64,000 bases of DNA, taken from Bacillota bacterium (GTDB taxonomy: Bacteria; Bacillota; Dehalobacteriia; UBA4068). The notes under the pieces are model-generated. The model saw nothing but the letters and a program-made list of their open reading frames with translations, was not told where the DNA came from and ran no database searches. Shown here one piece after another: positions 1 through 64,000 of the stretch; within the stretch, counting starts at the first letter, position 1; every line of letters starts with the position of its first letter. A program made the translations under genes and the position numbers. The stretch lies in assembly GCA_050949225.1 (NCBI GenBank), contig JBMNFI010000002.1:6100-70099 (forward strand), in the 5' to 3' direction.

Positions 1-3000
1 TTAACGCTTTGTGATGCCACACTGGAGGCTCCCATAGAGTTAAAGCTAACTGTATGAATCCTGGCTGCGGCACCAGGAGAGAATAATTCACCATTACCAT
101 TACCGGAGCTGGCATCAAAAGTAGCATAAGCTACTCCGCCGTTTCCGCCTGTAAAGACTGTGCCGTCTTTTAAGACAGCAATGTTCCAAATGTTATCAAA
201 GCCCGTTTGAGTCCAAGCGGCCTGACCATCAACAACTGTACTATTGTAATGGACGGGCGTGCTCTTTAGAGCAGCTTTATAGTATAGTCCATTACCTGTA
301 GTGCCAAACCATAGTCCATTGTTGGCATCAACTTTTACATAGCGAATTTCTACATCTGTTATAGATTCCAGTCCAGGCAAAAGATCATAGCCCGTATAAA
401 TCGTTCTATTGCCTGTTGGTGAAACATAGTCAACATAGCCGCCTTCAGTAAATAAAGAAGCACCGAAGGTTACGCCTGCCCTTACTACGTAAACACCGCC
501 ATTGGCATCAAGGGAAATACCACGTACCCACTGACCGGCAAAGGTTTGATGGGCAACAGCTTCATCAACGTAAGGTGTTACTTCACCTAAATTACTAATG
601 TAAGCATAGCCGCCTCTATAAACATTATTTGCTGCATCTACTTCATCAGGATAGCATCCGACCCAGGCACCGCCTTTTTGATCTAAGATAACGGTATTGA
701 CAGAGTTTGCCGGAATACCATCAGCCTTATTGTATTGAATCCAGGAATTATAAGCTGGATTATAAACCGAGACCCCTGTGCCATGACCGAACCAAACTTG
801 TCCATCAGAGTCTACTTTAACCTGTTGGACAAAGTCGCTGCCCAAACCATTATTGGTATTCTCCTGATTGAAGATGGTTATTTTATTATCTTTAAGATAA
901 GCAACACCTGCTGCATTATCTTGACTGCCTTGAGCAAACCAAACTCCACCTTCTGCATCCGGACAAATATCAACGATAGTGTTATTTAAAAGAGCAGGAG
1001 TGGATTGCTTGTGATAAGAACTCCAATTACCGTTGGCATCATGATAATAAGCACCGCCCATTAAGGTTCCAATCCACACGCCGCCGTTAGCATCGGGAAC
1101 AACACAACGGACATTACCGGCAAGCGGGATTTCTTGTGAATTCGTTTTCCACATGTTGAAGCTGTATGTGGTGGTACTGGAAGGAGTCACATCTACGCCC
1201 ATAACATTTTTCTGACAGTTCTGCCACTGTTTGGAATCTGTGCCTGCATTAATATTGGCATAGAGACGAATCTCGGCCTTGATCGAAGGATTATTTTTTA
1301 ATTCATCGCTAATATCCTGTCCGTTAACTTTATAAGCAATGAACATATTCTTAGCTGTTACATCGGCAAGATCCATATCCTTATAATCTGCGCCTTTTTC
1401 GCTGTTTTCAAAACCATCCTGGAAATTAAGCGTGATCGTGCCATTAGTGGCGGTGATTCCGGCATCCACCAATAAAGTGCTTAAAGATATACCTTCTACT
1501 GTATCAACTTCACCACTGACAGGATAAGTTTTAGTTTGCGCGGCAAAAGATTTGAGTTCTGTAAGGGTATAATCCTTAACTTTTGTTCCGTTAAGTTTAA
1601 GGGCGAAGGCTGAATCCTCCACAATCGGTGGGGTGACTCCCCCCTCGGTGACTTGGGCAACTACCATGTTTTTCAAACAGTTAAGCCAATCGGTGGCGCC
1701 GTCATTATGGTTACGATAGATTCTTACATAACCATATGTATCACTGCCCTTTTCTTTATCATAAACTAAGTTGCCGTCAACTACATAGGTAACCAGATAG
1801 TTTTTGCTTACCACATCACTGACAGAAATGTTTTCATATGTATCATGAGCATAGCCATCAGAAGTGATCAATTTGATTTTAGCATTCGCATCGGAGTTAT
1901 CAAGTCCTGCATCATACAGCAAGTCATCTAATTTGACACCGACTACACTGTCTGTATATTCAACGCTGGAGGAAAGATAACTATATTGTGATCTTTCCCA
2001 ACCCAGAGCTTTCAACTCATACAGTGAGTAAGATTTTAAGGTATTCCCCTCTTGGTCTTTGATGGCAAAAACATCAGCTACATCTGCTACAGGATAATCA
2101 GAGGGGGTCTCAAAGCCATTTGTGCCGCTACCGGGCAAAGATTCGCCAACAACGATACAGGTGGCATTTTTGATACATTTACCCTGTGATTCATGATAAA
2201 TTAAACGTAACAAGCCCTCCGTATTACCAACACTACCATCATAGCCGGGGTCTGTAGCCTTTTCGACAAAGGGTACACCTTCAACAGCATAGGCTAAAAT
2301 GACATTTCTCTTATCAGAAGAACTATTACCGGCGCCATTTAAAATAGCATCTACAATATTACCGGTAGGATAACCATCTCCGGAAATAACATTAACAGAA
2401 GTCGGAACACTGAGACCTTCCTTAAGTCCTATTTTTTGGAGTAATTTCCAAACATTAACACCTTGGAAGTTTTGATCTGTTACGGCAGTAAATTCACCTG
2501 TTTCAACAATATCATCCATGTCTTCCAAATCCCCTAAGGTCAAGGTTACAGGGGTTTTGATTTCTGAACCGGTAATTCTTAAAACAGGGATATCACGATA
2601 CTGTGAATATGGCTCAAAGTCATGCTTCCAATTTAATTGATCGGCGGCAGTAACTTCGATCTTTGTTACAGACCAAGCACAATTAACAGCATTATTTTCT
2701 GTTTCTGAGGTTTGACCTGTAACGACAGCCAAGGGACCGCCCTGATTTTCATAAGAGGCTTCATAGCCTTCATCAAGATCTGTCGGTACCAAGGGAAGTC
2801 CTTCGCTGACAGATGTTGTCGTATTGAGATTGGCGCCAAAGGCCAGCATCATTTTTAAATTACTGGTACCGGAAACGCTGTTTTGATAGTTGCTCTTACT
2901 TAATTCAGACATCGTGTACGTTTTGCTGGCACCATTATTATAGGTAACAACTATACCACTCGCATTAGCCTTTAAGCCTACCTCATTTTTGAGGAAATTA

Positions 3001-6000
3001 TATAAATCCAAGCCGCGATAACGGATTTCCTTGTCCGCATTACTGCTGCGCAGGTTATAAACGGCAGTGTTTTTATATGAACTCATTGCCTCTAGCTGGC
3101 TCACAGTAAAGCTTTTAGCGTTATTAACGCCATCACCTTCCACTGTCAGAACATTGTCCGCATAGGCATTATAGGGTTCAGACAAATGTGCATAAGAATC
3201 CGGCTCTAAGTTTACTACAATTTTACTTACATTATTTAAAGTTGCGCCGCTAGTATATCCGGTAATTTGCGGCAACACAAATTGCAAGGGGCCACCCTGG
3301 TTTTTGACCGTGAAACCGCTGTCATTCAAAACAGTGTTTGCTGTGTCATAGTTTACATAACCATTAGCATCTTTATTTAATACCAGAGGATAACCGTTTT
3401 TGGCAAAAGCCAGAACTGCCGACAGATTGTTTTTGCCGGTTTCAGAGCAAGAGCCAAGCTCACGCAAGTCATCCAGAGAAACTTCTACAGAGTTAGGTTC
3501 AGCCGCATCATCATAGAAGGTGACTGTACCGCTGTCTCCCGGCAGGCCGATTTTATTACTTAGCAGATACCAAAGGTTAACACCTTCATATAAATCGGCA
3601 TAACCCTTAACCATATAATAATTTTTGGCTTGAGCTTGTTTTTTCTGTGAAAAAGTGACAGCATTGCCATAAATCATTTTTTCCAGATCTTCAATGGTAT
3701 AATTCGTAATATCAGAAGAACCATTTATTTTAACTTCAACAGATAAACTATTATCTTTAAGTGCCTGATAGGCTCCTGAAGCACCTGCGTTATCATAGTG
3801 GGTGGAATAATTCACCACTTCCCCAATAGTAATATAATCCAACAGTTGTGTTTGATGTGAACCATTAGCATCACTATAGTTTTGTTTACCATGAATTAAA
3901 CGCAAAGGACCGCCGGAGTTGCTCAACCCCTTGTTATAGCCGGGGGAGGAACTGTTTACCACATAAGGATATTCATTAATACCATAGGCAATCAAAACCG
4001 GATAACCGGAATCAATGGGGTCCACAGTACTGGGATCAAAGCTTTCATCTATTCCATCAGCGGGATCTTTTTCAAAGAAAAAGAAGTTATCCGGATTGGA
4101 AATTTGCCCCAACTTAAAGTGTTGACTGCCTGTAAAGTTATCGCCGGCATGAGGGATCACGTTCGCATTAGCATTGGAAGTCGCAGCATCAGCTGGCAAA
4201 CCTGCCTTAAGCAGCAAATTATAAAGATCGATACCTCTATATTCATTGACATACCAGTACGAATTATTGGCCAAGCTATATTCGCCGGTGAGAATCAAAT
4301 CATTTAGGCCTTCCAGCTGCTCAACAGTCAGGTTAACCTCACGACCCAAAAGTGAGCCGTTTAGTGTTAAAATATGCTGCGTACTTGAAACATCATTATA
4401 AGGAGCTTTGTCATGTTCATAGCCGGGGGTAGAGTCTTCGGAAACATAAATATAGGCCATGTTGCCAAACTTCTTATTACCTCCACTGCCCTGATCATAA
4501 ACCAGCTTCACACAACCATCAGCATTATCTAAAGCACTGCTATACCAACTTGAGTATATCTCGCTGTCATAGATAAAGGGACGAGCATCAGTACCATTTC
4601 CGGTACCATAAGCAACGATTATCGGCTGATCAGTCGCATCTGCAGCAGCGACTTCAGCATAGGTAAAGGTAGCAATATCCTGACGATTACGGTTTTTGAT
4701 CGTAACCTTAGTACCTGTATCTAAGCGATTTGACTTATTATCCAAAAGATATTTTAATCTTACACCTTCATAAGTAAGCGTAGTAGCATTACCATTGCGG
4801 TAATCTGTATATTCACCACGGAAATAAGGTGCGCTGCCGGAAAGTCTTTCAATTTCCGCTATCGAAGGCATAGCCGAAGCACTGGTCCCCGGACCTTCAA
4901 TAGTCAAGGTTGCACCTGTTATAGCGGGAATATTGTACATATTACCCAACTCTTCATGATTAATGTGTTTATATTCACTGGTGGAAAAATCAATACCGCT
5001 GCCTGCCGTAATTTGGATTTCTGTTATCCCTTTTAACTGACGTGAACCATCAAACAAGGAAAGATAACCATTACCATTAACGGCATTTTTGTTTTCATAA
5101 ACAGCTTGCTTACTATCTGCATTATCACCAATTTCATAAGCCAAAACATACTCTTCTGCATTTGCACGAATATTAGCAACTGTTGTATTGGCAGCACTAT
5201 TATCATACGCATCATAAGAATGGAATTCTACAGTATCGTTATCATCGTAATCAGTTAACAAATCGGCCAGCTGTATTCCTGTATAAGCTTTGGTTGCCGT
5301 ACCTGCTTTGGTATTGTAAGAAGCTGTGCCTTGTACCCTTTCCATCATCAATATTTGAGCTCTTGTGTATTCGGATGTACCGATTTTTATGACCTTGTCC
5401 AGTTCATCACCTAAGCGTATTTTGCTTAAATATTTATTGAAACCGGAATTGTTAGCATCATACCAGGTTGCCTGCCCCATAATATTTTTCAAAACCGTTT
5501 TACCGGTATAATTAGTGGGAGTGCCTAATCCGGCAACAGTATCAGCTGTACTATCTGCCCAAGCAATCAAGGTAGAAACAGCAATAGGATCATTGCCGAC
5601 GGCTGTATTTGCCGGATTACCTGTATTTTGCGGATCACTGGGCGGGACGGAGCCATCATTTTTTGCCCAAACGGCGGTCGATAGATTAGGGAAATAATAT
5701 CTATTGTCATTATTAATAGTATATATCCAACTATCTGTTCCGTCTGCCTTAGGCTCAATAAAACTGATACCTCCATTATAGGCAGGTAGGGAAAAACCCG
5801 TATCGGCCAATAATGTGGACAATTCCACACCGGTAGCCCGTAAAAACCCGGTGAAACAATAAGTATTTAAAGTCGTATAGTCCTGTGTCTTAGCAGTCAT
5901 TGCCTGCAATTCCGACAGAGTGTAGGCCTTTTCATACTTGACATCAGACCCTAGTTCAGCTGCACCTTCCGTTGAGCCCAGACCTGATCCGGTAATCACC

Positions 6001-6125
6001 AAGACCGGCTGTTCTTTGCTCACGTCAGCTTGTGCCACAATCATGCCGCCCACAATCAGCGCAATAATCATGGCCATCACTAATAGCAACTTACCCGCGG
6101 CAAATCTCTTGCCTTTTTTGCTCAT
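1..6125 (-). CDS. Giant secreted multidomain protein, 3'-truncated by the window edge (>2,040 codons): signal peptide, nine tandem SUOX-fold / oxidoreductase molybdopterin-binding-like domains, C-terminal Reg_prop-type beta-propeller repeats
   Basis: Missing from the ORF track because the frame has no stop inside the window. The ATG is the complement of 6123-6125, with AAAGGAGG 8 nt upstream. Hand translation MSKKGKRFAAGKLLLVMAMIIALIVGGMIVAQA/DV... stays open down to position 3. Nine repeats of ~190 aa each carry YTLxEL-type, G(V/I)xLxxLL and GGPLRL-type blocks (e.g. EYRGIDLYNLLLKAGL at ~4200-4250, GGPLRLIHGK at ~3885-3915). From ~1170 to 1 there are repeats such as DANGGVWIGT and NNGLWFGTTGNGLYY. 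Confidence 0.85.
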   Translation of the reverse strand, partial: MSKKGKRFAAGKLLLVMAMIIALIVGGMIVAQADVSKEQPVLVITGSGLGSTEGAAELGSDVKYEKAYTLSELQAMTAKTQDYTTLNTYCFTGFLRATGVELSTLLADTGFSLPAYNGGISFIEPKADGTDSWIYTINNDNRYYFPNLSTAVWAKNDGSVPPSDPQNTGNPANTAVGNDPIAVSTLIAWADSTADTVAGLGTPTNYTGKTVLKNIMGQATWYDANNSGFNKYLSKIRLGDELDKVIKIGTSEYTRAQILMMERVQGTASYNTKAGTATKAYTGIQLADLLTDYDDNDTVEFHSYDAYDNSAANTTVANIRANAEEYVLAYEIGDNADSKQAVYENKNAVNGNGYLSLFDGSRQLKGITEIQITAGSGIDFSTSEYKHINHEELGNMYNIPAITGATLTIEGPGTSASAMPSIAEIERLSGSAPYFRGEYTDYRNGNATTLTYEGVRLKYLLDNKSNRLDTGTKVTIKNRNRQDIATFTYAEVAAADATDQPIIVAYGTGNGTDARPFIYDSEIYSSWYSSALDNADGCVKLVYDQGSGGNKKFGNMAYIYVSEDSTPGYEHDKAPYNDVSSTQHILTLNGSLLGREVNLTVEQLEGLNDLILTGEYSLANNSYWYVNEYRGIDLYNLLLKAGLPADAATSNANANVIPHAGDNFTGSQHFKLGQISNPDNFFFFEKDPADGIDESFDPSTVDPIDSGYPVLIAYGINEYPYVVNSSSPGYNKGLSNSGGPLRLIHGKQNYSDANGSHQTQLLDYITIGEVVNYSTHYDNAGASGAYQALKDNSLSVEVKINGSSDITNYTIEDLEKMIYGNAVTFSQKKQAQAKNYYMVKGYADLYEGVNLWYLLSNKIGLPGDSGTVTFYDDAAEPNSVEVSLDDLRELGSCSETGKNNLSAVLAFAKNGYPLVLNKDANGYVNYDTANTVLNDSGFTVKNQGGPLQFVLPQITGYTSGATLNNVSKIVVNLEPDSYAHLSEPYNAYADNVLTVEGDGVNNAKSFTVSQLEAMSSYKNTAVYNLRSSNADKEIRYRGLDLYNFLKNEVGLKANASGIVVTYNNGASKTYTMSELSKSNYQNSVSGTSNLKMMLAFGANLNTTTSVSEGLPLVPTDLDEGYEASYENQGGPLAVVTGQTSETENNAVNCAWSVTKIEVTAADQLNWKHDFEPYSQYRDIPVLRITGSEIKTPVTLTLGDLEDMDDIVETGEFTAVTDQNFQGVNVWKLLQKIGLKEGLSVPTSVNVISGDGYPTGNIVDAILNGAGNSSSDKRNVILAYAVEGVPFVEKATDPGYDGSVGNTEGLLRLIYHESQGKCIKNATCIVVGESLPGSGTNGFETPSDYPVADVADVFAIKDQEGNTLKSYSLYELKALGWERSQYSYLSSSVEYTDSVVGVKLDDLLYDAGLDNSDANAKIKLITSDGYAHDTYENISVSDVVSKNYLVTYVVDGNLVYDKEKGSDTYGYVRIYRNHNDGATDWLNCLKNMVVAQVTEGGVTPPIVEDSAFALKLNGTKVKDYTLTELKSFAAQTKTYPVSGEVDTVEGISLSTLLVDAGITATNGTITLNFQDGFENSEKGADYKDMDLADVTAKNMFIAYKVNGQDISDELKNNPSIKAEIRLYANINAGTDSKQWQNCQKNVMGVDVTPSSTTTYSFNMWKTNSQEIPLAGNVRCVVPDANGGVWIGTLMGGAYYHDANGNWSSYHKQSTPALLNNTIVDICPDAEGGVWFAQGSQDNAAGVAYLKDNKITIFNQENTNNGLGSDFVQQVKVDSDGQVWFGHGTGVSVYNPAYNSWIQYNKADGIPANSVNTVILDQKGGAWVGCYPDEVDAANNVYRGGYAYISNLGEVTPYVDEAVAHQTFAGQWVRGISLDANGGVYVVRAGVTFGASLFTEGGYVDYVSPTGNRTIYTGYDLLPGLESITDVEIRYVKVDANNGLWFGTTGNGLYYKAALKSTPVHYNSTVVDGQAAWTQTGFDNIWNIAVLKDGTVFTGGNGGVAYATFDASSGNGNGELFSPGAAARIHTVSFNSMGASSVASQSV

Positions 6126-6208
6126 TCTTATGTCCTCCTTTAATAATTTAAAATAAAAAGATTGCAAAATCATTAGTAGAATAGCATACAAAATCAACTT
6201 TATATGCT

Positions 6209-6245
6209 AAAAAAATAAGTACTCATGCAAAGAATAATGAGTACT
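6209..6245 (-). terminator. Intrinsic terminator; probable expression platform of the upstream riboswitch-like leader
   Basis: The minus strand reads AGTACTCAT, a 10-nt loop, ATGAGTACT, then TATTTTTTT. It begins 7 nt after the aptamer 3' end and lies ~85 nt before the giant CDS start. Confidence 0.75.
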
Positions 6246-6252
6246 CCGTTCC

Positions 6253-6370
6253 TACCAAATCCTTTCCAATCACGGGAGGTAAAAATGTTTCCACTTTTAC
6301 CCATCGGCCAAACCACCTTCTGTTTTCACAGGAAGGTAATAAAGCTCGGACAGTATTTAATTTGTCGGTA
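6253..6370 (-). promoter_or_regulatory. Candidate Moco (molybdenum cofactor) riboswitch aptamer, copy 1
   Basis: Minus-strand RNA: TACCGACAAAT-taaatactg-TCCGAGC-[ACCTTC(C)TGT gaaa ACAGAAGGT hairpin]-GCCgatGGGTAaaaGTGGAAACatttttACCTCCCGtgATTGGAAAGG-ATTTGGTA. The blocks UCCGAGC / GGAAAC / CCUCCCG / GGAAAGGA match my recollection of the Moco RNA motif core. A second copy at 17835-17948 keeps these blocks but has different stem sequences. Confidence 0.6.
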
Positions 6371-6459
6371 CTTTTATTCTGCCGCCCCCTTTCATGGCTA
6401 TTAACTAATAATAAACTCTATAAATTTTCATCCGGCAAAAAACTTATCATAAACTACTT

Positions 6460-7296
6460 TTAAGGCAGTTTACGGGCCTCATGCTTGTCCATTTCAAAGG
6501 CATACTGCTCGCCGGGGAAATTACCGCTTTTCACATCATCAATATATTCTTTATACGCACGACCGATTTCCGCACCGATATCGGCATATTTTTTCACAAA
6601 TTTGGGTACATGCCCTTGTGTATATCCCAAAAGATCATGACTGACCAAAACTTGACCATCACAAGCATTGCCAGCCCCAATGCCAATAGTCGGGATATCA
6701 ACATTTGCGGTAATCACTTTGGCAGCCTCAGAAGTGAGGCATTCTAAAACCAAGGAAAAAGCACCCGCCTCTTCAATGTCAACGGCCAGATCAACTATAG
6801 ACATCACAGCCGCTTCATCTTTACCTTGGACGCGATAACCACCCCATAGGGCAGCTGTTTGCGGCAATAGCCCCAAATGACCCATCACCGGAATGCCTGC
6901 ATCTACCAGATTTTTAATGGTCGGCAAAAGGGCAGAAGTGCATTCTATTTTTACCGCATCAGCACCACCCTTTTTGACCAAAAGCAGAGCGTTTTCTATC
7001 GCTCGTTCCGGGCTTATGTGATAAGATCCATAAGGCATATCGGCAACAACGATCGCCCGTTGTGCCGCTCTGGAAACGATTTGAGTATGGTATAACATAT
7101 CATTCATCGTTACAGGCATTGTCGATTGATAACCGGCAAAAACCATCCCCAATGAATCACCAACCAGCAACAAATCCATTCCCGCCTGATCAGCCAAGAC
7201 GGCCATGGTGTAGTCATAGGCGGTAACTACCGCTATTTTTTCTCCAGCCTCTTTTTTAGCTGTTAATTGAGCAATTGCTGTACCTTTATTAGACAT
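6460..7296 (-). CDS. panB: 3-methyl-2-oxobutanoate hydroxymethyltransferase (ketopantoate hydroxymethyltransferase)
   Basis: 278 aa. KIAVVTAYDYTMAVLADQAGMDLLLVGDSLGMV and the C-terminal FPGEQ region are typical PanB. GAGG lies upstream of the ATG. Confidence 0.9.
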   Translation of the reverse strand: MSNKGTAIAQLTAKKEAGEKIAVVTAYDYTMAVLADQAGMDLLLVGDSLGMVFAGYQSTMPVTMNDMLYHTQIVSRAAQRAIVVADMPYGSYHISPERAIENALLLVKKGGADAVKIECTSALLPTIKNLVDAGIPVMGHLGLLPQTAALWGGYRVQGKDEAAVMSIVDLAVDIEEAGAFSLVLECLTSEAAKVITANVDIPTIGIGAGNACDGQVLVSHDLLGYTQGHVPKFVKKYADIGAEIGRAYKEYIDDVKSGNFPGEQYAFEMDKHEARKLP

Positions 7297-7531
7297 CTTC
7301 TACCTCTTATAATAATATCAGGATCAAAACATTTTACGCTTATTTCTACGTATGATATATTTATACTCAATACCTCTACTTCTCCGAAAGTCGGCAAAAT
7401 CCTGCCTGCATTGAGAATAATTATCAGCTAAAAGATCATCCAAAGCCTCTAATAGATGAATATTATATTTTATACATCACACTGCCCTTTGGTTAGCAAT
7501 CCAGCGTCTTGATAGTACTTTTAAAACGACC

Positions 7532-9352
7532 TTATGATAAAGAAATTAACTCTTCTAATCTTTTTTGAAACATTTGCAAGGCTACGGAAACTGGCTCAGG
7601 GCTGCGCATATCCACCCCGGCAGCTGCTAAGAGATCAAGAGGATCCCGACTGTCGCCGCCGGACAAAAATTCTAAATATTTTTGACGATTTTTTTGCGCT
7701 ATTTGCGGATCGGGATCTAAAAGGCCGGTCGCTAATGCTGTAGCAGCGGAAAAACCGGTAGCATATTTATAGACATAAAAAGCTCTGTAAAAATGAGGGA
7801 TACGGGCCCACTCCAGCTTAATTTGCTCATCTAGAAACATTTCTTGGCCAAAATAATCACGATTTAACTGATAATAGATATCAGATAAGGTCTCTGCCGT
7901 TAAGCTCTGTCCTTCTTCTACTATTTCATGAGTGATTTTTTCAAACTCGGCAAACATCGTCTGCCGAAAAACAGTGCCCCGAAAATCATCTAAATAGTTG
8001 TTTAAAATGATCTTTTTTTCTTTTTGATCTGCGGCCTGCTGCAAAAGATAAGCTGTTAAAAGATTTTCATTAACCGTACTGGCTACTTCAGCCACAAAAA
8101 TACGATAATAAGCATAAACATAAGGCTGTTTTTGATGACTGTAATATGAATGCATGGAGTGTCCTGCTTCATGCGCCAAGGTAAAAACACTATTGAGATT
8201 GTCCTGATAATTAAGCAGAATATAGGGTTTGCTGTCATAAATACCTGAAGAATAGGCACCCGAAGTTTTACCCTTATTTTCATAGATATCTACCCAGCCG
8301 CCGCTTAAACCCTCTTGCAAAACAGAGATATAATCCTCACCCAGAGGAGCTAGAGCCTTTTGTAAAATAACACAGGCCTTAGGATAACTGTATTTTTGTT
8401 GAGATTTACCAAAAAGCGGTGCATAAATATCATACATATGCAGCTCTTCTAAATCCAGTAAGCGTTTGCGCAAATCCAGATAGCGAGCAAAAACAGGCTG
8501 GCCCTCACGAACGGTCTTCAGTAAATTGTCATAAACATCTAAAGAAATATTATCTGCAAACAAGCTGCCCGCCCGAGCACTTTCATAATTACGTACCCGT
8601 GCATAAAAAACATCTTTTTTTACAGATGAAGCATATAATCCTGCTAAAGTGTTTTTATGCTTTTCATAAGCCCCATATAATGTCTGGAAAGCTTCTTTTC
8701 GTACTGACCTTTGAGAGCTTTCCATAAAACGCAAATAATTGCCGTGGCTTAGTTGTTCTTTTTGATCCTCTTCATTAGTAATCTCCCCAAAATCCAGATC
8801 AACATTATTCAGCATAGAGAAAATATGGTTGTATGAACCAGCCATTTCACCGCTTAAAGCTAAAATCTGCTCTTCTTTGGCACTCAGAGTGTGTTTTCTC
8901 ATTCTGGTAATATCAGTAAAATAGCGTTGATATTTTTGCAAAACCGGTTTCTTTAAATATTTATCAAGTTTAGCCTCCGGAATCGACAAAATTTCCGGCT
9001 GAGCAAAAGATAAGGCATTACTTAATTCCACCGCCAATTTTTGTGCTCTATCCTGCATCGCTTGATAATGAGCTTCACCATTATCTTCATTAAGTTTCAT
9101 TGAAGCATAAAGATAAACTTTATCTAACAGACGACCTGCTTTTTCTTGATAATGCATAAAATCAGCCAACATTTGTGCAGAATCAGCTAAATGCTCCTTA
9201 AACTGTGCCGCCAAGGGCAGCATGTCGTGAATCGCCTGGCAATCATTTTGCCAAACATTCTCATCGGTATAAAGATCCTCTACACTCCATTTATGTTCGG
9301 CTGCAATTTCGCATCTTAAAGCAATTTTTTTGCTGTCCGTACTTTTTGTCAA
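7532..9352 (-). CDS. pepF: Oligoendopeptidase F (M3B family)
   Basis: 606 aa with zinc motif HEAGHSMH and an N-terminal KWSVEDLY signature. TTG start (complement of caa at 9350-9352) with AAGGAAG upstream. Confidence 0.85.
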   Translation of the reverse strand: MTKSTDSKKIALRCEIAAEHKWSVEDLYTDENVWQNDCQAIHDMLPLAAQFKEHLADSAQMLADFMHYQEKAGRLLDKVYLYASMKLNEDNGEAHYQAMQDRAQKLAVELSNALSFAQPEILSIPEAKLDKYLKKPVLQKYQRYFTDITRMRKHTLSAKEEQILALSGEMAGSYNHIFSMLNNVDLDFGEITNEEDQKEQLSHGNYLRFMESSQRSVRKEAFQTLYGAYEKHKNTLAGLYASSVKKDVFYARVRNYESARAGSLFADNISLDVYDNLLKTVREGQPVFARYLDLRKRLLDLEELHMYDIYAPLFGKSQQKYSYPKACVILQKALAPLGEDYISVLQEGLSGGWVDIYENKGKTSGAYSSGIYDSKPYILLNYQDNLNSVFTLAHEAGHSMHSYYSHQKQPYVYAYYRIFVAEVASTVNENLLTAYLLQQAADQKEKKIILNNYLDDFRGTVFRQTMFAEFEKITHEIVEEGQSLTAETLSDIYYQLNRDYFGQEMFLDEQIKLEWARIPHFYRAFYVYKYATGFSAATALATGLLDPDPQIAQKNRQKYLEFLSGGDSRDPLDLLAAAGVDMRSPEPVSVALQMFQKRLEELISLS

Positions 9353-9381
9353 TCAAAACACTTCCTTTTTAGATAACTTTA

Positions 9382-9936
9382 CTAGTAGTATGAGCTGCGC
9401 GGCTCCAGCATAAATTGACCATCAGCAACTTTGGTTACTGTGACAGTTACGGATCCATTAAATCCTTGTTTATAAAAACCTAAAATAACCTGTTCTTGCG
9501 GCAAGCCGGCATCATCTTGCCAACGCAAGCACATGACATTTTCACCTTCTGTTTGTTTAGTCGAAACATTGGTGGTAAAGCTTTTATTCGGAGATAAAGC
9601 AGGAATCTTTACCTGCTTTTTATCATCATAAATAAGCTGCCAGTCCCAAAGAATATCGTCGCTGTGATTGATAATTTCTATATTAAACCCTTGTTTAGTA
9701 AAACTTTTATGACTGTCAGTCAAAAAAGTTTCATCACGGTTGCTAAAGGCAAGCACAATCACTAAAACCAACAACACCATCATGATAATCATGCGATATT
9801 TACGCCGTCTATAACGGCCGCCATCATCTTCTTGATGTGCTTCCTCTTGTCTGCGGTCAGCCTCCAGCTTAAGCCGCTCTTCACTTTTTTCCACGGGATT
9901 AGCTTCCCCATTGTGGCGGCGGCTATCCTTATTCAT
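9382..9936 (-). CDS. Hypothetical single-pass membrane protein
   Basis: Charged N-terminus, one TM segment (MIIMMVLLVLVIVLAF), then a ~110-aa beta-rich ectodomain. Start trimmed to the ATG at 9936, with AAGGGAG 7 nt upstream. Confidence 0.5.
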   Translation of the reverse strand: MNKDSRRHNGEANPVEKSEERLKLEADRRQEEAHQEDDGGRYRRRKYRMIIMMVLLVLVIVLAFSNRDETFLTDSHKSFTKQGFNIEIINHSDDILWDWQLIYDDKKQVKIPALSPNKSFTTNVSTKQTEGENVMCLRWQDDAGLPQEQVILGFYKQGFNGSVTVTVTKVADGQFMLEPRSSYY

Positions 9937-9961
9937 GAACAAGCTCCCTTTATTTTATTAA

Positions 9962-10399
9962 TTATTTGATTGGCTCATCAGGAAAATCGAATGGTCGGTC
10001 CTTCATCATTGTCATGTAATATTCTAAAATCTTACGACGGCGAACAATCCCGATAAATACTCCAAAATCATCAACTACCGGGATGAAGTTCTGTCCCATT
10101 GCAGCATTCAGTAAATCGGAAACCCTGGCATCCACTGCTACGGATTGATTGTCCTGTTTTCTAGGCACATCCTTTAATTTCACGGTACCCGCCGAAGCTA
10201 AACTCATATCATGCGAATCTTTGATATACCATAAAAAGTCGGCTACTGAAATACTTCCCGCATAACGACCATCATCATCCAATACAGGTACCGAAGTATA
10301 ACCATAATGCTGCATTTTTTCTAAAGCCTGCCGGACAGTATTGCTTAAAGTTAGATAAACCGTTTCATTTTTGGGGGAAAGAAAAAAGGCGACTTGCAA
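9962..10399 (-). CDS. CBS domain-containing protein
   Basis: 145 aa with two CBS-like halves (TSVPVLDDDGRYAGSIS and NFIPVVDDFGVFIGIVRRRKI). TTG start with GGAGATGA upstream. Confidence 0.7.
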   Translation of the reverse strand: MQVAFFLSPKNETVYLTLSNTVRQALEKMQHYGYTSVPVLDDDGRYAGSISVADFLWYIKDSHDMSLASAGTVKLKDVPRKQDNQSVAVDARVSDLLNAAMGQNFIPVVDDFGVFIGIVRRRKILEYYMTMMKDRPFDFPDEPIK

Positions 10400-10591
10400 A
10401 ACTAATCATCTCCTATGTTTTTCTGCTCTTATAAGCCTATTCGCTTAAGATACAATTAATTAAAAAATTGAGATTAAAAGCTACTCCTTTTAAAGCATTT
10501 ATTCGCCGTTTCGTTTTCTTTCACCTGCCGTTATCTTTCTTTCGCCATATCTTCACAAAACAGAAAGACTTAAATCCTCTCAAAAATTATT

Positions 10592-11722
10592 TTAAAACTC
10601 TTTCTCTTGCTTTAATTGATCACGCTTATAAGATAATTCGCGGATTTCCTGTTGTGCCTTTTCAATAGCTGCCATTTGCTCCTGGAATAACTTATCCAGG
10701 CGCTCTATCTGTTGCTCGTACTCTTCTGTGCTATTTGGTTTTTTCTTGATCTCTTCATGAAAAGCAGCCCTTTGGGGATTATCACTTAACTCATCAGCGG
10801 ACAGCTCTTCCTGTGATTGAAAAGACTCATCTTCTTTTGCCGGTGATGGCTTTGATTGTCCCAAAGACTCCTCAGCCGCAGCAACAGGTGGCATCTCTTT
10901 GTCCTTTTCAGGAGAAAAAGCAACACCGGCAGGCACGATTTCATATTCGCTGCTTTCCTCAATTTCCGGGATATAACCCGGCTTTTCTTGATCCAAAACA
11001 TCGCTGGCGTAAATGGTTTCCCCCATTTGTTCATCCCAAAAAACCTGCTCCTTTTGAGCAGCCTTTGTAACATTTACATCAGTCGACACTTCCGATGGCT
11101 GCTCCTTGTCAGAGGAAGAGCCTGTAATTTCTTTTATTTCTTCACGCTCCACAGCAATGGTAGAAGTCTCTCCTAACACGGGATTAACCGCAGAAGGAAT
11201 TGCCTCTTGAGCCAAAGCCTGACCTGCTATATAAAAGTCATCAAGCTCTTGATCTTCTGCAAACCCCTGATCTGCCTCATGCAGGCTTTCCTCTGGCACA
11301 GGCTCTACCGCATCCGAAACCTTATCTTGTGCCAAAACTGTATCACCAAGATCATCGCTAATAGCCGGCGATCCAGAGGGTTTTGCTGCGGTAGCTTCTT
11401 TAGAGGCCATCGTTGTTAAGTATGTCACCAGCTTTGAGAATTCCATCTTAGACATGCTTTCCTGAGCAAAAGTCAAGATCTCGCTAATTTCCTCCTCTGT
11501 ACTGGCATGTTCCAAGATCTCCAATAAAACCTCATCACTAACATATTGGTCAATGGTTTTATCAAAATTTTCACTTACTTTATTTATGTAATTATCCGCA
11601 GCAGCCTGTTCCCGCTCTTCCTGTTTTTCCTGCCCTTCCTGCCGCTCTGTCATGATCAGCACTCGAACCATAATAATAACTAACGCCACTCCGATTCCCA
11701 CATAGATTAGGAATTCATACAT
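10592..11722 (-). CDS. Hypothetical membrane-anchored, highly acidic protein with a C-terminal coiled coil
   Basis: 376 aa with an N-terminal TM (FLIYVGIGVALVIIMVRVLI), a long E/D/S/Q-rich region, and a C-terminal heptad-like QQIERLDKLFQEQMAAIEKAQQEIRELS. AAAGGAGA RBS. Confidence 0.55.
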   Translation of the reverse strand: MYEFLIYVGIGVALVIIMVRVLIMTERQEGQEKQEEREQAAADNYINKVSENFDKTIDQYVSDEVLLEILEHASTEEEISEILTFAQESMSKMEFSKLVTYLTTMASKEATAAKPSGSPAISDDLGDTVLAQDKVSDAVEPVPEESLHEADQGFAEDQELDDFYIAGQALAQEAIPSAVNPVLGETSTIAVEREEIKEITGSSSDKEQPSEVSTDVNVTKAAQKEQVFWDEQMGETIYASDVLDQEKPGYIPEIEESSEYEIVPAGVAFSPEKDKEMPPVAAAEESLGQSKPSPAKEDESFQSQEELSADELSDNPQRAAFHEEIKKKPNSTEEYEQQIERLDKLFQEQMAAIEKAQQEIRELSYKRDQLKQEKEF

Positions 11723-11757
11723 ATAAATTCTCCTTTTATGACAATTTTCAGATTCAG

Positions 11758-13170
11758 CTATTTTGATAAAACATACATTGCCTGGACGTATATTTTACTT
11801 AAACGGATCAGATCCTTTTGCGATAAATATTCATCTGCTTGATGAGCTAACTGCTCTTGCTTGGGAAAGACCGGACCATATCCCACAAATTTATCAAAGA
11901 CCCGGGCATATGTTCCTCCCCCAATCACCAAGGGCTCGCTGTCATCTCCGGTAATCTGCCGATAAGATTGCAAAAGATCCTGTACAAATGGTTCATCTAA
12001 AGGGACAAAAAGAGGTTCCTTAGCCTCCGACACAGCAAGATGCAAACCATAAAATACCGCAGTTTTTTTAATCCGCTCTAAGAAATACTGCCACTTAAAG
12101 GTAACAGGAAAACGGAAATCTATGCCTACAGTAATTTTCCGATCATCCATTAGTAAAGAAGTCGGGGCCATACTGGTTTTTCCATATTGATCTTCAGCAT
12201 AAACGCCTAAAGCGCTGCCATCAAAATCACAACCCGTAAGTTCGTAACAGTTTTTGAGAAAAACACCTGTCGCACCGCTGACGGGTAATCGGTTTAAAAA
12301 GTCCAACAATAACGTAATTGCATTACGTCCTTTTTCCGGCAAGGAGCCATGGGTGGTTTTCCCCAATGCCTTAATGTTATAACCATCATCTGTTGCCATT
12401 AGCAGCAGATGATCATGGTCCGACCATTTGGCATAGGCTTCTTCTAAGAGAAACGAACCGTGCGGTGAAAGAGTTAAAAAAGCTTCTGCTCGATCGGGAA
12501 TAACATTATCACTCACACCACCATGCAGTTTTTTAATAACGATATCACCAGCTTCATCACCACGCTTGGCCGATAGTTCAAAATGGACGATACCCTTTTC
12601 ACCATAGATTAACGGAAACTGGGCATCCGGCGTAAAACCAAAATCGGGCTTTGGACAATGCTGCAAAAAATAATCCATGCAAGCAAAACCGGATTCTTCA
12701 TCCGTGCCGATAATCAAACGAAGTTTGTTGTTAAGAGGCAAATTGCTCTCTTTAAGCGCTCTGAGCGCATACAAGCAAGCAATCAACGGACCTTTATCAT
12801 CCACGGCACCGCGGCCGTAAATTTTTCCGTCTGATATTTGGCCGCCAAAGGGCTCTTTAGTCCAGGCGTTGCCTGCCGGCACCGTATCGATGTGACAAAG
12901 GATGCCCACTTGCTTTTGTGAGGGTTTAACTTGAGTTTGATAGTCAATCAAACCCACATAACCCTCCAAGTTTTGGCAAGGCAACTGCCACTTGTCGGCC
13001 TTTTGCAAAACAAATTGCAAAGCTGCAGCGATTCCGGCTCCAAAAGGAGCCTGCTGCCTTGCAGCGGCCTTAGTCGTATCAAAAGTCAAAAGTTTTTGTA
13101 AATCACTGGTCATTTCTTCACTGTAACCATCAATATAATCATCAAGGATTGCTTCAAAAATTTCTTTCAC
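11758..13170 (-). CDS. M20-family dipeptidase (PepV / Sapep-like)
   Basis: 470 aa. GILCHIDTVPAGNAWTKEPFGG...GRGAVDDKGP is a typical M20 metal-site region. GTG start with AGGAGA upstream. Confidence 0.8.
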   Translation of the reverse strand: MKEIFEAILDDYIDGYSEEMTSDLQKLLTFDTTKAAARQQAPFGAGIAAALQFVLQKADKWQLPCQNLEGYVGLIDYQTQVKPSQKQVGILCHIDTVPAGNAWTKEPFGGQISDGKIYGRGAVDDKGPLIACLYALRALKESNLPLNNKLRLIIGTDEESGFACMDYFLQHCPKPDFGFTPDAQFPLIYGEKGIVHFELSAKRGDEAGDIVIKKLHGGVSDNVIPDRAEAFLTLSPHGSFLLEEAYAKWSDHDHLLLMATDDGYNIKALGKTTHGSLPEKGRNAITLLLDFLNRLPVSGATGVFLKNCYELTGCDFDGSALGVYAEDQYGKTSMAPTSLLMDDRKITVGIDFRFPVTFKWQYFLERIKKTAVFYGLHLAVSEAKEPLFVPLDEPFVQDLLQSYRQITGDDSEPLVIGGGTYARVFDKFVGYGPVFPKQEQLAHQADEYLSQKDLIRLSKIYVQAMYVLSK

Positions 13171-13401
13171 ATTGATCTCCTATTCGACATTGTGGAACAC
13201 TATAGAACAAATATCTACAGCTTTTCTATTCTACATTTTTGTTGCTTTTTCCTGTTATATAGATACCTTTTATTTGTTTTTTGGATAAAATACCCTGCCA
13301 TAAAAAGGATTTTAAAGGCTTTAAAAGAATCTCTTTTCTTATAGGGTTTAGATAAAAGGGTTTTCTAAAGATATTATTAACTAAATAGCGAGGATTTTAT
13401 T

Positions 13402-14400
13402 ATGAACAAAAAACATCTTTTATTAATAATAATTGTTTGCTTAACTATGGTTTTTTCCGCTTGTGCCAATAATGGGGGACAATCCGCCAAAGCTGATGAT
13501 GAAAATAACACCGCAGAATCTGACAGGCGGCCTTTTTTGCAAGACACAGAAACTGAAAAAGCCATTGTTTACTATCTGACTGCTGAGCGTAAGTGGCTGG
13601 TCCCGACAACGACAAACATTCCCGCAACTCGTCAAATGGCACAAGTCGCTGTGGAAAAATTGCTGGCAGGGGCGCCCAATGACGACCTAGCTTCGCCCTT
13701 ACCGGAGTCCATCAAGCTGCTGGCTATTTATACCATAAATGATACTGTGTATATAAATTTAACTAAAGAATTTCTTAACATAAAGGAGGACTTGGTTGAA
13801 CGGGCACTGGAATGCCTTATACAAACAACGCTTTCCCAAGCCGAGCAAACTAAACTGCAAATTCTTATCGAGGGCAAAACCGTTGACAAGCTGGGTGATG
13901 CGGATATCAGCAAGCCACTTACTTTAAAGGTCATTAACTGCAACGAAGATCTGGGGTTATCAGATCCTCACATAACCTGTTATTTTTCTGATGAAATGGG
14001 CATGTATTTGGTTCCCATCTCACGAAAATCTACGGCCAGTAATCTCTCTGGGACTGATTTGACCAATCATTTGATCGAGCAAACCATAGATTTCTTATGG
14101 CAAGGTCCCCCTGAAGAGAGTAGCTTGTATGCGGTCATGCCTGAAACAGGCAAACTTCTTAATCATCGGCTGGAAGGGGATTTATTAACGCTGGATTTTT
14201 CCTCTGATTTTGTCAACTACAGCAGTGGAACCAGCAGCGAAATGCTAATGACTTATGCTCTTTATTATTCCTGCACCGCTATTCCGGGTATTAATAACGT
14301 AAAAATTCTCATTGATGGACAAGTTGCCGATTATTTGCCGGGGGGAACGGATATTAGCAACATTTTATCACCGGATGAACCTCTTAATCTAATACAATAA
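13402..14400 (+). CDS. gerM: GerM-like sporulation/germination lipoprotein (two GerMN-like halves)
   Basis: Lipoprotein signal LLLIIIVCLTMVFSAC. Two repeats have the pattern ...YYLT..WLVP...AVEKLLAGAP and ...CYFSDEMGMYLVP...TIDFLWQGPP. Confidence 0.6.
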   Translation: MNKKHLLLIIIVCLTMVFSACANNGGQSAKADDENNTAESDRRPFLQDTETEKAIVYYLTAERKWLVPTTTNIPATRQMAQVAVEKLLAGAPNDDLASPLPESIKLLAIYTINDTVYINLTKEFLNIKEDLVERALECLIQTTLSQAEQTKLQILIEGKTVDKLGDADISKPLTLKVINCNEDLGLSDPHITCYFSDEMGMYLVPISRKSTASNLSGTDLTNHLIEQTIDFLWQGPPEESSLYAVMPETGKLLNHRLEGDLLTLDFSSDFVNYSSGTSSEMLMTYALYYSCTAIPGINNVKILIDGQVADYLPGGTDISNILSPDEPLNLIQ

Positions 14401-14504
14401 TGGCTTATTATTTAAAAATGCCACAGACTTTATTTTGTTACTCTCTTTAAAATATAGTAAAAAACCGCCTTTATCACTGATATTATCACAAAAGGAGTGT
14501 TTTT

Positions 14505-15671
14505 GTGACTAAAACCATCTATTTTGATTGTCCTACCGGTCTTGCCGGTGATATGATCCTTGCCGCTTTACTTGATTGCGGGGCTGATCTTGATTACATT
14601 AAAGAACATTTATTGCGGCTGCAACTGCCCCCTTGGCAAATCTCCTGCCAAGAAACAATTAAGAACCAGCTGGCCGCTAAAAAACTGCAGATTTCTTATG
14701 AAAAAAGTCCTCAACACCGTCACTTGGCAGATATTGAACAGCTAATCATGGCGGCAAACTTTCCGGCCACAGCGGAAAAAACCGCTTTAGCTATTTTCAA
14801 TAAATTAGCGCAGGCGGAAGCGGCTGTCCATGGCACATCCACCGCTAAAGTTCATTTTCATGAAGTAGGAGCTACTGACGCTCTGATTGATATTTGCGGC
14901 AGTGCCTTGGCATTGGACTTTTTAGGAATCGAGAAGGTTTATTCTTCACCATTACCTTTATCTCATGGTTTTGTGACATGTGATCATGGCACCATTGCCA
15001 TACCGGCGCCTGCCGTTTTAGAGTTACTTAAAGGAGCAAAGCTCCGGCACTCCATGCTGAATGGAGAACTGATAACCCCTACAGGAGCGGCTATTTTGAT
15101 GACGATTATTGCCGACGACGGTTTTTTTGTTCCTGATTTTGTTTTACAAACGACCGGTCGCGGCGCCGGAAAAAGAGATTTACCGGTGGCTAATATTCTG
15201 CGTTTACATTTAGGAAGTACGACGAAAAAGGAAGCCGTTGATGTTCTAACATGCTGGATCGATGACAGTCAGCCCGAGTTTTTAGGCTATTTGTGGGAAA
15301 AAATGCTGGAAAACGACTCGGTTCTGGATATGGGTTACAGCCCTCTTTTTATGAAAAAAGGGCGCCCTGCATGGCAACTTTCCGTAATTACCATGGCAGG
15401 GTCTGCCGAAGAAATAGCCCAACTAATCATGGCAGAGACTTCAACTCTCGGTGTCCGCATCCGTCGTGAAAGACGATTAATCGCCCCACGATACAGCACC
15501 ACGGTAAAAACCCCTTATGGAACTATTGCCATTAAGGTAAGCAAAAAAGGGGCAAGCGTTAACGTCTCTCCGGAATTTTCCAGCTGCCAAAAGGCGGCTC
15601 AACAAACTGCTCAGCCACTAAAGGCTGTTTACCAGGCTGCTATTGCGGCTTATCTACAACAAAAAACTTAG
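14505..15671 (+). CDS. larC: LarC-family nickel insertion protein (DUF111)
   Basis: 388 aa. The N-terminal IYFDCPTGLAGDMILAALLDCGADL and the HFHEVGATDALIDICG motif are typical of LarC/DUF111. GTG start after AAAAGGAG. Confidence 0.8.
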   Translation: MTKTIYFDCPTGLAGDMILAALLDCGADLDYIKEHLLRLQLPPWQISCQETIKNQLAAKKLQISYEKSPQHRHLADIEQLIMAANFPATAEKTALAIFNKLAQAEAAVHGTSTAKVHFHEVGATDALIDICGSALALDFLGIEKVYSSPLPLSHGFVTCDHGTIAIPAPAVLELLKGAKLRHSMLNGELITPTGAAILMTIIADDGFFVPDFVLQTTGRGAGKRDLPVANILRLHLGSTTKKEAVDVLTCWIDDSQPEFLGYLWEKMLENDSVLDMGYSPLFMKKGRPAWQLSVITMAGSAEEIAQLIMAETSTLGVRIRRERRLIAPRYSTTVKTPYGTIAIKVSKKGASVNVSPEFSSCQKAAQQTAQPLKAVYQAAIAAYLQQKT

Positions 15672-15684
15672 TGAGAGGATATAA

Positions 15685-16338
15685 ATGACTGCAATATTAT
15701 TCGATTTAGATGGCACTATCGCCAACTCTTTACCTGGGATACTCGATACCACCCGACGGACTTATGAAAATTTCAATCTGCCTTGGCACAAAGAAGAGGC
15801 TCTTTCCTTAGTTGGCTTACCCCTTTTGGCAGTTGGCGAAAAATTGCTGGGGGCAAACCATGCTCAAGAATATTATGATGCTTATCAAAAAAACTTTTTA
15901 TCTTATCGAGGTGCTGATGTAGAAGCCTATGATGGGATACCCCAATTACTGCAAAAACTTACCGCCCAAGAAATACCTCTGGCTATTGTCACCTCAAAAG
16001 TAAGACGTGGATGTTTAAGAACATTAAAGGCGCTGGACTTGACTCATTATTTTAAGCACCTGGTTACAGCAAGTGATGGCTGCGGTGCAAAGCCCGATCC
16101 GGAGCCGGTTTTATGTGCTTGTCAAAAACTGGGTAAGGAGCCGTCAGAAACTTTATTTATTGGTGACAGTTTTTTTGACATCAAAAGCGGTCAAGCAGCC
16201 GGAACGACGACTTGTGCAGTTTCTTGGGGAGCCGGGAAAAGAGCAGATCTGCTTGCATATGGACCGGATTTTATGGCAGAGAATGTCCCTGAGCTGGATG
16301 AAATTGTTTTTAAATGGCTGCGGCCTTTTAACAAATGA
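15685..16338 (+). CDS. HAD-superfamily hydrolase (phosphoglycolate phosphatase / PpaX-like)
   Basis: 217 aa with HAD motifs: LFDLDGTIANS (I), VTSK (II) and FIGDSFFD (IV). Confidence 0.75.
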   Translation: MTAILFDLDGTIANSLPGILDTTRRTYENFNLPWHKEEALSLVGLPLLAVGEKLLGANHAQEYYDAYQKNFLSYRGADVEAYDGIPQLLQKLTAQEIPLAIVTSKVRRGCLRTLKALDLTHYFKHLVTASDGCGAKPDPEPVLCACQKLGKEPSETLFIGDSFFDIKSGQAAGTTTCAVSWGAGKRADLLAYGPDFMAENVPELDEIVFKWLRPFNK

Positions 16339-16355
16339 ATTTAGGGGGAGATTAA

Positions 16356-16772
16356 ATGTTAAAAGAATTTAGGGAGTTTTTGATGAGGGGCAATGTAGTA
16401 GACCTGGCAGTAGCCGTAATTATCGGCGGTGCCTTTGGGAAAATCATCTCATCCCTGGTCGATGATGTTTTAATGCCCTTAATCGGTTTAGCTACTGCCG
16501 GCGTGGATATGAGAGACTGGAGTGTTATGCTTAAGCCGGCCGTAATGGATGGTAGTACGGTTGTTTCATCTGAAGTAGTTTTAAACTATGGCGTTTTTTT
16601 GCAAAACGTTATCGATTTTGTGATCATTGGTTTCTGTATTTTTATTATCATCAAAATCGCCAACAAAGCACAAAAAGCTTTCTCCAAAGAACAAGAGGTT
16701 AAAGATGCAGAGGTAAACAAACAAGAGGTTCTGTTAACAGAAATTCGCGACCTCTTAAAAAAAGACAATTAA
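16356..16772 (+). CDS. mscL: Large-conductance mechanosensitive channel
   Basis: 138 aa. FREFLMRGNVVDLAVAVIIGGAFGKIISSLVDDVLMPLIG is the canonical MscL N-terminus. Confidence 0.92.
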   Translation: MLKEFREFLMRGNVVDLAVAVIIGGAFGKIISSLVDDVLMPLIGLATAGVDMRDWSVMLKPAVMDGSTVVSSEVVLNYGVFLQNVIDFVIIGFCIFIIIKIANKAQKAFSKEQEVKDAEVNKQEVLLTEIRDLLKKDN

Positions 16773-16777
16773 AAATA

Positions 16778-16823
16778 AAAGCCGACAGCTTCTTTTAGAT
16801 AAAGCTGTCGGTCTTTTATTTTT
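16778..16823. terminator. Bidirectional intrinsic terminator between mscL (+) and the CAP-domain gene (-)
   Basis: AAAAGCCGACAGCTT...AAGCTGTCGGTCTTTTATTTTT: a GC-containing 10-bp stem flanked by an A-run and a T-run. Confidence 0.8.
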
Positions 16824-16846
16824 AAGTTTTCCGCTGCCCAGCAGCT

Positions 16847-17677
16847 TTATTGCATGACCAACATCGTTAAATAAAAATCTGTATTAGTCGTATTATTTTT
16901 TTTACGGATAGAAACACCAATATTTTTAGCGGAAGGGGAAAGGATGTTAGAATTTCCCTCCCCGGTAATTAATGCATCAAAAAAAGATTGAGCGGAGGGG
17001 AAACCATAGGCAATATTTTCCCCCACATTGCTTAGTCCGTATTGAGCCACCCTTTGCTCATAAGTACCATTAGTGGGCGAGTTATGACTAAAAAAGCCTT
17101 TTTCCGCCATGTCCTTAGAGTGAGCCTGCGCCATCATAATCAGGGTGTTATGATTACTAAAACTTTTTAAACCTTTATCCTTCCGATAATCGTTGACCAG
17201 TTTAATAAACTCCTTTTCTGTATCAGAGAGCGATAAAAGAACACCTGAATCCGTGATCATTACGGTTTTCGTCTTATTATTCCAGTTCACATTGGTTTTA
17301 AGGCTTTCTCCCACAAACCGAATAGGAACCAAGGTGCGCCCTTTAATCACTTTAGCAGGCACATCTAAAGTTATACTCTTGCCATTAACGGTAGTATTTG
17401 TTTTATTGAGGTAAAGGAGAATAATATCGGATCCTTTACTTAGAGTGACTTTTTTGGTTGAGCCCTGGTAATTAACGCAACAGCCAAGATTTTCGGCAAC
17501 AGCACGAACCGGCACCAGCACACGTCCTTGTTCAAGAACGGGCGCAACATCCGGTTGCAAAGTGGTACCGTTGACCACGACTTTTACCTCCTGTGTAGCT
17601 AAAGCAGGAACTATCGTCACAGCCATAATCAGGGCGCAAGCCAATATCACAATTAGGATTTTTTTATTCTTAAACAT
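16847..17677 (-). CDS. Secreted protein with copper-amine-oxidase-N-terminal-like (stalk) repeats and a C-terminal CAP/SCP (YkwD-like) domain
   Basis: Signal peptide MFKNKKILIVILACALIMAV. VVVNGTTLQPDVAPVLEQGRVLVPVRAVAENLG and TVNGKSITLDVPAKVIKGRTLVPIRFVGESL are Cu_amine_oxidN1-type. AQAHSKDMAEKGFFSHNSP is CAP-type. Start trimmed to 17677 (AAGGAGG upstream). Confidence 0.7.
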   Translation of the reverse strand: MFKNKKILIVILACALIMAVTIVPALATQEVKVVVNGTTLQPDVAPVLEQGRVLVPVRAVAENLGCCVNYQGSTKKVTLSKGSDIILLYLNKTNTTVNGKSITLDVPAKVIKGRTLVPIRFVGESLKTNVNWNNKTKTVMITDSGVLLSLSDTEKEFIKLVNDYRKDKGLKSFSNHNTLIMMAQAHSKDMAEKGFFSHNSPTNGTYEQRVAQYGLSNVGENIAYGFPSAQSFFDALITGEGNSNILSPSAKNIGVSIRKKNNTTNTDFYLTMLVMQ

Positions 17678-17793
17678 GGAGACCTCCTTAAAAGATTCTC
17701 TCCAACGGCTAAACAAACTTCATCTGTAGAGATTTATATTCTAGAAATAAATGTCAGATCCTTTATTTACATAAATTTATTAAAATAAAAAAC

Positions 17794-17822
17794 TTGCATT
17801 ATCAAAAGATCTATGCTATGAT
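17794..17822 (+). promoter_or_regulatory. Sigma-A-type promoter candidate for the orphan riboswitch transcript
   Basis: TTGCAT (17794-17799), a 17-nt spacer, then TATGAT (17817-17822). The predicted TSS at ~17829 lies just upstream of the aptamer start at 17835. Confidence 0.5.
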
Positions 17823-17834
17823 TCTAATATATTT

Positions 17835-17948
17835 AGATTTACAAATTGTCCGAAGCTGTTTGACCTAAAGTAAAAACCATGGCAAACAGCCACTGGGTAG
17901 CAGTGGAAACGCTTCTATCTCCCGCATTGGAAAGGATGATATTGATCT
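17835..17948 (+). promoter_or_regulatory. Candidate Moco riboswitch aptamer, copy 2 (no coding gene downstream)
   Basis: AGATTTACAAAT-tg-TCCGAAGC-[GCTGTTTG...CAAACAGC hairpin]-CactGGGTAgcaGTGGAAACgcttctATCTCCCGcATTGGAAAGGatgatATTGATCT. It has the same conserved blocks, in the same order, as copy 1. The helix sequences differ (closing helix AGAT/ATCT here, TACC/GGTA in copy 1). Confidence 0.6.
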
Positions 17949-17955
17949 GTAATTT

Positions 17956-17993
17956 ACAGGTTATTTTCCGATGTGGAAAATAACCTGTTTTTT
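17956..17993 (+). terminator. Intrinsic terminator directly after aptamer copy 2
   Basis: ACAGGTTATTTTCC-gatgt-GGAAAATAACCTGT followed by TTTTTT. It starts 7 nt after the aptamer 3' end, the same spacing as in copy 1. Confidence 0.8.
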
Positions 17994-18049
17994 ATTTCTC
18001 ATAAGTTCTTTTAAAATTTTGCCAGAATAACCGCATAGTTTTACCCTGT

Positions 18050-18102
18050 AGGATAAGCATGAAGCATTGCTTTTAGCAGGAAGCAATGCTTCTGCCTATC
18101 CT
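18050..18102 (+). other. Long near-perfect stem-loop in an ORF-less spacer
   Basis: AGGATAAGCA-t-GAAGCATTGCTT (loop ttagcagg) AAGCAATGCTTC-TGCCTATCCT: 12 perfect bp plus 10 bp with one mismatch and one bulge. There is no flanking U-run on either strand. Confidence 0.6.
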
Positions 18103-18197
18103 TCGTAAAACAATTGCGACTTTTAAATAATTGCCCCATAACTGCACTTTTGTGATTGCTTTATAGACAAAGGTGTAATTCTTTCCTATTTTCCCCG

Positions 18198-18233
18198 CAA
18201 ACAGGAACTTTTAAAAGTTCCTGTTTGTTTTTT
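18198..18233 (+). terminator. Intrinsic terminator closing the ORF-less region
   Basis: CAAACAGGAACTT-ttaa-AAGTTCCTGTTTG (13 bp perfect) followed by TTTTTT. Confidence 0.8.
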
Positions 18234-18253
18234 ACCCTTTCGTAAACGAACTC

Positions 18254-18282
18254 TTGTAGATAGCAATTATTTAAGGTACAAT
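18254..18282 (+). promoter_or_regulatory. Sigma-A-type promoter candidate for the M29 aminopeptidase gene
   Basis: TTGTAG (18254-18259), a 17-nt spacer, then TACAAT (18277-18282). It lies downstream of the 18198-18233 terminator. Confidence 0.45.
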
Positions 18283-18321
18283 AAAAAAGACTGTTCTACT
18301 TTATAAAAAGGAGTCGACACC

Positions 18322-19461
18322 ATGTTCAATTATAAAAACAATCCCGATGAAAATCGTTTTGCTACTCTGGCGAAAAATTTAGTAAGCTATTCCTGTGAAT
18401 TAAAGCCCGGGGATAATGTCCTCTTGGATTTACCTGCCGGAGAGGAGGCCTTTGGGCAAGAATTGATCAAAGCCGTTTATCAGGCAGGAGCGCTGCCTTT
18501 TTTAACTTACAATAACGATGTTTTAACCAAAGAATGGTTAGCGCAAATTAGCGAAAAACAACTGAAACTGGAAGCCCTTTGGCAAGTCAAACGCATGGAA
18601 CAAATGCAGGCATATATTGGCGTAAGGGCCAAAGAAAACATCTATGAGCTTGCCTCTGTTCCGGATGAAAAAAAACGCTTACACAGTTTATTGCTATCAC
18701 ACCCTGTTCATCATGACATTAGGGTTAAAAAAACCAAGTGGGTCATCTTGCGCTACCCCAATCCCTCAATGGCACAAGAGGCAAAGATGTCCACAGAAAA
18801 TTTCCGTGATTTCTATTTTAACGTTTGTAATCTTGACTATGCCAAAATGTCACGTGCGATGGATCCGCTGGTAGGGCTCATGAATAACACTGACCGGGTA
18901 AAAATCTTGGCACCGGGGACCGATCTGCGCTTTTCTATCAAAGGAATTGCTGCCATTAAATGCGACGGTAAACGCAACATTCCCGACGGAGAAGTTTACA
19001 CAGCTCCCGTCAAAGATTCGGTAGAGGGTTTTATCACTTATAACGCTCCCTCTCCGCATGAAGGTCAAGTATACACTAATATTAACTTAGAATTTTCCAA
19101 AGGACAGATCGTAAATGCTGATGCCGGGAACTTAACGGAGTCTTTGCATAAAATCTTAGACACCGATAAAGGCGCGCGTTATATTGGTGAATTTGCCATC
19201 GGCTTAAACCCTTATATTATGCATCCTGCTAATGATATTCTTTTTGATGAAAAGATCCACGGCAGTTTCCATTTCACACCCGGGGCCAGCTATGAGGATG
19301 CTTTTAATGGTAATGAAAGCGCCATACATTGGGATTTGGTGAAAATTTTACGCTCTGATTATGGTGGGGGCGAAATCTACTTTGATGAGCAGCTGATTCA
19401 AAAGGATGGTCAATTCTGTCTACCTGAGCTGGCAGGGTTGAATCCGAAAAACTTATTATAA
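18322..19461 (+). CDS. Aminopeptidase, M29 family (AmpS / aminopeptidase T-like)
   Basis: 379 aa. The N-terminal LAKNLVSYSCELKPGDNVLLD and the C-terminal IGEFAIGLNP...HFTPG pattern are typical of thermophilic-metalloprotease M29 enzymes. AAAAAGGAG RBS. Confidence 0.75.
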   Translation: MFNYKNNPDENRFATLAKNLVSYSCELKPGDNVLLDLPAGEEAFGQELIKAVYQAGALPFLTYNNDVLTKEWLAQISEKQLKLEALWQVKRMEQMQAYIGVRAKENIYELASVPDEKKRLHSLLLSHPVHHDIRVKKTKWVILRYPNPSMAQEAKMSTENFRDFYFNVCNLDYAKMSRAMDPLVGLMNNTDRVKILAPGTDLRFSIKGIAAIKCDGKRNIPDGEVYTAPVKDSVEGFITYNAPSPHEGQVYTNINLEFSKGQIVNADAGNLTESLHKILDTDKGARYIGEFAIGLNPYIMHPANDILFDEKIHGSFHFTPGASYEDAFNGNESAIHWDLVKILRSDYGGGEIYFDEQLIQKDGQFCLPELAGLNPKNLL

Positions 19462-19528
19462 AACTATATAGCTACTACTATTAAAATCATTATTATTAAA
19501 TTTACTATTATCAAAGCCACAATTATTT

Positions 19529-19570
19529 AAAAGGCCGCTTCCGATTAACATAAGGAAGCGGCCTTTTAAA
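19529..19570. terminator. Bidirectional intrinsic terminator (aminopeptidase / rpmE convergent pair)
   Basis: AAAAGGCCGCTTCC...GGAAGCGGCCTTTT: a 14-nt GC-rich arm with an A-run before and a T-run after. Confidence 0.85.
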
Positions 19571-19578
19571 AACAACAA

Positions 19579-19601
19579 GCGAGGACATTTTATGTTCTCG
19601 C
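19579..19601 (-). terminator. Second hairpin just downstream of the rpmE stop
   Basis: GCGAGGACA-ttttа-like loop-TGTTCTCGC (9 bp including one G-U). On the minus strand it is followed by TTGTTGTTTTT. Confidence 0.4.
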
Positions 19602-19618
19602 TTATTAGATCACAATCA

Positions 19619-19819
19619 TTACAAATTATATTTTTTCTTAAATTTGTCCACTCTGCCGCCTTCTTCGACCAGCAGGCGTTTAGAACCGGTATAGTAAGGG
19701 TGACATTGAGAGCAAACCTCTACTTTTATTTCCTCTTTTGTGGAACCGCTTTTAAAACGATTGCCACAGGAGCAAATAACATCAACCTCCTGATATTTCG
19801 GATGGATATCTTTTTTCAT
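19619..19819 (-). CDS. rpmE: 50S ribosomal protein L31 (Zn-ribbon type)
   Basis: [45 protein letters not shown]... is the canonical L31 sequence with a CxC...CxxC motif. Start trimmed to the ATG at 19819 (GAGGTG upstream). Confidence 0.95.
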
Positions 19820-19912
19820 CGTGGTCACCTCATTCCCCTAGAAAGCTTTGGCGAAAATATTCGCCGACCTAATGAATTATAGCACACAAAGTCAAGTATG
19901 TAAAGCATAAGT

Positions 19913-21172
19913 TTAGGTATTTGACGAAAAGGGACGTGAATAGTTGCCAATATGCACCTTTGGCAGCCCCTTAGCAAAATAATCTAACATTTGTAAAATG
20001 CCCAAACCCGGTAATTCATCACAAAACTGCTCACTCATAATCCGTGGATCGAGATTAAGATTACGTAATTGAATTTGCTTTATTCCATAAGAATTTACCA
20101 AATCAACCAAAGCTTCTAAACGGTGGCGGCGGTCCGTAAAACCGGGATAAACTAACAGATTTAATGATACATTAACGTGATATTGCCGTGCAATTTCTAA
20201 CGATTTTTTGACATCCGATAAATCGTATTGTGGGCGATGGTAACGGAGATACTCCTCCTCAAGCGGTGAAAACAATGAAACTCGCAGGCTGTCCACTCCT
20301 GCTTGACAGACCTTAGTGATAGCCCGGGGATCTCCTGCATTAGTATTGATGTTGATCAAGCCCTGATCAGTTTGTTCACGGATTTTTCGAATGGAGTCGG
20401 CAATCAGCTGAGCCTGCTGTGTGGGCTCGCCCTCACAACCTTGTCCAAAACTAATAATAGCCTGTTTATTCTGCAAATGGGGCACGGCCACTTCAACGAT
20501 TTCCCGGACCATCGGCACAAAATCCAAACGGTTTTGCGGCGAAGGACAGCATTCACTGGGCTGAAGAGAAATGCAGCCCAGACAGTCCGCATTACAAAAC
20601 GGAGAGACCGGAATACCGCCTTCCAAACGCCGATAGAAAATATTTTGCGCCGTAAAACAACCGTATTTTTCCGCACAAAAAGCTAATTGTTTAAGTATCC
20701 TGTTTTCCGGAAATTGCTTAAGCTTTTGCTGCAGTCGCTCGGCTAAATCCGGGGTATTATATTTTTGGGGATGCCAGGCCTCATGTTCATCTGTTGCAAC
20801 AGCCGCCACCATCAGACGGTTTTTTTTCATCCCCACAGCAGTATAGCCTAAAAGGGGCAGTGGCTGCTCCGCTAAGGAAGCCGCCGGTAGCAAGGTGCGT
20901 GTAAATCCTTGCGGTAAAAGTGCCGCCATGGCCCAGATCGGCTGTTTATCCTTTAAATATGGATTAGATTCCAATGCTTCAAACTGTCCTGTTTGACAAT
21001 TAAAACCCCATGGTTTAGCTAGCGGCATCATGATTAAGGTAGCACCTTCAGGTAAAGGAATCAATTCCTTTCTGCCGGCTCGCAGCATCATATTCCCACT
21101 CATGGCAGCCATTTCAAGACCGGGAAAATCAAACCATTGTCCATCCTTTTGAGCAAAAATCATTTTAGCCAT
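19913..21172 (-). CDS. Radical SAM protein with an uncharacterised ~170-aa N-terminal domain
   Basis: 419 aa with a CNADCLGC (CX3CX2C) cluster at ~residue 193 and a GQGCEGEP glycine-rich SAM-binding-like motif. AAGGAGGA RBS. Confidence 0.7.
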   Translation of the reverse strand: MAKMIFAQKDGQWFDFPGLEMAAMSGNMMLRAGRKELIPLPEGATLIMMPLAKPWGFNCQTGQFEALESNPYLKDKQPIWAMAALLPQGFTRTLLPAASLAEQPLPLLGYTAVGMKKNRLMVAAVATDEHEAWHPQKYNTPDLAERLQQKLKQFPENRILKQLAFCAEKYGCFTAQNIFYRRLEGGIPVSPFCNADCLGCISLQPSECCPSPQNRLDFVPMVREIVEVAVPHLQNKQAIISFGQGCEGEPTQQAQLIADSIRKIREQTDQGLININTNAGDPRAITKVCQAGVDSLRVSLFSPLEEEYLRYHRPQYDLSDVKKSLEIARQYHVNVSLNLLVYPGFTDRRHRLEALVDLVNSYGIKQIQLRNLNLDPRIMSEQFCDELPGLGILQMLDYFAKGLPKVHIGNYSRPFSSNT

Positions 21173-21319
21173 GACATCCTCCTTAAAAAATCCTTTGACT
21201 TTAATAATTAAAGACAGATGCGGTATTTTCCTTTTTTGCCTTTATAAAATCTGCTTTGGGTATAATTTACACTTAAAAAGGGTACTTTATCCTTAGTATT
21301 TATTTTGGAAAGGATTTTG

Positions 21320-22174
21320 ATGATGAAAAAAATATTGCTGCCCACTCTGATTATTACTCTAATGGCAATTCTGCCTTTGACCACTCAAGCTGCCGAAGGC
21401 TGTACAATCAACGGTAAAACCATCCATACACTAAATGAAGCACACCGCATAACTCATGTGGCACAACTTTATAATTTAGATGCCGAATTGATAGCTGCCA
21501 TGAATAATATGGATCCTCATGAGGTTATGCCGGCAGGCACTAAGATAGCCATACCCCAGGAACCTCCGCAAAAGGTTGCCGTTAAAAAAGGCGACACCTT
21601 ATATAGTATCGCTAAAAAAAATAATATTACCGTCAAAAAACTAATGCATAATAATAGTATTAAGGATCCTCAATCTGTAAAATCAGGGCAAGAACTGGTG
21701 CTGCCTTTTGCAGCTTTAAAAAATGAAGAGGATGCTGTGGCCCAACAGGGGTACAATGAGACCTTTAACACGGCCTCGCGCGGTACAGACAAAGGGTTAG
21801 CGGCGCCGGATTTTATTTGGCCATTACAAGGCAAGATAAGCTCCAAGTTTGGTGCTCGCAGGAGCGGCTTCCACCATGGCTTGGATATAGCAAATTCTCT
21901 TGGTACAGAAATTATGGCTATCAGCGGCGGGCAAGTTATCAAAGCCGGCTGGCTGTCGGGAATTTATGGCTATGGTGTAAAAATTGATCATGGCAATGGC
22001 TATTCCAGCTTGTATGCTCATGCGCAGGAGCTTTTTGTTTCTGAGGGCGATCAAGTGGAACAAGGAGAGGTGATCGCCGGCGTGGGAAATACCGGACGCA
22101 GCACCGGACCTCATTTGCATCTGGAAATTCGTGTCAATGATATAGCTAAAGATCCCCTTAGCTTTCTGCCTTAA
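21320..22174 (+). CDS. Secreted LysM-domain M23 (LytM-type) peptidoglycan endopeptidase
   Basis: Signal peptide, two LysM repeats (second: VKKGDTLYSIAKKNNITVKKLMHNNSI), and the M23 motifs HHGLD and GPHLHLEIR. Start trimmed to the ATG at 21320. Confidence 0.85.
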   Translation: MMKKILLPTLIITLMAILPLTTQAAEGCTINGKTIHTLNEAHRITHVAQLYNLDAELIAAMNNMDPHEVMPAGTKIAIPQEPPQKVAVKKGDTLYSIAKKNNITVKKLMHNNSIKDPQSVKSGQELVLPFAALKNEEDAVAQQGYNETFNTASRGTDKGLAAPDFIWPLQGKISSKFGARRSGFHHGLDIANSLGTEIMAISGGQVIKAGWLSGIYGYGVKIDHGNGYSSLYAHAQELFVSEGDQVEQGEVIAGVGNTGRSTGPHLHLEIRVNDIAKDPLSFLP

Positions 22175-22524
22175 AATTTCTTAAAAAACTCCATTCGGGT
22201 TTGGATAACGTGATCCCGCAATATTATAAAAAAGAAAGAGCGCCTGCGCTTTTTCTTTTTTCATCTCTGGCAGCCTTAATAAAAATTAACTGTTCCATAA
22301 ACAAAATACTTATCGGGGTTTTACTCTGTCATAAAAATAAAAGTATTTAGGAGTGGGTACAATAGAAATAAAATAAACAAAAATTATAGCATCTCCCCCT
22401 CTGGGGTTCTTTTTTGCAAGCAGGAAAAAACAGGTAGGAGCACGAAATAAGTACTTTTATGACCGAAAAATATTTTAAATATGTTTGCGCGTATTTTTGT
22501 TTTTAATTTAAAAGGAGGAATAAC

Positions 22525-23637
22525 ATGCGCTGGCGTTTGCTTGATGAAACAAAGGATAAACAGAATCGCAGGATTTTTGACCATTTTATGGAGACTCATC
22601 CCAAAGGACATATTTTACAAACCTGGGAATGGGGAGAAGTTAAAAAAGGAGCATGGACTCCTTTATACCTGGTGATTGAGGATGACCAAAAAGAGATTAT
22701 TGCCGCCTGTTTGCTTTTAAAAAGAAGATTACCTTTAAAATTAGGCACTTTTTTCTACGCTCCTCGCGGACCTGTGCTTGATATTGAGAACAAAGAATGT
22801 TGGGATTTCCTCTGGCAATCCATTAAAGAATTGGCTCGGAAACATGATGCTGTTTTCTGTAAAATCGATCCTGATGTGCCCGCACTTGATGAAACCTGGG
22901 CTCTCAGACTTAAAGAAAGTGGCTTTGTCTCTGCGGAAAAAGGGGAAGGGTTTGAGGGTGTACAGCCACGCCATGTCTTTCGTCTTGATATTTCACCGGA
23001 TGAAGAGACCCTTTTAGCCAACATGCATCAAAAAACCCGCTATAATATCCGCTTGGCTGCCAGAAAAGGAGTGACGGTGGAAAAATCTGATCGAGCAGGG
23101 ATGAAAATATTTTATCCCCTCCTGCAAGAAACTGCTCAAAGAGATAACTTTTTAATTCGCTCGGAGAATTATTTCACTTCTTTTTATGATTGTCTGGCAC
23201 CGCACGGTCTGGCTGAATTGTTTTTAGTCCATTATGAAGATAAAGCTATTTCTGGAGCCTTGCTTTTTAAATTAGGGGATAAGTCCTGGTATATATATGG
23301 AGCATCCGCCAATAAATACCGTAACGTGATGCCCAATTACCTCATGCAATGGGAGATGATCTGCTGGTCTAAAAAACAGGGTTGCAGCTTATATGATTTT
23401 CGTGGTGTACCAGGAGATGTGCCTTCTGATCATCCGCTTTATGGCCTGGTCAAGTTCAAAAAGGGTTTTGGCGGTGAATATGTGAGCTTTATCGGCGAAT
23501 ATGATTTAGTCTTTAAACCATCAGCCTACAAATTTTACAATTTCGCCGAACCAATATATCAAAAAAACATTAGACGGTGGATTCGTTTTAAAAAAAGACT
23601 CAAAGGTGAAAATAAACAAATCAATACTACTGATTAA
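22525..23637 (+). CDS. FemAB-family peptidoglycan interpeptide-bridge aminoacyltransferase (FemX/MurM-like)
   Basis: 370 aa. The N-terminal HILQTWEWGEVKK and the C-terminal YDFRGV...GLVKFKKGFGG are typical of the FemAB family. AAAAGGAGGA RBS. Confidence 0.7.
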   Translation: MRWRLLDETKDKQNRRIFDHFMETHPKGHILQTWEWGEVKKGAWTPLYLVIEDDQKEIIAACLLLKRRLPLKLGTFFYAPRGPVLDIENKECWDFLWQSIKELARKHDAVFCKIDPDVPALDETWALRLKESGFVSAEKGEGFEGVQPRHVFRLDISPDEETLLANMHQKTRYNIRLAARKGVTVEKSDRAGMKIFYPLLQETAQRDNFLIRSENYFTSFYDCLAPHGLAELFLVHYEDKAISGALLFKLGDKSWYIYGASANKYRNVMPNYLMQWEMICWSKKQGCSLYDFRGVPGDVPSDHPLYGLVKFKKGFGGEYVSFIGEYDLVFKPSAYKFYNFAEPIYQKNIRRWIRFKKRLKGENKQINTTD

Positions 23638-23674
23638 AACACTTTTTAAACAGTAAAAATCAAGGAGAAAAATT

Positions 23675-24826
23675 ATGCCAACTGCACCAACCCCGGAACG
23701 GTGGATTGAAATTAATCTTGATGCAATTGTTGACAATGCTCGCCATATACGCCAACATCTAAACTCAGAGACCAAGCTTTTGGCGGTGGTCAAGGCCAAT
23801 GCCTATGGCATGGGAGCCGTTTCTGTGGCCAAAGCTTTAGCCCCTGAAGTGGACATGCTGGCTGTCAGTACTAGTGAAGAGGGGATTGAATTACGCAACA
23901 ACGGCATTAAAACACCTGTTTTAGTCTTTATCCCACCTACGGCTCATACAATAGAAAAGCTCATTAAGCACGATTTAACGATTAGCATTGATAGCCAAGA
24001 AACCTTAGATCTTTTGTCAACCTTTGGGGCCAATAATCATCCCTGCCATCTTAAAATTAATAGTGGCATGAATAGGCTGGGCTGCTCTTTAGACAAGGCC
24101 GCTGTTTTGGCTTATAGCATTCATAACAGTCCGGCCGCTAAATTAGATGGTGTATATTCTCATCTTGCCAGTGCTGCGGACACTTTAGCTGCCACAAAAC
24201 AGATAAACATCTTTCAGCAGGCTTTAGATAATATTACCGCTTTAGAAGTTGATTACGGTTTAGCTCATCTGGCAAACTCCACCGCCATCTTAAAGCTGGG
24301 CTGTCAGTTTGACATGGTGAGAGCCGGTACTATTTTATACGGTCAAAGCCCCATTAAACTGCCTCATGATTGGGAGCTAAAAAATCCATGGAAGGTTTTT
24401 TGTCGGATTGTTGCCGTGCGTGATGTAAAAAAAGGTGAGGCCATCGGCTATGGCGGGGATTTTTTAGCCAAAAAAGATTTGCGCATCGGGATTATCCCCT
24501 TAGGATATGCCGATGGCTTTGCGTTAGAGCCACATACCAGAAATGGCAGCATCGGTGCAGTTTTCCGTAAAGGAATACGGGATACGGCTCGTATTATCGC
24601 CAAAAGACCTCTTTATTACGCTTTTTACCGGGAACAGCAGAAAATTAAAAAAATTCCTATTGTCGGACGTATCGGCATGCAATTAACGGCGGTAGATCTT
24701 AGCCATTGTTCATTAAATAAAGGTGATATTTTGCAAATTTCTTTACGTCGTACCAGTGCTAACAGCCGGCTATGCAGGTTGTTTTTACAGGATGGACAGA
24801 TAGTTGAACAGCAAAGCATTACTTAA
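23675..24826 (+). CDS. alr: Alanine racemase
   Basis: 383 aa. INLDAIVDNARHIR...LLAVVKANAYGMGA contains the PLP-lysine motif. The C-terminal beta domain contains YGG. Confidence 0.88.
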   Translation: MPTAPTPERWIEINLDAIVDNARHIRQHLNSETKLLAVVKANAYGMGAVSVAKALAPEVDMLAVSTSEEGIELRNNGIKTPVLVFIPPTAHTIEKLIKHDLTISIDSQETLDLLSTFGANNHPCHLKINSGMNRLGCSLDKAAVLAYSIHNSPAAKLDGVYSHLASAADTLAATKQINIFQQALDNITALEVDYGLAHLANSTAILKLGCQFDMVRAGTILYGQSPIKLPHDWELKNPWKVFCRIVAVRDVKKGEAIGYGGDFLAKKDLRIGIIPLGYADGFALEPHTRNGSIGAVFRKGIRDTARIIAKRPLYYAFYREQQKIKKIPIVGRIGMQLTAVDLSHCSLNKGDILQISLRRTSANSRLCRLFLQDGQIVEQQSIT

Positions 24827-24913
24827 TAAATTATTTCTCTTTGATGTTTAAAGCAGGTTATTATCATCTGGACAGCGAACTGTTTTATTATGAAAACCGC
24901 ATTTTAGGAGGCG

Positions 24914-25594
24914 ATGTGGATGAGAATAACTAAAGAGCTTTTCCTGTCCGCCGGTTGTCCCTTTTGTCAAGAGATTCTGCTTTTACGCTCCATTTCACCT
25001 TTTATGCTGCATCGTCGGCAAAAAAAAGAGATTAGCTGCACTTGCGGCTCTTTACGCTTTTTTATTCATACTGGTGAAAAAAATCTTTATGTAGATTATT
25101 TTTGCCCGATTTGCTTAGATAATCACTCTTATATTTTTAGTCTTAGTGAATTAAAAAACCAGCAGCTTGTTGTCATTCACTGCCAGGAAACGGGCCTCAA
25201 CCTGGCCTCTTTAGGGGAAAGAAAAAAAGTGGTAGAACTGCTTAAAAAGGATGGACAAATTATTCTGTACTATCAAGATACTCTGCAGGATCTTTTGTCC
25301 CATTCGGCACAGATGTCCGAAATTTTGCAGCATTTTTTGCAGCTCTTGGCACAAGATCAAGTCCTCTGCTCCTGTAAATCCCATGACTTTGATCTTCGGC
25401 TGTGCGGAAGTCGTTTGCTGTTACTTTGCAGCCATTGCGGGGCCTCTGTCAGTCTTTCAACCAAAAGTCCTCATGAGTTGCAGCATTTTAAGCAATCTAC
25501 ATATATTTTACTCGACAAAATTTCTTCTGACTTTACCTTTAAAGATGAAGATCAGCTTTTAAATAATCTTTGTTCAAAAAATGAATTTAAATAA
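24914..25594 (+). CDS. Hypothetical Cys-rich protein with several CxxC/CxC pairs (zinc-ribbon-like)
   Basis: 226 aa with CPFC...CTC, CPIC...C, and CSC...CSHC. AGGAGG ends 2 nt before the ATG at 24914, so the ATG at 24920 is an alternative start. Confidence 0.5.
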   Translation: MWMRITKELFLSAGCPFCQEILLLRSISPFMLHRRQKKEISCTCGSLRFFIHTGEKNLYVDYFCPICLDNHSYIFSLSELKNQQLVVIHCQETGLNLASLGERKKVVELLKKDGQIILYYQDTLQDLLSHSAQMSEILQHFLQLLAQDQVLCSCKSHDFDLRLCGSRLLLLCSHCGASVSLSTKSPHELQHFKQSTYILLDKISSDFTFKDEDQLLNNLCSKNEFK

Positions 25595-25608
25595 AAGGAG
25601 GATTTATC

Positions 25609-26463
25609 ATGCCGCTCGTTCCGATGAGACAACTTTTAGACAAAGCCGAAAAGGGTAATTATGCTGTAGGTGCCTTTAATTGCAACAACATGGAGATTGT
25701 ACAAGCAATTATTACAGCAGCCAGCGAAGAAAATTCACCTGTAATAGTACAAGCAAGCCAAGGTGCCATTAAATATGCGGGTATTGAATATATCGTTGCG
25801 CTTACTAAAATCGCCGCTGATTCCACTCATATACCGGTGGCCTTACACTTAGATCACGGCACTGATTTTAAACAGATCATGCAATGCATTGCACATGGAT
25901 TCACTTCCGTGATGATTGATGGATCTAAGCACCACCTAGAGGACAACATTGCGATCACCAACAAAGTTTCCGAAGTAGCGCGCGCCTGTGGTTTAAGTGT
26001 AGAGGCAGAGCTGGGGAAAATTGGCGGTACGGAAGATGACATCGTGGTAGCAGATAAAGATGCCATTTATACAGATCCGCAAGAGGCCAAATACTTTGTA
26101 GAACATACTGATATTGACGCTTTAGCCATCGCTATTGGCACGGCTCATGGACAATACAAAGGAGAACCTAAGCTGGATTTAGATCGCTTAGTTAAAATTC
26201 GCTCTTTGATTGATGTACCGATAGTTTTACATGGCTCTTCCGGTGTTCCTGATGAAACTCTTAAAGAAGCCATTAAGCGCGGTGTCAGCAAAATTAATAT
26301 TGATACCAATATCCGTGAAGCCTTTATGAAGGGACTTAAAACCGCCCTAGAGGAAGACCCCACTCAAATTGATCCACGCAAGGTATTGGGTCCGGCACGC
26401 TCGGCCATGACTGCAATTGTCAAAGAAAAAGTCAGAATTTTTGGCAGCAATGATCAAGCGTAA
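25609..26463 (+). CDS. fba: Fructose-bisphosphate aldolase, class II
   Basis: 284 aa. GNYAVGAFNCNNMEIVQAII...VALHLDHG...LHGSSG is typical of class II FBA. Confidence 0.9.
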   Translation: MPLVPMRQLLDKAEKGNYAVGAFNCNNMEIVQAIITAASEENSPVIVQASQGAIKYAGIEYIVALTKIAADSTHIPVALHLDHGTDFKQIMQCIAHGFTSVMIDGSKHHLEDNIAITNKVSEVARACGLSVEAELGKIGGTEDDIVVADKDAIYTDPQEAKYFVEHTDIDALAIAIGTAHGQYKGEPKLDLDRLVKIRSLIDVPIVLHGSSGVPDETLKEAIKRGVSKINIDTNIREAFMKGLKTALEEDPTQIDPRKVLGPARSAMTAIVKEKVRIFGSNDQA

Positions 26464-26515
26464 ATCATAACAAAAATTCTTTATGCAAAAATGTTAAAAC
26501 TTTGATCTCTATTTT

Positions 26516-26556
26516 AAAAAGCTCCTCTGCATAAAATTGCAAAGGAGCTTTTTTTT
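26516..26556. terminator. Bidirectional terminator between fba (+) and argS (-)
   Basis: AAAAAGCTCCTCTGC-ataaaatt-GCAAAGGAGCTTTTTTTT. Confidence 0.75.
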
Positions 26557-26587
26557 GATTTAGTTTATACTCGTTTATTACTGGTTT

Positions 26588-28324
26588 TTACATCTTTTCA
26601 GGTGCTGAAACACCCATGGTTTTTAAGGCTGTTTTAATAGTAGTAGCGACACCTTTGGCCAACCATAAGCGACTCATCGATAAATCTTCATCTGCACTTA
26701 ATACTTGGCAATGGCTATAAAAATTATGAAATAATCCCGCCAAATCCTGAGCATAAGCCGCTATTCGATGTGGTTCACGATTTTTAGCGGCTAAAATTAC
26801 TTCATCCGGAAAGTCCGCTAATTTACGGATCAAAGCCTGCTCACTGGGGTGGGTCAAAAGCTGCCATTGGACCTGTTCAAGAGGAGGCAGCTCCTGCCTT
26901 TCCCGTAGAGCACCCTCAAGCAGCGAACAAATACGAGCATGCGCATATTGAACATAATAAACAGGATTATCGGCAGATTTCTTTTTCGCCAAATCCAGAT
27001 CAAAATCAATGGCACTATCAGCAGAGCGCATCACAAAAAAGAAACGGGCGGCATCTTTACCCACTTCACCCAGCAGTTCAGCCAGTGTCACATAGGTGCC
27101 TGTGCGTTTAGACATTTTTATGATCTCACCATTTTGATACAAGCGCACCAATTGCATTAAGATAACTTCCAAGCGCTTCGGTTCATAACCTAAAGCACTC
27201 ATAGCCTCTTTCATGCGGGCCACATGACCATGATGATCTGCTCCCCAGATATTAATAGCTCGATCGAAGCCGCGGACAAATTTATCATTATGATAAGCAA
27301 TATCTGCAGCAAAATAAGTAGGAACACCGTTAGAGCGTACCAAAACCTCATCCTTTTCCTCACCGAAACGCCGACAATCGAACCAAATCGCCTGCTCTTT
27401 TTCATACAAATAACCGCCGGCCTGCAATTTTTCAATCACAGCAGTAACAGCGCCGCTTTCATGCAAAGATTGTTCACTAAACCATACATCATAAAAGACC
27501 CCAAAATCCTCCAGGGTTTTTTTTATCGAAGCAATTTTTTTCTCCAAGACATATTTAGTCAAAATTTCACGGCGCTCAAGAAGCGGCAACTGTAGATATT
27601 TATCACCTTCTGCTTCGACCAGTTGAGCAATAGTATCAGAAATATCCTGACCGTGATAACCATCCTCCGGAAAATCCTGATCCTCTCCCAAGGCTTGTAA
27701 ATAACGAGCATCTACAGATAAGGCCAGTTTTTCGATTTGATTACCCGCATCATTAATATAAAATTCCCTTTGCACCTCAAAACCACACATCTCGAGCAAA
27801 GAAGCTAAAGTATCACCGATAGCGGCCCCTCGGGCATTTCCCATATGAGGTTCACCGGTAGGGTTGGCACTGACAAACTCTACTTGCACTTTTTCACCCT
27901 GACCAAACCCACTACTGCCAAAATTTTCACCTTCAGATAAAATTTCCGACAAGCAAACCTGCAGCCAATCGGCGGCCAAGTAAAAATTTATAAAACCGGG
28001 GCCGGCAATCCCTACTTTTGCTACTAAATCATTGATAGGCAAATGTGAAACAATAATGGCGGCAATTTCCCGAGGGGGTTTTTTGCAAAGTCTGCTCATC
28101 AACATGGCGGCATTAGTAGAAAAATCACCATGACTAAGCTCGCGCGGAACTTCTATCATGAAGGGTGGGATGGTTTCAAATTGCAAAGAGGCATCTGCTT
28201 TAGCAGATTGGAGAGCCTCCTGAATCATTTTATCAAGTGCTTGGACTCGTTTATTGATAACCGTTTGTGCTTGCAAAAAAATCTTCCTCTCTGTTAAAAA
28301 TCCTTTAAAAGACCTAGCTATCAT
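26588..28324 (-). CDS. argS: Arginine--tRNA ligase
   Basis: 578 aa. ANPTGEPHMGNARGAAIGD is HIGH-like, MSKRTG is KMSK-like, and the C-terminal anticodon-binding domain ends in M. AAGGAGA RBS before the ATG at 28324. Confidence 0.92.
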   Translation of the reverse strand: MIARSFKGFLTERKIFLQAQTVINKRVQALDKMIQEALQSAKADASLQFETIPPFMIEVPRELSHGDFSTNAAMLMSRLCKKPPREIAAIIVSHLPINDLVAKVGIAGPGFINFYLAADWLQVCLSEILSEGENFGSSGFGQGEKVQVEFVSANPTGEPHMGNARGAAIGDTLASLLEMCGFEVQREFYINDAGNQIEKLALSVDARYLQALGEDQDFPEDGYHGQDISDTIAQLVEAEGDKYLQLPLLERREILTKYVLEKKIASIKKTLEDFGVFYDVWFSEQSLHESGAVTAVIEKLQAGGYLYEKEQAIWFDCRRFGEEKDEVLVRSNGVPTYFAADIAYHNDKFVRGFDRAINIWGADHHGHVARMKEAMSALGYEPKRLEVILMQLVRLYQNGEIIKMSKRTGTYVTLAELLGEVGKDAARFFFVMRSADSAIDFDLDLAKKKSADNPVYYVQYAHARICSLLEGALRERQELPPLEQVQWQLLTHPSEQALIRKLADFPDEVILAAKNREPHRIAAYAQDLAGLFHNFYSHCQVLSADEDLSMSRLWLAKGVATTIKTALKTMGVSAPEKM

Positions 28325-28500
28325 TTATTCTCCTTAAACAAGGTGTTTTCCTGCTCCTTATTAATCTTTATTCCACCGCTTTTTTCAGCTCACAAAATAA
28401 AAAATTTTTACTGATAAAGAACCAAATCCCCTTTAACCCCATATCATGTATTATAAAAGCCTGCCACTAGGTAAGCACCCAAAAAGGAGGCAAAATATAT

Positions 28501-28779
28501 ATGACTGTTTATAGCAAAAAATACCCTTCGCGCACTAGACCTCACTCCCATGGGGTCAGGGGCTGCTGTTTTACACCTTCTTGCTATCAGCTGTATTACC
28601 CGACTGTATGTTATAAACCTTATCCCCAAAGATGCTGCTGCCCTTCATGTTGTCATCAGAAAAACACCGGTAGTAGCGGTCAAAATCCCGGATCACGTTG
28701 TTGGGGCGAATTCGCCCTTCTAGGGGCAGCGGCACTGTTTTTCCTGTCCGGCCCAACCTTTTTTGGGAGAAATAACTAG
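28501..28779 (+). CDS. Small Cys/Pro/Tyr-rich protein with a C-terminal hydrophobic segment
   Basis: 92 aa: ...GCCFTPSCYQLYYPTVCYKPYPQRCCCPSCCHQ...GEFALLGAAALFFLSG. Strong AAAAAGGAGG RBS. Confidence 0.6.
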   Translation: MTVYSKKYPSRTRPHSHGVRGCCFTPSCYQLYYPTVCYKPYPQRCCCPSCCHQKNTGSSGQNPGSRCWGEFALLGAAALFFLSGPTFFGRNN

Positions 28780-28819
28780 TTTTGGTCAGGTTAGAAAAAG
28801 CCGAAAAGGAGAGATAATA

Positions 28820-28951
28820 ATGTTTAATTTTGGTTGTGACGATAATGGTTGTAGTGGAAGCGTATGGGGTTGTTTAATCAATCTGATCATTCTTTTGATT
28901 GTTTTAGAATTCCTTTGCAACATCATTAATCCTAATAGCTGTAACTGCTAA
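28820..28951 (+). CDS. Tiny Cys-rich transmembrane protein (YjcZ-like), paralogue 1
   Basis: 43 aa: MFNFGCDDNGCSGSVWGCLINLIILLIVLEFLCNIINPNSCNC. AAAAGGAGAG RBS. The core matches the next gene. Confidence 0.6.
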   Translation: MFNFGCDDNGCSGSVWGCLINLIILLIVLEFLCNIINPNSCNC

Positions 28952-28986
28952 TACCTAAAATAAAAATCTAAAAGGAGGATAAAAAC

Positions 28987-29214
28987 ATGGGTTTTTTTGA
29001 TAATCTTGGCGGTGGTAATGGTTGCGGAGGTGGTTTTGATTGCATCATCAACCTAATCGTTATCCTAATCGTTTTACAATTTATTTGCAGTATCTTTTTT
29101 AACAATAGCAGCGATGGTGATAATGATTGCGCCTGCAATAATTATAACTATGAGGGCTATGACAAAAATTGCAACTGCGGATGTGCAGAAAACACCTGTA
29201 GTTTTAACTGCTAG
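28987..29214 (+). CDS. Tiny Cys-rich transmembrane protein (YjcZ-like), paralogue 2
   Basis: 75 aa: MGFFDNLGGGNGCGGGFDCIINLIVILIVLQFICSIFF... with a C-terminal CACNN...CNCGCAENTCSFNC. AAAAGGAGGA RBS. Confidence 0.65.
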   Translation: MGFFDNLGGGNGCGGGFDCIINLIVILIVLQFICSIFFNNSSDGDNDCACNNYNYEGYDKNCNCGCAENTCSFNC

Positions 29215-29254
29215 GTTGCATAACCTTTCGGCAGTCTCTTCAGGGGACCAACTG

Positions 29255-29282
29255 GCGGTCGGTTTTACCGACCGCTTTTTTT
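29255..29282 (+). terminator. Intrinsic terminator after the tiny-protein triplet
   Basis: GCGGTCGGT-ttt-ACCGACCGC followed by TTTTTTT. Confidence 0.8.
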
Positions 29283-29359
29283 GTGGGAGTCAAGCACCAA
29301 AAGTCACCTTTTGAATATTCTTTTAACAAGAAACAACTTTATTGATCATATATTCTTGT

Positions 29360-30472
29360 ATGAGCAAAAGGAGGCTTGCTCCCGTGGTTGCTAATAATCA
29401 AAACTTCAACAATATTAACAATAACCCCGCTTACTCAACAGGTACGGGTCGCCCCTCTCAAACTGTCAGGGGCAGTAGTAAAGTTCACGAGCTGCCTAAG
29501 GGGGGACCGCCGCAAAGTGCTAACAGGACTCCGCCACAAGACAGAAAAGCACGCCCGCCTAACAGAACTTCCAATCGAGGGAATCGCCCTAATAGTGGGG
29601 GCCTTTTGGGGGTTCTAATGGGTGGCGGCAATATTTTAAGCAGCCTGCTGGGAGGGGGTAGCGCCGCAACAAATAGCACCGGCAACCTCTTGGGAAGTCT
29701 TTTAGGGGGTGGGGGCGGATCCTCAGGAGGCGGCCTGGGAAACCTCGGGGCTCTTCTGGGGGGATTAAATGGTGGTGGCGGAGCAGGGGGTCTTGGTAAT
29801 ATTGTTAGCGCCTTAGGGGGGCTTTCCGCCGCCATGCCTGCCACCACTAACAACCCCACACCCACTAATAACGGCCCGGATATCATGAGTATCTTGTCAG
29901 CTTTAAACAATAACAATCCTATCGACAGCAACAATGCCGCAACCAATACCATAAACCCCCAGGATCTCTTGACAAAACTATCCTCACTAATGGGTAATGT
30001 CAATAATCAAACTTCTGCACCTTTGCCAAAGACTCCGCCGGATCCACAACCCGGTCCCGGAGCCTTACCGGATCAAGAAATTATCGTTAATGACCCCCAT
30101 GGCCAAAACAACAATCAGACCGCCCAGTTAAATGATCTTCTGTCAAATCTTTTAACTAATCTTGATCTAAGCAAACTAACCAACCTTACCGGCGGACAAC
30201 AACAAAAGGATCAACAGCCCACCAACCCGCTACCACAGGAAACCCAACAACCACCCCAATCAAAAGCAGCGCACAAAACAACGGCATCCGGCAATGAACC
30301 GAAAACTACTTCAGAAAATGCGAAAGACACCCTGCCAAACGACCTTTTTGCGAGCCATGAAGAACCTATTGATCCCTGCTCGGACTGCCCTCACCCCTGC
30401 TGGAACAATAAAGAACATTTACCCTCTTTTGCAGAAGTGAAAAAAATGGCCTCTACCTGGAGTCGTTATTAA
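29360..30472 (+). CDS. Low-complexity Gly/Asn/Pro/Gln-rich protein with a Cys-containing C-terminus
   Basis: Gly-Leu repeats (LLGGGGGSSGGGLGNLGALLGGLNGGGGAGGLGN), N/Q/P/T-rich tracts, and a C-terminal DPCSDCPHPCWNNKEH. The start is ambiguous: the ATG at 29360 has no SD, while the in-frame GTG at 29384 has AAAAGGAGG 9 nt upstream. Confidence 0.5.
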   Translation: MSKRRLAPVVANNQNFNNINNNPAYSTGTGRPSQTVRGSSKVHELPKGGPPQSANRTPPQDRKARPPNRTSNRGNRPNSGGLLGVLMGGGNILSSLLGGGSAATNSTGNLLGSLLGGGGGSSGGGLGNLGALLGGLNGGGGAGGLGNIVSALGGLSAAMPATTNNPTPTNNGPDIMSILSALNNNNPIDSNNAATNTINPQDLLTKLSSLMGNVNNQTSAPLPKTPPDPQPGPGALPDQEIIVNDPHGQNNNQTAQLNDLLSNLLTNLDLSKLTNLTGGQQQKDQQPTNPLPQETQQPPQSKAAHKTTASGNEPKTTSENAKDTLPNDLFASHEEPIDPCSDCPHPCWNNKEHLPSFAEVKKMASTWSRY

Positions 30473-30777
30473 AATCTGTGAAAAGGTTGTCCACGCAAAG
30501 ATCAACACTACAAATAAATCAGCACAAAAGAGCCTACTTGCGCTTCGGAACATCGCTTAACGGCAGCTTGACCCACAGCAATCAAGTGCCGACAAAAAGG
30601 GCGGCAAAACCTGTAGCGTACAGAACCAGCCACCGAAAAAAACCCGTCAGAACCATTACCTCTCGTTTTAACAAACTATTAACAACCTAGACAATAATGC
30701 GGATAGGACCATGGCCGCTTACCATGGTCCAAAGGTCCGAACCGTAAATTTATAGTAACAGGAGGATTTATACACAT

Positions 30778-30993
30778 ATGGATAATATTCGCTTACCATC
30801 AATTAAAAATATCGATGAATTAAAGGCTTTATTTAATCAATATAAAAATTTTCTTTCTCCCGAAAATGCCGCGACAATTTCTTCTCTTATTCAAGAAATT
30901 GAAAAGGGCCCTCATAAAATGGATACAAACCAGATGAAAAATCTTACTTCAAAACTGCAAAACAATGCCGACCGAGAAAAAAACAACCTTTAA
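30778..30993 (+). CDS. Hypothetical small helical protein
   Basis: 71 aa, with AGGAGGA 9 nt upstream and a strong terminator immediately downstream. Confidence 0.5.
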   Translation: MDNIRLPSIKNIDELKALFNQYKNFLSPENAATISSLIQEIEKGPHKMDTNQMKNLTSKLQNNADREKNNL

Positions 30994-31035
30994 AAATATC
31001 TCCGCTCATCATCTGATGAGCGGAGATATTTATTT
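30994..31035. terminator. Bidirectional terminator (small ORF + / DUF1287 gene -)
   Basis: AAATATCTCCGCTCATC-atct-GATGAGCGGAGATATTT: a 17-bp perfect stem flanked by A/T runs. Confidence 0.85.
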
Positions 31036-31737
31036 CTGCCAGCGATAATGTCCAACCAAAGTCGGCATGCGCAAAGCATCTTCTTCTTTATGGAGCTGTC
31101 CCATATGATGGATCAGATAGGGCTGCCCCTTTTTATTGCGCCGATCAGAAACAATGCCAATATGATCACGGTTGGCATAAATAACAATATCACCAGGCTG
31201 CCACTCCTCTATTTTATTAAGATCCAAAGTTAAAGATGTTGCTTGTCGCTGAAAAAACACATGGAGGTTTTTCACACGACGAAAATCAATATGAGGATCC
31301 GGTTTATCAACATTCGGATAAGCAGATAAGTTGTTGGCAATATCGTCATCAACCAAATCTTTTAAAGAGTAACCGGCCCTCTTAAAAGCATGCCAAATGA
31401 CATCTGTACAAACACCGTATTCATCGGTGGGATATCCTCCCTGATAATATCGACTTTTATACTGAGGATTGGTTTCTACATATTCTCTGGCTCCTAAAAG
31501 CAGAGCCCGATAGTCATCAATACCATCACCATCCCGGTCAGTCTGACTTACCAGAGTTTTGATATTGAAATCCTCCGCAGTATAGTAGTTTTTTGCAAAA
31601 AAATTTCCTGATCTAGGATTGATAGAAAACACCTGCCAATAAAAACAACTACCGATTGCCGCCATAATAAGAACGACCACTATAAGAATCTTAACATTTA
31701 GCTTTCTTTGTGGTCTTTTAGCCCGTTTTTTGGCCAT
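31030..31737 (-). CDS. DUF1287 domain-containing membrane-anchored protein
   Basis: N-terminal TM. GVCTDVIWHAFKRAGYSLKDLV...DFRRVKNLHVFF...PGDIVIY...HIGIVSD...LIHHMG matches the DUF1287 pattern. Start trimmed to the ATG at 31737. Confidence 0.7.
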   Translation of the reverse strand: MAKKRAKRPQRKLNVKILIVVVLIMAAIGSCFYWQVFSINPRSGNFFAKNYYTAEDFNIKTLVSQTDRDGDGIDDYRALLLGAREYVETNPQYKSRYYQGGYPTDEYGVCTDVIWHAFKRAGYSLKDLVDDDIANNLSAYPNVDKPDPHIDFRRVKNLHVFFQRQATSLTLDLNKIEEWQPGDIVIYANRDHIGIVSDRRNKKGQPYLIHHMGQLHKEEDALRMPTLVGHYRWQK

Positions 31738-31754
31738 CCCTGCCACTCCTGATC

Positions 31755-32861
31755 TTAAGAAAAATATTTACCAATAGCGGCCACTATTTGCTTGCTGGCC
31801 TGACCACTGCCAAAAGGATTGATGGCTTGCGCCATGCGATGATAAGTTTCTTTATCATGCAACAATAAATTTATACCTTCTTTGACATCAGCCTTTTTGA
31901 CTCCAATCAGCTTGGCCGTACCGGCCTTTACCGCCTCAGGACGCTCGGTAACCTCGCGCAGCACTAATACCGGTTTGCCCAAGGCGGGAGCCTCCTCTTG
32001 CAGGCCGCCACTATCAGTGACCACAATTTTAGCTTTATTCATTACTTGCGCAAAAGGCAAATAATCCAGTGGTTCAATCAAATGTATGCGAGGATTATGC
32101 GACAGGTATTTTTGGGCCGTTTCACGCACTAAAGGGTTTTTATGTACAGGAAAAACGACCTCTACCTGCGGATTTTCCTCAACGACCTCCGAGATGGCTG
32201 CAAAAATCTGCTGCATGGGCTGACCCCAATTTTCACGGCGGTGACAGGTTAAAAGGATCACTTCTTTTTGCCAGTTAACAGCAGACAAGCCATGTTCAGA
32301 CAGATCACAATCCTTTTCAATCACCTGTAAAAGGGCATCAATTACTGTATTACCTGTTACCACAATCCGTTCAGCTGGGACTTTTTCAACCAGTAAATTT
32401 TCCTGAGCTTTTACGGTGGGAGCAAAATGATAATCGGCAATTACTCCTGTTAAACAGCGGTTTATTTCCTCGGGATAAGGCGCATACTTGTCTCCACTAC
32501 GTAAACCTGCCTCAACATGTCCACAAGGAACACGAGCATAAAAGGCAGCCAAAGAAGCCGCAAAAGTAGTTGTAGTATCTCCATGCACAAGCACCAGATC
32601 AGGTTTTTCAACAGTAAATATCTTCACTGTCTCTTGGAGAACTGCTGCTGTGATATCTGCCAGAGTTTGCCCCTGCTTCATAATATTTAAATCATAATCC
32701 GGTTCAATTTCAAACAGTTTTAATACTTGATCCAACATTTCTCGATGTTGTGCAGTTACAACTATTTGACTGTCAATTCCCGGTTCCTGTTCCAGCAGTT
32801 TGACAAGCGGCGCCATTTTGATAGCTTCAGGACGGGTGCCAAAAACAGAAATAACTTTCAT
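31755..32861 (-). CDS. wecB: UDP-N-acetylglucosamine 2-epimerase (non-hydrolysing)
   Basis: 368 aa. MKVISVFGTRPEAIKMAPL...VHGDTTT...HVEAGLRS...DSGGLQEEAP are typical motifs. Confidence 0.9.
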   Translation of the reverse strand: MKVISVFGTRPEAIKMAPLVKLLEQEPGIDSQIVVTAQHREMLDQVLKLFEIEPDYDLNIMKQGQTLADITAAVLQETVKIFTVEKPDLVLVHGDTTTTFAASLAAFYARVPCGHVEAGLRSGDKYAPYPEEINRCLTGVIADYHFAPTVKAQENLLVEKVPAERIVVTGNTVIDALLQVIEKDCDLSEHGLSAVNWQKEVILLTCHRRENWGQPMQQIFAAISEVVEENPQVEVVFPVHKNPLVRETAQKYLSHNPRIHLIEPLDYLPFAQVMNKAKIVVTDSGGLQEEAPALGKPVLVLREVTERPEAVKAGTAKLIGVKKADVKEGINLLLHDKETYHRMAQAINPFGSGQASKQIVAAIGKYFS

Positions 32862-33359
32862 TTAATCATCCTCTTTTTTGTCATCCTTTTTTTTGTCATC
32901 CTTTTTTATCACAAGATCAGAAAAACGTATCAATGACATACCGGTTTCCTCAGCCAATTCGCAGGCTAATTCGTCAGGATAATCACTGTCAAAGATAACT
33001 TTTTTGATGCCACAGGTAACCATGGCTTTCGTGCAAATTGTACAAGGTTGAGCGGTCACATACATGGTTGCGCCTTCCAAGGCTACCCCATAGCGAGCAG
33101 CAAAATTACAAACATTAGCTTCGGCATGCTGCGCCCGACAAATTTCTTGTCGTTGGCCGGAAGGAATCCCCAATTTATCCCGCAAACATCCTATTTCATC
33201 ACAGTGAAGAGCCCCCGGTAAAGCCCCATTATAGCCTGTCCCCAAAATACGGTTTTCCGGGCTGACTGCTACTGCTCCGACCTTACGGCGGCAACAGGTT
33301 GAACGCTGAGCTACCAGATAGGCAATTGCCATAAAATATTCATCCCACGATTGACGCAT
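32862..33359 (-). CDS. comEB: dCMP deaminase (ComEB-type) with a Lys/Asp repeat tail
   Basis: SWDEYFMAIAYLVAQRSTC, HAEANV and PCTICTKAM zinc motifs. C-terminal KKDDKKKDDKKEDD. The stop abuts the wecB start. Confidence 0.85.
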   Translation of the reverse strand: MRQSWDEYFMAIAYLVAQRSTCCRRKVGAVAVSPENRILGTGYNGALPGALHCDEIGCLRDKLGIPSGQRQEICRAQHAEANVCNFAARYGVALEGATMYVTAQPCTICTKAMVTCGIKKVIFDSDYPDELACELAEETGMSLIRFSDLVIKKDDKKKDDKKEDD

Positions 33360-33386
33360 ATTATTCTCACTTTCTAAAACAGCTCT

Positions 33387-34625
33387 TTAATCGGCATAAA
33401 GCGGATATGCCCGGGTTAATTCTTTAACTAAAGCAGCAGCTTTTGCTATTTGGCTCTCATTTCTGCTTAAAGCATCATCGATAGCTTGAGCAATTTCTTT
33501 CATCTGCTCTTCCTTCATACCTCTGGTAGTAACCGCAGGTGTTCCCATACGCACACCACTGGTCACAAAAGGACTTTGCGGATCAAAAGGAATTGTGTTT
33601 TTATTAGCGGTAATACCTACTTCATCCAAAAGATGTTCAGCCTCTTTGCCGGTAAAATCACGGCAGCGTACATCTATCAAGAGTAAATGATTATCTGTTC
33701 CGCCGGAAACCAAGCGGAAGCCTTTTTCTGACAAGGCTGCGGCCAAAGCTGCCGCATTTTTTACCACCTGCTGCTGATATGTTTTAAAATCAGCGGATTG
33801 GGCTTCTTTAAAGGCCACCGCTTTAGCAGCAATAACATGCATCAAAGGGCCGCCTTGAATACCGGGAAAGATCGCTTTATCCACAGCATTAGCGTATTCC
33901 TCCCGACAGAAAATAGCCCCCCCACGCGGCCCGCGCAGGGTTTTATGAGTAGTGGTAGTGACGATATCACAATGAGGAATAGGACTGGGATGCAGATCAG
34001 CAGCAATCAATCCGGCAATATGTGCCATATCCACCATCAATTTGGCACCGCTAGCAGCTGCAATATCAGCTAAGGCTGCAAAATCAATATTGCGCGGATA
34101 GGCAGAAGCACCTGCCACAATTAATTTAGGCTTTTCTGCCACAGCCTGTACTTTTAAGGCCTCGTAATCAATAAGTTCTGTTTCCGGATCCACGCCATAT
34201 TCAATAAAATTATATTGACGGCCGGAGAAATTGACCGGGCTGCCATGGGTTAAGTGCCCGCCATGAGATAAATTCATACCCAAAACTTTATCGCCATGCT
34301 CTAAAAGAACATAATAGGCGGCCATATTAGCTTGTGCTCCGGAATGAGCCTGTACATTGACATGATCGGAACCAAAAATTTCCCTAGCACGATCTCGAGC
34401 CAAGTTTTCAGCAATATCCACAAATTCGCAACCGCCATAATATCTTTTTCCCGGATAGCCCTCAGCGTATTTATTTGTTAAAATTGATCCTTGTGCTGAC
34501 ATTACCGCTTTACTGGTAAAGTTCTCCGAGGCAATCAACTCAATATTATTTTGCTGGCGGTCGGCCTCTTTACTAATCGCATCAGCCACCTGCGGGTCAA
34601 CTTTCTTTAATAAATCTAAATCCAT
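33387..34625 (-). CDS. glyA: Serine hydroxymethyltransferase
   Basis: 412 aa. [10 protein letters not shown]...[11 protein letters not shown] contains the PLP-lysine motif. Confidence 0.95.
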
Positions 34626-34664
34626 CTAACACTTCCTCCATTCATCTTTTAAATCTTTTTAGTT

Positions 34665-35186
34665 TTATTCAAAAGCCTTTTCAATGCCTGTGTCAGAACA
34701 ACAGCAGCATTCTACTTGCTCGACCTCATATTTGTCACCAAAGCGCTCTTTTTCAACTTCGGTAATTTTGTTGACTCGTCCTTCATGACGCTCGCCTGCA
34801 AACTCCGTCGAAAACCACACCTGCACAATTTCCTTGGCACTCTCCCAGTCCAAAACGCGAGCACCCAGAACCAGTATATTGGCATCATTATGTTCACGGC
34901 TGGTAAGAGCTGTGTAAACATTATGGCAAAGGGCTGCCCTGATTTTGGGAAACTTATTAGCCACAATCGACATCCCGATACCGGTTCCACAGATCAAGAC
35001 TCCCCTGTCGGATTCACCTCTGGACACAGAAAGTGCCACTTCTTTACCATAATCAGGATAATCAACAGATTTTTCATCATTAAAACAACCTAGGTCAACA
35101 ACATGATGACCCATCTCTTTGATCATTTTTTTAATTTTCTCTTTAAGCTGATAGCCTGCATGGTCACTAGCAATTGGAATAATCAT
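34665..35186 (-). CDS. rpiB: Ribose-5-phosphate isomerase B with a ~28-aa C-terminal extension
   Basis: [18 protein letters not shown]...[14 protein letters not shown] is canonical RpiB. It is 173 aa, against ~150 aa as I recall for typical RpiB. The extra tail contains CCCC (34698-34709). Confidence 0.88.
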
Positions 35187-35244
35187 TAAAAAAGCCCCCT
35201 ATCTGCAATATATAAAAGCATCTAAACTTCTTACATTCGCTGCC

Positions 35245-35724
35245 CTATGTTATATTTCCTTTCATTAAATTATTTTTATCAACACTTTTTTCTAGTTTGC
35301 TCTGCAATTTCTTAAGACCTGTCTCAATTTTCTGCAGACAAGCTTCATATTCAGCTAAATCACCACCATAAGGGTCCGGAATATCACAACCACCAATTTC
35401 CGCCATAGAAATCACTTTATCCGCTGACCGGGGATCCATGGACAGCAGCATATTTTTATGTGCTTGCGTCATCGTAACCACCAGATCAGCTTCATCTAAC
35501 AAATAGGTAGAAAGCAGTTTGCTGCGAAAATCACGCAAATTGCCTCCTCGTTTTTCTACCGTCAAAACGGCATTATCAGTTGCTTTGTCTAAGGTTAAGG
35601 CATGAAGTCCCGCCGAAAAAACTTGAGGGGTCTTTTCCTGACTCTCATAAAGAAGAGGGAAAATTGCCTCTGCCATAGGACTGCGGCAGGTGTTACCTGT
35701 ACAAACAAATAAAATCTTCATCAT
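35245..35724 (-). CDS. ywlE: Low-molecular-weight protein phosphatase (YwlE-like arginine/tyrosine phosphatase)
   Basis: MKILFVCTGNTCRSPMAE contains the CX5R(S) P-loop. ATGA overlap with the tsaC stop. Confidence 0.85.
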   Translation of the reverse strand: MMKILFVCTGNTCRSPMAEAIFPLLYESQEKTPQVFSAGLHALTLDKATDNAVLTVEKRGGNLRDFRSKLLSTYLLDEADLVVTMTQAHKNMLLSMDPRSADKVISMAEIGGCDIPDPYGGDLAEYEACLQKIETGLKKLQSKLEKSVDKNNLMKGNIT

Positions 35725-36782
35725 TCGGCTTCCTCCCTAAAGGCGGCTTTCTCTAATCTATTCATGATAGCCTTACCGAGGGTATTTTCGGTATCCACCG
35801 TCTCCACAATCAGCGTTTTTATCCCCATCATATCAGCAGTCCTAAAGGAGGCAAATAAGTGGCTTCCGTAGGCCGCAAAATCCCCATCCTCCGCCAAAAT
35901 CAAACGTTGTGCTTGAGGTGGCAATAAAGTCGAGCTGCCTTGAAAACATAAAACCATCACAGGTTTCGGCGCCATCTGCCAAGTATTTTGCAAATCCTCC
36001 TTTTTTGCTAAGATCACTTGGCATTGTGGTGAATAGTGAGCATACTTAGTGCCGGGAGACAGTGGAGCATCCGACACAACATTAACATCCAAAACTTCCC
36101 CTAGAAAAGGCTTCAATTCCTCCGCACCAATTTTACCTGGGCGTAAAATACGCGGCTGTGAGCCGCTTAAGTCCAAAACTGTGGATTCTAATCCGATCTC
36201 TACCGCACCTCCATCAATAATCAAGGGGATCTTACCTGCCAAATCATCCAACACATGATCAGCCAAAGTCGGACTGGGGCGCCCGGAGGTGTTGGCAGAC
36301 GGAGCCGCCAGCGGCACGGCAGCTTTTTTTATTAAATCACGTGCTATCGCATGGTCAGGACAGCGAACCGCCACTGTAGGCAAACCACAAGTGACTAAAT
36401 CAGGAATGCTTGCTTTTTTTGCTAAAACCATTGTCAAAGGACCCGGCCAAAAATTTTTTGCCAGCAGTTGGGCTTCAAAAGTAACCTTCGCCACCTTTTC
36501 CAGATCCGCCGCCTCGGCAATATGTACAATCAAAGGGTTATCACAGGGACGTCCTTTAACTGTAAAAATTTTGGATACTGCCTGTTCGTCAAAAGCATTT
36601 GCGCCCAAACCATAAACAGTTTCAGTGGGAAAGGCCACCAAAGAGCCTTCTTTAATCAAGGCAGCAGCCCTATCTAATGCCTGCTCACGATAAAGCTTTT
36701 CTTTGGCATTTATATAAGAATTATTTCCGTTCAATTGTCGCTCAGCTAATTTGTTAGCTATTTTTATAACTTCTGTTTTCAC
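35721..36782 (-). CDS. tsaC: L-threonylcarbamoyladenylate synthase (Sua5/YwlC type, with a Sua5 C-terminal domain)
   Basis: 353 aa with PTETVYGLGANA and SANTSGRPSP motifs. GTG start in a GTGA overlap with the prmC stop, preceded by AAGGAG. Confidence 0.88.
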   Translation of the reverse strand: MKTEVIKIANKLAERQLNGNNSYINAKEKLYREQALDRAAALIKEGSLVAFPTETVYGLGANAFDEQAVSKIFTVKGRPCDNPLIVHIAEAADLEKVAKVTFEAQLLAKNFWPGPLTMVLAKKASIPDLVTCGLPTVAVRCPDHAIARDLIKKAAVPLAAPSANTSGRPSPTLADHVLDDLAGKIPLIIDGGAVEIGLESTVLDLSGSQPRILRPGKIGAEELKPFLGEVLDVNVVSDAPLSPGTKYAHYSPQCQVILAKKEDLQNTWQMAPKPVMVLCFQGSSTLLPPQAQRLILAEDGDFAAYGSHLFASFRTADMMGIKTLIVETVDTENTLGKAIMNRLEKAAFREEAE

Positions 36783-37645
36783 AAAACAAACTCCTTATCA
36801 CCCATTTGTGACACCACACCACGGTGATTTCCCGAAAAATCATCAATATATTGTAACACGTGAAACTTTGATTGTAAAAGTAATTCGCTGATCTCGGCTT
36901 TTTGATCGAAGCCTGTTTCCATAACTAAAAAACCTTTCCTTGCCAAAACCTGCGGCAACCCTTTAAGCAAACGACGATAAAAAGCCAAGCCATCTTGTCC
37001 ACCGTCCAAAGCCAAAAGCGGCTCCTTTTGTACATCCGGCGGCAGAGTGCTTAATTCCTGTGTCCTGATATAAGGGGGGTTGGTAATCACTAGATCAAAT
37101 TGCCGTTTTTGTGCTAAAAAAGGCTCTAATAAGTCGCCTTGTAAAAAATGACAGCGCTCAAAAACCTGTAGTCGGTGTGCATTTTTGGAAGCAACGGTTA
37201 AAGCCTTCTGAGAAATATCACTTAAAAAAACCTCCGCCTGCGGCAAATAATAAGCCAAAGACAGCCCTAAAGCGCCTGAGCCACAGCAAATATCTGCAAT
37301 TAATAATTTATCTTTGTTTTTAACTGCAGCCAAGGCAGCCTCAACCACTCGTTCGCTGTCCCAGCGGGGGATTAACACATTTGGGTCAACCATAAAGTCC
37401 AAGGACATAAATTCCTGCTCACCCAGTAAATATTGCAAGGGATGTGCCTGGCTGCGCTTTTGCACCAAGGCAAAAATTTGCTGCTTCTGTTTAGCGGTTA
37501 AGTCGGCCTCCAGGTGCAAAAACAGCTGATTAAGAGGGACGGTGAGAACAAAGGCACAAATCAATCTTGCCTCCCGATCAGCTTCACTAATAGCGGCAGC
37601 TGCTAAAAGACTACGGCTCTTAACTAAGCATTCTCTTACCTTCAT
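36779..37645 (-). CDS. prmC: Release-factor glutamine N5-methyltransferase
   Basis: 288 aa with DICCGSGALGL (SAM motif) and ITNPPYI (NPPY). It follows prfA. Confidence 0.9.
   Translation of the reverse strand: MKVRECLVKSRSLLAAAAISEADREARLICAFVLTVPLNQLFLHLEADLTAKQKQQIFALVQKRSQAHPLQYLLGEQEFMSLDFMVDPNVLIPRWDSERVVEAALAAVKNKDKLLIADICCGSGALGLSLAYYLPQAEVFLSDISQKALTVASKNAHRLQVFERCHFLQGDLLEPFLAQKRQFDLVITNPPYIRTQELSTLPPDVQKEPLLALDGGQDGLAFYRRLLKGLPQVLARKGFLVMETGFDQKAEISELLLQSKFHVLQYIDDFSGNHRGVVSQMGDKEFVL
36852..36867. other. parS-like site (2 mismatches) inside prmC
   Basis: TGTAACACGTGAAACT against the B. subtilis consensus TGTTNCACGTGAAACA. Confidence 0.3.
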
Positions 37646-37664
37646 AAAGCTTCTTCATTCCCCT

Positions 37665-38732
37665 TTAGTTATAATCTCTAAGTCGCTGTGCTTGATCAGT
37701 GGTAACCAAAGCATCTATCAGCTCATCCAGCTCACCCTGTAAAATCCATTCCAGTTTATGCAAGGTTAACCCTATACGGTGATCAGTAATGCGTCCCTGA
37801 GGAAAATTATAGGTGCGAACACGCTCTGATCGGTCGCCGGAACCCACCATGCCTTTACGAGCATCAGCTTCCGTACCGCTAACCTCCTGTTGCATTTTCT
37901 CCAAAACTCTGGCCCGTAAAACACGCATCCCTTTATCCTTGTTTTTATGTTGGCTCTTTTCATCTTGACAAGAAACCACAATTCCTGTAGGAATATGGGT
38001 CAAACGAACAGCAGACTGCGTGGTATTAACACATTGTCCGCCGGGACCCGATGAGCAAAAAACATCAACACGCACATCATTGGGACCAAATTCCAGCTCG
38101 ACCTCTTCTGCCTCCGGCAAGATAGCCACAGTTGCAGCCGAGGTGTGGATCCGTCCGCTGGATTCCGTCTCCGGAACTCGCTGTACTCTATGCACGCCAC
38201 TTTCAAATTTCAAGCGGCTGTAGGCACCGCGACCTTCTACAAGAGCAATTATTTCCTTAACGCCGCCAATATCGTTATAATTAGCCTCCAGAATTTCCAT
38301 GCGCCAACCATTTTTTTCCGCATAACGACTATACATTTTAAACAAATCCATGCCGAATAAAGCGGCCTCATCCCCGCCGGTACCGGCACGAATTTCCAAA
38401 ACAACATTTTTATGATCATTGGGATCTTTGGGTAAAAGCAAAACCTTCAGCCGCCCCTCTAGAACAGCCTTTTTTTCTTTCAAGTCCTCCATTTCCAGCT
38501 GTGCAAGCTCCATCATTTCCGAATCCTCTTTATCTTTAAGGATTTGTGAAGCTTCTTCTATGCCTTCCATGCATGATTTAAATTCCTGATAACATTCAAC
38601 AATCTCTTCCAGATCGGCACGGGCCTTAACATGTTTTTGCCAGGTTTTTTGATCGGCAATCACAGCCGGATCAGAGACAAGGCTTGTTAATTCATTATAT
38701 TTTTTTTCTAAAGCAGCTAATTTTTCCTGCAT
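37665..38732 (-). CDS. prfA: Peptide chain release factor 1
   Basis: 355 aa with [11 protein letters not shown] (GGQ) and a PET/PxT-type tripeptide region ([10 protein letters not shown]). Confidence 0.95.
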
Positions 38733-38784
38733 ACTTGATAACTCCTTTTTTAAGTTTATTTAAGTATTCAAGATCATTATCAAG

Positions 38785-39810
38785 CTAGCTCTCCTCTTTA
38801 GAAAACTGCTGTGAAAGTGGACTCTTTTGTAGTTTTTTACCGACTTGCACATCAGAGCCTGTAGGCATATCTCTTTCAGACTCCTCTTTTTTCAAATCAG
38901 CTTCTGAAATTGGTACAGGCACGGCATCCACCACAATCAAATGGGCATACTCATCACGAAAACCCGGCACAAAGATCATTGAGGTAATCGCGACTTCCAG
39001 CTGCTCCTTGCTAGGCTCATTAGTGGTTATTTTTTGCATCCATAAACCGGGGGCGGTCAAAGCTTTGACTAAGGGATTATCCGGAAAGCGTAAAGGCAAT
39101 CTAAATAATTCATAAGCAACTCCCGCAACAAGCGGCATTGTTATAACCTTGATCAAAATACGATGCAAGGCATCGGTTTGTCCCACAAAAGTAAAAATAA
39201 TTATCATCAGCAGCATACTCATTAACAAAAAGCTGGTACCGCAACGAGTGTGAATACGTGAGTGTTTCATTACATTTTCCGGCGTTAAAGGCTCTCCTGC
39301 CTCCACAGCATTTATCGTTTTATGTTCCGCCCCATGATAGGCAAATAATCTTTGGATATCTGGCATGCGGCTGATAAAAAGAACATAGGCCAAAAAGATA
39401 CCTAAACGAATAAAACCCTCCGTCAAGCTGCGGGCAAAATCACCGCCGGCCGCCCAGGCAAAATTACCAATCAGCACGGGCACCACAACAAACAAACCAA
39501 TAGCCATCGCCGCCGCTAATACAATAGCCAGCACGATATCTTTATTCTCCAGCTGTTCCTCACCTTCGCCTGCTTGCGCAGCCGACCAGGAAATATCTTT
39601 AATTCCCACAATCAATGCAGACAAAAAGGCCACAAAACCACGAATAATCGGCCAGCCAACCAGGGGATATCTTTCCTTTAAAGGTTTTTTCACTTCTGTT
39701 TTATACACAATGCGGTCATCCTCTTTGCGGCAGGCAATCGCTTTACCGCCGGGGCCGTTCATCACGACACCTTCCATTACTGCTTGACCACCATAATTGT
39801 TTTTAGCCAT
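38785..39810 (-). CDS. DUF1385 domain-containing membrane protein (YqhQ-like)
   Basis: YGGQAVMEGVVMNGPGG, then several TMs, then AYHGAEHKTINA. Typical DUF1385, commonly found upstream of prfA in Firmicutes. Confidence 0.75.
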   Translation of the reverse strand: MAKNNYGGQAVMEGVVMNGPGGKAIACRKEDDRIVYKTEVKKPLKERYPLVGWPIIRGFVAFLSALIVGIKDISWSAAQAGEGEEQLENKDIVLAIVLAAAMAIGLFVVVPVLIGNFAWAAGGDFARSLTEGFIRLGIFLAYVLFISRMPDIQRLFAYHGAEHKTINAVEAGEPLTPENVMKHSRIHTRCGTSFLLMSMLLMIIIFTFVGQTDALHRILIKVITMPLVAGVAYELFRLPLRFPDNPLVKALTAPGLWMQKITTNEPSKEQLEVAITSMIFVPGFRDEYAHLIVVDAVPVPISEADLKKEESERDMPTGSDVQVGKKLQKSPLSQQFSKEES

Positions 39811-39961
39811 ATAAAAACCTCAAATTCTCTTAAAATTATTATCTACTTATTATATCCTTTTTCACTATATAATAGCAAGGGATAAATTGTTTTTATTCCT
39901 TGCTATCTTTTTATATTTGACTGCAAGACCGTACAAAAGGTTCCTGAAAAGGTGCCCAGAC

Positions 39962-41110
39962 CTATTTGGTTGCAATTATTTGTCTCATAGCCTCAACAGC
40001 TTGATTGATTTCTTTTTTGGTATTAAAAACGCCGAAGCTAAAACGTAAGGTGCCCGTTTCCAAACTGCCAATAGCTTGATGTGCCAAAGGAGTGCAATGA
40101 AGACCCGCTCGCACACAAATATTATACTGATTATCCAAAAGCCAGGCTACCTCGCTAACGTCCCTTTCCTTCACCGTTAAAGAAACTACCGGAACTCGCG
40201 GCTTAATCCTGGAAGGAGGCACAAAAAGACAAACATCAGGCAGTTCACTTATTCTCTCACAAAAACAATCAGCCAGCTGCTGTGTATAATCATAAATTTC
40301 TTGCGGGGTAAACTTATCCAAAAAGTCCAGAGAGCCTGACAAACCGGCAATCCCCGGCATATTCAAACTGCCGCTTTCCAAACGATCAGGAAAAACCTCC
40401 GGCTGCTGCCATTTTTGAGAATTACTACCTGTACCACCGTTGATAAGCGGCCTTATTTCCACATCATCGGCCACACACAGCCCACCTATTCCCGCCGGCC
40501 CATACAAAGTCTTATGACCTGCAAAGGCCAATAAAGAAATATTCATTTTTTGCATATCTATAGGGATCAGGGCGGCAGATTGGGCAGCATCGACCAAAAA
40601 CAACAAATCCTTTTCTTTCGCAAAACAGCCAATCTGTTTTATCGGCTGCACACTGCCTGTGACATTAGAGGCATGTGTGCAAACTAACATTCTGGTGTTT
40701 TTCTGCATTGCAGCGGAAAAATCCTTGGCAGACACATAACCCCATTTATCCGCCTTGATGCAGGTAGTCGTAATAATACCTAAAGACTCCAAATGCTTTA
40801 ATGGTCTCCACACAGCATTATGCTCCATGCCGGAATAAATCACATGATCGCCCTTTTTTAAAACGCCCTTTAAGGCTTGATTAAGAGCGGCGGTAGCACC
40901 GGCCGTAAAAACAACTCGACTAACATCAGCACAGCCAAACAGCTTTGCTAATCTTTCACGGGTATTAAAAAGCAGCCTAGAGGCTGCAAGTGACATCTTA
41001 TAGGCACCGCGTCCCGGGTTTGCCCCGTACTTTTCGCAAGATCGCAGCAAACCCTCCCTAACCTGCGGTGGCTTAGGATGGGAGCCAGCAGCATTATCAA
41101 AAAATATCAT
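39962..41110 (-). CDS. Class-V aminotransferase / cysteine desulfurase-family protein
   Basis: 382 aa. MIFFDNAAGSHPKP..., the PLP-lysine context AFAGHKTLYGPAGIGGL, and C-terminal RAGLHCTPLAH. Confidence 0.8.
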   Translation of the reverse strand: MIFFDNAAGSHPKPPQVREGLLRSCEKYGANPGRGAYKMSLAASRLLFNTRERLAKLFGCADVSRVVFTAGATAALNQALKGVLKKGDHVIYSGMEHNAVWRPLKHLESLGIITTTCIKADKWGYVSAKDFSAAMQKNTRMLVCTHASNVTGSVQPIKQIGCFAKEKDLLFLVDAAQSAALIPIDMQKMNISLLAFAGHKTLYGPAGIGGLCVADDVEIRPLINGGTGSNSQKWQQPEVFPDRLESGSLNMPGIAGLSGSLDFLDKFTPQEIYDYTQQLADCFCERISELPDVCLFVPPSRIKPRVPVVSLTVKERDVSEVAWLLDNQYNICVRAGLHCTPLAHQAIGSLETGTLRFSFGVFNTKKEINQAVEAMRQIIATK

Positions 41111-41185
41111 AAAAACAGCTCCTCTTTTTGGTCTGTAATTTTATAATATAGTTTATGACAATTATTGCCAGGCTGTGATAATTGT

Positions 41186-42067
41186 TTAAAAATGCACATC
41201 CGGTAAAAGTTGCTCTAAGAGACGCTCCAGATCCTCCGTATCGTAATATTCTATAACAATTTTCCCACCTTTTTTGCCTTGCTCCAAAGAAACTTTAGTA
41301 GCCAATTTTTCTCGTAAATGCTTAGTAATATCCTGCACCATTAGATCATTATCCCCAGATTTTTGACGTCTGTGGGTTGGTTTTTTTTCCACAATTTGGC
41401 CACTTAACAAGTGTGCTGAAAATTCGGTTTGCCTCACTGACAATCCCTCAGCAATAACCCTTTGAGCCAGCTTATTCTGGTCATCGACCTTATCTAAGGA
41501 TAAAATAGCCCGGCCATGTCCGGCCGTCAAGCGACCATTAATTAACATCGCTTGCACCGAAGGGCTCAATGACAACAGCCTTAACGTGTTAGCAACATGA
41601 GGTCGACTTTTACCCAGTCGAGAGGCCAGTTCTTTTTGTGTATAGCCAAATTCATTTTGTAGCTTTTGATAGGTTTGAGCCTCTTCTAAAACATTGAGAT
41701 CCTCTCTCTGAATATTTTCTATTAAAGAAAACTCGGTAATTTGTCCCTCGCTTAGCTGTCTTACAATACAGGGGATCTCCTGTAGACCTGCCATTATAGC
41801 GGCTCGCCACCGTCGCTCTCCTGCGACAATCTCATATCTTTTACCCTTTTCCACCACAATAATCGGCTGCAAAAGCCCAAACTCCTTAATAGAGTCTGAC
41901 AATTCTTGCAACTTGTCTTCAGCAAAAAACTTGCGCGGCTGATCAGGATTAGAGTCAATCTTTTTTACACTTAAAAGGGTAATCTGTTCCCCTTCCAAAA
42001 GCTCCTCATTTTTGTACTCACCCATCAAGGCAGAAAGTCCTTTTCCCAAACTTCTTTTTGCCATCAT
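41186..42067 (-). CDS. spo0J: Chromosome partitioning protein ParB/Spo0J
   Basis: RSLGKGLSALM..., LLQPIIV and GERRWRAA are the ParB boxes. The start is ambiguous among TTG 42070, ATG 42067 and ATG 42064. It overlaps the soj stop. Confidence 0.92.
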   Translation of the reverse strand: MMAKRSLGKGLSALMGEYKNEELLEGEQITLLSVKKIDSNPDQPRKFFAEDKLQELSDSIKEFGLLQPIIVVEKGKRYEIVAGERRWRAAIMAGLQEIPCIVRQLSEGQITEFSLIENIQREDLNVLEEAQTYQKLQNEFGYTQKELASRLGKSRPHVANTLRLLSLSPSVQAMLINGRLTAGHGRAILSLDKVDDQNKLAQRVIAEGLSVRQTEFSAHLLSGQIVEKKPTHRRQKSGDNDLMVQDITKHLREKLATKVSLEQGKKGGKIVIEYYDTEDLERLLEQLLPDVHF

Positions 42068-42843
42068 CAATCCTCCCGTTCCTTTTGTGATGCCAAAAAC
42101 TCCTCCGCAAGCTGCTCATAACATTCGGCGCCTTTTGATTTGGCATCATAATGAAGTATCGGCAAACCATGGCTGGGCGCCTCTGACAACCTAATGCTGC
42201 GCGGAATAACAGTTTGATACACTTTTTCGGCAAAAAAACCCCGAGCCTCTTCTGCAACTTCCTGTGAAAGATTGGTGCGCCCATCAAACATGGTCAAAAG
42301 CACACCCTCCAAATCCAAAGAAGAGTTAAGATGTCTCTTTACCAAATCAAAGGTGTTCATCAACTGACTGACGCCCTCCAGGGCATAATACTCGCACTGT
42401 AAAGGGATGACAATACTATCGGCCGCCGTTAAAGCATTAAGGGTCAACAATCCTAAGGATGGCGGACAATCAAAAAAAACGTAATCATACTTATCTTTCA
42501 GCGGACGCAAAGCCTTTTTTAGCTTTGATTCACGAGAAATAGCGGAAACCAACTCTATTTCTGCACCTGCTAGCTGAATAGTTGCCGGCAAAAGGTCTAA
42601 ATTACTAAACTGGCTGGCAATTGTTACGGATTCGGCCGGAGCACCATTAATCAACACATCATAAATGCAATGCTGTAGCCTTCTTCGATCAACCCCCAGA
42701 CCACTGGTAGCATTCCCTTGCGGATCCATATCAACTAAAAGCACCTTTTTACCTTTATCGGCTAAATATGCAGACAGATTGACTACAGTAGTAGTTTTAG
42801 CCACTCCACCTTTTTGATTTACCACAGCAATAGTTTTCGTCAT
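42067..42843 (-). CDS. soj: Chromosome partitioning ATPase ParA/Soj
   Basis: MTKTIAVVNQKGGVAKTTT contains the deviant Walker A. Start trimmed to the ATG at 42843. Confidence 0.92.
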   Translation of the reverse strand: MTKTIAVVNQKGGVAKTTTVVNLSAYLADKGKKVLLVDMDPQGNATSGLGVDRRRLQHCIYDVLINGAPAESVTIASQFSNLDLLPATIQLAGAEIELVSAISRESKLKKALRPLKDKYDYVFFDCPPSLGLLTLNALTAADSIVIPLQCEYYALEGVSQLMNTFDLVKRHLNSSLDLEGVLLTMFDGRTNLSQEVAEEARGFFAEKVYQTVIPRSIRLSEAPSHGLPILHYDAKSKGAECYEQLAEEFLASQKERED

Positions 42844-42985
42844 TTTGCACCGCCAACTTAACAAAAATTTCTACATAATCTACATAATAAAATCATTCCA
42901 CATGCTATCGGCTTAATCCTGCCAAAAATCGCTTCTACATTTTTATTTCCACAAGCGCGCTTCATTTATAACTACCAACAACGCT

Positions 42986-43693
42986 CTATAAAGGATGTTT
43001 TTGCGGCTTGCCTGCACGGCGTGGGTATTTTCCAGGGCAATCACTTATTTTTTTCACCACAACGAGACTCCGCAGTTCCTCTTTATCGGGTAACATCAAC
43101 TGCTTCAAGTCATCAATCCGGCCACCTAAAAGACTTAATGCCTGCTGAGAGGCAGCAATCTCTTCTTCAACAGATGGCCCTTTCATCGCCAAAAAATAAC
43201 CGCCACCGGCCACAAAGGGCAAACTGCACTCCAAAAGAGATGGCAAAGGACTTACCGCACGTGCTACCACTACATCAAATTTTTCTCGCAAATTATCCTG
43301 ATACGCTGCCACCTCAGCACGAGAGCATAAAACCTCTACGTTAGAAAGGCCTAATTCTTTTTTTACCTGCCATAAAAAACCACAACGCTTTTGTAAAGAA
43401 TCCAACAAGATCCAGCTGCTGGCAGGTTGCATAATTGCTGCCGGAACACCGGGAAAACCCGCCCCACTGCCTACATCAAGACACCGTGAGCCTGCAGCAA
43501 TCTGTGGAAGAATCAGTAACGAATCCAGATAATGCTTAATGAGCGCTTCTTTTGAGTCAGTGATGGCTGTAAGATTGAATTTAGAGTTGGTCTCCATGAC
43601 CATGTGCCAATGTTTTTCCATAAGTTGCGCTTGTTCCGCATTGAGATCAATCCCCATTAATCCAGCTTGTTTTTTCAGTTCTTCAATAAACAT
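42986..43693 (-). CDS. rsmG: 16S rRNA (guanine527-N7)-methyltransferase
   Basis: 235 aa with LDVGSGAGFPGVPAAI and NLTAI motifs. Located between mnmG and soj. Confidence 0.9.
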   Translation of the reverse strand: MFIEELKKQAGLMGIDLNAEQAQLMEKHWHMVMETNSKFNLTAITDSKEALIKHYLDSLLILPQIAAGSRCLDVGSGAGFPGVPAAIMQPASSWILLDSLQKRCGFLWQVKKELGLSNVEVLCSRAEVAAYQDNLREKFDVVVARAVSPLPSLLECSLPFVAGGGYFLAMKGPSVEEEIAASQQALSLLGGRIDDLKQLMLPDKEELRSLVVVKKISDCPGKYPRRAGKPQKHPL

Positions 43694-43706
43694 TTAGACA
43701 CCTCTT

Positions 43707-43722
43707 TGTTTCATGTGAAACA
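43707..43722. other. parS centromere-like site (1 mismatch to consensus)
   Basis: TGTTTCATGTGAAACA against TGTTNCACGTGAAACA. Located in the mnmG-rsmG spacer. Confidence 0.6.
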
Positions 43723-43730
43723 TTTATTAT

Positions 43731-45650
43731 TTATTCCTTTTCAATCATATGCTTTCTTTTTTCTAAATAAACAATCAGCACATTAATATCGGCAGGGGAA
43801 ACTCCCGTGATGCGACTGGCTTGTCCAAGTGAAAGCGGACGGTTTTTTTGCAATTTTTGTGTCGCTTCTGTGGACAGGCCCCTAATCTCTTGATAGTCAA
43901 TGTCCACAGGCAAAACTTTTCTTTCCAGCTTGCTAAAACGTTCCACCTGTCTTTGTTGTTTAGCTATATATCCGGCATACTTGCAGCTGATTTCTACTAC
44001 CTCTGCCGCTTGTTCATTTAAAGGTTGAGAAGGGGGAGAAACCGCAGATATCTGTGCATAGTCCAGATGTGGCCGCCGCAAAAGTTCTGCATATGTGGCA
44101 TTAATCGTAGGAGCCAGTCCTAATTGAACACGTTCTGCTTGAGTAGGGCGCAATCTGCTTAGGCGGGCAATTTCTCCCTCGCAAACGGCTTTCTTTTGTG
44201 CATAAAAATTAGCCCTTTTATCATCTATTAAGCCCCACTTTTGTCCTTTTTCCGTCAATCTGGCATCAGCATTATCCTGTCTTAACAGTAGACGATATTC
44301 CGCCAAAGAGGTAAAAAGACGATAAGGCTCCGTAACCCCTTTAGTCACCAGGTCATCGATCATTACGCCAAGGTAGGCCTCCGCTCTGTTTAACGTAAAA
44401 GGAGGCAAGTTAAGAATGTCGGCAGCAGCGTTTGTGCCGGCTAAAAGCCCTTGTGCTGCGGCCTCCTCATAGCCGGAGGTTCCGTTAAGCTGTCCGGCGG
44501 AAAACAATCCTGCGATTTCCTTATGTGCCAAGCGATTATTCAGTTGCAGTGGGTCAAGGCAATCATATTCAATAGCATAGGCAGGCCGAACAATCTGCAC
44601 CTTCTCTAAACCCGGGATAGTGCGTAAGAAGGTGGTCTGAACTTCTTCCGGCAAGCTCGAAGACATTCCTTGCACATAATACTCCCGACAATCCAGACCC
44701 TCAGGCTCTAAAAAGAGCTGATGAGCCGATCGATCAGCAAAGCGCACAACCTTATCCTCAATGGAAGGGCAGTAACGTGCACCTACGCCGGTAATTGTGC
44801 CTGAATAAAGGGGTGAGCGGTGAAGGTTGTCTCTAATAACTTGATGGGTTTTTTCATTAGTGTAGCTCAACCAGCAGGGGATACGGGGCCGCAACAGGGC
44901 TTCTTCCCTAGTAGTTAAATAGGAAAAAGCCAGGCCACTATCATCTCCGGGCTGCTCGATGGTTTTGCTGAAATCAATGCTGCGCTTATCCACTCTGGCG
45001 GGGGTTCCTGTTTTGAATCTGGACAAAGGCAAGCCCAGATCGCGTAGATAGTTGCCCAGGGATAATGCCGCATGATGACCTACCGGCCCGGACTCATAAC
45101 TGAATTCACCAATAATTACTTTGCCGCCTAAGTAAGTGCCGCAAGCTAAAATGATTTTATCCGCTAAGAAAACGGCTCCATTTGCCAGGCGAACCCCTCT
45201 TACACAGGCATTTTTCATCTCTAGCTCGGTGACTTCTCCCTGGCGCAAAGTAAGGTTTTCAGTGTGTTCCAGATAGCGGCGCATATTAATCTGATAGGAA
45301 GGCTTATCTATCTGAGCACGTAAGGCTTGTACTGCAGGGCCTTTGCCGGTATTAAGCATACGGATTTGGATTTGACTGCTGTCGGTGATTAACCCCATGG
45401 CGCCACCCAGAGCATCAATTTCCCGCACCAAAACACTTTTAGCCGGGCCGCCTATAGCGGGGTTGCAGGGGGTAAGGGCGATTGCCTCCGGACTTATTGT
45501 TAAAAGCAGTGTTTTAACGCCCATACGTGCAGCAGCTAAAGCGGCCTCACAGCCGGCATGGCCACCACCCACCACAATTACCTGATATTCACCGGCAACA
45601 AAAGAGCTGGCTTTTCTTTTCTTGTTATTTAATAGTTGTTTTTGACCCAT
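43731..45650 (-). CDS. mnmG: tRNA uridine 5-carboxymethylaminomethyl modification enzyme MnmG (GidA)
   Basis: YQVIVVGGGHAGCEAALAAARMG contains the FAD motif. ~639 aa. Start trimmed to the ATG at 45650. Confidence 0.95.
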   Translation of the reverse strand: MGQKQLLNNKKRKASSFVAGEYQVIVVGGGHAGCEAALAAARMGVKTLLLTISPEAIALTPCNPAIGGPAKSVLVREIDALGGAMGLITDSSQIQIRMLNTGKGPAVQALRAQIDKPSYQINMRRYLEHTENLTLRQGEVTELEMKNACVRGVRLANGAVFLADKIILACGTYLGGKVIIGEFSYESGPVGHHAALSLGNYLRDLGLPLSRFKTGTPARVDKRSIDFSKTIEQPGDDSGLAFSYLTTREEALLRPRIPCWLSYTNEKTHQVIRDNLHRSPLYSGTITGVGARYCPSIEDKVVRFADRSAHQLFLEPEGLDCREYYVQGMSSSLPEEVQTTFLRTIPGLEKVQIVRPAYAIEYDCLDPLQLNNRLAHKEIAGLFSAGQLNGTSGYEEAAAQGLLAGTNAAADILNLPPFTLNRAEAYLGVMIDDLVTKGVTEPYRLFTSLAEYRLLLRQDNADARLTEKGQKWGLIDDKRANFYAQKKAVCEGEIARLSRLRPTQAERVQLGLAPTINATYAELLRRPHLDYAQISAVSPPSQPLNEQAAEVVEISCKYAGYIAKQQRQVERFSKLERKVLPVDIDYQEIRGLSTEATQKLQKNRPLSLGQASRITGVSPADINVLIVYLEKRKHMIEKE

Positions 45651-45680
45651 CAATGTCCCCTCTGAATTGTTTAATATCGA

Positions 45681-47075
45681 CTATTTGCCTAAGCAAAACT
45701 TACTGAAAATCCTTGCAATAACTTCTTCACCGGCTGTTTTGCCACTAATTTCACCGAAATACTGCCAAGCTTCTTCTAAGTCAATGGCAGCAATATCAAC
45801 CGGGTAACCATCATTTAAGGCTTTTATGGATCGCTCCAGTGATTTTTTAGCAGAAATAAGCGCCTCTTGATGACGTGCATTGTTAATCAAATGGTCTCGC
45901 TGCCCGGAAAGCCCTTCTGTTAAAACCAGCTGTTTAATGGTTTGTTCTAATTGATCTAATCCGTCTCCGGTTTTGGCTGAAACAGAGATACATGGTACTT
46001 GTGGATACTGCTTTTTAACAAAGTTAATTGTCTCTTTAGCACCGGCTAAGTCATTTTTGTTTACTATGACCACTATTTTTTTCTCGTTAAATGATGTAAG
46101 CAGAGACTCTTCTTCTGTTAACAACGGTCGTGAACCATCTAAAACTAATAAAATCAGTTGGGCGGACTCTGCCACTTGATGTGTTTTATCTATACCTAAA
46201 GTTTCTACCTCGTCAGCAGACTCCCGTAATCCGGCCGTATCGCTCAAAATAATTGGTAAACCACCTAAATTAAGATACTCTTCGATCACATCACGAGTGG
46301 TCCCCGGCACAGATGTGACAATTGCCCTTTCTTCTGCCAAAAGTGCGTTTAGAATACTTGATTTACCTACATTGGTAGCGCCTAAAAGGCAGGTTTTGAT
46401 CCCCTCTTTGATAATTCTTCCCTCTTGAGCACCCGCTAGAAGCTTTTTTATCTGCTTAATAAGCGGTTTTATCTGTGTAATCGCTTCCTGCGAACTTAAT
46501 GCATCCTCATCATCAGGAAAGTCAACACCCACTTCAATTTGTGCCAAAATATCCAAAAGCTCATCTTCAATCGCTTGTAAAGCACGACTTAATTTGCCGG
46601 TAAGCTGCTGTGCTAACATGTCGGCAGCCTGTGGAGTAGGGGCATCAATCAGATCGTTGACTGCTTCTGCCTGAGTCAAATCCACACGACCATGCAAAAA
46701 GGCACGCAAGGTATATTCCCCCGGTTGAGCTAGCCGGGCTCCGGCCGCTATGGCCGCCGCTAAAACCCGAGTAGGGGATTGCATCCCTCCATGACACTGT
46801 AATTCCACTACATCTTCACCTGTATAAGAATGTGGCGCGGGCATATAAACAACCAAGGCTTCATCAATAAGTTGCTTGTTTTGATCATAAAGATTGCTAT
46901 ATTTCATCTGTCTGGCAGGTAGCTCTGTTAATTGCGACAAAAGCAAGCCGATTTTTAAAGATTTTTTGCCGCTCAGGCGCACAATGCTAATTCCGCCACT
47001 ACCAATAGGTGTAGCAATCGCCGCAATTGTCTCATCCAGTCCGTATTCACTTAATTTATTGGCGGTTTTTTTCAT
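45681..47075 (-). CDS. mnmE: tRNA modification GTPase MnmE (TrmE)
   Basis: 464 aa with the G1 motif GATNVGKSS, DTAGLR, NKNDL and the C-terminal FCLGK. Confidence 0.95.
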   Translation of the reverse strand: MKKTANKLSEYGLDETIAAIATPIGSGGISIVRLSGKKSLKIGLLLSQLTELPARQMKYSNLYDQNKQLIDEALVVYMPAPHSYTGEDVVELQCHGGMQSPTRVLAAAIAAGARLAQPGEYTLRAFLHGRVDLTQAEAVNDLIDAPTPQAADMLAQQLTGKLSRALQAIEDELLDILAQIEVGVDFPDDEDALSSQEAITQIKPLIKQIKKLLAGAQEGRIIKEGIKTCLLGATNVGKSSILNALLAEERAIVTSVPGTTRDVIEEYLNLGGLPIILSDTAGLRESADEVETLGIDKTHQVAESAQLILLVLDGSRPLLTEEESLLTSFNEKKIVVIVNKNDLAGAKETINFVKKQYPQVPCISVSAKTGDGLDQLEQTIKQLVLTEGLSGQRDHLINNARHQEALISAKKSLERSIKALNDGYPVDIAAIDLEEAWQYFGEISGKTAGEEVIARIFSKFCLGK

Positions 47076-47125
47076 AATATTTTCTTTCTCTATAATATTA
47101 TTTGTTCTGCAGATTGTTTTTTAAT

Positions 47126-47157
47126 TAAAAACAAACCCGACTTTTTTTGTCGGGTTG
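47126..47157 (-). terminator. Intrinsic terminator after jag
   Basis: The minus strand reads AACCCGAC-aaaaaaa-GTCGGGTT followed by TGTTTTT. Confidence 0.75.
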
Positions 47158-47162
47158 TTCTG

Positions 47163-48014
47163 TTATTTGTTTTTACGTTTTTTAACAATTACTATGCGTC
47201 TGTATGGCTCATCACCGCAGCTTAGAGTATCAACCCTTTTATCGTCCTGCAATGCCATATGGATAATCCGTCTTTCATGTGGATTCATGGGGTCCAGTTC
47301 CAGCCGACGTCCGGAACGAACCGCCTGATCTGCCATCTTCCTAGCTAAATTATGAAGAGTTTTTTTTCTGCTTTTACGATACCCTTCAACATCAAAAACA
47401 ATCCGTGTATGTTCCTCTTTTCCTCTATTAATAATTAAATTAGTTAGGTACTGCAAAGAATTGATGGTTTCGCCACGACGTCCAATTAAAGAACCTAAAC
47501 CGACACCGAAAAAAGAAATCCATAAAATATTATCCTTGACTTTTGATTCATGAGTGGGATTTAATTTCATTTTGGCCAATATCGGCTCCATAAAGGCTAA
47601 GGCCTCTTGTTCCGCTGAGATAAATTTACCAAAAGGAGCAACTCCTTTAACCTCTTTAACCTCTTTATTTGTTTTATTAGCAGGTTGATCTTCCTTTTTT
47701 TGAACAGAATCAAAAGTAACAGCTTTTGCTTCTCCTTCACTCTTTGCTTTGTCGGGAGCAACAACTTCAGCCGTCGGCTTTGATTTTTTTACCGGTCTAT
47801 GTATTTCAGAGGAGGGTTTTTTTTCTTCTTCTTTTTGTGCTTTTTGAACAGTAACCTGCACTTTTGCCGGTTTACCACCTAAACCTAAAAAACCTCTACT
47901 ACCTACATCCAAAACATCCACTTCTACTTCATCTAATCCGACACCGGCCGCCTCGCAAGCTGCCGTTAAAGCAGCTTCTACAGTTTTTCCGGTACCTTCA
48001 AAAACATTGTTCAT
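47163..48014 (-). CDS. jag: Jag/KhpB RNA-binding protein (Jag_N, KH, R3H)
   Basis: 283 aa with an N-terminal GKTVEAALTAACEAAG, a K/E-rich linker, and the C-terminal R3H region MNPHERRIIHMAL. Confidence 0.88.
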   Translation of the reverse strand: MNNVFEGTGKTVEAALTAACEAAGVGLDEVEVDVLDVGSRGFLGLGGKPAKVQVTVQKAQKEEEKKPSSEIHRPVKKSKPTAEVVAPDKAKSEGEAKAVTFDSVQKKEDQPANKTNKEVKEVKGVAPFGKFISAEQEALAFMEPILAKMKLNPTHESKVKDNILWISFFGVGLGSLIGRRGETINSLQYLTNLIINRGKEEHTRIVFDVEGYRKSRKKTLHNLARKMADQAVRSGRRLELDPMNPHERRIIHMALQDDKRVDTLSCGDEPYRRIVIVKKRKNK

Positions 48015-48060
48015 TTTTTACACCCCTTGTTTGTTTTAAGGCGTTATTATCAAGCATAAC

Positions 48061-49185
48061 TCATTTTTTTCTGCGCAATTGCCGCTTTTTGCTGCCCTTT
48101 TTAACCTTGGATCTCATTTCCTCAGAAAGAGGTTTGGATTCCGGTAAAGGCTTATTGGTTTTAGCAGCGGAAGCACCCTCGTCTATTCTAACTGATCCAT
48201 CGGGAGTGCTGATATATCCTCCGGTTTCATCATCTGAACGCTTAGACCAAGGATGATCCCCATCAAAAATTTCATTTTGAGTTAGCTTCGTTTTAACTTC
48301 TTGGCCTTTATCCTTATTATCCTTGCCCTCCTTGCCTCTTTTAGCTGCCTTTTCTTTGGCTTTTTTTTCTTTTTCCGCTTGCGCTGCAGCAACAGCTCTA
48401 TCCAATTCTGAGAGTTTTCGATGTTCTTTTTGATGTCTCTTTTTAGGATCAAGTAAAGCTTCTTGCTCCAGTTTTTCTTCTGCTAAAAGTTCTTCTTTAG
48501 CACATTTTCTATTAACCATAATCTGCTGCACACCACCGAGAACACTGAAACTAATCCAATAAAGACTTAGTGCGGCCGGGAAATTTCTGGAGATAAAACC
48601 AAAGAAGATCGGCATAAAGTAAAGCATCATCTTTTGACTCGGATTAGAGCTATCAACGGTGGACATTTTTTGCTGTAAAAAAGTGGCAAGACCAACTATA
48701 ACTGGTAAAATCCAACCCGTAGGATCCGGCAAGGAAAGACTGTCTATCCAGAAAAAAGAATAGTTCACTCCTTCGGGAGGAACAAAGCTATAGATAGTAC
48801 GATATAAAGCAATCAAAATAGGCATTTGAATCAACAAAGGCAAACAACCGCTTAAAGGATTTATATCATATTCTCTATAAATACGAAAAGTTTCCTCATT
48901 TTTCTTTTGCGGATCGTTTTCATATTTTTGATTGATCTCCATAATCAAAGGCTGGATCTTCTGCATGCCACGCATTGATCGCATTTGTTTAAGAGTTAAC
49001 GGATAAAGAGCAAGTTTGATAACAATTGTAAAAAGTACGATAGCTAAGGCATAACTGGGTAAGTTAACTATATCAGTAAATTGATATAATATGTTTAAAA
49101 ACCAAGCTAAAGCATCCTTAATAGCATTCCAGCCATTGGATATTCCTAATAAATTGTTAGAGATATTGAAAAAAAATTCCAACAT
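48061..49185 (-). CDS. yidC: Membrane protein insertase YidC with a long basic C-terminal extension
   Basis: 374 aa. The core is ...IVIKLALYPLTLKQMRSMRGMQKIQP...GCLPLLIQMPILIAL.... The last ~150 aa are K/E/R-rich. Confidence 0.9.
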   Translation of the reverse strand: MLEFFFNISNNLLGISNGWNAIKDALAWFLNILYQFTDIVNLPSYALAIVLFTIVIKLALYPLTLKQMRSMRGMQKIQPLIMEINQKYENDPQKKNEETFRIYREYDINPLSGCLPLLIQMPILIALYRTIYSFVPPEGVNYSFFWIDSLSLPDPTGWILPVIVGLATFLQQKMSTVDSSNPSQKMMLYFMPIFFGFISRNFPAALSLYWISFSVLGGVQQIMVNRKCAKEELLAEEKLEQEALLDPKKRHQKEHRKLSELDRAVAAAQAEKEKKAKEKAAKRGKEGKDNKDKGQEVKTKLTQNEIFDGDHPWSKRSDDETGGYISTPDGSVRIDEGASAAKTNKPLPESKPLSEEMRSKVKKGSKKRQLRRKK

Positions 49186-49243
49186 TAATTATCTCCTTTG
49201 TAATCTACAGTTATTTTTATGTTGGCTGCTACGACAGCCTAGT

Positions 49244-49498
49244 TTATTTATTTGTTTTCCATAAGTTTTTTTCCATAGTAAAAGGTAAATCAGGAACGGG
49301 ATCAAAACCCCCTGGATTAAAAGGATGACAACGACAAAGACGTTTAAATCCTAACCAGAAACCCCTTACCGCGCCATAGCGGGTTATGGCTTCCAAAGTA
49401 TATTGTGAACAGGTAGGATAATAACGACAATGTGCTCCCAATAAGGGAGAAATAGCCATCTGATAAAATTTAATCATTGCAATCATTATTTTAGCCAT
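49244..49498 (-). CDS. yidD: Membrane protein insertion efficiency factor YidD
   Basis: [30 protein letters not shown]...[13 protein letters not shown] is canonical YidD. Confidence 0.92.
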
Positions 49499-49613
49499 TT
49501 TTTATCCTTTAAAAGACTGCTTTATTGCTGCCATTTTTACCAAAATAACAACAATAATAATCATACAATTCCCATAATCGTTTTCAAACTCCATTATTTG
49601 TTACTTGCACAGA

Positions 49614-49946
49614 TCAAGGAACTTTTTTAAGCGCCATTACAATTTCTTCTTTCACTTGTTTAAAAGACATTTTATCAGCATTTTTTCTTATAATAAATAT
49701 ATAATCATACTGAAGTGGGAAACTATCCGCCATTTTGCGGCAAGCCTCCTTAAAGCGTCTTTTAAGCAGATTTCTTTGTACTGCTTTACCTGTTTTTTTA
49801 GAGATAGAAAAACCAATTCTAAATCCCTTTTGCCTGCGGTTTTTTCGATAATAAAAGACAAAACCTCGATAGGCATGGGATTTCCCATATCGATAAATTA
49901 TTCTAAAATCTCTGTTTTTTTGTAAACGATTTTCTTTATCTAACAT
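49614..49946 (-). CDS. rnpA: Ribonuclease P protein component
   Basis: 110 aa, basic. RLQKNRDFRIIY...ISKKTGKAVQRNLLKRRFKEA contains the RNR motif. Located directly downstream of rpmH. Confidence 0.92.
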   Translation of the reverse strand: MLDKENRLQKNRDFRIIYRYGKSHAYRGFVFYYRKNRRQKGFRIGFSISKKTGKAVQRNLLKRRFKEACRKMADSFPLQYDYIFIIRKNADKMSFKQVKEEIVMALKKVP

Positions 49947-49951
49947 AGAGC

Positions 49952-50086
49952 TTAAGCTGATAAGACTTTTCTGCCTTTAGCACGTCTTCTTCTTAAAACA
50001 TTACGACCACCTTTACTGCTCATTCGAGACATAAAGCCATGTACTCTTTTATGAACACGTTTTTTGGGCTGATAAGTTCTTTTCAT
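49952..50086 (-). CDS. rpmH: 50S ribosomal protein L34
   Basis: Not in the ORF track (44 aa). Hand translation gives [50 protein letters not shown] lies upstream. Confidence 0.95.
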
Positions 50087-50750
50087 TATGAATGCATCCT
50101 CCTTCATTAAAAATAATCATTCTATATTTAGACCTCTTTTAAGACATTCCGTTAGAACAGTCTTTTGATACTTTTTTAGACTGTTTGATAAATTGTACTA
50201 CCAATTATATCTTTCATCTTTATATGAATAAATCTTAAAAAAGTCTAACAGTGAAATTATATCTTAAAAAATAATTTTAGTCAACCAAGACTTGTATTTT
50301 TAGCTTAAACCTACATCAATATATTAGATACAAAAATTTACCTTTGATGCTGCAATTTTTTAGATATTCTCAGATGCTTCGGATATCGTATAGTTAAGAC
50401 TCCTTTAAACCTTTTACCAAGGATTTTTCCTTACAATATTTCAACTAAGAAGAGTTTTTTAACCAATTTTCCTGCAGTTACATTTGAGATAATATTTTCG
50501 CAGTTCTGGAAAGAACTTGCTTAACTTAAACGATGAAGATTCTCAATCCATTACTTGAATTCGTTGGCATATCGAGACCATTTTGAAACACTGTTTAATA
50601 TTATTATTTCCTTTTTCAAGTTTAACCTGTTAAAATTTTTATGTCCATAATTCAAATACTAAAATCAGCTATTATTTTTTATTAGTATTTGATAGCTCTT
50701 ACAGATTGTCGCCAAAAATTTTTCAATATCTCCATCTTCTTTATTGAAAT

Positions 50751-50862
50751 TGTGGATAAATTTTGTTATCATTACTAATACAGCCTGTTTTTATATACTT
50801 ATCCACTGTTTTATTGAAAATGTGTTCGTAAGATTTTTTTACAACTATGTTTTTGTGGATAA
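50751..50862. other. oriC part 1: DnaA-box cluster immediately upstream of dnaA
   Basis: TGTGGATAA 50751-50759 (perfect), TTATCCACT 50799-50807 (1 mismatch) and TGTGGATAA 50854-50862 (perfect), against the consensus TTATCCACA. Confidence 0.8.
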
Positions 50863-50917
50863 CTTTAATATTATACTTTCATTTATTAGCGAATTGGCGG
50901 AAATAGGGGGATTAATA

Positions 50918-52264
50918 GTGGAAAATGTTTGGCTAAAAACACTTGATTTAATAAAAATGGATATTGGTTCTGCACGTTTTGATCGCTGGTTTTGTTCCGT
51001 AGAAAACATAACTCTTCGTAATGGCACCGTTTATATAACTGTACCCGATGAATATGCTCAGGAATATATGCAGCAATCTTTTTATAAAAGTATCAAAAAA
51101 AACCTTAAACTGGTTTCCAACCAAAACTTGGATGTTTATTTTGTAACTAATGACGAAATAATACCGGAAGAAGAAAATAATACGAATAACAAAACTCCTA
51201 AAAATAATATTTTAGAATTTTCTGAAGTGGCAGGTAATGGATTTCAATTCAATCCACGTTATACTTTTGATTCTTTTGTGGTGGGAAATTCTAATCGTTT
51301 TGCACATGCCGCGGCTATGGCTGTTGCAGACAGGCCATCAAGAACCTATAATCCTTTATTTATTTATGGCGGATCAGGATTAGGAAAAACACATTTAATG
51401 CATGCTATTGCACAAAAAATTTTAATACAAAACAAACAAACTAATGTAGTATATATTTCTACAGAAAGTTTTACTAATGAATTTATTTCTATGATTAGAA
51501 CCGGTAAAGCTCACGCTTTTAAAAACCGTTATCGCAATGCCGATGTTTTTTTAATAGATGATATTCAATTTTTAGCCGGTAAAAAAGAAACCCAGGAAGA
51601 ATTTTTTCATACTTTCAACGCTCTTCATGATCTGGAAAAACAAATCATTATTACTTCGGACAGACCACCTAAAGAAATAGAAATGTTGGAAGAAAGATTA
51701 CGCTCCCGTTTTGAATGGGGATTAATCACAGATATTCAGCCCCCAGATGTAGAAACTCGCTGTGCTATTTTACAGAGAAAAGCTCTTTCGGAAAATGCTC
51801 ATTTATCTGACGAAGTAATCTTTTTAATCGCTGATAAAATTCATTCCAATATTCGAGAGCTGGAAGGTGCTTTAAATAAAGTAATGCATTTTGCTTTACT
51901 GAATAATATCGTGGATATTGAGGTTTCTCATGTTTTGGAAGCCTTAAAAGAAATTTTACCTAAAGAATCACAACAAAAACCAACTATTGAATTGATTCAA
52001 AAAATTGTTGCTGATCATTTTGATCTACGTATTAATGATATGAAAAGCAAAAAAAGAGATCGTGCTATTTCCTATCCCCGACAAATTGCTATGTATCTTT
52101 GTCGAGATATATTAGATATTTCTTTCCCTAAAATAGGACATGATTTTGGCGGTAGAGATCATTCTACAGTCATTCATGCTTGTGAAAAAATTGATCAATT
52201 ACTTAATTATGACCTGCAGTTAGAAAAAACTATTAAACAATTAACCGCACAAATAACTAAATAA
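50918..52264 (+). CDS. dnaA: Chromosomal replication initiator protein DnaA
   Basis: GTG start at 50918 (AGGGGG 7 nt upstream) gives (M)ENVWLKTLDLIK.... Walker A GGSGLGKTHL and C-terminal HSTVIHACEKI. The ORF-track TTG at 50744 would make the protein read through the DnaA boxes. Confidence 0.93.
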   Translation: MENVWLKTLDLIKMDIGSARFDRWFCSVENITLRNGTVYITVPDEYAQEYMQQSFYKSIKKNLKLVSNQNLDVYFVTNDEIIPEEENNTNNKTPKNNILEFSEVAGNGFQFNPRYTFDSFVVGNSNRFAHAAAMAVADRPSRTYNPLFIYGGSGLGKTHLMHAIAQKILIQNKQTNVVYISTESFTNEFISMIRTGKAHAFKNRYRNADVFLIDDIQFLAGKKETQEEFFHTFNALHDLEKQIIITSDRPPKEIEMLEERLRSRFEWGLITDIQPPDVETRCAILQRKALSENAHLSDEVIFLIADKIHSNIRELEGALNKVMHFALLNNIVDIEVSHVLEALKEILPKESQQKPTIELIQKIVADHFDLRINDMKSKKRDRAISYPRQIAMYLCRDILDISFPKIGHDFGGRDHSTVIHACEKIDQLLNYDLQLEKTIKQLTAQITK

Positions 52265-52283
52265 ACTAAATATAGCCAAATAT

Positions 52284-52320
52284 AAAAACTTCTTTAAAGA
52301 AATTTAAAGAAGTTTTTATA
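52284..52320 (+). terminator. Hairpin/terminator after dnaA
   Basis: AAAAACTTCTTTAAA-gaaa-TTTAAAGAAGTTTTT: AT-rich, 15-nt arms. Confidence 0.55.
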
Positions 52321-52401
52321 TTTATAATAATTATGTGCTGACTACATCTTAATTTAATGGACAGATAATCCTTTTTGACTTATAATAATATTAACATCTT
52401 T

Positions 52402-52517
52402 AGTGGATAACCTACTTTTTTTGTGTAAAAACAGCTTTTTATCCACGATATCATTATATAATTGTTGAATTATCTGTTGATTTAATATTTTAAATTTATT
52501 TTTATTAAAATTTTTTA
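52402..52517. other. oriC part 2: DnaA boxes plus an A/T-only unwinding-element candidate in the dnaA-dnaN spacer
   Basis: AGTGGATAA 52402-52410 and TTATCCACG 52439-52447 (1 mismatch each). An uninterrupted A/T-only run spans 52480-52517. Confidence 0.7.
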
Positions 52518-52804
52518 GTGTTTTCCCCACAAAACAACTATTTACTTTGTGAAAAAACTGTTTACTACTTTAATATTATGTAGATATCTTTTTGCAGTTT
52601 TCCTGTTAATGGGTAAACTGTTTATAACATTATTATCTGTGCACATGTTTTTTATTTTATAAATAACCAGCGTATGGTAATCTAATAAATTTTTTACCCA
52701 TTATCAACCTATACTACTATTATAACTATTTAATATATTATTATTATGCTAACTTTAAAAAAATATGCTTATTTTATGATATATATAAAATTGGAGGATA
52801 ACTT

Positions 52805-53944
52805 ATGAAAATTAATTGTCAAAAAGAAGATTTATTATATGGTGTACAATCTGTTTTTAAAGCTATTTCCACAAAAAACACCTTACCTATTTTGGGAGGA
52901 ATTATGTTGATCGCTGAAAACGATCAATTGATTTTTAAAGCTACTGATTTAGAAATAGCTATTGAATGTATAATTAATGTTGATGTAGAACAATCCGGTG
53001 TTGTAGTTGTTCAGGGTAAATATTTTAATGAAATGGTGAGAAATTTACCTGATGGTGATGTTACTTTACATAGTATGGATGAAAAACAGATTAATATTAT
53101 TTATGGACAAAGTGGTAAAAAAGCAGAAAGTTCCTTAAACTGTTTTGATCCGGAAGAATTTCCTGCTTTACCGGAAGTAACAGGTGAAATTAGCGGTAAT
53201 ATTCCTGCTGAAGTTTTTAAAAGGCTGGTTCGTCAGGTGTCTATTGCAGCGGCAACGGATGAAATAAGACCTATTTTTACAGGTATTTTAGTAGATCTAA
53301 AGCCACAACAGATTACCATGGTAGCCACAGATACCCATCGTTTAGCTGTAGGAAAAGGTGTTTGGCAAGGTGAAGGTGAAGGTAAATTTATTTTGCCGGC
53401 GCGGACCATGGTTGAAATTTCCCGTCTGTTAGCTGAGGGTGATAGTTCTATTAATATCAATATATCTAAAAACCAGGCTCATTTTTGCGCTAAAAATATA
53501 ACTTTTACCTCTATGGTAATTAATGGCCAATATCCTAATTATCAGCAAGTTTTACCAGCTGAAAATTTATATACCAGTAAAACAGTTATTGATAGAAAAC
53601 AATTAATGGAAACACTGGGCAGAGCGGCGATTTTTGTAGGTGAAAATGGTAAAATGAAAGGTAATATAGCTAAATTAACTTGGCAAAATGATAATTTATC
53701 GATTGTCGCCGGTGGCGCTGATTTAGGTATATTGGAAGAAGATATTTATGCCTTACTGGAAGGTGAAGAGGTAGAGGCTAGTTATAATGTGCGCTATTTA
53801 TTAGATGTTTTAAAAGTTATAAATAGCGAAAAGATTGTTATGCGCTTAACAGGATCTTTAACCCCGGGAATTATTATGCCGGATGAAGTTCCGGATGATG
53901 AATCATTTTTATATTTAATATTACCGATTAGAACAACTAATTAG
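52805..53944 (+). CDS. dnaN: DNA polymerase III beta sliding clamp
   Basis: 379 aa. MKINCQKEDLLYGVQSVFKAISTKNTLPILGGIML... is typical DnaN. GGAGGA RBS. Confidence 0.95.
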   Translation: MKINCQKEDLLYGVQSVFKAISTKNTLPILGGIMLIAENDQLIFKATDLEIAIECIINVDVEQSGVVVVQGKYFNEMVRNLPDGDVTLHSMDEKQINIIYGQSGKKAESSLNCFDPEEFPALPEVTGEISGNIPAEVFKRLVRQVSIAAATDEIRPIFTGILVDLKPQQITMVATDTHRLAVGKGVWQGEGEGKFILPARTMVEISRLLAEGDSSININISKNQAHFCAKNITFTSMVINGQYPNYQQVLPAENLYTSKTVIDRKQLMETLGRAAIFVGENGKMKGNIAKLTWQNDNLSIVAGGADLGILEEDIYALLEGEEVEASYNVRYLLDVLKVINSEKIVMRLTGSLTPGIIMPDEVPDDESFLYLILPIRTTN

Positions 53945-53957
53945 AGTAGGTGTTGAT

Positions 53958-55049
53958 TTGAAAATAACTTCTTTATCATTGAATAATTTTCGTAATTATA
54001 AACAGGCGGAAGTTCGGTGGAATGATAAATTAAATATTATTTGTGGTATGAATGCCCAAGGAAAATCTAACCTTTTAGAAGCTATCTGTTATTTAAGCTT
54101 ATCTAATTCTTTTAGGGGGGCGACGGATAGTGATATTTTAGCTTATGGTGCGGATTTTTTCCGTCTTTCAGGGCAAATAGAAAATCGAGAAATAAAAAGT
54201 GAATTGGTGGTAGCTTATAGTAAAGGACGTAAAATTTGGAAAATTGATGGTCAAAATAAAAGAAAAGTCAGTGAAATAGTCGGTTGTTTTTATACAATTA
54301 TTTTTTCACCAGAGGATTTATCCTTAGTAAAAAGCGGGCCTGACACGAGAAGAAAATTTTTTAACAGACAAATGGCCCAGCTATACCCTGATTTTTACGT
54401 TTTACTTTTACGTTATAACAAAACTTTAAAACAAAGAAACAGCTTATTGCGTATGGAAAAAATTACGGATGAAGAGCTTTTACCTTGGGAAGATCAATTA
54501 GCGCAATTGTCAGCGCAAATTGTCAAAAGAAGGATAGAAATGCTCAAATTATTGACACCTAATATTGCCAAAGTACATAATACTTTAAATAAAGATGAAA
54601 TATTAACTATTGAATATAAAGGTATTTTACCGGAAAAACAACTGGAAAAGCTCTCCTTGTCAGAGTTAAAAAAGGTATATTTAGCCAATTATTTTCGCTT
54701 AAAAAGGGCTGAAAGGGCGAGGATGATGACCTTAAGTGGTCCCCATCGTGATGATTTTATTATTAAAATTAATCAGATGCCGGCCAAAAATTTTGCTTCA
54801 CAGGGTCAGCAAAGATCGGCAGCATTGGCATTAAAGTTAGGTGAGATGGAATTAGCTTATACAGAAAGAGGATATTATCCGGTTCTTTTGTTAGATGATG
54901 TGATGTCGGAATTTGATATTTTGCGACGGGAACAATTACTTACTATGATTAATGGTAAATCACAGACATTTATTACTGCCACTGATTTAAATTTTCAGCT
55001 CTTTGACGGACAAAAATTTGTGATTGAAAAGGGAATTATTAAGCAATAA
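53958..55049 (+). CDS. recF: DNA replication and repair protein RecF
   Basis: MKITSLSLNNFRNY...GMNAQGKSNLLEAI contains the Walker A motif, with LLLDDV later. TTG start at 53958. Confidence 0.92.
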   Translation: MKITSLSLNNFRNYKQAEVRWNDKLNIICGMNAQGKSNLLEAICYLSLSNSFRGATDSDILAYGADFFRLSGQIENREIKSELVVAYSKGRKIWKIDGQNKRKVSEIVGCFYTIIFSPEDLSLVKSGPDTRRKFFNRQMAQLYPDFYVLLLRYNKTLKQRNSLLRMEKITDEELLPWEDQLAQLSAQIVKRRIEMLKLLTPNIAKVHNTLNKDEILTIEYKGILPEKQLEKLSLSELKKVYLANYFRLKRAERARMMTLSGPHRDDFIIKINQMPAKNFASQGQQRSAALALKLGEMELAYTERGYYPVLLLDDVMSEFDILRREQLLTMINGKSQTFITATDLNFQLFDGQKFVIEKGIIKQ

Positions 55050-55149
55050 AAAAAATAAATTATCCATCAAGGGAACAAAAAAGATAGTAATCAATTTTAA
55101 AATAATTATGAAGGATTGATAAAACAAACGACAAAAAGGAGCTGATAAA

Positions 55150-55983
55150 ATGCCGGATAAAGGGCGGGAGCTTATCGATTGTGTTGATCCCTATGAATAT
55201 GAGGGGGCAGGTTTTATTGCTTGTCTTGATTCTGGTATGGGAGGTATTTCTGTCTTAACTGATATCAGGCGTTTATTACCGCAAGAGGATTTTATCTATT
55301 TTGGTGATATTGCCAATGCTCCTTATGGTGATAAGGATACCGATCAAGTACAGCAAATAGTTTTAGATCAGGTTAATACACTTTTGACTTGGAAATTAAA
55401 GGCTTTAATCCTGGCCTGTAATACAGCAACCTCAGTAACAGTGGCACAATTACGCAATTTATTGGATATTCCGGTCTTTGGTTTAGAACCGGCTTTAAAG
55501 CCGGCGGTTAAAGAGTGTATGGGTCGTATTGTGGTCTTAGGAACAACATTAACATTACGGGAAAAAAAATTTACTAATTTATTAAGCAAGCTTTCAGAAG
55601 CTCGGGATATTATTACTTTGCCTTGTCCGGGCTTGATGGAATTAATTGAAGAAGATCCCCAGCAGATAGCTATTGGAGAATATTTACAAAAAATTTTACT
55701 GCCGTATAAGAATAACCTTGACGGTATTGTTCTGGGATGCACCCATTATCTATTTTTGAAGCAATTATTAAAACGTTTGTTACCGAATGTCTTAATTTTT
55801 GATGGAAACGAAGGTATTGCCAAGCAATGTAAGAGTGTAATGGAGCAAGAGGGATTACTGGGTAGTGGTACGGGACAGTTATTGTTTTTATCGTCTTTAG
55901 AAAATAAGGATGCAGAAGGACACGAATTATTTGTGGACAAGTGTTGGAAATTCTATGATTTTTATGAAGCCATGGTTGATTAA
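55150..55983 (+). CDS. murI: Glutamate racemase
   Basis: 277 aa with LDSGMGGISV, LACNTATS and LGCTHY catalytic-Cys motifs. Confidence 0.88.
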   Translation: MPDKGRELIDCVDPYEYEGAGFIACLDSGMGGISVLTDIRRLLPQEDFIYFGDIANAPYGDKDTDQVQQIVLDQVNTLLTWKLKALILACNTATSVTVAQLRNLLDIPVFGLEPALKPAVKECMGRIVVLGTTLTLREKKFTNLLSKLSEARDIITLPCPGLMELIEEDPQQIAIGEYLQKILLPYKNNLDGIVLGCTHYLFLKQLLKRLLPNVLIFDGNEGIAKQCKSVMEQEGLLGSGTGQLLFLSSLENKDAEGHELFVDKCWKFYDFYEAMVD

Positions 55984-56033
55984 GGTTTTTAATAAATAAA
56001 GAAAGTATGTTTTTGCCGGATGGAGGTAGGGGA

Positions 56034-56306
56034 ATGAAAAAAATTTTTATTACAGTAGTTGGTAAAGATGTGGTCGGTATTATCTACAAAGTAACCGAGG
56101 TCTTATACCATAATGATATTAATATCATGGATATTTCGCAGACTACTATGCAAGATATGTTTACCATGATTATGCTCGCCGATATTTCCGGCAGTAAAAT
56201 TTCTTTTGATGAATTAGTGGACAGGTTGATGGCTCTGGGAAAAAAAGAGGGTTTAGTCATTCATTGCCAACATGAGGATATTTTTAATAGTATGCATACC
56301 ATTTAA
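56034..56306 (+). CDS. ACT domain-containing protein (UPF0237 family)
   Basis: MKKIFITVVGKDVVGIIYKVTEVL... ~90 aa. Start trimmed to 56034 (GGAGGTAGGGGA upstream). It is paired with the UPF0210 gene, as this pair usually occurs. Confidence 0.75.
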   Translation: MKKIFITVVGKDVVGIIYKVTEVLYHNDINIMDISQTTMQDMFTMIMLADISGSKISFDELVDRLMALGKKEGLVIHCQHEDIFNSMHTI

Positions 56307-56330
56307 ATTTATCAAAAACGAGGTGTCTTA

Positions 56331-57689
56331 ATGATTAATTCTCATAATATTATAGAAACTATTAAAATGATTGAGCAGGAAAATCTAGATATTAGAACCA
56401 TTACGATGGGAATATCTTTGCGGGATTGCTGTCATAGTGAGATTAAGATTGCCACACAAAAGGTTTATGATAAAATTACTAAATATGCGGAAAATTTGGT
56501 CCCGGTAGGGAAATCCATTGAACAAAAATATGGCATTCCTATTGTTAATAAACGTATTTCAGTTACTCCTATTTCCAGCATTGCTGAAAGTTGTGATAGT
56601 TCTGATTATCTGCTATTTGCTCAAGCTTTAGACGAGGCCGCGAAAACCACAGGTGTTGATTTTATTGGTGGTTACAGTGCTTTGGTACATAAAGGTTATA
56701 CAAAAGGTGATCGTTTTTTAGTGAATTCTTTACCGGAAGCCTTGTCGATGACAAACTTGGTTTGTGCTAGTGTTAATATTGGTTCTACGCGAGCCGGTCT
56801 TAATATGGATGCGGTGCGCGAAATGGGGCAAATAATCAAAAAAACAGCAGATTTAACGGCTGAACGTGAGGCGATTGGTGCCGCTAAATTAGTTGTTTTT
56901 TGTAATGCGGTAGAGGACAATCCCTTCATGGCAGGTGCTTTTCATGGTGTAGGCGAGGGTGAATGTGTTATCAATGTTGGCGTTTCCGGCCCGGGTGTGG
57001 TGTCTAATGCTTTAAAAAAAGTCCCTGAAGGAGATTTTTCAGTAGTAGCAGATATCATTAAAAAAACTGCTTTTAAGATTACCAGAGTAGGACAACTGGT
57101 AGCTTATGAAGCAGCAAAAAAGCTCAATGTGCCTTTTGGAATTGTAGATCTTTCCTTAGCTCCTACTCCTGCTGTCGGTGATAGTGTAGCGCATATTTTA
57201 GAAGAGATGGGTCTGGAGATGTGCGGTACACATGGAACAACGGCGGCTTTGGCACTTTTAAACGATGCTATTAAAAAGGGAGGAACGATGGCCTCTTCCC
57301 ATGTAGGGGGTCTTTCGGGGGCTTTTATCCCCGTAAGTGAGGATGCGGGAATGATTAAGGCAACAAAAAACGGGGCACTGTCGCTGGCTAAATTGGAAGC
57401 AATGACAGCTGTTTGCTCAGTTGGTTTGGATATGGTTGTGGTTCCGGGGAAAACCTCTGCGGAAACAATTTCCGGTATTATTGCTGATGAGGCGGCAATC
57501 GGGATGGTGAATTCTAAAACAACTGCTGTGCGCATTATTCCGGCCCCCGGTAAAGACGTCGGAGATGAATTAAATTTTGGCGGCTTACTGGGTAATGGTC
57601 CAGTGATGAATGTTTCGGAATATAGCTGCGATAATTTTATCAAACGCGGCGGATGCATTCCGGCACCTTTGCAAAGCTTAAAAAATTAG
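56331..57689 (+). CDS. UPF0210 / DUF711 family protein
   Basis: 452 aa. [27 protein letters not shown] is the typical DUF711 N-terminus. Confidence 0.75.
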
Positions 57690-57954
57690 AAAAGATTACT
57701 GGTTTATATTATCCTGTGCAAGCGGGGCTATTTACTATAAATAACAATATCTAAGTGTAATATGACTTGTTTTTGATTGGTACTTACAGTGTAGTGATCG
57801 CAGAGATATTTGACAAAAAAAGAGGGAGTAGACTCCCCCGGTTTAGAATAGTATTTTTGATGGTGCCGAGAGTGCAGTAAGAACTGATAAAAAAGAGTTT
57901 TATTTTGTAAAAAAGTATCATCCGTCGGCATAATCATCCGGTTATATCGACGGA

Positions 57955-59031
57955 TTATTTATAAACTATCAGATTGGTAGTTAGCCTTCTTTGTTGTCCA
58001 TCAGAAGGTTTGTTTAAAACGGCTCCTTTATAGAACATCACCGAAGAGCCGCCACCATCAAGGTTGTAGGCTTCCATCACGCCTAAGCGAAGTAAGAGCA
58101 CTTGTATCTCTTCCAAGGTGATACCATTAGACCAGTTACTTTGTCGACCGTCAACCACGATAAAAAAGAGATCACCATTAGGATATTGACCAAGAACTGT
58201 GCGTGGCTGACGAGTGACAGACCAGCCTGCAGGAATCGTAAGTGGTTCCCAATCTTTAATTAAAGAGGGTACAAAGGTTACACCTTGCCAGGCTCCGGAG
58301 CTTTTAAGCTCCTTTTTTGTTTTGTATTTACCACCAACTAGTCGATTACTTTTAGTAAGGCCAATGAAAGCCAGATTCTTATCAGGGGGAGTAAATTTAT
58401 TTACTAGTTTACCCTCAATCATGGTATTGCCTATTGGTGCCAGTTTTGCAACACCGTTGGTGGTCGAGGTGGCAAAACCACCGCCGTTGATAGCAAAAAT
58501 AGCATCATTTCTTCGGGCGGCCTGTTCGGTGGTTTCACCATAGGGATAGGCATCAGGGTTAATGGTAAAACGTAAGGCATCAGGTGTTTTAAGCTTGATT
58601 TTTGCCATGTAGCCACGCATATCTTCTTTGTTTAATTCAAAGATCATGATAGAGGAATTTTCCCCCTCACTTTTATATACGGCTTTACCTAAACGTTTGA
58701 CGATGATGTCTTCATAGGCTTCGATAGAAAAATTTTTATGCGATTTTGCTTGGATAGCTAACTGAGAAATTTGTTCAGAAATTTGCTCATTTGCGACGAT
58801 AACAGCTTTTACGGAATTGTCAAGATTATAAGCAGCTTGGGAAAGTCGAGTGGAGCTCTTTTCTGTTTTACCTAGGGATTTTTCCACAGCTGTCTCGCTT
58901 GGTATTAAAAGTGCGGCCTCAATATCGATGGCCGGTCTTAGCAAGTTATCCAAAAAGGCAGCAAACAGAAAGCCCAGAGCAAGTGCGGCCCCGAGATAAA
59001 GAGTTTTCATAATGGTTTTCTGTGATTTCAT
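57955..59031 (-). CDS. Phosphodiester glycosidase (NAGPA-like, DUF2233) family secreted protein
   Basis: 358 aa with an N-terminal TM/signal. AINGGGF and AYNLDGGGSS motifs are characteristic of this family. Confidence 0.7.
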   Translation of the reverse strand: MKSQKTIMKTLYLGAALALGFLFAAFLDNLLRPAIDIEAALLIPSETAVEKSLGKTEKSSTRLSQAAYNLDNSVKAVIVANEQISEQISQLAIQAKSHKNFSIEAYEDIIVKRLGKAVYKSEGENSSIMIFELNKEDMRGYMAKIKLKTPDALRFTINPDAYPYGETTEQAARRNDAIFAINGGGFATSTTNGVAKLAPIGNTMIEGKLVNKFTPPDKNLAFIGLTKSNRLVGGKYKTKKELKSSGAWQGVTFVPSLIKDWEPLTIPAGWSVTRQPRTVLGQYPNGDLFFIVVDGRQSNWSNGITLEEIQVLLLRLGVMEAYNLDGGGSSVMFYKGAVLNKPSDGQQRRLTTNLIVYK

Positions 59032-59035
59032 CTTT

Positions 59036-59509
59036 TTAGTAAATACCTTTAGATTCTTTTAATAGTTCAATAGTCTTTTTAAGATCTGTTAATTGGTTAT
59101 CGAGTGCCTTTATTTCTTTTTCCATGGATTTTTTTGTGGCGGAACTACTGCTGTCAAAATTAGCCCCCGCATCCTCTAAAACGGGAGTGATGGCAGTTAT
59201 TTCTTTTTCAATGGAGTCTAGCCGTTTATTGATATCATCAAGAGCCTCTTGATTACTTTGTGCGATGGTTGTTAACTGTTGATTGACAAAAGCCTTGTCC
59301 TGAGAAAATTTGATAAATAGACCCATGCATGAGGCAGCAAAAGCGATGATTAAGATTAACCAGCTGAGATGTTTTGTCAAAGAGGATGGTTTTTTTTCTG
59401 TCCTTTTCTCAGCGGGTTCAAGAGCTTTCTCATCTCGCTTGGAGATTGTTGCAGAATTTGTGTTTTTTTTGCAAGAAGAAGCTGGATCCTCAGACTGGTA
59501 ATGTGTCAT
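59036..59509 (-). CDS. Hypothetical membrane-anchored coiled-coil protein
   Basis: One TM (LSWLILIIAFAASCMGLFI) followed by heptad-rich sequence. Start trimmed to the ATG at 59509 (GGGAGGTGAGG upstream). Confidence 0.5.
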   Translation of the reverse strand: MTHYQSEDPASSCKKNTNSATISKRDEKALEPAEKRTEKKPSSLTKHLSWLILIIAFAASCMGLFIKFSQDKAFVNQQLTTIAQSNQEALDDINKRLDSIEKEITAITPVLEDAGANFDSSSSATKKSMEKEIKALDNQLTDLKKTIELLKESKGIY

Positions 59510-59607
59510 AGCCTCACCTCCCAATATTTTTCAAGCAGAGATTTTTAGAATTAATAAGTTTAACATAAAGGTAAAAAATAAAGGTAAAAACACCCGGTTA
59601 GGTGTTT

Positions 59608-60858
59608 TTACGTGAGAAACTTTATTTTGGCACCAAGTGTCGAAAACTTAGCACATATGTCATCATAGCCGCGTTCAATATGATATGTTTCATTAATAGA
59701 TGTGGTGTTTTCAGCCGTTAAGCCGGCGATAATTAAGGCCGCTCCGGCTCGCAAATCAGTGGCCGAAACGGGATTTCCTTTAAGGCGGCTAACCCCGTTG
59801 ATAATGGCGGTATGATCTTTGACCGTGATGTCGGCACCCATTTTTTTCAATTCATCAACATGCATAAAACGATTTTCAAAGACTGTCTCCCGTACCGAGC
59901 TCGAGCCTTTAGCCTTAGTTAAAAGTGCCATAAACTGAGCCTGCATATCCGTAGGAAAGCCTGGATAAGGCAGGGTTTTTATGTCAAGCGGTTTAATTTC
60001 GGGAGACTTTTGGATTATTAAATGATCATCATATTCTTTGATTAAAGCGCCGGTTTCTTCCAGTTTGGCAGTAATTGATTTTAAGTGTTCAGGTATGATG
60101 TTTTTTATGATAACCTGTTCACCGATAGCTGCCGCTGCGACCATAAAAGTGCCGGCTTCGATGCGATCCGGAATTACGGTATGTTGGATCGGCCGGAGGG
60201 ATTTTACCCCCTTGATCCGAATGACATTGGTCCCGGCCCCTTTTATTTTAGCACCCATTGCTGATAAGAAATTGGATAAGTCCACAATTTCCGGCTCGGC
60301 AGCAGCATTTTCAATAATAGTGGTCCCCTCTGCTAAAGAGGCGGCCATCATCAAGTTTTCTGTAGCTCCTACACTGGGGAAATCCAGATAGATACGATTT
60401 CCCTGCAACTGCGGACAATTGGCGGTAATATAGTTGTGACCAATGGAAACCTCTACTCCCATAGCTTCAAACCCTTTTAAGTGAAGGTCGATCGGTCTGG
60501 AGCCGATATTACAGCCACCGGGCAAAAACATTTTTACCTGCCCTTTTTTAGCCAGAAGCGGTCCCATGATCAAAAAAGAGGCTCTCATTTTTCTGACCAG
60601 CTCGCCGGGAGCTTCTTTACCATTAACGCCAGTAGTATCTATTTGTAGTTGCTTGTTTTTCAAAGAAGTTTTTGCCCCTAATGAATCCAAAACCCGGCAC
60701 ATGATCTTGACGTCTGAAAGAAGAGGGGCATCATCGATAAAACAGGTGCCATCAGCCAGCAAAGAGGCCGCCATAAGAGGCAGAACAGCATTTTTAGCAC
60801 CACTTATGGTAACCTCTCCGCGAAGAGGGAATCCGCCTTCAATGATTATTTTTCTCAA
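59608..60858 (-). CDS. murA: UDP-N-acetylglucosamine 1-carboxyvinyltransferase
   Basis: 416 aa. GEVTISGAKNAVLPLMAASLL and the catalytic-loop region LPGGCNIGSRPIDLHL. TTG start at 60858 with GGAGGA upstream. Confidence 0.95.
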   Translation of the reverse strand: MRKIIIEGGFPLRGEVTISGAKNAVLPLMAASLLADGTCFIDDAPLLSDVKIMCRVLDSLGAKTSLKNKQLQIDTTGVNGKEAPGELVRKMRASFLIMGPLLAKKGQVKMFLPGGCNIGSRPIDLHLKGFEAMGVEVSIGHNYITANCPQLQGNRIYLDFPSVGATENLMMAASLAEGTTIIENAAAEPEIVDLSNFLSAMGAKIKGAGTNVIRIKGVKSLRPIQHTVIPDRIEAGTFMVAAAAIGEQVIIKNIIPEHLKSITAKLEETGALIKEYDDHLIIQKSPEIKPLDIKTLPYPGFPTDMQAQFMALLTKAKGSSSVRETVFENRFMHVDELKKMGADITVKDHTAIINGVSRLKGNPVSATDLRAGAALIIAGLTAENTTSINETYHIERGYDDICAKFSTLGAKIKFLT

Positions 60859-60936
60859 ATCTATTCCTCCTACTAAAAAGCCATGATATGTGACCTAGTT
60901 AAATTCCACAAACGGATAGCTTTTTCCTGCTTTTAT

Positions 60937-61671
60937 CTAATAATCACTAAAAACAAGTGGTATTCCTAAATAAACGTAGGTCAGATTCTGTTCTTTATTG
61001 TAGTCGCTGATTATCTGTAAATTAACCTGGTGTTCCTGATAACTGACTGCTGGAGCCAGGCCCTCGGCATAACCGCTGTAACAGATATAATTTTCAGAAT
61101 TTACAACAGTTGTTTTTTGAGCACCGGCAGCTTTCATGGCTTGAGAAAAAAGTTTTTCTAATTTATCTAAGCGGTATTTACCTTCCAAAGTCCCCATGAT
61201 CAGATAAGTGTAGTCAGCATTTTCACCCAATTGTTGTTGCATGTCATAACGCAATCCGGGAAAGGCCGAAATTTGTCCTGAGGTTTCGATATTGATAATT
61301 AAATAAGTTTGCCCCGGCAAAGATTGGCAAATAATTTCATATTGGGCTTGTTGTTTCGTGCCTGTTAGACTGGCCTGGCACCAGGAATCGCTATAATCCT
61401 GGCGTTGATTTATAATTTCCAGATCCAAATTTTTAGCTATTTTTTCTGTTTTTTTTGTAAGTTCCGGAAGAGTTAAATATTTTTCCTCGCTTAAAGTCCA
61501 ACCGGCAAGATGCATCATTTTATCTTGTGCCTGAATAATATTAAAGGCCTCTAAGAGGGGCTCTTGTTGTGCCTGATTAGCCGTAAAGCTACATGCGCTT
61601 AAAAGAAGAGCCGATAACAACAATCCGGCGCAGAGAATAATTAAAGGTTTTCGGGTCAAACTGGACATCAA
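60937..61671 (-). CDS. Lipoprotein, YwmB-like by position (upstream of murA)
   Basis: Lipobox LLLSAC. 244 aa. It occupies the slot held by ywmB next to murAA in B. subtilis. Family membership was not verified from motifs. Confidence 0.4.
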   Translation of the reverse strand: MMSSLTRKPLIILCAGLLLSALLLSACSFTANQAQQEPLLEAFNIIQAQDKMMHLAGWTLSEEKYLTLPELTKKTEKIAKNLDLEIINQRQDYSDSWCQASLTGTKQQAQYEIICQSLPGQTYLIINIETSGQISAFPGLRYDMQQQLGENADYTYLIMGTLEGKYRLDKLEKLFSQAMKAAGAQKTTVVNSENYICYSGYAEGLAPAVSYQEHQVNLQIISDYNKEQNLTYVYLGIPLVFSDY

Positions 61672-61772
61672 ATAATCTCCTTTTTTAGTTTATTTTGCGC
61701 AAGCTATTTGGGAATATGCAAGTAATAAAAAAATTCACCACCCATAAAATGACAAAGGGGGTGTTTTCTTAG

Positions 61773-62717
61773 ATGAAAATTTTGAAAAAAATATTAATAT
61801 ATATTGCATTAATGATAATCCTGTTGGCGGTGTTGCCACTAATCATTGTATGGGGAAGTGATGCTAAGAAAGAAAGTAGCGATGTGGTCCCGGTGATCTC
61901 TGTTCTAAATCAACAAGGCAAGCAGGAGGAGATTTCCTTGGAGGAATATGTCGTGGGGGTTGTTTCGGCGGAGATGCCCGCAAATTTTCAATTAGAGGCT
62001 CTTAAGGCGCAAGCTATTGCTGCACGTACCTTTATCTATCGCAATAGTCCCTCGCCCTTGGGTGAGGGAGGCAGGCATGGGGCAATTTCTGTTTGTTCCG
62101 ATTTCAAACATTGTCAGGCCTATCTAGATATCGAAGGCAGAAGGGAAAAGTGGCAAGAGCGAACGGAAAAATATGAAAAAAAAGTGCGTCAGGCTGTGCA
62201 AGAAACGCAAGGGCAAATAATCACAGTTGATGATAAGGCCGTGAGTACACCCTATTTTGCAATTTGTGGCGGGCATACGGCAGACTCCTCTACTGTATGG
62301 AAAGGGGAGGAGAAAACATGGCTAAAGGGTGTGACTTGTAAATGGTGTAAAGATGCCGCCAAATATCAAAGTCAAGTTGTTTTTACTCTTAAGGAGGCCG
62401 CTGAAAGGCTTAAAGTTTCTGAACAGGATTTGAAAAAAATGAAGATAGAGAAAAAAAATCCGGAAGGACGAATAGCAACGGTTAAAGCCGGTGACAAACA
62501 ACTTTCGGGAACGGAAATACGTAGTAAATTAGCCCTTAATTCTGCTAATTTCTCTTGGAAGATTAAGGGCGATAAAATTGTTTTTTCCGTTCGCGGCTAT
62601 GGTCATGGTGTAGGATTGTGCCAGTATGGAGCGGCCGGATTGGCAAAGCAAGGTTACACAGCAGAAAAGATTCTTGCTTACTATTATCAGGGGGTTAAAA
62701 TTAAAAAAGTGTATTAA
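61773..62717 (+). CDS. spoIID: Stage II sporulation protein D (lytic transglycosylase)
   Basis: 314 aa. VVGVVSAEMPANFQLEALKAQAIAARTF, CSDFKHCQAY and YFAICGGHT are typical SpoIID blocks. Confidence 0.88.
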   Translation: MKILKKILIYIALMIILLAVLPLIIVWGSDAKKESSDVVPVISVLNQQGKQEEISLEEYVVGVVSAEMPANFQLEALKAQAIAARTFIYRNSPSPLGEGGRHGAISVCSDFKHCQAYLDIEGRREKWQERTEKYEKKVRQAVQETQGQIITVDDKAVSTPYFAICGGHTADSSTVWKGEEKTWLKGVTCKWCKDAAKYQSQVVFTLKEAAERLKVSEQDLKKMKIEKKNPEGRIATVKAGDKQLSGTEIRSKLALNSANFSWKIKGDKIVFSVRGYGHGVGLCQYGAAGLAKQGYTAEKILAYYYQGVKIKKVY

Positions 62718-62718
62718 T

Positions 62719-62753
62719 AATTTCAGCGCAGTCGGCCAACTGCGCTGAAATTA
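62719..62753. terminator. Bidirectional terminator between spoIID (+) and the M23 gene (-)
   Basis: TTTCAGCGCAGT-cggcca-ACTGCGCTGAAA: a 12-bp perfect stem that overlaps the stop codon of the minus-strand gene. Confidence 0.8.
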
Positions 62754-63410
62754 ATTTATATAATCGAGGGGATTTTGTGGACCATTCGGTGTATTAATTT
62801 CTAAATGGATATGTGATTCCTGTAATTTTTCCGCAGGGGGGCTGTCGGTAACCTTGCCGATTGTTTCACCGGCGATTACAGACTGTCCTTCTTTGATAGA
62901 AAAAGCTTTAACCCCGCAGTAAATGCTGGTTACTTCTTGAGCATGAATGATCTCAATGCAGTCTCCCCACAGGGCATCCGTATAAATTTTATCGATTTTG
63001 CCATCGGCTACGGCAAAGACCAGTTCGTCTATGCCTAAAGACATGTCGGCACCTTTATGGAAACGATAGTCTTCAAAGGTTGGATCAAATTGGTAACCAT
63101 AGGTTCTGCTCCATTCGGCATTTGCCGGAGGCAGCCACGTGGTGACTTTATTTGCTGCCGGTTCTGCCTTTTCTGTCGCATCTGCAGTAATTGATTGCTG
63201 ATTTAAGGAGCTACTGTTTGTTGATTTTTCTATGGATTCCGGCGCTTCTGATTCGCTGATAAGCGGCGGATTTTGTGGGGGAGCCTCTGTATTATCAGAT
63301 TTCGGGAGAGTGATATTCCAGATAATCAAAACGATGACGAGTGCCACAAGGATTACTCCGGAACGGCGAAAAAATTTTTTATTTAATAGTTCTTTCATCG
63401 GTTCTTTCAT
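62751..63410 (-). CDS. Membrane-anchored LytM/M23-domain protein, SpoIIQ-like
   Basis: N-terminal TM (GVILVALVIVLIIWNI), a linker, and a LytM domain with HKGAD and HIHLE. It lies next to spoIID, as spoIIQ does in Clostridioides difficile. Start trimmed to 63410 (GAGGAGG upstream). Confidence 0.6.
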   Translation of the reverse strand: MKEPMKELLNKKFFRRSGVILVALVIVLIIWNITLPKSDNTEAPPQNPPLISESEAPESIEKSTNSSSLNQQSITADATEKAEPAANKVTTWLPPANAEWSRTYGYQFDPTFEDYRFHKGADMSLGIDELVFAVADGKIDKIYTDALWGDCIEIIHAQEVTSIYCGVKAFSIKEGQSVIAGETIGKVTDSPPAEKLQESHIHLEINTPNGPQNPLDYIN

Positions 63411-63534
63411 TAAAAAACCTCCTCTCAAAGGATATTATTACCAAAAAACATTTTTATATACGAAAATTTTATGAATCCTTTAGAAAGGTTTCTGCTACAG
63501 CTAAGGAGAAATATAAAACTAAGGGAGTATAAAC

Positions 63535-64000
63535 ATGGAATTTTTAGTAATTGCTTGCGCTATGTTGCAAAAAGAGCTGGAGCGGGTGCGGGATAAAGCT
63601 GCTTTTATGACAAAGAACAGTTATGATTTAGTTTACTGGTCTGCGCAGCTGCATAATCATCCGCAAAAAATGCGTCAAGCGGTTAAAAAACTTTTATCCT
63701 CAGCCCAAAATTATGATGCCGTCTTATTGGTGCCGGGTTCTTGCGGGCGGGCCTTAAACGGATTGCAGTGTCCGCTAAAACTGGTGTTACCAAAAGCTGA
63801 TGATTGTATCAGCTTGCTTTTACCTGATGGGCGGAAAGAAAAGGGTGTTTTTTACCTGACGCCGGCTTGGCTGCAGGGGGAGTCCAGTTTTTTTGCGCAA
63901 TATGAAAAGATGGCGAATAAAAAGGGCTCTGAGACTGCGCATTACTATTTGCGTAAAATGTTGAATGAATATAAAGCCCTTTGTTTTTTGTCACAGACGG
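63535..64000 (+). CDS. Hypothetical protein, possibly DUF1638 family; 3' end outside the window
   Basis: ATG at 63535 after AAGGGAG. MEFLVIACAMLQKELERV...LLVPGSCGRAL resembles the DUF1638 pattern as I recall it. The frame is open to the window end. Confidence 0.4.
   Translation, partial: MEFLVIACAMLQKELERVRDKAAFMTKNSYDLVYWSAQLHNHPQKMRQAVKKLLSSAQNYDAVLLVPGSCGRALNGLQCPLKLVLPKADDCISLLLPDGRKEKGVFYLTPAWLQGESSFFAQYEKMANKKGSETAHYYLRKMLNEYKALCFLSQT

Follow-up and report, generated by a model that had tools for sequence, protein, structure and literature searches.

This locus raises the question of whether a giant secreted protein, built from domains of a molybdoenzyme fold and preceded by a riboswitch-like leader, is an enzyme at all. 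In the window, a 64,000-nt stretch of contig JBMNFI010000002.1, an uninterrupted minus-strand ORF runs from 6125 to 3 and leaves at the left end; the open frame spans 2,068 codons (6206 to base 3), and the coding sequence within it (3..6125, −) specifies residues 1–2041, with the last 173 aa lying left of the window. We read a ribosome-binding site, AAGGAGGA (6133..6140, −), from the sequence, and the ATG at 6125 follows 8 nt later. Because the 2,041 aa encoded here match a database protein of 2,214 aa (P0001) at 100% identity, the frame contains no frameshift or stop, and the original prediction of a secreted protein of more than 2,000 aa with nine SUOX-fold repeats and a beta-propeller held on re-inspection.

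The unusual architecture ascribed to this protein was likewise supported. A signal peptide that reads as Sec-type (aa 1–33; 6027..6125, −; MSKKGKRFAAGKLLLVMAMIIALIVGGMIVAQA/DV, cleavage after AQA) and contains no twin-arginine (RR) motif is followed by nine mutually homologous repeats of ~150–210 aa and then by a Reg_prop-type beta-propeller (aa ~1651–2010; 96..1175, −). The propeller scored 49–62 bits against Pfam Reg_prop in up to five stretches (cut-off 20.4 bits) and 26–27 bits against SGL, and both blade motifs noticed previously, NGGVWIGT and NGLWFGTTGNGLYY, are found there. Remoter matches to the propeller region (P0043–P0048) bear histidine-kinase domains (HATPase_c, HisKA). The C-terminus, with any anchoring domain such as SLH or a sortase signal, had been placed outside the window; the full-length P0001 protein has neither there and ends instead in a Listeria-Bacteroides repeat (Flg_new) and a Cu_amine_oxidN1 domain. 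The protein lacks transmembrane and output domains alike, and a Pfam scan found no FMN_bind domain in it.

We next considered what the repeats are. Self-alignment revealed blocks common to all nine, and profile–profile comparison (hhalign) joined them all, with R4 matching every other repeat at a probability of at least 93.7%. On the minus strand, they comprise R1 (aa 36–242; 5400..6020; 96.9% versus R4, 96.8% versus R6), R2 (aa 243–385; 4971..5399; 99.0% versus R8, Pfam Oxidored_molyb E = 0.0027), R3 (aa 386–575; 4401..4970), R4 (aa 576–785; 3771..4400), R5 (aa 786–985; 3171..3770; 99.7% versus R6, 98.2% versus R4), R6 (aa 986–1165; 2631..3170; at least 96% versus all others, Pfam E = 0.09), R7 (aa 1166–1335; 2121..2630; 99.7% versus R4, Pfam E = 0.008), R8 (aa 1336–1497; 1635..2120; 99.9% versus R9, Pfam E = 0.18), and R9 (aa 1498–1650; 1176..1634; Pfam 23.2 bits, E = 5.6e-5). 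In the Pfam scan no individual repeat attained the Oxidored_molyb cut-off of 24 bits, R9 coming closest and R1, R3, R4, and R5 giving no match; the summed score for the whole protein was 62.3 bits. Together with the AlphaFold2 models of R3 (pLDDT 82.5) and R4 (pLDDT 85.5, pTM 0.84), this score shows that the repeats have the SUOX fold, as had been proposed. The motif pattern earlier assigned to every repeat was overstated: D-x-[YF] is kept in five of the nine (R2, R4, R7, R8, R9) and GGPL in R4, R5, and R6.

In Foldseek searches, the best structural match of both predicted models is PruR, a cofactor-less pterin-binding protein, ahead of the Moco enzymes. The R3 model matched PruR 7kom (E = 2.5e-7), then chicken sulfite oxidase (1.3e-5), SorA, NR, SorT, YedY, and SoxC, while the R4 model matched PruR 7kom/7rkb/7kos/7kp2 (E = 2e-6 to 5e-5, target-normalised TM 0.68–0.74), then SorT, YedY, and NR. 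The D-x-Y/F of the repeats aligns with the pterin-binding N/D-x-Y of PruR (PMC11194511). At the position of PruR's pterin-stacking Trp, however, the repeats carry Arg/Lys, as SUOX enzymes do, so the repeat pocket is no copy of the PruR pocket.

The original prediction held that R1 alone is a Moco-binding, potentially catalytic module and that R2–R9 are degenerate scaffolds, on the ground that only R1 keeps a Cys in the relevant segment. That Cys is real: Cys90 (nt 5856–5858) sits in NTYCFTGF of R1, and in the self-alignment R2–R9 have none in the equivalent hairpin segment. It also lies at a beta-hairpin tip, the region of the Mo-ligand cysteine in SUOX enzymes; hhalign sets it opposite the invariant Tyr623 of R4, where the model places strands 611–619 and 624–633. 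Yet just one of the 40 family members aligned has Cys there, the remainder carrying P, E, G, N, or S, and across these members no repeat has a conserved Cys at the hairpin tip. The sole conserved cysteines, C538 (74%) and C1317 (71%), fall outside it. The hairpin-tip Cys is also absent from the small SUOX-like proteins encoded in the operons and from an S-component fusion described below, which at locus L056 contains no Cys whatever. Sequence comparison thus shows that a conserved Mo-ligand cysteine is absent, and a bound metal centre is probably absent from the repeats as well. Further against a catalytic R1, the Sec-type signal makes cofactor loading in the cytoplasm impossible, R1 lacks a Pfam match, and conservation peaks in R3–R7, with R4 the most conserved repeat (34 invariant columns) and R1 and R2 the least conserved part. 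The widespread short form of the family consists of R3–R7 only (aa 376–1334) and dispenses with R1–R2. We therefore regard a catalytic R1 as largely refuted and scarcely credible. The companion suggestion, that repeats may act as binding modules, fared better: the nine domains look like cofactor-less, non-catalytic binding modules of the PruR kind.

The leader bears on when such a protein would be made. What had been noticed as riboswitch-like is a genuine Moco/Tuco aptamer of family RF01055 (6243..6363, −; cmscan 70.1 bits, E = 7e-15, full model coverage, against an Rfam gathering score of 36 bits), in whose alignment the P3 stem is deleted; our own covariance model scores the same leader at 95.5 bits. 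Directly 3' of this P3-less aptamer lies an intrinsic terminator (6209..6246, −; stem AGTACTCAT/ATGAGTACT, then TATTTTTTT), and the RNA fold of the leader comprises the aptamer helices and a 12-bp hairpin (z = −3.8). From this arrangement we infer that the terminator serves as the expression platform and that the switch is of the OFF type, and AUGGGUA in the aptamer core, which can pair with UACUCAU in the terminator 5' arm, is a possible antiterminator. The hairpin and T-run recur in 32 of 38 equivalent leaders from related loci, and a same-strand Moco RNA is present at 52 of the 70 related loci with at least 700 nt of upstream DNA, 37 of these within 700 nt. In Eubacterium limosum, tungsten limitation is reported to raise operons with terminator-type P3-less riboswitches (PMC11725836).

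We then turned to the family and its gene neighbourhoods. At least 157 relatives were found in Clostridia genomes; we found no published description of this giant-protein family, which is apparently undescribed so far. A Fec/MolA-type ABC importer occurs at 27 loci and an ECF importer at 25, never both, and one or the other is encoded on the same strand at 52 of 80 loci. These genes point the same way as the giant gene in 25 of 25, 27 of 27, and 21 of 22 cases. At four loci (L031, L039, L047, L056) the PF09819 S component of the ECF importer is fused with an Oxidored_molyb (SUOX-like) domain that lacks Cys, and at L056 an additional riboswitch precedes a vitamin-type ECF S component. Pointing to cofactor processing, MobB is encoded at 17 loci and a secreted metallophosphoesterase at about 14. 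Several related loci have moaA, moaC, or moeA close by, so cofactor auxotrophy is not evident in these organisms. The ABC importer's binding protein matches Haemophilus influenzae HI_1472 (3psa/3psh; E = 3.6e-16) ahead of characterised siderophore binders. We take HI_1472 to be MolA, which binds molybdate and tungstate, and this closer match favours an oxyanion substrate. Within the window, no importer, ApbE, or Moco gene was found in the 58 kb upstream, and the downstream side lies outside it; from its relatives we infer that this gene, too, is paired with an importer.

A further conserved feature is an ApbE-type flavinylation motif, PAITGAT (aa 400–406; 4908..4928, −), in the linker just N-terminal to the first strand of R3. 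The family consensus, D[AGS]ITGAT, occurs as a single copy per protein in 41 of 42 members, with T403 and T406 invariant. In the window's protein, Pro replaces the conserved Asp, a point that counts against the capture reading set out below. The same motif, as IAITGAT, is found in an FMN_bind+Oxidored_molyb lipoprotein at locus L004, where the gene for ApbE, present at 11 loci overall, is the one that stands between riboswitch and giant gene.

Taken together, the evidence points to scavenging of the Mo/W cofactor or its metal and not to an enzyme. On comparative grounds, we tentatively favour a protein that is induced by starvation and captures, at the cell surface, a pyranopterin cofactor (Moco/Tuco, a precursor, or a breakdown form), which would be passed to an importer. 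The giant protein would be exported by Sec and associated with the wall, its repeats serving as non-enzymatic binding modules. Transcription would be governed by the P3-less (Tuco-type) riboswitch and intrinsic terminator, and synthesis would accordingly start when the cell runs short of pyranopterin cofactor and stop once supply is ample. The riboswitch-led transcription units of relatives run on into the Fec/MolA-type ABC or the ECF importer, and the S component of the latter is joined to, or lies beside, a small SUOX-like domain free of Cys. A pterin-type ligand, most plausibly Mo/W pyranopterin cofactor, precursor, or breakdown form shed by other cells, would be caught at the cell surface and handed over, and the flavinylation-type Thr, with ApbE at some loci, may hold it reduced. 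Against this reading, it does not account for the propeller, and Moco is chemically labile outside proteins. The moaA, moaC, or moeA genes near several related loci, the closeness of the ABC importer's binding protein to MolA, the Arg/Lys at the PruR Trp position, and the lack of an importer, ApbE, or Moco gene in the 58 kb upstream also weigh against it.

A possible but less probable alternative is metal acquisition, in which the surface protein would, at W/Mo limitation, supply a MolBC-A-like type II ABC importer by concentrating molybdate or tungstate, whether free, as thio-forms, or chelated. This fits the riboswitch logic equally well and draws on the HI_1472 match, on a LysR-HTH + PBP_like_2 regulator adjoining at L056, and on the natural binding of oxyanions by SUOX active sites. 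However, roughly half of the loci have instead an ECF importer with a PF09819 S component and not the CbiM/NikM type employed by metal-specific ECF systems, the nearest relatives of the fold bind pterins and not oxyanions, and oxyanion uptake offers no obvious task for MobB, the secreted phosphoesterase, or the flavinylation motif. Also in favour of a metal, the targets of Tuco riboswitches in E. limosum include tupABC and two Fec-type transporters (PMC11725836).

It is unlikely that the protein is instead an extracytosolic redox machine, in which covalent FMN and pterin/Moco in the SUOX-like domains would form a reductase or a cell-wall electron conduit that takes its electrons from a flavin-based chain for extracellular electron transfer. 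In favour of this, one SUOX protein, MsrP, is a periplasmic reductase, the D[AGS]ITGAT motif keeps an invariant position, and ApbE and the FMN_bind+Oxidored_molyb lipoprotein share the operons. ApbE-flavinylated proteins mediate extracytosolic electron transfer (PMC8238504). The missing Mo-ligand Cys, Sec-type export, and the lack of a Pfam FMN_bind domain nevertheless speak against such a machine; a terminator-type riboswitch would shut the enzyme off just when its cofactor became available, and it would be left unaccounted for why the family is so tightly linked to two importer types that exclude each other. Still more doubtful, and in our view very improbable, is a PruR-like sensor whose domains would inform a signalling partner of pterins outside the cell, with a propeller borrowed from two-component sensors. 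The structural match to PruR and the kinase domains of the remoter propeller matches would suit it, but no DcpA-type, GGDEF/EAL, or kinase gene adjoins the giant gene in the annotated loci, the protein itself has no transmembrane or output domain, and nine tandem copies linked to importers are ill-suited to sensing.

Comparison with known systems places the capture reading in context. PruR, a periplasmic pterin-binding protein of Proteobacteria (PDB 7kos, 7kom, 7rkb, 7kp2; PMC11194511), shares the SUOX fold without a Mo-ligand cysteine, is secreted and non-enzymatic, and is the top match of both modelled repeats, with its N/D-x-Y contact motif recognisable in five of nine. It differs in being a single ~170-aa domain, as against nine tandem copies and a propeller in 2,214 aa, in its stacking Trp, in its pairing with DcpA-type c-di-GMP enzymes or sensor kinases where we find importers and a Moco/Tuco riboswitch, and in its host phylum, at a sequence identity of about 12–17% to these Clostridia proteins. 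The E. limosum Tuco-riboswitch regulon (WOR1, tupABC, two Fec-type 'iron' ABC transporters, focA) has in common the P3-less RF01055 aptamer, terminator-type platforms reported as derepressed at tungsten limitation, and control of Fec-type ABC importers; that report reads the transporters as iron transporters and, in the parts consulted, describes no giant SUOX-like surface protein (PMC11725836). The SUOX molybdoenzymes (MsrP/YedY, sulfite oxidase, SorA/SorT, nitrate reductase; PF00174) resemble our protein in fold, in the above-threshold summed Pfam score, and in a C-terminal GGP-x-R...I motif, the only block that hhalign aligned between R6 or R7 and MsrP. Unlike them, the giant protein has no conserved Cys ligand and no dimerisation or haem domains, is exported by Sec and not Tat, and has single repeats that fall below the Pfam cut-off. 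MolBC-A imports molybdate/tungstate, and we know of no surface-receptor partner for it. In sequence, the importer binding protein encoded in the operons is clearly related to that of this type II system (HI1470/71/72; PDB 3psa/3psh). ECF vitamin importers and Gram-positive surface capture offer a parallel as riboswitch-repressed cofactor import modules, with an S-component family not associated with metals. Whereas an extracytoplasmic binding domain is not normally required by ECF systems, here the S component has a SUOX-like domain fused to it or beside it. By analogy, haem or B12 capture systems may share the logic of a giant, wall-spanning, multi-domain receptor.

The giant gene at the left end of the window reads as 2,068 uninterrupted codons on the minus strand (1-6206), with a probable ATG start at 6125 and AAGGAGGA 8 nt ahead of it. 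The 2,041 residues encoded within the window are identical to the corresponding part of a database protein of 2,214 residues (P0001), so the reading frame is intact and, as first read, free of frameshifts and stops; a sequencing artefact or pseudogene was rejected on the same grounds. By inspection, the protein begins with a Sec-type signal peptide, MSKKGKRFAAGKLLLVMAMIIALIVGGMIVAQA/DV, which contains KGKRF and no twin arginine, and the signal peptides of most relatives are likewise Sec-like; neither a Tat signal, as used for cofactor loading before export, nor a cytoplasmic location was seen for the giant protein. The possibility that an SLH or sortase anchor lies past the window edge was not borne out: the C-terminus contains neither, and the 173 residues beyond the window, taken from P0001, instead comprise a Listeria-Bacteroides repeat (Flg_new) and a Cu_amine_oxidN1 domain. 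The latter also occurs, together with a CAP domain, in a secreted protein encoded at 16847-17716 (minus strand), and may serve as the host's cell-wall attachment module, replacing the SLH domains of relatives.

Self-alignment resolved nine repeats, R1 to R9 (aa 36-242, 243-385, 386-575, 576-785, 786-985, 986-1165, 1166-1335, 1336-1497 and 1498-1650), which have in common a first strand, a 'YTLxEL' helix, a beta-hairpin, 'G[VI]xLxxLL', a 'DGY'-type strand and a 'GGPLRL'-type strand. The original prediction had listed motifs of this kind correctly but overstated their presence in each repeat, as D-x-Y/F is found by motif in R2, R4, R7, R8 and R9 and is absent from R1, R3, R5 and R6. Profile-profile comparison (hhalign) using sub-alignments of 42 family members connected every repeat to the others, with R6 matching all others at a probability of at least 96%. 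The whole protein scored 62.3 bits against Pfam Oxidored_molyb (PF00174; cut-off 24), a score summed across repeats; no single repeat reached this cut-off, R9 scoring best at 23.2. Reg_prop matches of 49.1 and 61.6 bits (cut-off 20.4) over 3-5 stretches confirmed the proposed beta-propeller.

We modelled the fold of R3 and R4 with AlphaFold2, the other seven repeats being tied in by hhalign. R4, the most conserved repeat, gave a pLDDT of 85.5 and a pTM of 0.84, and R3 a pLDDT of 82.5. In Foldseek searches of the PDB, the top matches of both models were PruR proteins, which are putative or proven pterin binders: R4 matched 7kom, 7rkb (with neopterin), 7kos and 7kp2 (E = 2e-6 to 5e-5; target-normalised TM 0.68-0.74) and R3 matched 7kom (E = 2.5e-7). 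Moco enzymes ranked after PruR (sulfite oxidase, SorA, SorT, YedY, nitrate reductase and SoxC; E = 1e-5 to 3e-3, probability 1.00), and at E values below about 0.1 neither model had an unrelated match. This places the domains in the SUOX fold, in agreement with the initial assignment, and their nearest solved relatives are cofactor-less members of the fold. For R4, this link came from the fold search alone, a sequence profile search against solved structures having returned nothing significant.

The original prediction also held that a cysteine in R1 could be a Moco ligand and that R2-R9 were degenerate copies. When each repeat was compared with E. coli MsrP by hhalign, the C-terminal GGP-x-R block alone aligned (R6: 16% probability, E = 0.0016); this alignment could not fix the ligand position, and we placed its equivalent from the hairpin of the R4 model and the R1/R4 alignment. 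The tip of this beta-hairpin is the region that holds the ligand cysteine in SUOX enzymes (PMC11194511). Cys90 of R1 falls at the hairpin tip, opposite the invariant Tyr623 of R4 (model strands 611-619 and 624-633), and its earlier placement was therefore roughly right. Within the 42-protein family alignment, however, 1 of 40 sequences has Cys in this column, and no repeat has a conserved Cys at its hairpin tip, where no Cys column reaches 20%; the tip of R4 carries invariant N620, Y623 and W624. The sole conserved cysteines in that alignment are C538 (74%; window nt 4510-4512, minus strand), which in R3 takes the place of Pro in the GGP-x-R motif, and C1317 of R7 (71%; nt 2173-2175, minus strand). 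R1 and R2 form the least conserved portion of the protein, and the family also has a widespread short version made up of R3-R7 alone (query residues ~376-1334). Because Cys90 is not conserved, R1-R2 are divergent or missing from the short form and export is by Sec, a catalytic, Moco-bearing R1 is very unlikely as judged from sequence. The giant protein is a Sec-exported, wall-associated array of nine SUOX/PruR-fold domains that lacks a conserved metal-ligand cysteine.

The leader that had looked riboswitch-like proved to be a full-length match to RF01055, the Moco/Tuco riboswitch (6363-6243, minus strand; cmscan 70.1 bits against a gathering threshold of 36; model positions 1-135). Its P3 stem is deleted in the alignment, as in four other aligned examples, and it is an ordinary RF01055 member of the P3-less class. 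Such RNAs have been proposed to sense the tungsten cofactor (PMC2408646), and absence of P3 defines the Tuco-type subclass there and in a second study (PMC2408646; PMC11725836). Directly after the aptamer come a 12-bp hairpin and TATTTTTTT (6246-6209, minus strand), which form a terminator. As read from the sequence, AUGGGUA in the aptamer core is able to pair with UACUCAU in the 5' arm of the terminator, and this pairing would act as an antiterminator when the aptamer is unfolded. In Eubacterium limosum, operons with a P3-less aptamer and terminator are up-regulated under tungsten limitation (PMC11725836). From this observation and the aptamer-terminator anatomy, we infer that the leader is an OFF switch and that the giant gene is probably expressed at pyranopterin cofactor shortage.

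Elsewhere in the window, a second P3-less Moco/Tuco riboswitch (17836-17995, plus strand; 59 bits) is followed by a hairpin and T-run; the first plausible ORF beyond them is that of an M29 aminopeptidase, at 18322. The aptamer seems to be an orphan that stands alone, unaccompanied by a downstream gene related to the cofactor. A LarC-type nickel-insertion protein (PF01969; 14505-15671, plus strand) is encoded amid the housekeeping genes panB, pepF, M20 peptidase, GerM, HAD and MscL, with no evident link to the giant gene. The chromosome origin region spans 43731-52264, with mnmG (43731-45653, minus), mnmE (45681-47075, minus) and dnaA (50744-52264, plus), the last ~45 kb from the giant gene.

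Relatives of the giant protein numbered 41 in the protein database (32-39% identity, 1,200-2,900 aa; most unnamed, many with SLH domains) and 157 in a scan of one genome per GTDB species, where identities were at most 41%. The R4-type domain is rare: of 1.84 billion representatives searched, 137 clusters matched it at E ≤ 1e-3, and most of these were large proteins that matched over several stretches. From the 157 relatives we kept 80 GTDB loci for neighbourhood counts. Nearly all are annotated as Clostridia or unclassified Bacillota, and carriers include Anaerovoracaceae, Mogibacterium, Lentihominibacter, Syntrophomonadaceae, Peptococcaceae, Clostridiaceae, Tissierellales and Oscillospiraceae; two of the genomes are from isolates, Christensenella sp. 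MSJ-20 and Anoxynatronum sibiricum Z-7981.

RF01055 lay upstream in all 3 homologues examined in assemblies. We then built a covariance model from five P3-less examples. Of the 70 GTDB loci that have 700 nt or more of DNA upstream of the giant gene, 52 carry an aptamer there on its strand; in 37 it lies within 700 nt, and at some loci it is present in tandem. A genome typically holds a handful of Moco RNAs, yet this many loci have one at the giant gene, and we therefore rejected a chance association. A hairpin and T-run were present in 32 of 38 leaders, and four of the six misses were terminator-like by eye. Clusters or tandems upstream of the giant gene comprised four Moco RNAs in a Syntrophomonas MAG (L022, 2687-8626) and two in a Tepidanaerobacteraceae MAG (L016, 6967-7338).

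Across the family, the giant gene is linked on the same strand both to this Tuco-type riboswitch with its terminator and to one of two importers. A Fec-type ABC importer (FecCD and/or Peripla_BP_2) was encoded at 27/80 loci, in the orientation of the giant gene for 25/25 FecCD and 27/27 Peripla_BP_2 genes, and an ECF importer (PF09819 S component, CbiQ) at 25/80 (CbiQ same-strand in 21/22); no locus of the 80 had both. Further neighbours were MobB (17/80, all 17 same-strand), a secreted metallophosphoesterase (about 14/80), ApbE (11/80, same-strand in 10 of 11) and MotA_ExbB with DUF2149 (15/80, all 15 same-strand). At these last 15 loci and at L001-L003, the genes for the MotA/ExbB-like protein and DUF2149 share a transcription unit with those for the Fec-type importer and a Big_2 protein; the hosts are presumably single-membrane (monoderm) Clostridia.

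An extracytoplasmic binding domain is not normally part of an ECF S component. At four loci the PF09819 S component is fused to Oxidored_molyb, the same domain as in the giant protein (L056 16759-17877, L031 5142-6320, L039 5145-6323 and L047 2819-3967), the L056 fusion having no Cys at all; at other loci the S component and a SUOX-like domain are adjacent genes, and small single-domain SUOX-like proteins recur in related loci. The S component matched no PDB sequence. At L056, the Anoxynatronum sibiricum locus, a further Moco RNA directly precedes the gene for a PF12822 (vitamin-type) ECF S component (22072-22855), which is therefore a candidate importer of a cofactor-related substrate.

The motif D[AGS]ITGAT, an instance of the ApbE recognition motif of exported proteins (D-x-x-[ST]-G-A-[ST]), occurs exactly once, at the start of R3, in 41 of 42 family members, and its residues T403 and T406 are invariant. 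In the window protein the Asp is lost (PAITGAT). The R3 AlphaFold2 model puts the motif in a lower-confidence linker directly ahead of the first strand. The giant protein has no Pfam match to FMN_bind (PF04205), BLASTP of the R2-R3 linker against a true FMN_bind domain found the 13-residue motif only, and the window has no ApbE homologue. At L004, IAITGAT is also present in an FMN_bind+Oxidored_molyb lipoprotein, and ApbE lies between the riboswitch and the giant gene.

A model of capture and hand-over could unite these features. At cofactor shortage, the giant protein would be displayed at the cell surface and bind a pterin-type ligand, which would pass to the small SUOX-like proteins and then to the importer; the secreted phosphoesterase might trim dinucleotide forms outside before import, MobB might rebuild them inside the cell, and a covalently bound flavin might keep the captured pterin reduced. 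We hold this model as a whole tentatively, at somewhat less than an even chance. Against it, several related loci carry moaA, moaC or moeA near the giant gene, the position of PruR's stacking Trp is an enzyme-like Arg/Lys, and the 58 kb that the window covers upstream of the giant gene contain neither an importer gene nor ApbE or a Moco gene, the downstream side lying outside the window. To reach that side, P0001 was looked up by exact identity and metagenome contigs were searched for an exact 48-nt sequence from the left end of the window; neither gave a match.

The main rival, which we consider unlikely, has tungstate or molybdate, or their thio- or chelated forms, as the cargo. Solved siderophore-type binders are relatives of the binding protein of the ABC importer, but HI_1472 (3psa; E = 3.6e-16), which we take to be MolA, is closer to it; MolA binds molybdate and tungstate. 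The LysR+PBP_like_2 regulator encoded at L056 and the regulon of E. limosum (PMC11725836) point the same way. A flavin-linked extracytosolic redox enzyme or conduit would fit the flavinylation motif and ApbE but is at odds with the OFF switch, the missing cysteine and the importer linkage, and we regard it as improbable.

Returning to pterin capture, the family, the small Cys-free SUOX-like proteins and the ABC/ECF importers might constitute the first bacterial salvage system for the Mo/W pyranopterin cofactor or its pterin moiety, a wall-spanning pterin-receptor array made only at cofactor shortage, possibly with flavin and phosphoesterase roles; this bolder claim is doubtful. There is a realistic chance that the whole system represents a new class of machinery for scavenging cofactor or metal. 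To our knowledge, bacteria have no known importer of Moco, Tuco or molybdopterin, and the P3-less 'Tuco' class still lacks a well-defined regulon. The carriers inhabit gut, rumen and anaerobic-digester communities, many members of which depend on W/Mo enzymes. If correct, a riboswitch-repressed receptor with two interchangeable importers would be a testable candidate for cofactor or W/Mo scavenging, with Anoxynatronum sibiricum Z-7981 and Christensenella sp. MSJ-20 as cultured carriers for experiments, and the newly defined PruR class of pterin-binding SUOX-fold proteins would extend from proteobacterial signalling to Gram-positive transport. Were the ligand a metal oxyanion, 'iron transporters' under Tuco-riboswitch control would need reinterpretation all the same.

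Literature searches returned no description of the giant family, a Moco/Tuco importer, Oxidored_molyb surface proteins or flavinylated SUOX-like proteins. In E. limosum, Tuco riboswitches control Fec-type transporters; the part of that report consulted takes them for iron transporters and describes no surface receptor (PMC11725836). SUOX enzymes differ from the giant protein in their defining cysteine, of which it has no conserved counterpart. In PruR, which has no Mo-ligand cysteine, small pterins are bound with Asn102 and sit between Tyr104 and Trp160 (PMC11194511); the repeats of the giant protein resemble PruR in being secreted SUOX-fold domains without that cysteine. In a sequence alignment with 7kom, an operon-encoded small homologue places D-E-Y on the N-D-Y of PruR (Asn/Asp102-x-Tyr104); the position of Trp160 is the Arg of the GGP-x-R motif, Arg/Lys here as in SUOX enzymes. 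At the former cysteine position, PruR has Pro-Trp and R4 has Tyr623-Trp624. PruR is a single ~170-aa domain of Proteobacteria, encoded in a two-gene operon with a DcpA-type or sensor-kinase partner, whereas the giant family, with nine tandem domains in the 2,214-aa protein, belongs to Clostridia/Bacillota and neighbours importers or housekeeping genes. Among known systems, the giant protein is nonetheless predicted, from its sequence and models, to work most like PruR, as a non-catalytic SUOX-fold binder.

Follow-up and report, generated by a model that had tools for sequence, protein, structure and literature searches.

What is a riboswitch of the Moco RNA motif doing in front of the gene for a giant surface protein? 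The question is raised by a 64,000-nucleotide stretch of Bacillota DNA, here termed the window, in which an earlier note had recognized a Moco riboswitch-like leader upstream of a minus-strand gene encoding an array of SUOX-fold domains. A riboswitch names the metabolite to which gene expression is tuned and is thus a pointer to the role of its target. Taken as an RNA, the element is one more P3-less Moco/Tuco riboswitch and leaves the understanding of riboswitches unchanged. The riboswitch itself is ordinary, but its target is not, as the giant protein belongs to an undescribed, widespread Clostridia system. On balance, the locus is probably best read as a P3-less Tuco/Moco OFF switch that governs the surface part of a Mo/W acquisition system repressed by the cofactor.

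The RNA was identified by a cmscan of the whole window against 4,227 Rfam families. RF01055 (the Moco RNA motif) matches at 6363..6243 on the minus strand with 70.1 bits (E = 7e-15) against a gathering score of 36. This match is far beyond chance and is full-length, covering model positions 1-135 of 135. A covariance model built for this study (R1) scores the same aptamer at 99 bits. R1 was obtained by projecting the Rfam structure onto the alignment, because RNAalifold, when applied to six MAFFT-aligned aptamers, mis-paired P1 (UCCGAG with UUGGAA). The conserved blocks, outer helix, and hairpin with U-run that had been read by eye are all present on the minus strand. UCCGAGC (6349-6343) is found together with the P2 hairpin, GCC..GGGUA and GUGGAAAC, in that order, and with the blocks ACCUCCCG (6280-6273) and AUUGGAAAGGA (6270-6260). 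When the leader is aligned to the RF01055 consensus, the junction positions of the model are occupied by UCCGAGC, GCC, GGG, the GGAAAC loop, CCUCCCG and GGAAAGG, so the blocks fall where the proposed identity places them. Outside the conserved core, P1 is extended by UACC[gac]AAAU (6360..6370, minus strand), which pairs with AUUUGGUA (6253-6260) and is retained in a constrained fold. The leader folds with an energy z of -4.0 relative to shuffles. The aptamer (6243..6363, minus strand) comprises P1, P2, P4 with a GAAA loop, and P5, and the model positions of P3 are deleted. The element is a genuine Moco RNA motif of the variant form that has no stem P3.

The missing stem bears on the ligand. 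P3 was absent from 58 of the 176 original Moco RNA examples, and the P3-less architecture was associated with Tuco by a published correlation rather than by a binding measurement, direct binding having been beyond the reach of the founding paper because the cofactor is unstable (Regulski 2008, PMC2408646). Following that correlation, the ligand of the window's aptamer is likely the tungsten-pyranopterin cofactor (Tuco), and otherwise Moco.

The association of this RNA with the giant gene extends well beyond the window. Among 66 species loci whose upstream DNA is long enough, 46 have an aptamer on the gene strand, which in 32 lies directly in front of the gene (less than 400 nt from the start); in the other 20, no aptamer was found across 3 kb or more upstream. 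Five of six metagenome loci also bear the aptamer, and P3 is absent from 66 of 66 related aptamers. As had been anticipated for a genuine motif member, homologous leaders covary: across 64 distinct homologous sequences, compensatory changes are seen at 31 of 37 pairs. The covariation score is 0.596, compared with 0.227 for shuffles (0 of 500 reach the observed value) and at most 0.158 for slid partners, on an alignment that was fitted to the model and so favors the structure somewhat. The pairing of a P3-less aptamer with the giant gene is conserved across Clostridia.

Immediately downstream lies an intrinsic terminator (6209..6246, minus strand; hairpin -10.3 kcal/mol), which begins 6 nt past P1. 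Its arms, GAGUACUCAU and AUGAGUACUU (6246-6237 and 6226-6217), form a 10-bp stem with a 10-nt loop, followed by an A at 6216 and a U7 run at 6215-6209. The hairpin and U-run noticed by eye are thus a terminator placed after the aptamer. A simple terminator scan missed this hairpin only because the scan allows loops of up to 8 nt. Another 84 nt separate the terminator from the start codon of the giant gene, whose ribosome-binding site (AAGGAGG, 6140-6134) and ATG (6125-6123) span 6123..6140 on the minus strand. A promoter scan of 5900-6700 returned none, and the sole candidate by eye is a weak TTGCCG-17-TTTATT at 6438-6410.

The earlier note had proposed that folding might reveal an antiterminator, and a near-isoenergetic alternative was found that involves the 5ʹ flank. 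The candidate strand AGAAUAAAAGUACCG (6366..6380, minus strand), which overlaps the outer strand of P1, is able to base-pair with CGGAGUACUCAUUAUUCU (6231-6248), the 5ʹ arm plus loop of the terminator. This duplex has an energy of -9.6 kcal/mol, compared with -4.8 +/- 1.9 kcal/mol in shuffles, 23 of 1,000 of which reach that value (p about 0.02-0.04), a moderate improvement on chance. The antiterminator state of the leader (-47.5 kcal/mol) lies within 0.4 kcal/mol of the state with P1 and terminator (-47.9 kcal/mol), and the minimum-energy fold retains aptamer and terminator together. Two other pairings were discarded. The usual pairing of GGAAAGG with the terminator 5ʹ arm is weak in the window, being no better than chance (z = -0.8), and a CCUCCCGU/ACGGAG pairing considered by eye is absent from the computed folds of the window leader. 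The window leader probably uses its 5ʹ flank, rather than the 3ʹ block of the aptamer, as antiterminator.

Among the relatives, the anatomy is clearer than in the window. Of 62 related leaders, 56 have a terminator, and in 40 of these 56 the conserved 3ʹ block of the aptamer (GGAAAGGA/GAAAAGGAG) shows complementarity to the 5ʹ arm of the terminator, with a mean pairing energy of -10.7 versus -5.6 kcal/mol and a median z of -2.6. This arrangement points to an OFF switch. The Moco RNA of Escherichia coli is likewise an OFF switch (PMC2408646), and in Eubacterium limosum, where two of five Tuco riboswitches use terminators, the operons under terminator-type P3-less riboswitches rise under W limitation (PMC11725836). 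The window leader is likely a transcription-termination OFF switch that silences the giant surface protein gene when cofactor is plentiful. With cofactor bound, the extended P1 would form, leaving the terminator arm free, and transcription would halt at 6209-6215. When cofactor is limiting, the terminator 5ʹ arm would instead be base-paired to the 5ʹ flank or to other segments of the aptamer, allowing polymerase to enter the gene. Under an OFF switch, the giant gene would therefore be made when cofactor is scarce.

It could be argued that the window's aptamer is decayed or inert, that its hairpin is a constitutive attenuator and that its pairing with the giant gene is historical only. The weak antiterminator of the window leader fits such an account, as does a second P3-less RF01055 aptamer in the window (17836-17953, plus strand; 59.1 bits by cmscan), which shows that such elements can lack an obvious target. 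This apparently orphan copy has a strong terminator (stem 17956-17988, U run 17989-17993; whole element 17836..17993), and neither a gene nor a remnant was found downstream of it by ORF listing, blastx or blastn. For the leader of the giant gene, however, an inert copy is very improbable given a full-length 70-bit match with all conserved junctions intact, two states at most 0.4 kcal/mol apart, and conservation of the aptamer in 46 loci.

The gene under this control (1..6125, minus strand) is truncated by the window edge, with 2,041 aa visible; the full product (P0001) has 2,214 aa and ends in the wall-associated domains Flg_new and Cu_amine_oxidN1. It begins with a Sec-type signal peptide, MSKKGKRFAAGKLLLVMAMIIALIVGGMIVAQA (6027..6125, minus strand), without a twin arginine, in line with the secretion that had been predicted for it, and 40 of 42 family members likewise have a signal peptide without the twin-arginine motif. 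Residues 23-1640 (1206..6059, minus strand) consist of tandem degenerate SUOX-fold (PruR-like) repeats. Self-BLAST of the protein returned the identity match only, and the repeats were found instead by phmmer and jackhmmer; jackhmmer, applied to both the protein and its family, delimits nine, the number originally proposed. Pfam PF00174 matches with a summed E of 5e-17 and a summed score of 62.3, no single stretch passing alone. An AlphaFold2 model of aa 366-765 (pLDDT 79) retrieves exclusively SUOX-fold proteins among Foldseek PDB matches with E < 0.1. PruR is first among them (E = 4.5e-5, TM 0.67), at a sequence identity of 15-17%. When a profile of two aligned repeats was searched against PDB sequences, no SUOX match emerged, so the relationship is visible by fold comparison only. 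The repeats are followed by a Reg_prop beta-propeller (Pfam PF07494; aa 1640-2041+; 3..1205, minus strand), which resembles the sensor propellers of PDB 4a2l and 3v9f (E = 1e-21).

Although the SUOX fold proposed for the repeats stands, Moco binding in the enzymatic sense does not, as conserved cysteine is lacking and PruR is the best match. No invariant or near-invariant Cys occurs in 36 aligned proteins, and the repeat HMM has no Cys column. A Mo-ligand Cys is conserved in none of the 7-11 repeats across 42 proteins, as judged from sequence alignments, the repeat HMM and a pattern search. In the window protein, five repeats with a G[VI]x[LV] anchor were found by pattern, with no Cys upstream of the anchor; in repeat 1, C90 sits 9 residues before G99 and is not conserved. 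Some family members have a single Cys in 1,400 residues. Sec export, moreover, precludes prior loading of a cofactor in the cytoplasm. It is moderately likely that the giant protein is not a Moco enzyme.

The protein also contains a probable flavin attachment site. The sequence PAITGATLT (aa 400-408; 4902..4928, minus strand) corresponds to the [S/T]GA[S/T] recognition motif of the flavin transferase ApbE as defined in PMC8238504. Its columns I402, T403, A405, T406, L407 and T408 are invariant in the family, and D.ITGATLT[IV]EGPG is present once in 38 of 42 family proteins, the window protein having Pro at the first motif position where relatives have Asp. The gene for ApbE itself sits immediately 5ʹ of the giant gene in operons of the Syntrophomonas type, and tblastn places ApbE in 15 of 85 loci. 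With moderate likelihood, the product is a Sec-exported, wall-anchored protein made up of nine Cys-less PruR-like domains, a probable covalent-FMN site and a beta-propeller.

Further indications of function come from the operons of relatives. An importer is present in 35 of 41 long loci, as either an ABC system (21) or an ECF system (14), the two being mutually exclusive in these loci. The ABC type is of the IsdE/BtuF class, to which its substrate-binding protein is nearest, and is accompanied by ExbB/DUF2149. Importer operons separate from the giant gene bear their own P3-less aptamers. Other operon partners are a small SUOX-like lipoprotein, ApbE, FMN_bind-SUOX fusions, MobB and DUF4405, and genes for MobB and the tungsten enzyme AFOR are neighbors, often near the relatives' operons. 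It is moderately likely that the relatives' giant genes are transcribed together with those for the importer, the lipoprotein, ApbE, the fusions and MobB. No homologs of ApbE, the importer or MobB were found within the window's 64 kb, beyond which the downstream side of the giant gene lies, and no Mo/W gene emerged when most of the window's remaining genes (ORFs outside about 52.8-63.4 kb) were scanned with Pfam and NCBIfam. Because the genes that follow the giant gene are outside the window, its membership in the full system is inferred from relatives with 33-41% identity. No NCBIfam model scored above its cut-off for any core component, and a literature search, which was not exhaustive, found neither a described Moco/Tuco importer nor the family of the giant protein. 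The conserved partners (importers, ApbE and MobB) argue for acquisition rather than catalysis, and the giant protein acts, with moderate likelihood, at the cell surface as part of an acquisition system that the cofactor represses.

Catalysis would be expected if the repeats were true Moco/Tuco-binding domains of an extracellular oxidoreductase, with the riboswitch coupling apoprotein synthesis to the cofactor as an ON switch or by fine-tuning. The ECF/ABC system could then deliver the cofactor outward, as FmnA/EetB does for FAD in Listeria. Consistent with this are the SUOX fold and PF00174 similarity, and the resemblance of the probable FMN site, FMN_bind-SUOX fusions, DUF4405 and ApbE to an extracytosolic electron-transfer chain. 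Cofactor-using enzymes are among the known targets of Moco RNAs (PMC2408646), and cofactor export by ECF systems has precedent (PMC9973259). Such an enzyme is nevertheless quite unlikely: besides the unconserved Mo-ligand Cys and the use of Sec rather than Tat, the nearest structure is the non-enzymatic PruR, the relatives' expression platforms have OFF-switch anatomy, and an ABC type with a substrate-binding lipoprotein is the mark of an importer. The related proposal that synthesis of an extracellular apoprotein is tied to cofactor supply survives in part. The riboswitch and the secreted SUOX-fold array are there, but an apoprotein waiting for Moco sits poorly with degenerate, PruR-like repeats without conserved Cys, with Sec export and with relatives whose OFF anatomy is the opposite of what it calls for.

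If the system imports, the substrate might instead be iron or another metal, acquired by flavin-based extracytosolic reduction, with the Tuco riboswitch adjusting the supply of iron to what Fe-rich tungstoenzymes demand, as has been proposed for riboswitch-controlled transporters of E. limosum. FecCD/Peripla_BP_2 systems are usually annotated as iron-siderophore or heme transport, and flavinylated extracytosolic systems are often tied to iron reduction (PMC8238504). Two P3-less riboswitches of E. limosum, moreover, control FecCD-type "Fe ABC" transporters that were read as iron importers, and cell iron is higher when both transporter operons are up (PMC11725836). This explanation is unlikely, since an OFF switch would cut iron uptake exactly when cofactor, and hence demand from holo-enzyme, is high. 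Neither Fur-type nor siderophore genes accompany the system, whose partners are SUOX/PruR-like domains, MobB and AFOR. The FecCD family also includes MolBCA, an importer of molybdate and tungstate, and the alternative ECF module, which comes with a SUOX-like lipoprotein, favors Mo/W or a pterin as the substrate.

Under the preferred reading of a cofactor-repressed Mo/W acquisition system, the domain array would capture Mo/W species outside the cell and pass them to the lipoprotein and on to the importer, in the manner of the NEAT heme relay of Isd. The captured species may be the pyranopterin cofactor, a precursor, or a metal oxyanion. The more specific proposal that the PruR-like array and covalent flavin capture Moco/Tuco or a pterin precursor from microbes or the host, for transfer through the lipoprotein to the ABC/ECF importer, is possible but rather doubtful; if true, it would amount to bacterial Moco/Tuco salvage by a machine of anaerobic Gram-positive bacteria. 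To our knowledge, the general view is that neither Moco nor Tuco is acquired as a nutrient. Capture and relay by the SUOX-like repeats also leave unexplained the redox chemistry suggested by the flavinylation motif and FMN_bind/DUF4405.

Across Clostridia from gut, rumen and digester, in no fewer than 46 species-level genomes, the riboswitch marks the giant protein and importer operons as part of a tungsten/molybdenum-cofactor economy. Carrier genomes number 119, and cultured carriers include Lutispora saccharofermentans m25, Christensenella sp. MSJ-20 and Syntrophomonas wolfei. The riboswitch provides a testable handle on the ligand of Cys-less extracellular SUOX-fold domains, on the cargo of the "iron-type" ABC and the orphan ECF (PF09819) transporters under Tuco riboswitches, and on whether bacterial scavenging extends to the pyranopterin cofactor or stops at the metal. 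Short-chain fatty acid production has recently been linked to the use of tungsten by anaerobes of the gut, and the giant-protein system may therefore matter in gut ecology.

Several known systems share parts of this arrangement. Gram-positive heme acquisition by Isd relies on NEAT-domain surface proteins that relay heme, the IsdE lipoprotein and the IsdF permease, under the control of Fur. The likeness is an analogy of architecture only: both systems have wall-anchored repeated ligand-binding domains, a Peripla_BP_2 lipoprotein, a FecCD permease and nutrient repression, but Isd uses NEAT domains and Fur, whereas the giant-protein system has SUOX-like domains and a riboswitch, and its relay is a proposal only. 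SUOX-family molybdoenzymes (sulfite oxidase, SorA and YedY/MsrP) share their fold with the repeats, but they also have a conserved Mo-ligand Cys and cytoplasmic cofactor loading (being cytoplasmic or Tat-exported), and the repeats have neither. ApbE-flavinylated extracytosolic proteins likewise feature a single [S/T]GA[S/T] motif and FMN_bind partners (Meheust et al. 2021, PMC8238504). In that survey, which mentions no molybdenum or SUOX-type partners, the motif lies in FMN_bind, DUF2271 or DUF3570 domains, whereas ITGAT occupies a linker that precedes a SUOX-like repeat.

PruR is a degenerate SUOX-fold protein that binds free pterins in the periplasm of Agrobacterium and other Proteobacteria (PDB 7kom, 7kos, 7kou and 7rkb; PMC11194511). 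Like the repeats, it lacks the Mo-ligand cysteine and is Sec-exported, serving as an extracytoplasmic ligand binder rather than an enzyme. PruR-type proteins are also marked by a Pro-Trp motif where a cysteine hairpin would otherwise be. PruR is, however, a single domain of about 150 aa whose partner is the diguanylate cyclase-phosphodiesterase DcpA, and no DGC/PDE gene was found in any examined locus. Proteins of the giant family instead carry 7-11 domains in one wall-anchored chain, are encoded next to importers, occur in Gram-positive bacteria and are riboswitch-controlled. Despite the resemblance, the window protein is not to be classed as an orthologue of PruR.

The Tuco riboswitches of E. 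limosum are also P3-less RF01055 elements in a Clostridial species, and the FecCD-type transporters there resemble the ABC module of the window-related loci, although no giant SUOX-repeat protein was reported (PNAS 2024, PMC11725836). With the Moco RNA motif as a whole, the window element shares sequence and structure over the entire model, covariation, a 5ʹ-UTR location and an intrinsic-terminator platform; it differs from the E. coli moaA example, in which stem P3 is present. The usual targets of the motif are moa/mod/tup genes or recognized Mo/W enzymes, whereas here the target is a cell-surface protein of more than 2,200 aa. An example may already have been in view, as Syntrophomonas wolfei was described with three P3-less copies in an operon with "genes of unknown function" (PMC2408646); that operon is probably the giant-protein system, to be compared with L026, a locus with three aptamers.

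The leader of the giant gene (minus-strand coding sequence 1..6125, cut by the window edge) spans 334 nt of the minus strand and separates the stop codon of panB (6460..7296; PF02548) from the ATG at 6125. When the 64-kb window was scanned against 4227 Rfam families, only two matches exceeded the gathering score, and both were to RF01055, the Moco RNA motif. With 70.1 bits (gathering score, 36; E = 7e-15), the aptamer in the leader (6363..6243, minus strand) covers model positions 1-135 of 135; its identity is confirmed far beyond chance. In the Rfam alignment, the conserved junctions of the model are occupied by UCCGAGC, GCC, GGG, the P4 GGAAAC loop, CCUCCCG, and GGAAAGG, whereas hairpin P3 is deleted in both window aptamers and is the sole part of RF01055 without a counterpart. 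The outer P1 helix, UACC[gac]AAAU / AUUUGGUA (minus strand), is followed 6 nt later by a terminator hairpin (6246-6237 / 6226-6217, minus strand) of 10 bp with a 10-nt loop, then A and U7. All the sequence blocks from which an earlier note had proposed a Moco-riboswitch-like leader are thus present at the coordinates it gave, as are its hairpin and U-run. A simple terminator scan passed over the hairpin solely for its loop length. Beyond the terminator lie an AAGGAGG ribosome-binding site (69 nt) and the ATG (84 nt).

The second RF01055 aptamer (17836..17953, plus strand; 59.1 bits) is followed by a very strong terminator (17956-17993), for which a good antiterminator pairing, GGAAAG/UUUUCC, is available. 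The approximately 330 nt past it hold no ORF of at least 42 aa on either strand and no similarity to related loci, but contain two more hairpins (about 18061-18100 and 18200-18235); an M29 aminopeptidase gene begins at 18322. This aptamer may be an orphan riboswitch, control a small RNA, or act on the peptidase at long range. Adjoining it, a divergent gene (16847-17716, minus strand) encodes a secreted protein with CAP/SCP and Cu_amine_oxidN1 domains, the latter of which also ends the giant protein. Elsewhere in the window are a homologue of LarC, of nickel-pincer cofactor biosynthesis (14505-15671, plus strand), with neither larB nor larE identified among the scanned neighbouring ORFs, and the chromosomal origin region (41186-52264). 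The latter contains yidC, jag, mnmE, mnmG/gidA, rsmG/gidB, and parA/parB on the minus strand and dnaA (50744-52264) on the plus strand, which places the giant gene approximately 45 kb from oriC.

The pairing of aptamer and gene is conserved. The giant protein has 42 relatives (32-39% identity), all from Firmicutes assemblies and either unnamed or termed "hypothetical protein" or "S-layer homology domain-containing protein." Of six independent loci (the window and five metagenome contigs), five have RF01055 on the same strand as the giant gene, either just ahead of it or ahead of the gene that opens its operon. With one genome scanned per species, 119 species carry a relative, and the 80 loci retrieved from them are all from Clostridia (Anaerovoracaceae, Mogibacterium, Lentihominibacter, Syntrophomonas, Lutispora, Proteiniborus, Christensenella, Oscillospiraceae, and Peptococcaceae). 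Searching the window and 85 loci with a covariance model, made from six aptamers that had been assigned the Rfam structure, yielded 66 aptamers; 65 are on the gene strand, and P3 is missing from all 66. Among the 66 genome loci with sufficient upstream DNA, the aptamer is at most 400 nt from the giant-gene start in 32, farther upstream within a same-strand operon in 14, and absent upstream in 20. The homologous leaders also covary, with compensatory changes at 31 of 37 base pairs across 64 distinct aptamers. The covariation score is 0.596; shuffles give 0.227, with none of 500 attaining the observed value, and slid partners give no more than 0.158. The margin is large, even if an alignment fitted to the model somewhat favours the structure. 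The aptamer thus withstands all three refutation checks that the earlier note had named. Two core variants occur in the alignment of related aptamers (A3, columns 184/199), CCUCCC..GGAAAGG (n = 42) and CCUUCC..GAAAAGG (n = 21), which differ by a compensatory C-G to U-A change in P5, adjoining the presumed binding core. The second variant is mostly found in Lutispora, Clostridiaceae, and Tissierellales, immediately upstream of the giant gene.

A hairpin and U-run lie approximately 0-70 nt from the aptamer in 56 of 62 non-redundant leaders. In 40 of these 56, the terminator 5ʹ arm can form a strong duplex with the conserved 3ʹ block of the aptamer, as in GAAAAGGAGU with ACUUCUUUUU (mean -10.7 kcal/mol vs -5.6 for shuffled arms; median z -2.6). 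This pairing in the relatives is, as predicted from sequence, a classical OFF-switch antiterminator: ligand binding would sequester the 3ʹ block and allow the terminator to form. Published work points the same way: the Moco RNA of E. coli is an OFF switch (PMC2408646), and in Eubacterium limosum, operons under the two terminator-type P3-less riboswitches rise at tungsten limitation (PMC11725836). In the window leader, the same pairing is weak (z = -0.8). An alternative strand, AGAAUAAAAGUACCG (6380-6366), consists of the 15 nt that flank the aptamer on its 5ʹ side; it overlaps the outer P1 strand and is able to pair with the terminator 5ʹ arm and loop at -9.6 kcal/mol, which 23 of 1000 shuffles reach (-4.8 ± 1.9 kcal/mol). 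The two states of this leader are near-isoenergetic (P1 plus terminator, -47.9 kcal/mol; antiterminator, -47.5). The window riboswitch is probably an OFF switch, with the 5ʹ flank as the candidate for its exact antiterminator. That its aptamer is an inert relic is very improbable given the intact core and the balance of alternative folds.

The giant ORF runs for 2041 codons without a stop, from 6125 to the window edge. The complete product, 2214 aa in the protein collection, starts with a Sec-type signal peptide and has wall-associated Flg_new and Cu_amine_oxidN1 domains at the C-terminus. Jackhmmer, run on the protein itself and on its 42 relatives, resolves residues 23-1640 into nine tandem repeats, each 135-215 aa long; the rest is a Reg_prop beta-propeller. 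The repeats are jointly assigned to PF00174 in Pfam (summed E = 5e-17; no repeat passes singly), the molybdopterin-binding domain of the sulfite-oxidase family. An AlphaFold2 model of two repeats (residues 366-765; pLDDT 79, pTM 0.76) matches only SUOX-fold proteins in the PDB, with PruR, a pterin-binding protein of the periplasm, first (7kom; E = 4.5e-5, TM 0.67 on target), followed by the sulfite dehydrogenases SorA and SorT, nitrate reductase, and YedY. The repeat count and these matches bear out the nine SUOX-fold domains of the earlier note. The repeats also weakly match NCBIfam NF041762, "GEGP motif-containing diheme protein" (E = 2e-12 to 6e-6, far below cut-off), in the window protein (aa 1003-1083) and at 18584-19111 and 3690-5633 of a related locus (L004), which suggests that NF041762 holds a related domain around its G-E-G-P strand, comparable to TIEGPG in the giant family.

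In SUOX enzymes, molybdenum is ligated by a conserved cysteine, and extracytoplasmic Moco enzymes are taken across the membrane already folded, via Tat. Across 36 aligned family proteins, no Cys is invariant or near-invariant, the repeat HMM has no Cys column, and no Cys stands upstream of the G[VI]x[LV] anchor in the five window-protein repeats where the pattern located it. The lone Cys near an anchor, C90 in repeat 1 (9 residues before G99), is not conserved, and three relatives have one Cys each within their first 1400 residues. Moreover, the twin-arginine motif is missing from 40 of 42 family N-termini, and a Sec substrate of 2200 residues is threaded through the membrane unfolded and therefore cannot bring a cofactor along. 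The window protein's repeats differ in these respects from ordinary Moco domains. Precedent exists in PruR, likewise a cysteine-less, Sec-exported SUOX fold, which binds free pterins and is not an enzyme (PMC11194511). Between repeats 2 and 3, an invariant D.ITGATLT[IV]EGPG is found in single copy in 38 of 42 family proteins (PAITGATLT in the window protein, aa 400-408). The motif [S/T]GA[S/T] receives covalent FMN from the flavin transferase ApbE in extracytosolic redox proteins (PMC8238504), and ITGAT also occurs within FMN_bind domains encoded beside related giant genes. The giant family thus carries a probable flavin site.

The window edge cuts off the genes downstream of the giant gene, so the picture of the system is drawn from relatives, in which it is consistent: their genes form transcription units with importer genes under this class of riboswitch. 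Among 41 loci of at least 22 kb, 21 encode a FecCD / ATPase / Peripla_BP_2 ABC importer and 14 an ECF-type module (PF09819 membrane protein, two ATPases, and CbiQ); the two occur together in none of these 41 and in 1 of all 85 loci. A SUOX-like lipoprotein of 158-187 aa belongs to both kinds of module in the operons examined, where a Big_2 protein also accompanies the ABC module; an ExbB-like and DUF2149 pair does so in 17 of the 21 ABC-type loci. The ECF module usually also has MobB, an FMN_bind-SUOX-like fusion lipoprotein, DUF4405, and ApbE. Importer operons apart from the giant gene have their own P3-less aptamer (L010 3831, L056 2015, L051 4174, and L053 4193). In Syntrophomonas, the operon order is ApbE, giant, SLH protein, PF09819, SUOX-like lipoprotein, ATPases, CbiQ, and MobB; one such MAG (L026) has aptamers at 2689, 8025, and 8510, two immediately upstream of the ApbE-giant operon and the third approximately 5 kb farther upstream, before a separate gene set. 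This operon is very probably the S. wolfei "triple arrangement" operon with "genes of unknown function" of Regulski et al. (PMC2408646). Two aptamers each are present in L051, L053, L056, L010, L027, and L058, and two P3-less aptamers approximately 130 nt apart precede one gene in L020 (6967-7338). The ExbB/MotA-like proton-channel and DUF2149 genes lie inside the ABC operons (L001 3198-4134; L002 17971-18976; L006 19308-20283), beside a type II ABC importer in monoderm gram-positives without an outer membrane. No NCBIfam model names any core component of the system, and the substrate-binding protein is closest to IsdE and BtuF, below both cut-offs.

Neighbours in related loci include the tungsten enzyme aldehyde:ferredoxin oxidoreductase (AFOR), a MoaD/ThiS-like protein, and MobB. 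P3-less members track tungsten-cofactor genes almost perfectly, and Tuco sensing was proposed for them (Regulski et al.; PMC2408646), a view followed in the E. limosum study (PMC11725836). This correlation and these neighbours make Tuco the best guess for the ligand. An iron-acquisition system, as read for the E. limosum "Fe ABC" operons, would suit the transporter family but seems rather unlikely here, being a poor match to the OFF logic and to the SUOX, MobB, and AFOR partners. The earlier note's own model, true extracellular Moco domains whose synthesis is tied to cofactor supply, gains from the redox partners, yet it is distinctly doubtful in view of the missing cysteine, Sec export, OFF-type platforms, and an importer with a binding lipoprotein. 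Its secreted SUOX-fold protein stands; Moco binding and supply coupling are weakened.

A repressible operon for a multi-domain surface binder, a lipoprotein, and an importer has the logic of an acquisition system. With pyranopterin cofactor plentiful, transcription would stop at 6209-6215; with cofactor scarce, the giant protein would be made. The ligand acquired would be whatever the cell is short of at low Tuco or Moco. One candidate is a metal oxyanion; the FecCD family contains the molybdate/tungstate importer MolBCA. The other is a pterin species, up to the cofactor itself, a live possibility because the domains resemble PruR and because vitamin uptake typically shows such switching between ABC and ECF importers. 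An electron-transfer step, unexplained by a relay from binder to importer, is implied by the probable flavin site together with the FMN_bind, DUF4405, and ApbE partners; its role might be to preserve a reduced pterin or dithiolene, or to free the ligand.

The window RNA belongs to a known class on a standard platform, and the novelty lies in its target gene. A non-exhaustive literature search found no description of the protein family, of a riboswitch-controlled SUOX-repeat surface protein, or of a bacterial Moco/Tuco importer. The pairing is a solid, conserved lead to a W/Mo system, as yet uncharacterised, in gut and digester anaerobes. Moco uptake is documented for C. elegans only, and most organisms are unable to take it up according to a review. 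For the conjectured acquisition mechanism of the protein, the closest analogy is Isd heme capture, in which NEAT-domain proteins feed IsdE/IsdF.

Follow-up and report, generated by a model that had tools for sequence, protein, structure and literature searches.

EutX of Enterococcus faecalis and Rli55 of Listeria monocytogenes are small RNAs that contain an AdoCbl riboswitch. In both, a promoter is followed by the aptamer, a ligand-dependent terminator, a non-coding extension and a second terminator, the long form being expected only without the ligand and the effector part, a set of ANTAR-type tandem hexaloop hairpins, residing in the extension. In the case of SreA and SreB, SAM riboswitches of Listeria, a riboswitch transcript also serves as a regulatory RNA, but here the terminated riboswitch itself pairs with the target and a coding operon is located downstream. 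Riboswitches that gate regulatory RNAs instead of mRNAs are few: the riboswitch-linked sRNAs named in a 2026 review are limited to SreA/SreB (SAM) and EutX/Rli55 (B12) (PMC13501541), and in the published literature we found no regulatory RNA gated by a riboswitch of any class other than AdoCbl or SAM and, in particular, no sRNA gated by a Moco riboswitch. The described members of the Moco/Tuco riboswitch family (RF01055) precede genes for transport, biosynthesis or cofactor-using proteins, and the aptamers that lack P3 have been linked to tungsten-cofactor use (Regulski et al. 2008, PMC2408646). Here we describe a member of this family, located in a 64-kb stretch of Bacillota DNA (the window), that stands in front of a conserved, structured and protein-free tail and most likely switches a regulatory RNA on at low cofactor. 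The arrangement appears to be new for the Moco/Tuco class, no description of it having been found in the literature.

A second Moco/Tuco aptamer in the window

A cmscan search of the whole 64-kb window against Rfam 15 yielded two matches, both to RF01055 (gathering score 36 bits). Copy 1 (6243-6363, minus strand) scores 70.1 bits and covers the full model; copy 2, the subject of this work (Table 1), scores 59.1 bits (E 1.2e-11) and spans model positions 1-135 without truncation. The first-pass annotation, made from the sequence alone, had taken the two copies for the same aptamer and had proposed a covariance-model search as the check; both copies indeed fit the one model. The cmscan alignment of copy 2 contains the core and junction blocks UCCGAGC, GCC, GGG, the GGAAAC tetraloop, CUCCC and UGGAAAGGA, and both copies have gaps in the P3 columns. 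In the fold of 17829-17996, P1 of copy 2 is formed by AGAUU and GAUCU, with the 3' strand ending at about 17948. The P2-like helices that had been compared between the copies are not equivalent parts: GCUGUUUG/CAAACAGC is the proximal P2 of copy 2, whereas ACCUUCCUGU/ACAGAAGGU is the distal P2 of copy 1, where copy 2 has the tetraloop-receptor-like CCUAAA..CAUGG. The compensatory differences between the copies, offered originally as direct evidence of a structured RNA family, are real, and across five aptamers compensatory changes were found at 8 pairs, so that the helices are kept by covariation; as evidence of a family, however, they merely re-derive the known RF01055. The copy 2 aptamer is intact and under structural selection.

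The genomic settings of the two copies differ. Copy 1 is followed by a terminator, a ribosome-binding site and a gene for a secreted protein of more than 2041 amino acids which contains beta-propeller repeats and an Oxidored_molyb domain (62 bits); with such a neighbour, as is usual in the family, copy 1 is a conventional cis riboswitch. The gene next downstream of copy 2, in contrast, encodes an M29 aminopeptidase (pepS) and has its own promoter. By every structural criterion, namely the full-model fit, the core blocks, the GAAA tetraloop, the receptor-like bulge in P2 and the intrinsic terminator as the expression platform, copy 2 is a member of RF01055, and the only feature in which it departs from the described members is that it does not precede genes for molybdate or tungstate transport, MPT, Moco or Tuco synthesis, or a cofactor-using enzyme, the unit itself being without a coding gene. 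No molybdate or tungstate transport gene and no cofactor-synthesis gene was detected in the 64-kb window. The upstream neighbour of copy 2 (16847-17716, minus strand) is divergently oriented and encodes a secreted protein with Cu_amine_oxidN1 and CAP domains. The window covers the region of the chromosomal replication origin in a spore-forming member of the Bacillota, with dnaA, dnaN and recF on the plus strand from 50744 and yidC, jag, mnmE, mnmG, rsmG, parA and parB on the minus strand up to 49185.

The TTGCAT-17-TATGAT promoter that had been read upstream of copy 2 is present in the sequence and contains an extended -10 element (TGcTATGAT, 17814-17822), the predicted transcription start being near 17829; a simple consensus promoter scan missed it, since only 3 of 6 positions of the -35 hexamer match. 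Both predicted terminators, T1 and T2, were recovered by a terminator scan, with stems of 15 and 14 pairs, respectively, and a U tract each. T1 begins 3 nt past the cmscan match and 7-8 nt past the 3' strand of P1, that is, where the expression platform is located in RF01055, and in the minimum free energy fold of 17829-17996 the aptamer and T1 form side by side. Two segments of the T1 5' arm are complementary to the aptamer: UUUUCC to the conserved GGAAAG and, in the window, ACAGGUU to GAUCUGU, which includes the 3' strand of P1. Either pairing could act as an antiterminator. A complement of GGAAAG, itself universally conserved, is found in the T1 5' arm of each species, as UUUCC, UUUUC or CUUUC. 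T2 folds with -19.3 kcal/mol (z -7.9). The scan identified 8 terminator-like sites in the region compared with 2.9 expected; on the minus strand of the region, neither a terminator nor a promoter was found.

Table 1. Predicted elements of the copy 2 unit and of its downstream boundary (positions in the window)
Element	Description	Positions	Strand	Basis
Unit promoter	-35 TTGCAT (17794-17799), 17-nt spacer, -10 TATGAT (17817-17822)	17794-17822	+	read from sequence
Aptamer (copy 2)	Moco/Tuco riboswitch aptamer, P3-less variant, GAAA tetraloop, receptor-like CCUAAA..CAUGG in P2	17836-17953	+	cmscan
T1	intrinsic terminator (expression platform), 15-bp stem ACAGGUUAUUUUCC.../...GGAAAAUAACCUGU followed by UUUUUU	17956-17988, with U tract to 17994	+	terminator scan
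Tail block (i)	sequence-conserved, apparently unpaired, UUGCCAGAAUAACCGCAUAGUUUUACCCUGUAGG	18017-18050	+	four-species alignments
Tail hairpin	21 pairs in two segments, GGAUAAG/CUAUCC and GAAGCAUUGCU/AGCAAUGCUUC, loop UUUUAGCAGGR	18051-18101	+	RNAalifold
Variable spacer	sequence and length not conserved, about 35-95 nt in four species	18102-18196	+	alignment, per-segment identity
T2	intrinsic terminator closing the unit, 14-bp stem followed by UUUUUU	18197-18228, with U tract to 18234	+	terminator scan
pepS promoter	TTGTAG-17-TACAAT, outside the unit, downstream boundary	18254-18282	+	read from sequence
pepS	M29 aminopeptidase (Peptidase_M29)	18322-19461	+	Pfam match

The unit in related genomes

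Seven of the loci collected (L001-L007) encode an identical aminopeptidase, come from the same organism and carry an identical element. In a scan of one genome per species, the sole close relative was L008, with 75% identity of the pepS protein, the rest showing about 61% or less; a protein search combined with contig look-ups added L088 (79%), L089 and L090 (75%), L091 (68%) and L100-L107 (62-66%). As asked by the first-pass annotation, the block was compared across these relatives: it is conserved, and no gene occupies the tail position in any relative examined.

The core of the tail seen in the window (type A) is kept in three related uncultured Bacillota with pepS identities of 75-79%, which makes four species of type-A carriers. 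L008 has the full layout, that is, a promoter with TGtTATCAT, an aptamer of 67.7 bits, T1, the tail, T2 and the pepS promoter. The contig of L088 begins inside the aptamer, and T1, the tail, T2 and the pepS promoter are all present. In L089 and L090, the promoter is kept (TTGTAT-17-TGcTATCAT), whereas the aptamer is missing, with no RF01055 match even at E values up to 10; in the alignment, most of the aptamer and the 5' arm of T1 are deleted, and a remnant of the T1 loop, ATGCGGAC, is left. The tail core, which scores 98.6 bits with R1, a covariance model of this core, and T2 are intact there. The hexamers and the TGn extension of the unit promoter (TGnTAT(G/C)AT) are thus preserved both in L008 and in the aptamer-less L089. 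Because the sensor was dropped while the promoter, the tail and T2 were retained, this lineage supports gating, the pattern being the one that would be expected if the tail were the product and the aptamer its regulator.

L100 and L103, which are 64% identical to the window and 92% identical to each other, carry RF01055 aptamers of 61.5 and 60.1 bits, respectively, also without P3, followed by a long T1, a tail of about 130 nt and T2; the module occupies the same site as in the window, ahead of the pepS promoter. Their tail (type B, two species) differs from that of the window, and R1 gives no match to it. The only long open reading frame in the L103 tail is broken in L100 by a stop codon and a frameshift, so this tail is non-coding as well. 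The one likeness between the tail types, UUUUGSCAGAA, is not significant, with 99-324 of 500 shuffles scoring as well, and homology of the two types is not demonstrable from the sequences. If the proposal made below is correct, the two tail types at one site would represent diverged effectors under one conserved sensor. T1 hairpins equivalent to that of the window are found in L008, L088, L100 and L103, and a hairpin with a U tract is located at the position of T2 in L008, L088, L089, L100 and L103, with unrelated sequences.

In L091, L102 and L107, the holin-CAP-pepS synteny is preserved and the module is missing, the short intergenic region containing the pepS promoter only; the module was lost in these related lineages and is thus dispensable, a point against the function proposed below. 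In L101 and L104-L106, the neighbouring genes differ and an aptamer is lacking. No Moco-related gene was detected at the module site in the module-less relatives, and a regular-expression search for the aptamer core over loci L001-L099 identified no further aptamer at pepS loci.

A conserved core in the tail

Among the four type-A tails, conservation is concentrated in a core (18014-18105) with a mean pairwise identity of 0.57-0.82, compared with 0.14-0.43 further on, so that a conserved core and an unconserved remainder are distinguished within the same intergenic region; outside the core, the tails cannot be aligned and vary in length. The core consists of block (i) and the hairpin (Table 1). 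Block (i) is invariant in the four species at CAGAA-N5-GCAUA-N6/7-YCCU; its mean pairwise identity is 0.74 over 18023-18041, whereas values towards the 3' end of the tail are 0.14-0.43. No consistent pairing partner for block (i) was found in the four type-A tails, and its 18-nt pattern occurs once in the window. In the hairpin, 10 of the 21 pairs are changed on both sides in at least one species (RNAalifold, four species), and 94% of the cells are paired, compared with 51-58% when the partner is slid by 1-3 columns; in none of 500 shuffles were the pairing, the count of covarying pairs or the covariation score as high as observed. Coming from four related sequences only, this covariation is supportive and does not amount to proof. 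The loop, UUUUAGCAGG(A/G), is near-invariant, even where both strands of the adjoining stem have changed, for example in L088. The fold of the whole tail has a z-score of -8.7.

The hairpin contains nine to seventeen G·U cells, and its pairing falls from 94% on the plus strand to 76% on the minus strand; together with the lack of a terminator or promoter in the minus-strand scan of the region, this asymmetry favours the plus strand as the one that encodes the tail RNA. On this comparative evidence, the tail core, a conserved single-stranded block joined to a covarying hairpin with a near-invariant loop, is structured, non-coding and under selection, and it represents a new small RNA motif, restricted as far as visible to a small clade of uncultured Bacillota.

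Apart from the aptamer, the best Rfam 15 matches over 17600-18400 are microRNA and other hairpin models with scores of 24 bits or less, far below the gathering scores, and the tail in the L089 region likewise matched no Rfam family. R1 identified no second copy of the core in the window, among the pepS loci of other Bacillota (about 1 Mb) or in L100-L102. An exact-pattern scan of metagenome contigs produced a single true match, L096, which belongs to the L089 species; the other seven matches lack the hairpin, consistent with the roughly nine chance matches estimated.

Several readings of parts of the core were considered and rejected. A pseudoknot between CCUGU and GCAGG could form in three species but is disrupted in L089. 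For a closing helix, NGCA/UGCN, one compensatory change is seen, but the helix is too short to judge. Features that would support a BglG/LicT RAT element (ACUGC-loop-GCAGG) or a GGA loop of the CsrA type are absent. By eye, neither a sigma E, K, F, G or H promoter at GCATA/GAATA nor a ModE box in block (i) matches consistently across the four species.

The variable spacer ends in a pyrimidine-rich tract, UUCUUUCCUAUUUUCCCC (about 18179-18196). Comparable C/U-rich tracts, not aligned between species, are present in L089 (CCUCCC), L008 (CCCUC) and L100/L103 (CCCCACCCCC). In having a pyrimidine- or C-rich unpaired tract before the terminator (UUUUCCCC in the window), the tail resembles the C-rich Firmicute sRNAs RoxS/RsaE and FsrA, but there is no sequence homology and no Rfam match to these, and a functional role of the tracts is conjecture. 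RNAduplex comparisons of the conserved block and loop with the whole window, and of the whole tail with 66 translation-start regions, yielded nothing above background; with long queries this program returns meaningless loop-rich duplexes, and these target scans are uninformative.

Proposed function and alternatives

Taken together, these observations suggest that 17794-18234 is probably a self-contained non-coding transcription unit gated by the Moco/Tuco riboswitch. This was the first of two options in the original annotation, and it is now favoured by the covariation in the tail, the conserved loop, the conservation of the block and the loss of the aptamer in L089. One promoter, we infer, serves the whole unit. 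Given that P1 and T1 can form together, the switch is predicted to be an OFF switch. When the cofactor is plentiful, the bound aptamer would hold P1 and GGAAAG, T1 would form and transcription would stop after about 165 nt. When it is scarce, GGAAAG and the 3' strand of P1 would pair with the T1 5' arm, producing antitermination, and the polymerase would continue past T1 to T2, yielding an RNA of about 400 nt that includes the tail. The ligand may be Tuco instead of Moco, considering that P3 is absent and that P3-less aptamers correlate with tungsten-cofactor metabolism.

The tail itself is proposed to be a trans-acting regulatory RNA made under cofactor shortage and signalling that shortage. 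It could act through its conserved loop and 5' block, as a binding site for a protein or another RNA; alternatively, the pyrimidine-rich tract could pair with ribosome-binding sites, as in the C-rich sRNAs of Firmicutes. A more specific scheme, in which the RNA freed under cofactor scarcity restrains the synthesis of cofactor-dependent enzymes or sequesters a regulator via the UUUUAGCAGGR loop and the 5' block, is offered as a tentative possibility, somewhat short of an even chance.

The precedent of EutX and Rli55, invoked in the first-pass annotation, is apt as far as the logic is concerned: the same parts occur in the same order, from the promoter through the aptamer and a putatively ligand-dependent terminator to the non-coding extension and its closing terminator, a layout that recurs in L008, L088 (with the promoter outside the contig), L100 and L103, and in the window, too, the long form would be expected only without the ligand, with the effector part in the extension. 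The likeness does not extend further. The tail forms one long hairpin with a loop of 10-11 nt, followed by T2, instead of the ANTAR-type tandem hexaloop hairpins; the ligand class is Moco/Tuco, not AdoCbl; and the unit comes without an identified partner protein or an adjacent regulated operon. Because it lacks the ANTAR-type hairpins and belongs to another ligand class, the unit is not a member of the EutX/Rli55 family and appears similar to it in logic only. Unlike SreA/SreB, it has a conserved read-through tail and no operon.

Among the alternatives, the strongest, albeit an unlikely one, is that the tail is an independent sRNA gene, transcribed from a promoter TTGCCA-17/18-TAYCCT within block (i), with its start where the hairpin begins; the upstream orphan riboswitch would then be inert or add read-through only. 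In L008, the promoter scan does list TTGCCA-18-TATCCT, at 9 of 12 positions; the predicted start would place the 5' stem-loop at the end of the RNA, and the L089 tail persists without an aptamer. Nevertheless, the window version matches at only 8 of 12 positions and is not listed in the scan, the TTG of the -35 element is not conserved (ATTCCA in L088, TTATCA in L089), and an invariant CC at positions 4-5 of the -10 element combined with a highly conserved spacer is atypical of sigma-70 promoters. Moreover, L089 retains the upstream promoter with its extended -10 element, which in that case would be superfluous, and the aptamer-T1-tail-T2 layout recurs in L100 and L103 with a different tail.

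Slightly less probable still is that the tail is a cis-acting leader of pepS, with read-through of T1 and T2 reaching the gene, so that pepS would be modulated by the aptamer and, perhaps, by another sensor located in the tail. The module, with either tail type, is always located directly upstream of pepS on the same strand, an association that inherited synteny explains. Against a leader, T2 is a strong hairpin with a U tract in all six species, and the separate pepS promoter, reported already in the first-pass annotation (TTGTAG-17-TACAAT), is present in the window and was kept in every relative examined, in L008, L088, L089 and L100 as well as in the module-less L091, L102 and L107. We also know of no link between M29 aminopeptidases and Moco.

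The second option of the annotation, that a Moco/Tuco-related gene was lost and the tail is what is left of its decaying 5' end, has fared poorly and is very unlikely. The annotation had found no open reading frame with a ribosome-binding site in the tail, and this held: in the roughly 200 nt between T1 and T2 of the window there is none of at least 30 amino acids, and the small open reading frames, on either strand, differ among the four species in frame, in length and in sequence. The best of these would start at an ATG or GTG located in the same alignment column in all four species, after a Shine-Dalgarno-like GGA in the loop, and extends for 13-14 codons in three of them. In L088, however, it is at least 36 codons long, the peptides are not conserved, and the spacing between GGA and the start is only 2-4 nt. 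A decaying relic would not keep compensatory pairs and a conserved loop, yet the hairpin pairs covary and the loop is invariant in lineages in which pepS is only 75% identical; in addition, T2 has been maintained, and no relative examined carries a gene at the site. We give equally little credence to the idea that the functional product is the terminated aptamer RNA of about 165 nt, acting in trans as SreA/SreB do or as a cofactor buffer, with the tail as a spacer: the aptamer is well conserved, and action in trans is known for terminated riboswitches of Listeria (cited in PMC13501541), but neither the selection on the tail core nor the retention of the tail after the loss of the L089 aptamer would be explained.

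If the preferred reading of a gated regulatory RNA is correct, a Moco/Tuco-gated non-coding RNA would extend the principle of riboswitch-gated RNAs to another cofactor, beyond the AdoCbl and SAM classes, and would point to a post-transcriptional coordination of the synthesis of molybdo- or tungsto-enzymes with the cofactor supply in anaerobic Bacillota. Under the more specific scheme above, it would also be the first 'sparing' circuit that works at the RNA level for this cofactor. The tail core, with its clear covariation, is a testable motif, and its invariant loop invites a search for partners. A practical consequence concerns genome annotation: pipelines that assign a riboswitch to the next gene would misplace the M29 aminopeptidase in a Moco regulon.

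Block (i) and the terminator behind copy 2

In the ORF-less tail that separates T1, the terminator behind the copy 2 Moco/Tuco aptamer (RF01055), from T2, the terminator closing the unit upstream of the aminopeptidase gene pepS, block (i), the conserved 5' part of the tail core, is similar to the 3' arm of T1 of the same species (window positions 18023-18036, GAAUAACC, vs 17975-17988, AAAUAACC). In the relative L008, block (i) (1198-1210) and the T1 3' arm (1153-1165) have AACAGC in common. The single variable base in block (i) changes together with T1. Given this resemblance to the 3' arm, the sequences suggest that block (i) could pair with the 5' arm of T1.

Tails and pepS upstream regions in relatives

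The second tail type, found in the contigs L100 and L103, consists of a hairpin with the loop UUUUUGGCAGAACU, followed by CCAAACCCCACCCCC and T2. This loop is similar to the loop of the type-A tail (that of the window, L008, L088 and L089) and to the start of block (i), a likeness that was not significant upon shuffling. In two further lineages, ORF-less regions of 400-620 nt are located upstream of pepS (L104, 1879-2500; L105, 2098-2500), and neither yielded an Rfam match at the gathering threshold.

Copy 1 and its downstream gene

The copy 1 aptamer is followed by a terminator, an RBS and an ORF for a secreted protein of more than 2041 aa, open at the window edge, which matches Oxidored_molyb (62 bits) and additionally contains Reg_prop and SGL propeller repeats. 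Riboswitch control of a giant extracellular molybdopterin-domain protein is unusual. The distal P2 of copy 1 (6300-6340, minus strand) is a plain helix, ACCUUCCUGU/ACAGAAGGU, instead of the tetraloop-receptor bulge (CCUAAG..UAUGG) that is present at this position in copy 2 and in the family consensus; despite this, the GAAA tetraloop is retained, a combination represented by just 2 of 176 examples (Regulski et al., PMC2408646).

Coordinates of the features (window positions unless a contig is named)
Feature	Position	Strand	Remark
Second tail type, L100	2577-2915		behind orthologous P3-less aptamer, same site
Second tail type, L103	2078-2415		behind orthologous P3-less aptamer, same site
Copy 1 aptamer	6243-6363	-	
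Copy 1 terminator	about 6205-6238	-	
ORF downstream of copy 1	start 6125	-	extends beyond window start (region 3-6363)
96-aa ORF	19592-19882	+	overlaps rpmE
rpmE (L31)	19619-19828 (ORF list)	-	66 aa in the gene calls of same-species contigs
yidC, jag, mnmE, mnmG, rsmG, parA, parB	up to 49185	-	
dnaA	50744-52264	+	
dnaN, recF	within 41186-55049	+	in origin region

Other features of the window

The 96-aa ORF, for which no Pfam match was found, is probably a shadow ORF. The chromosomal origin region occupies positions 41186-55049, and oriC is probably located somewhere between 49.2 and 50.7 kb.
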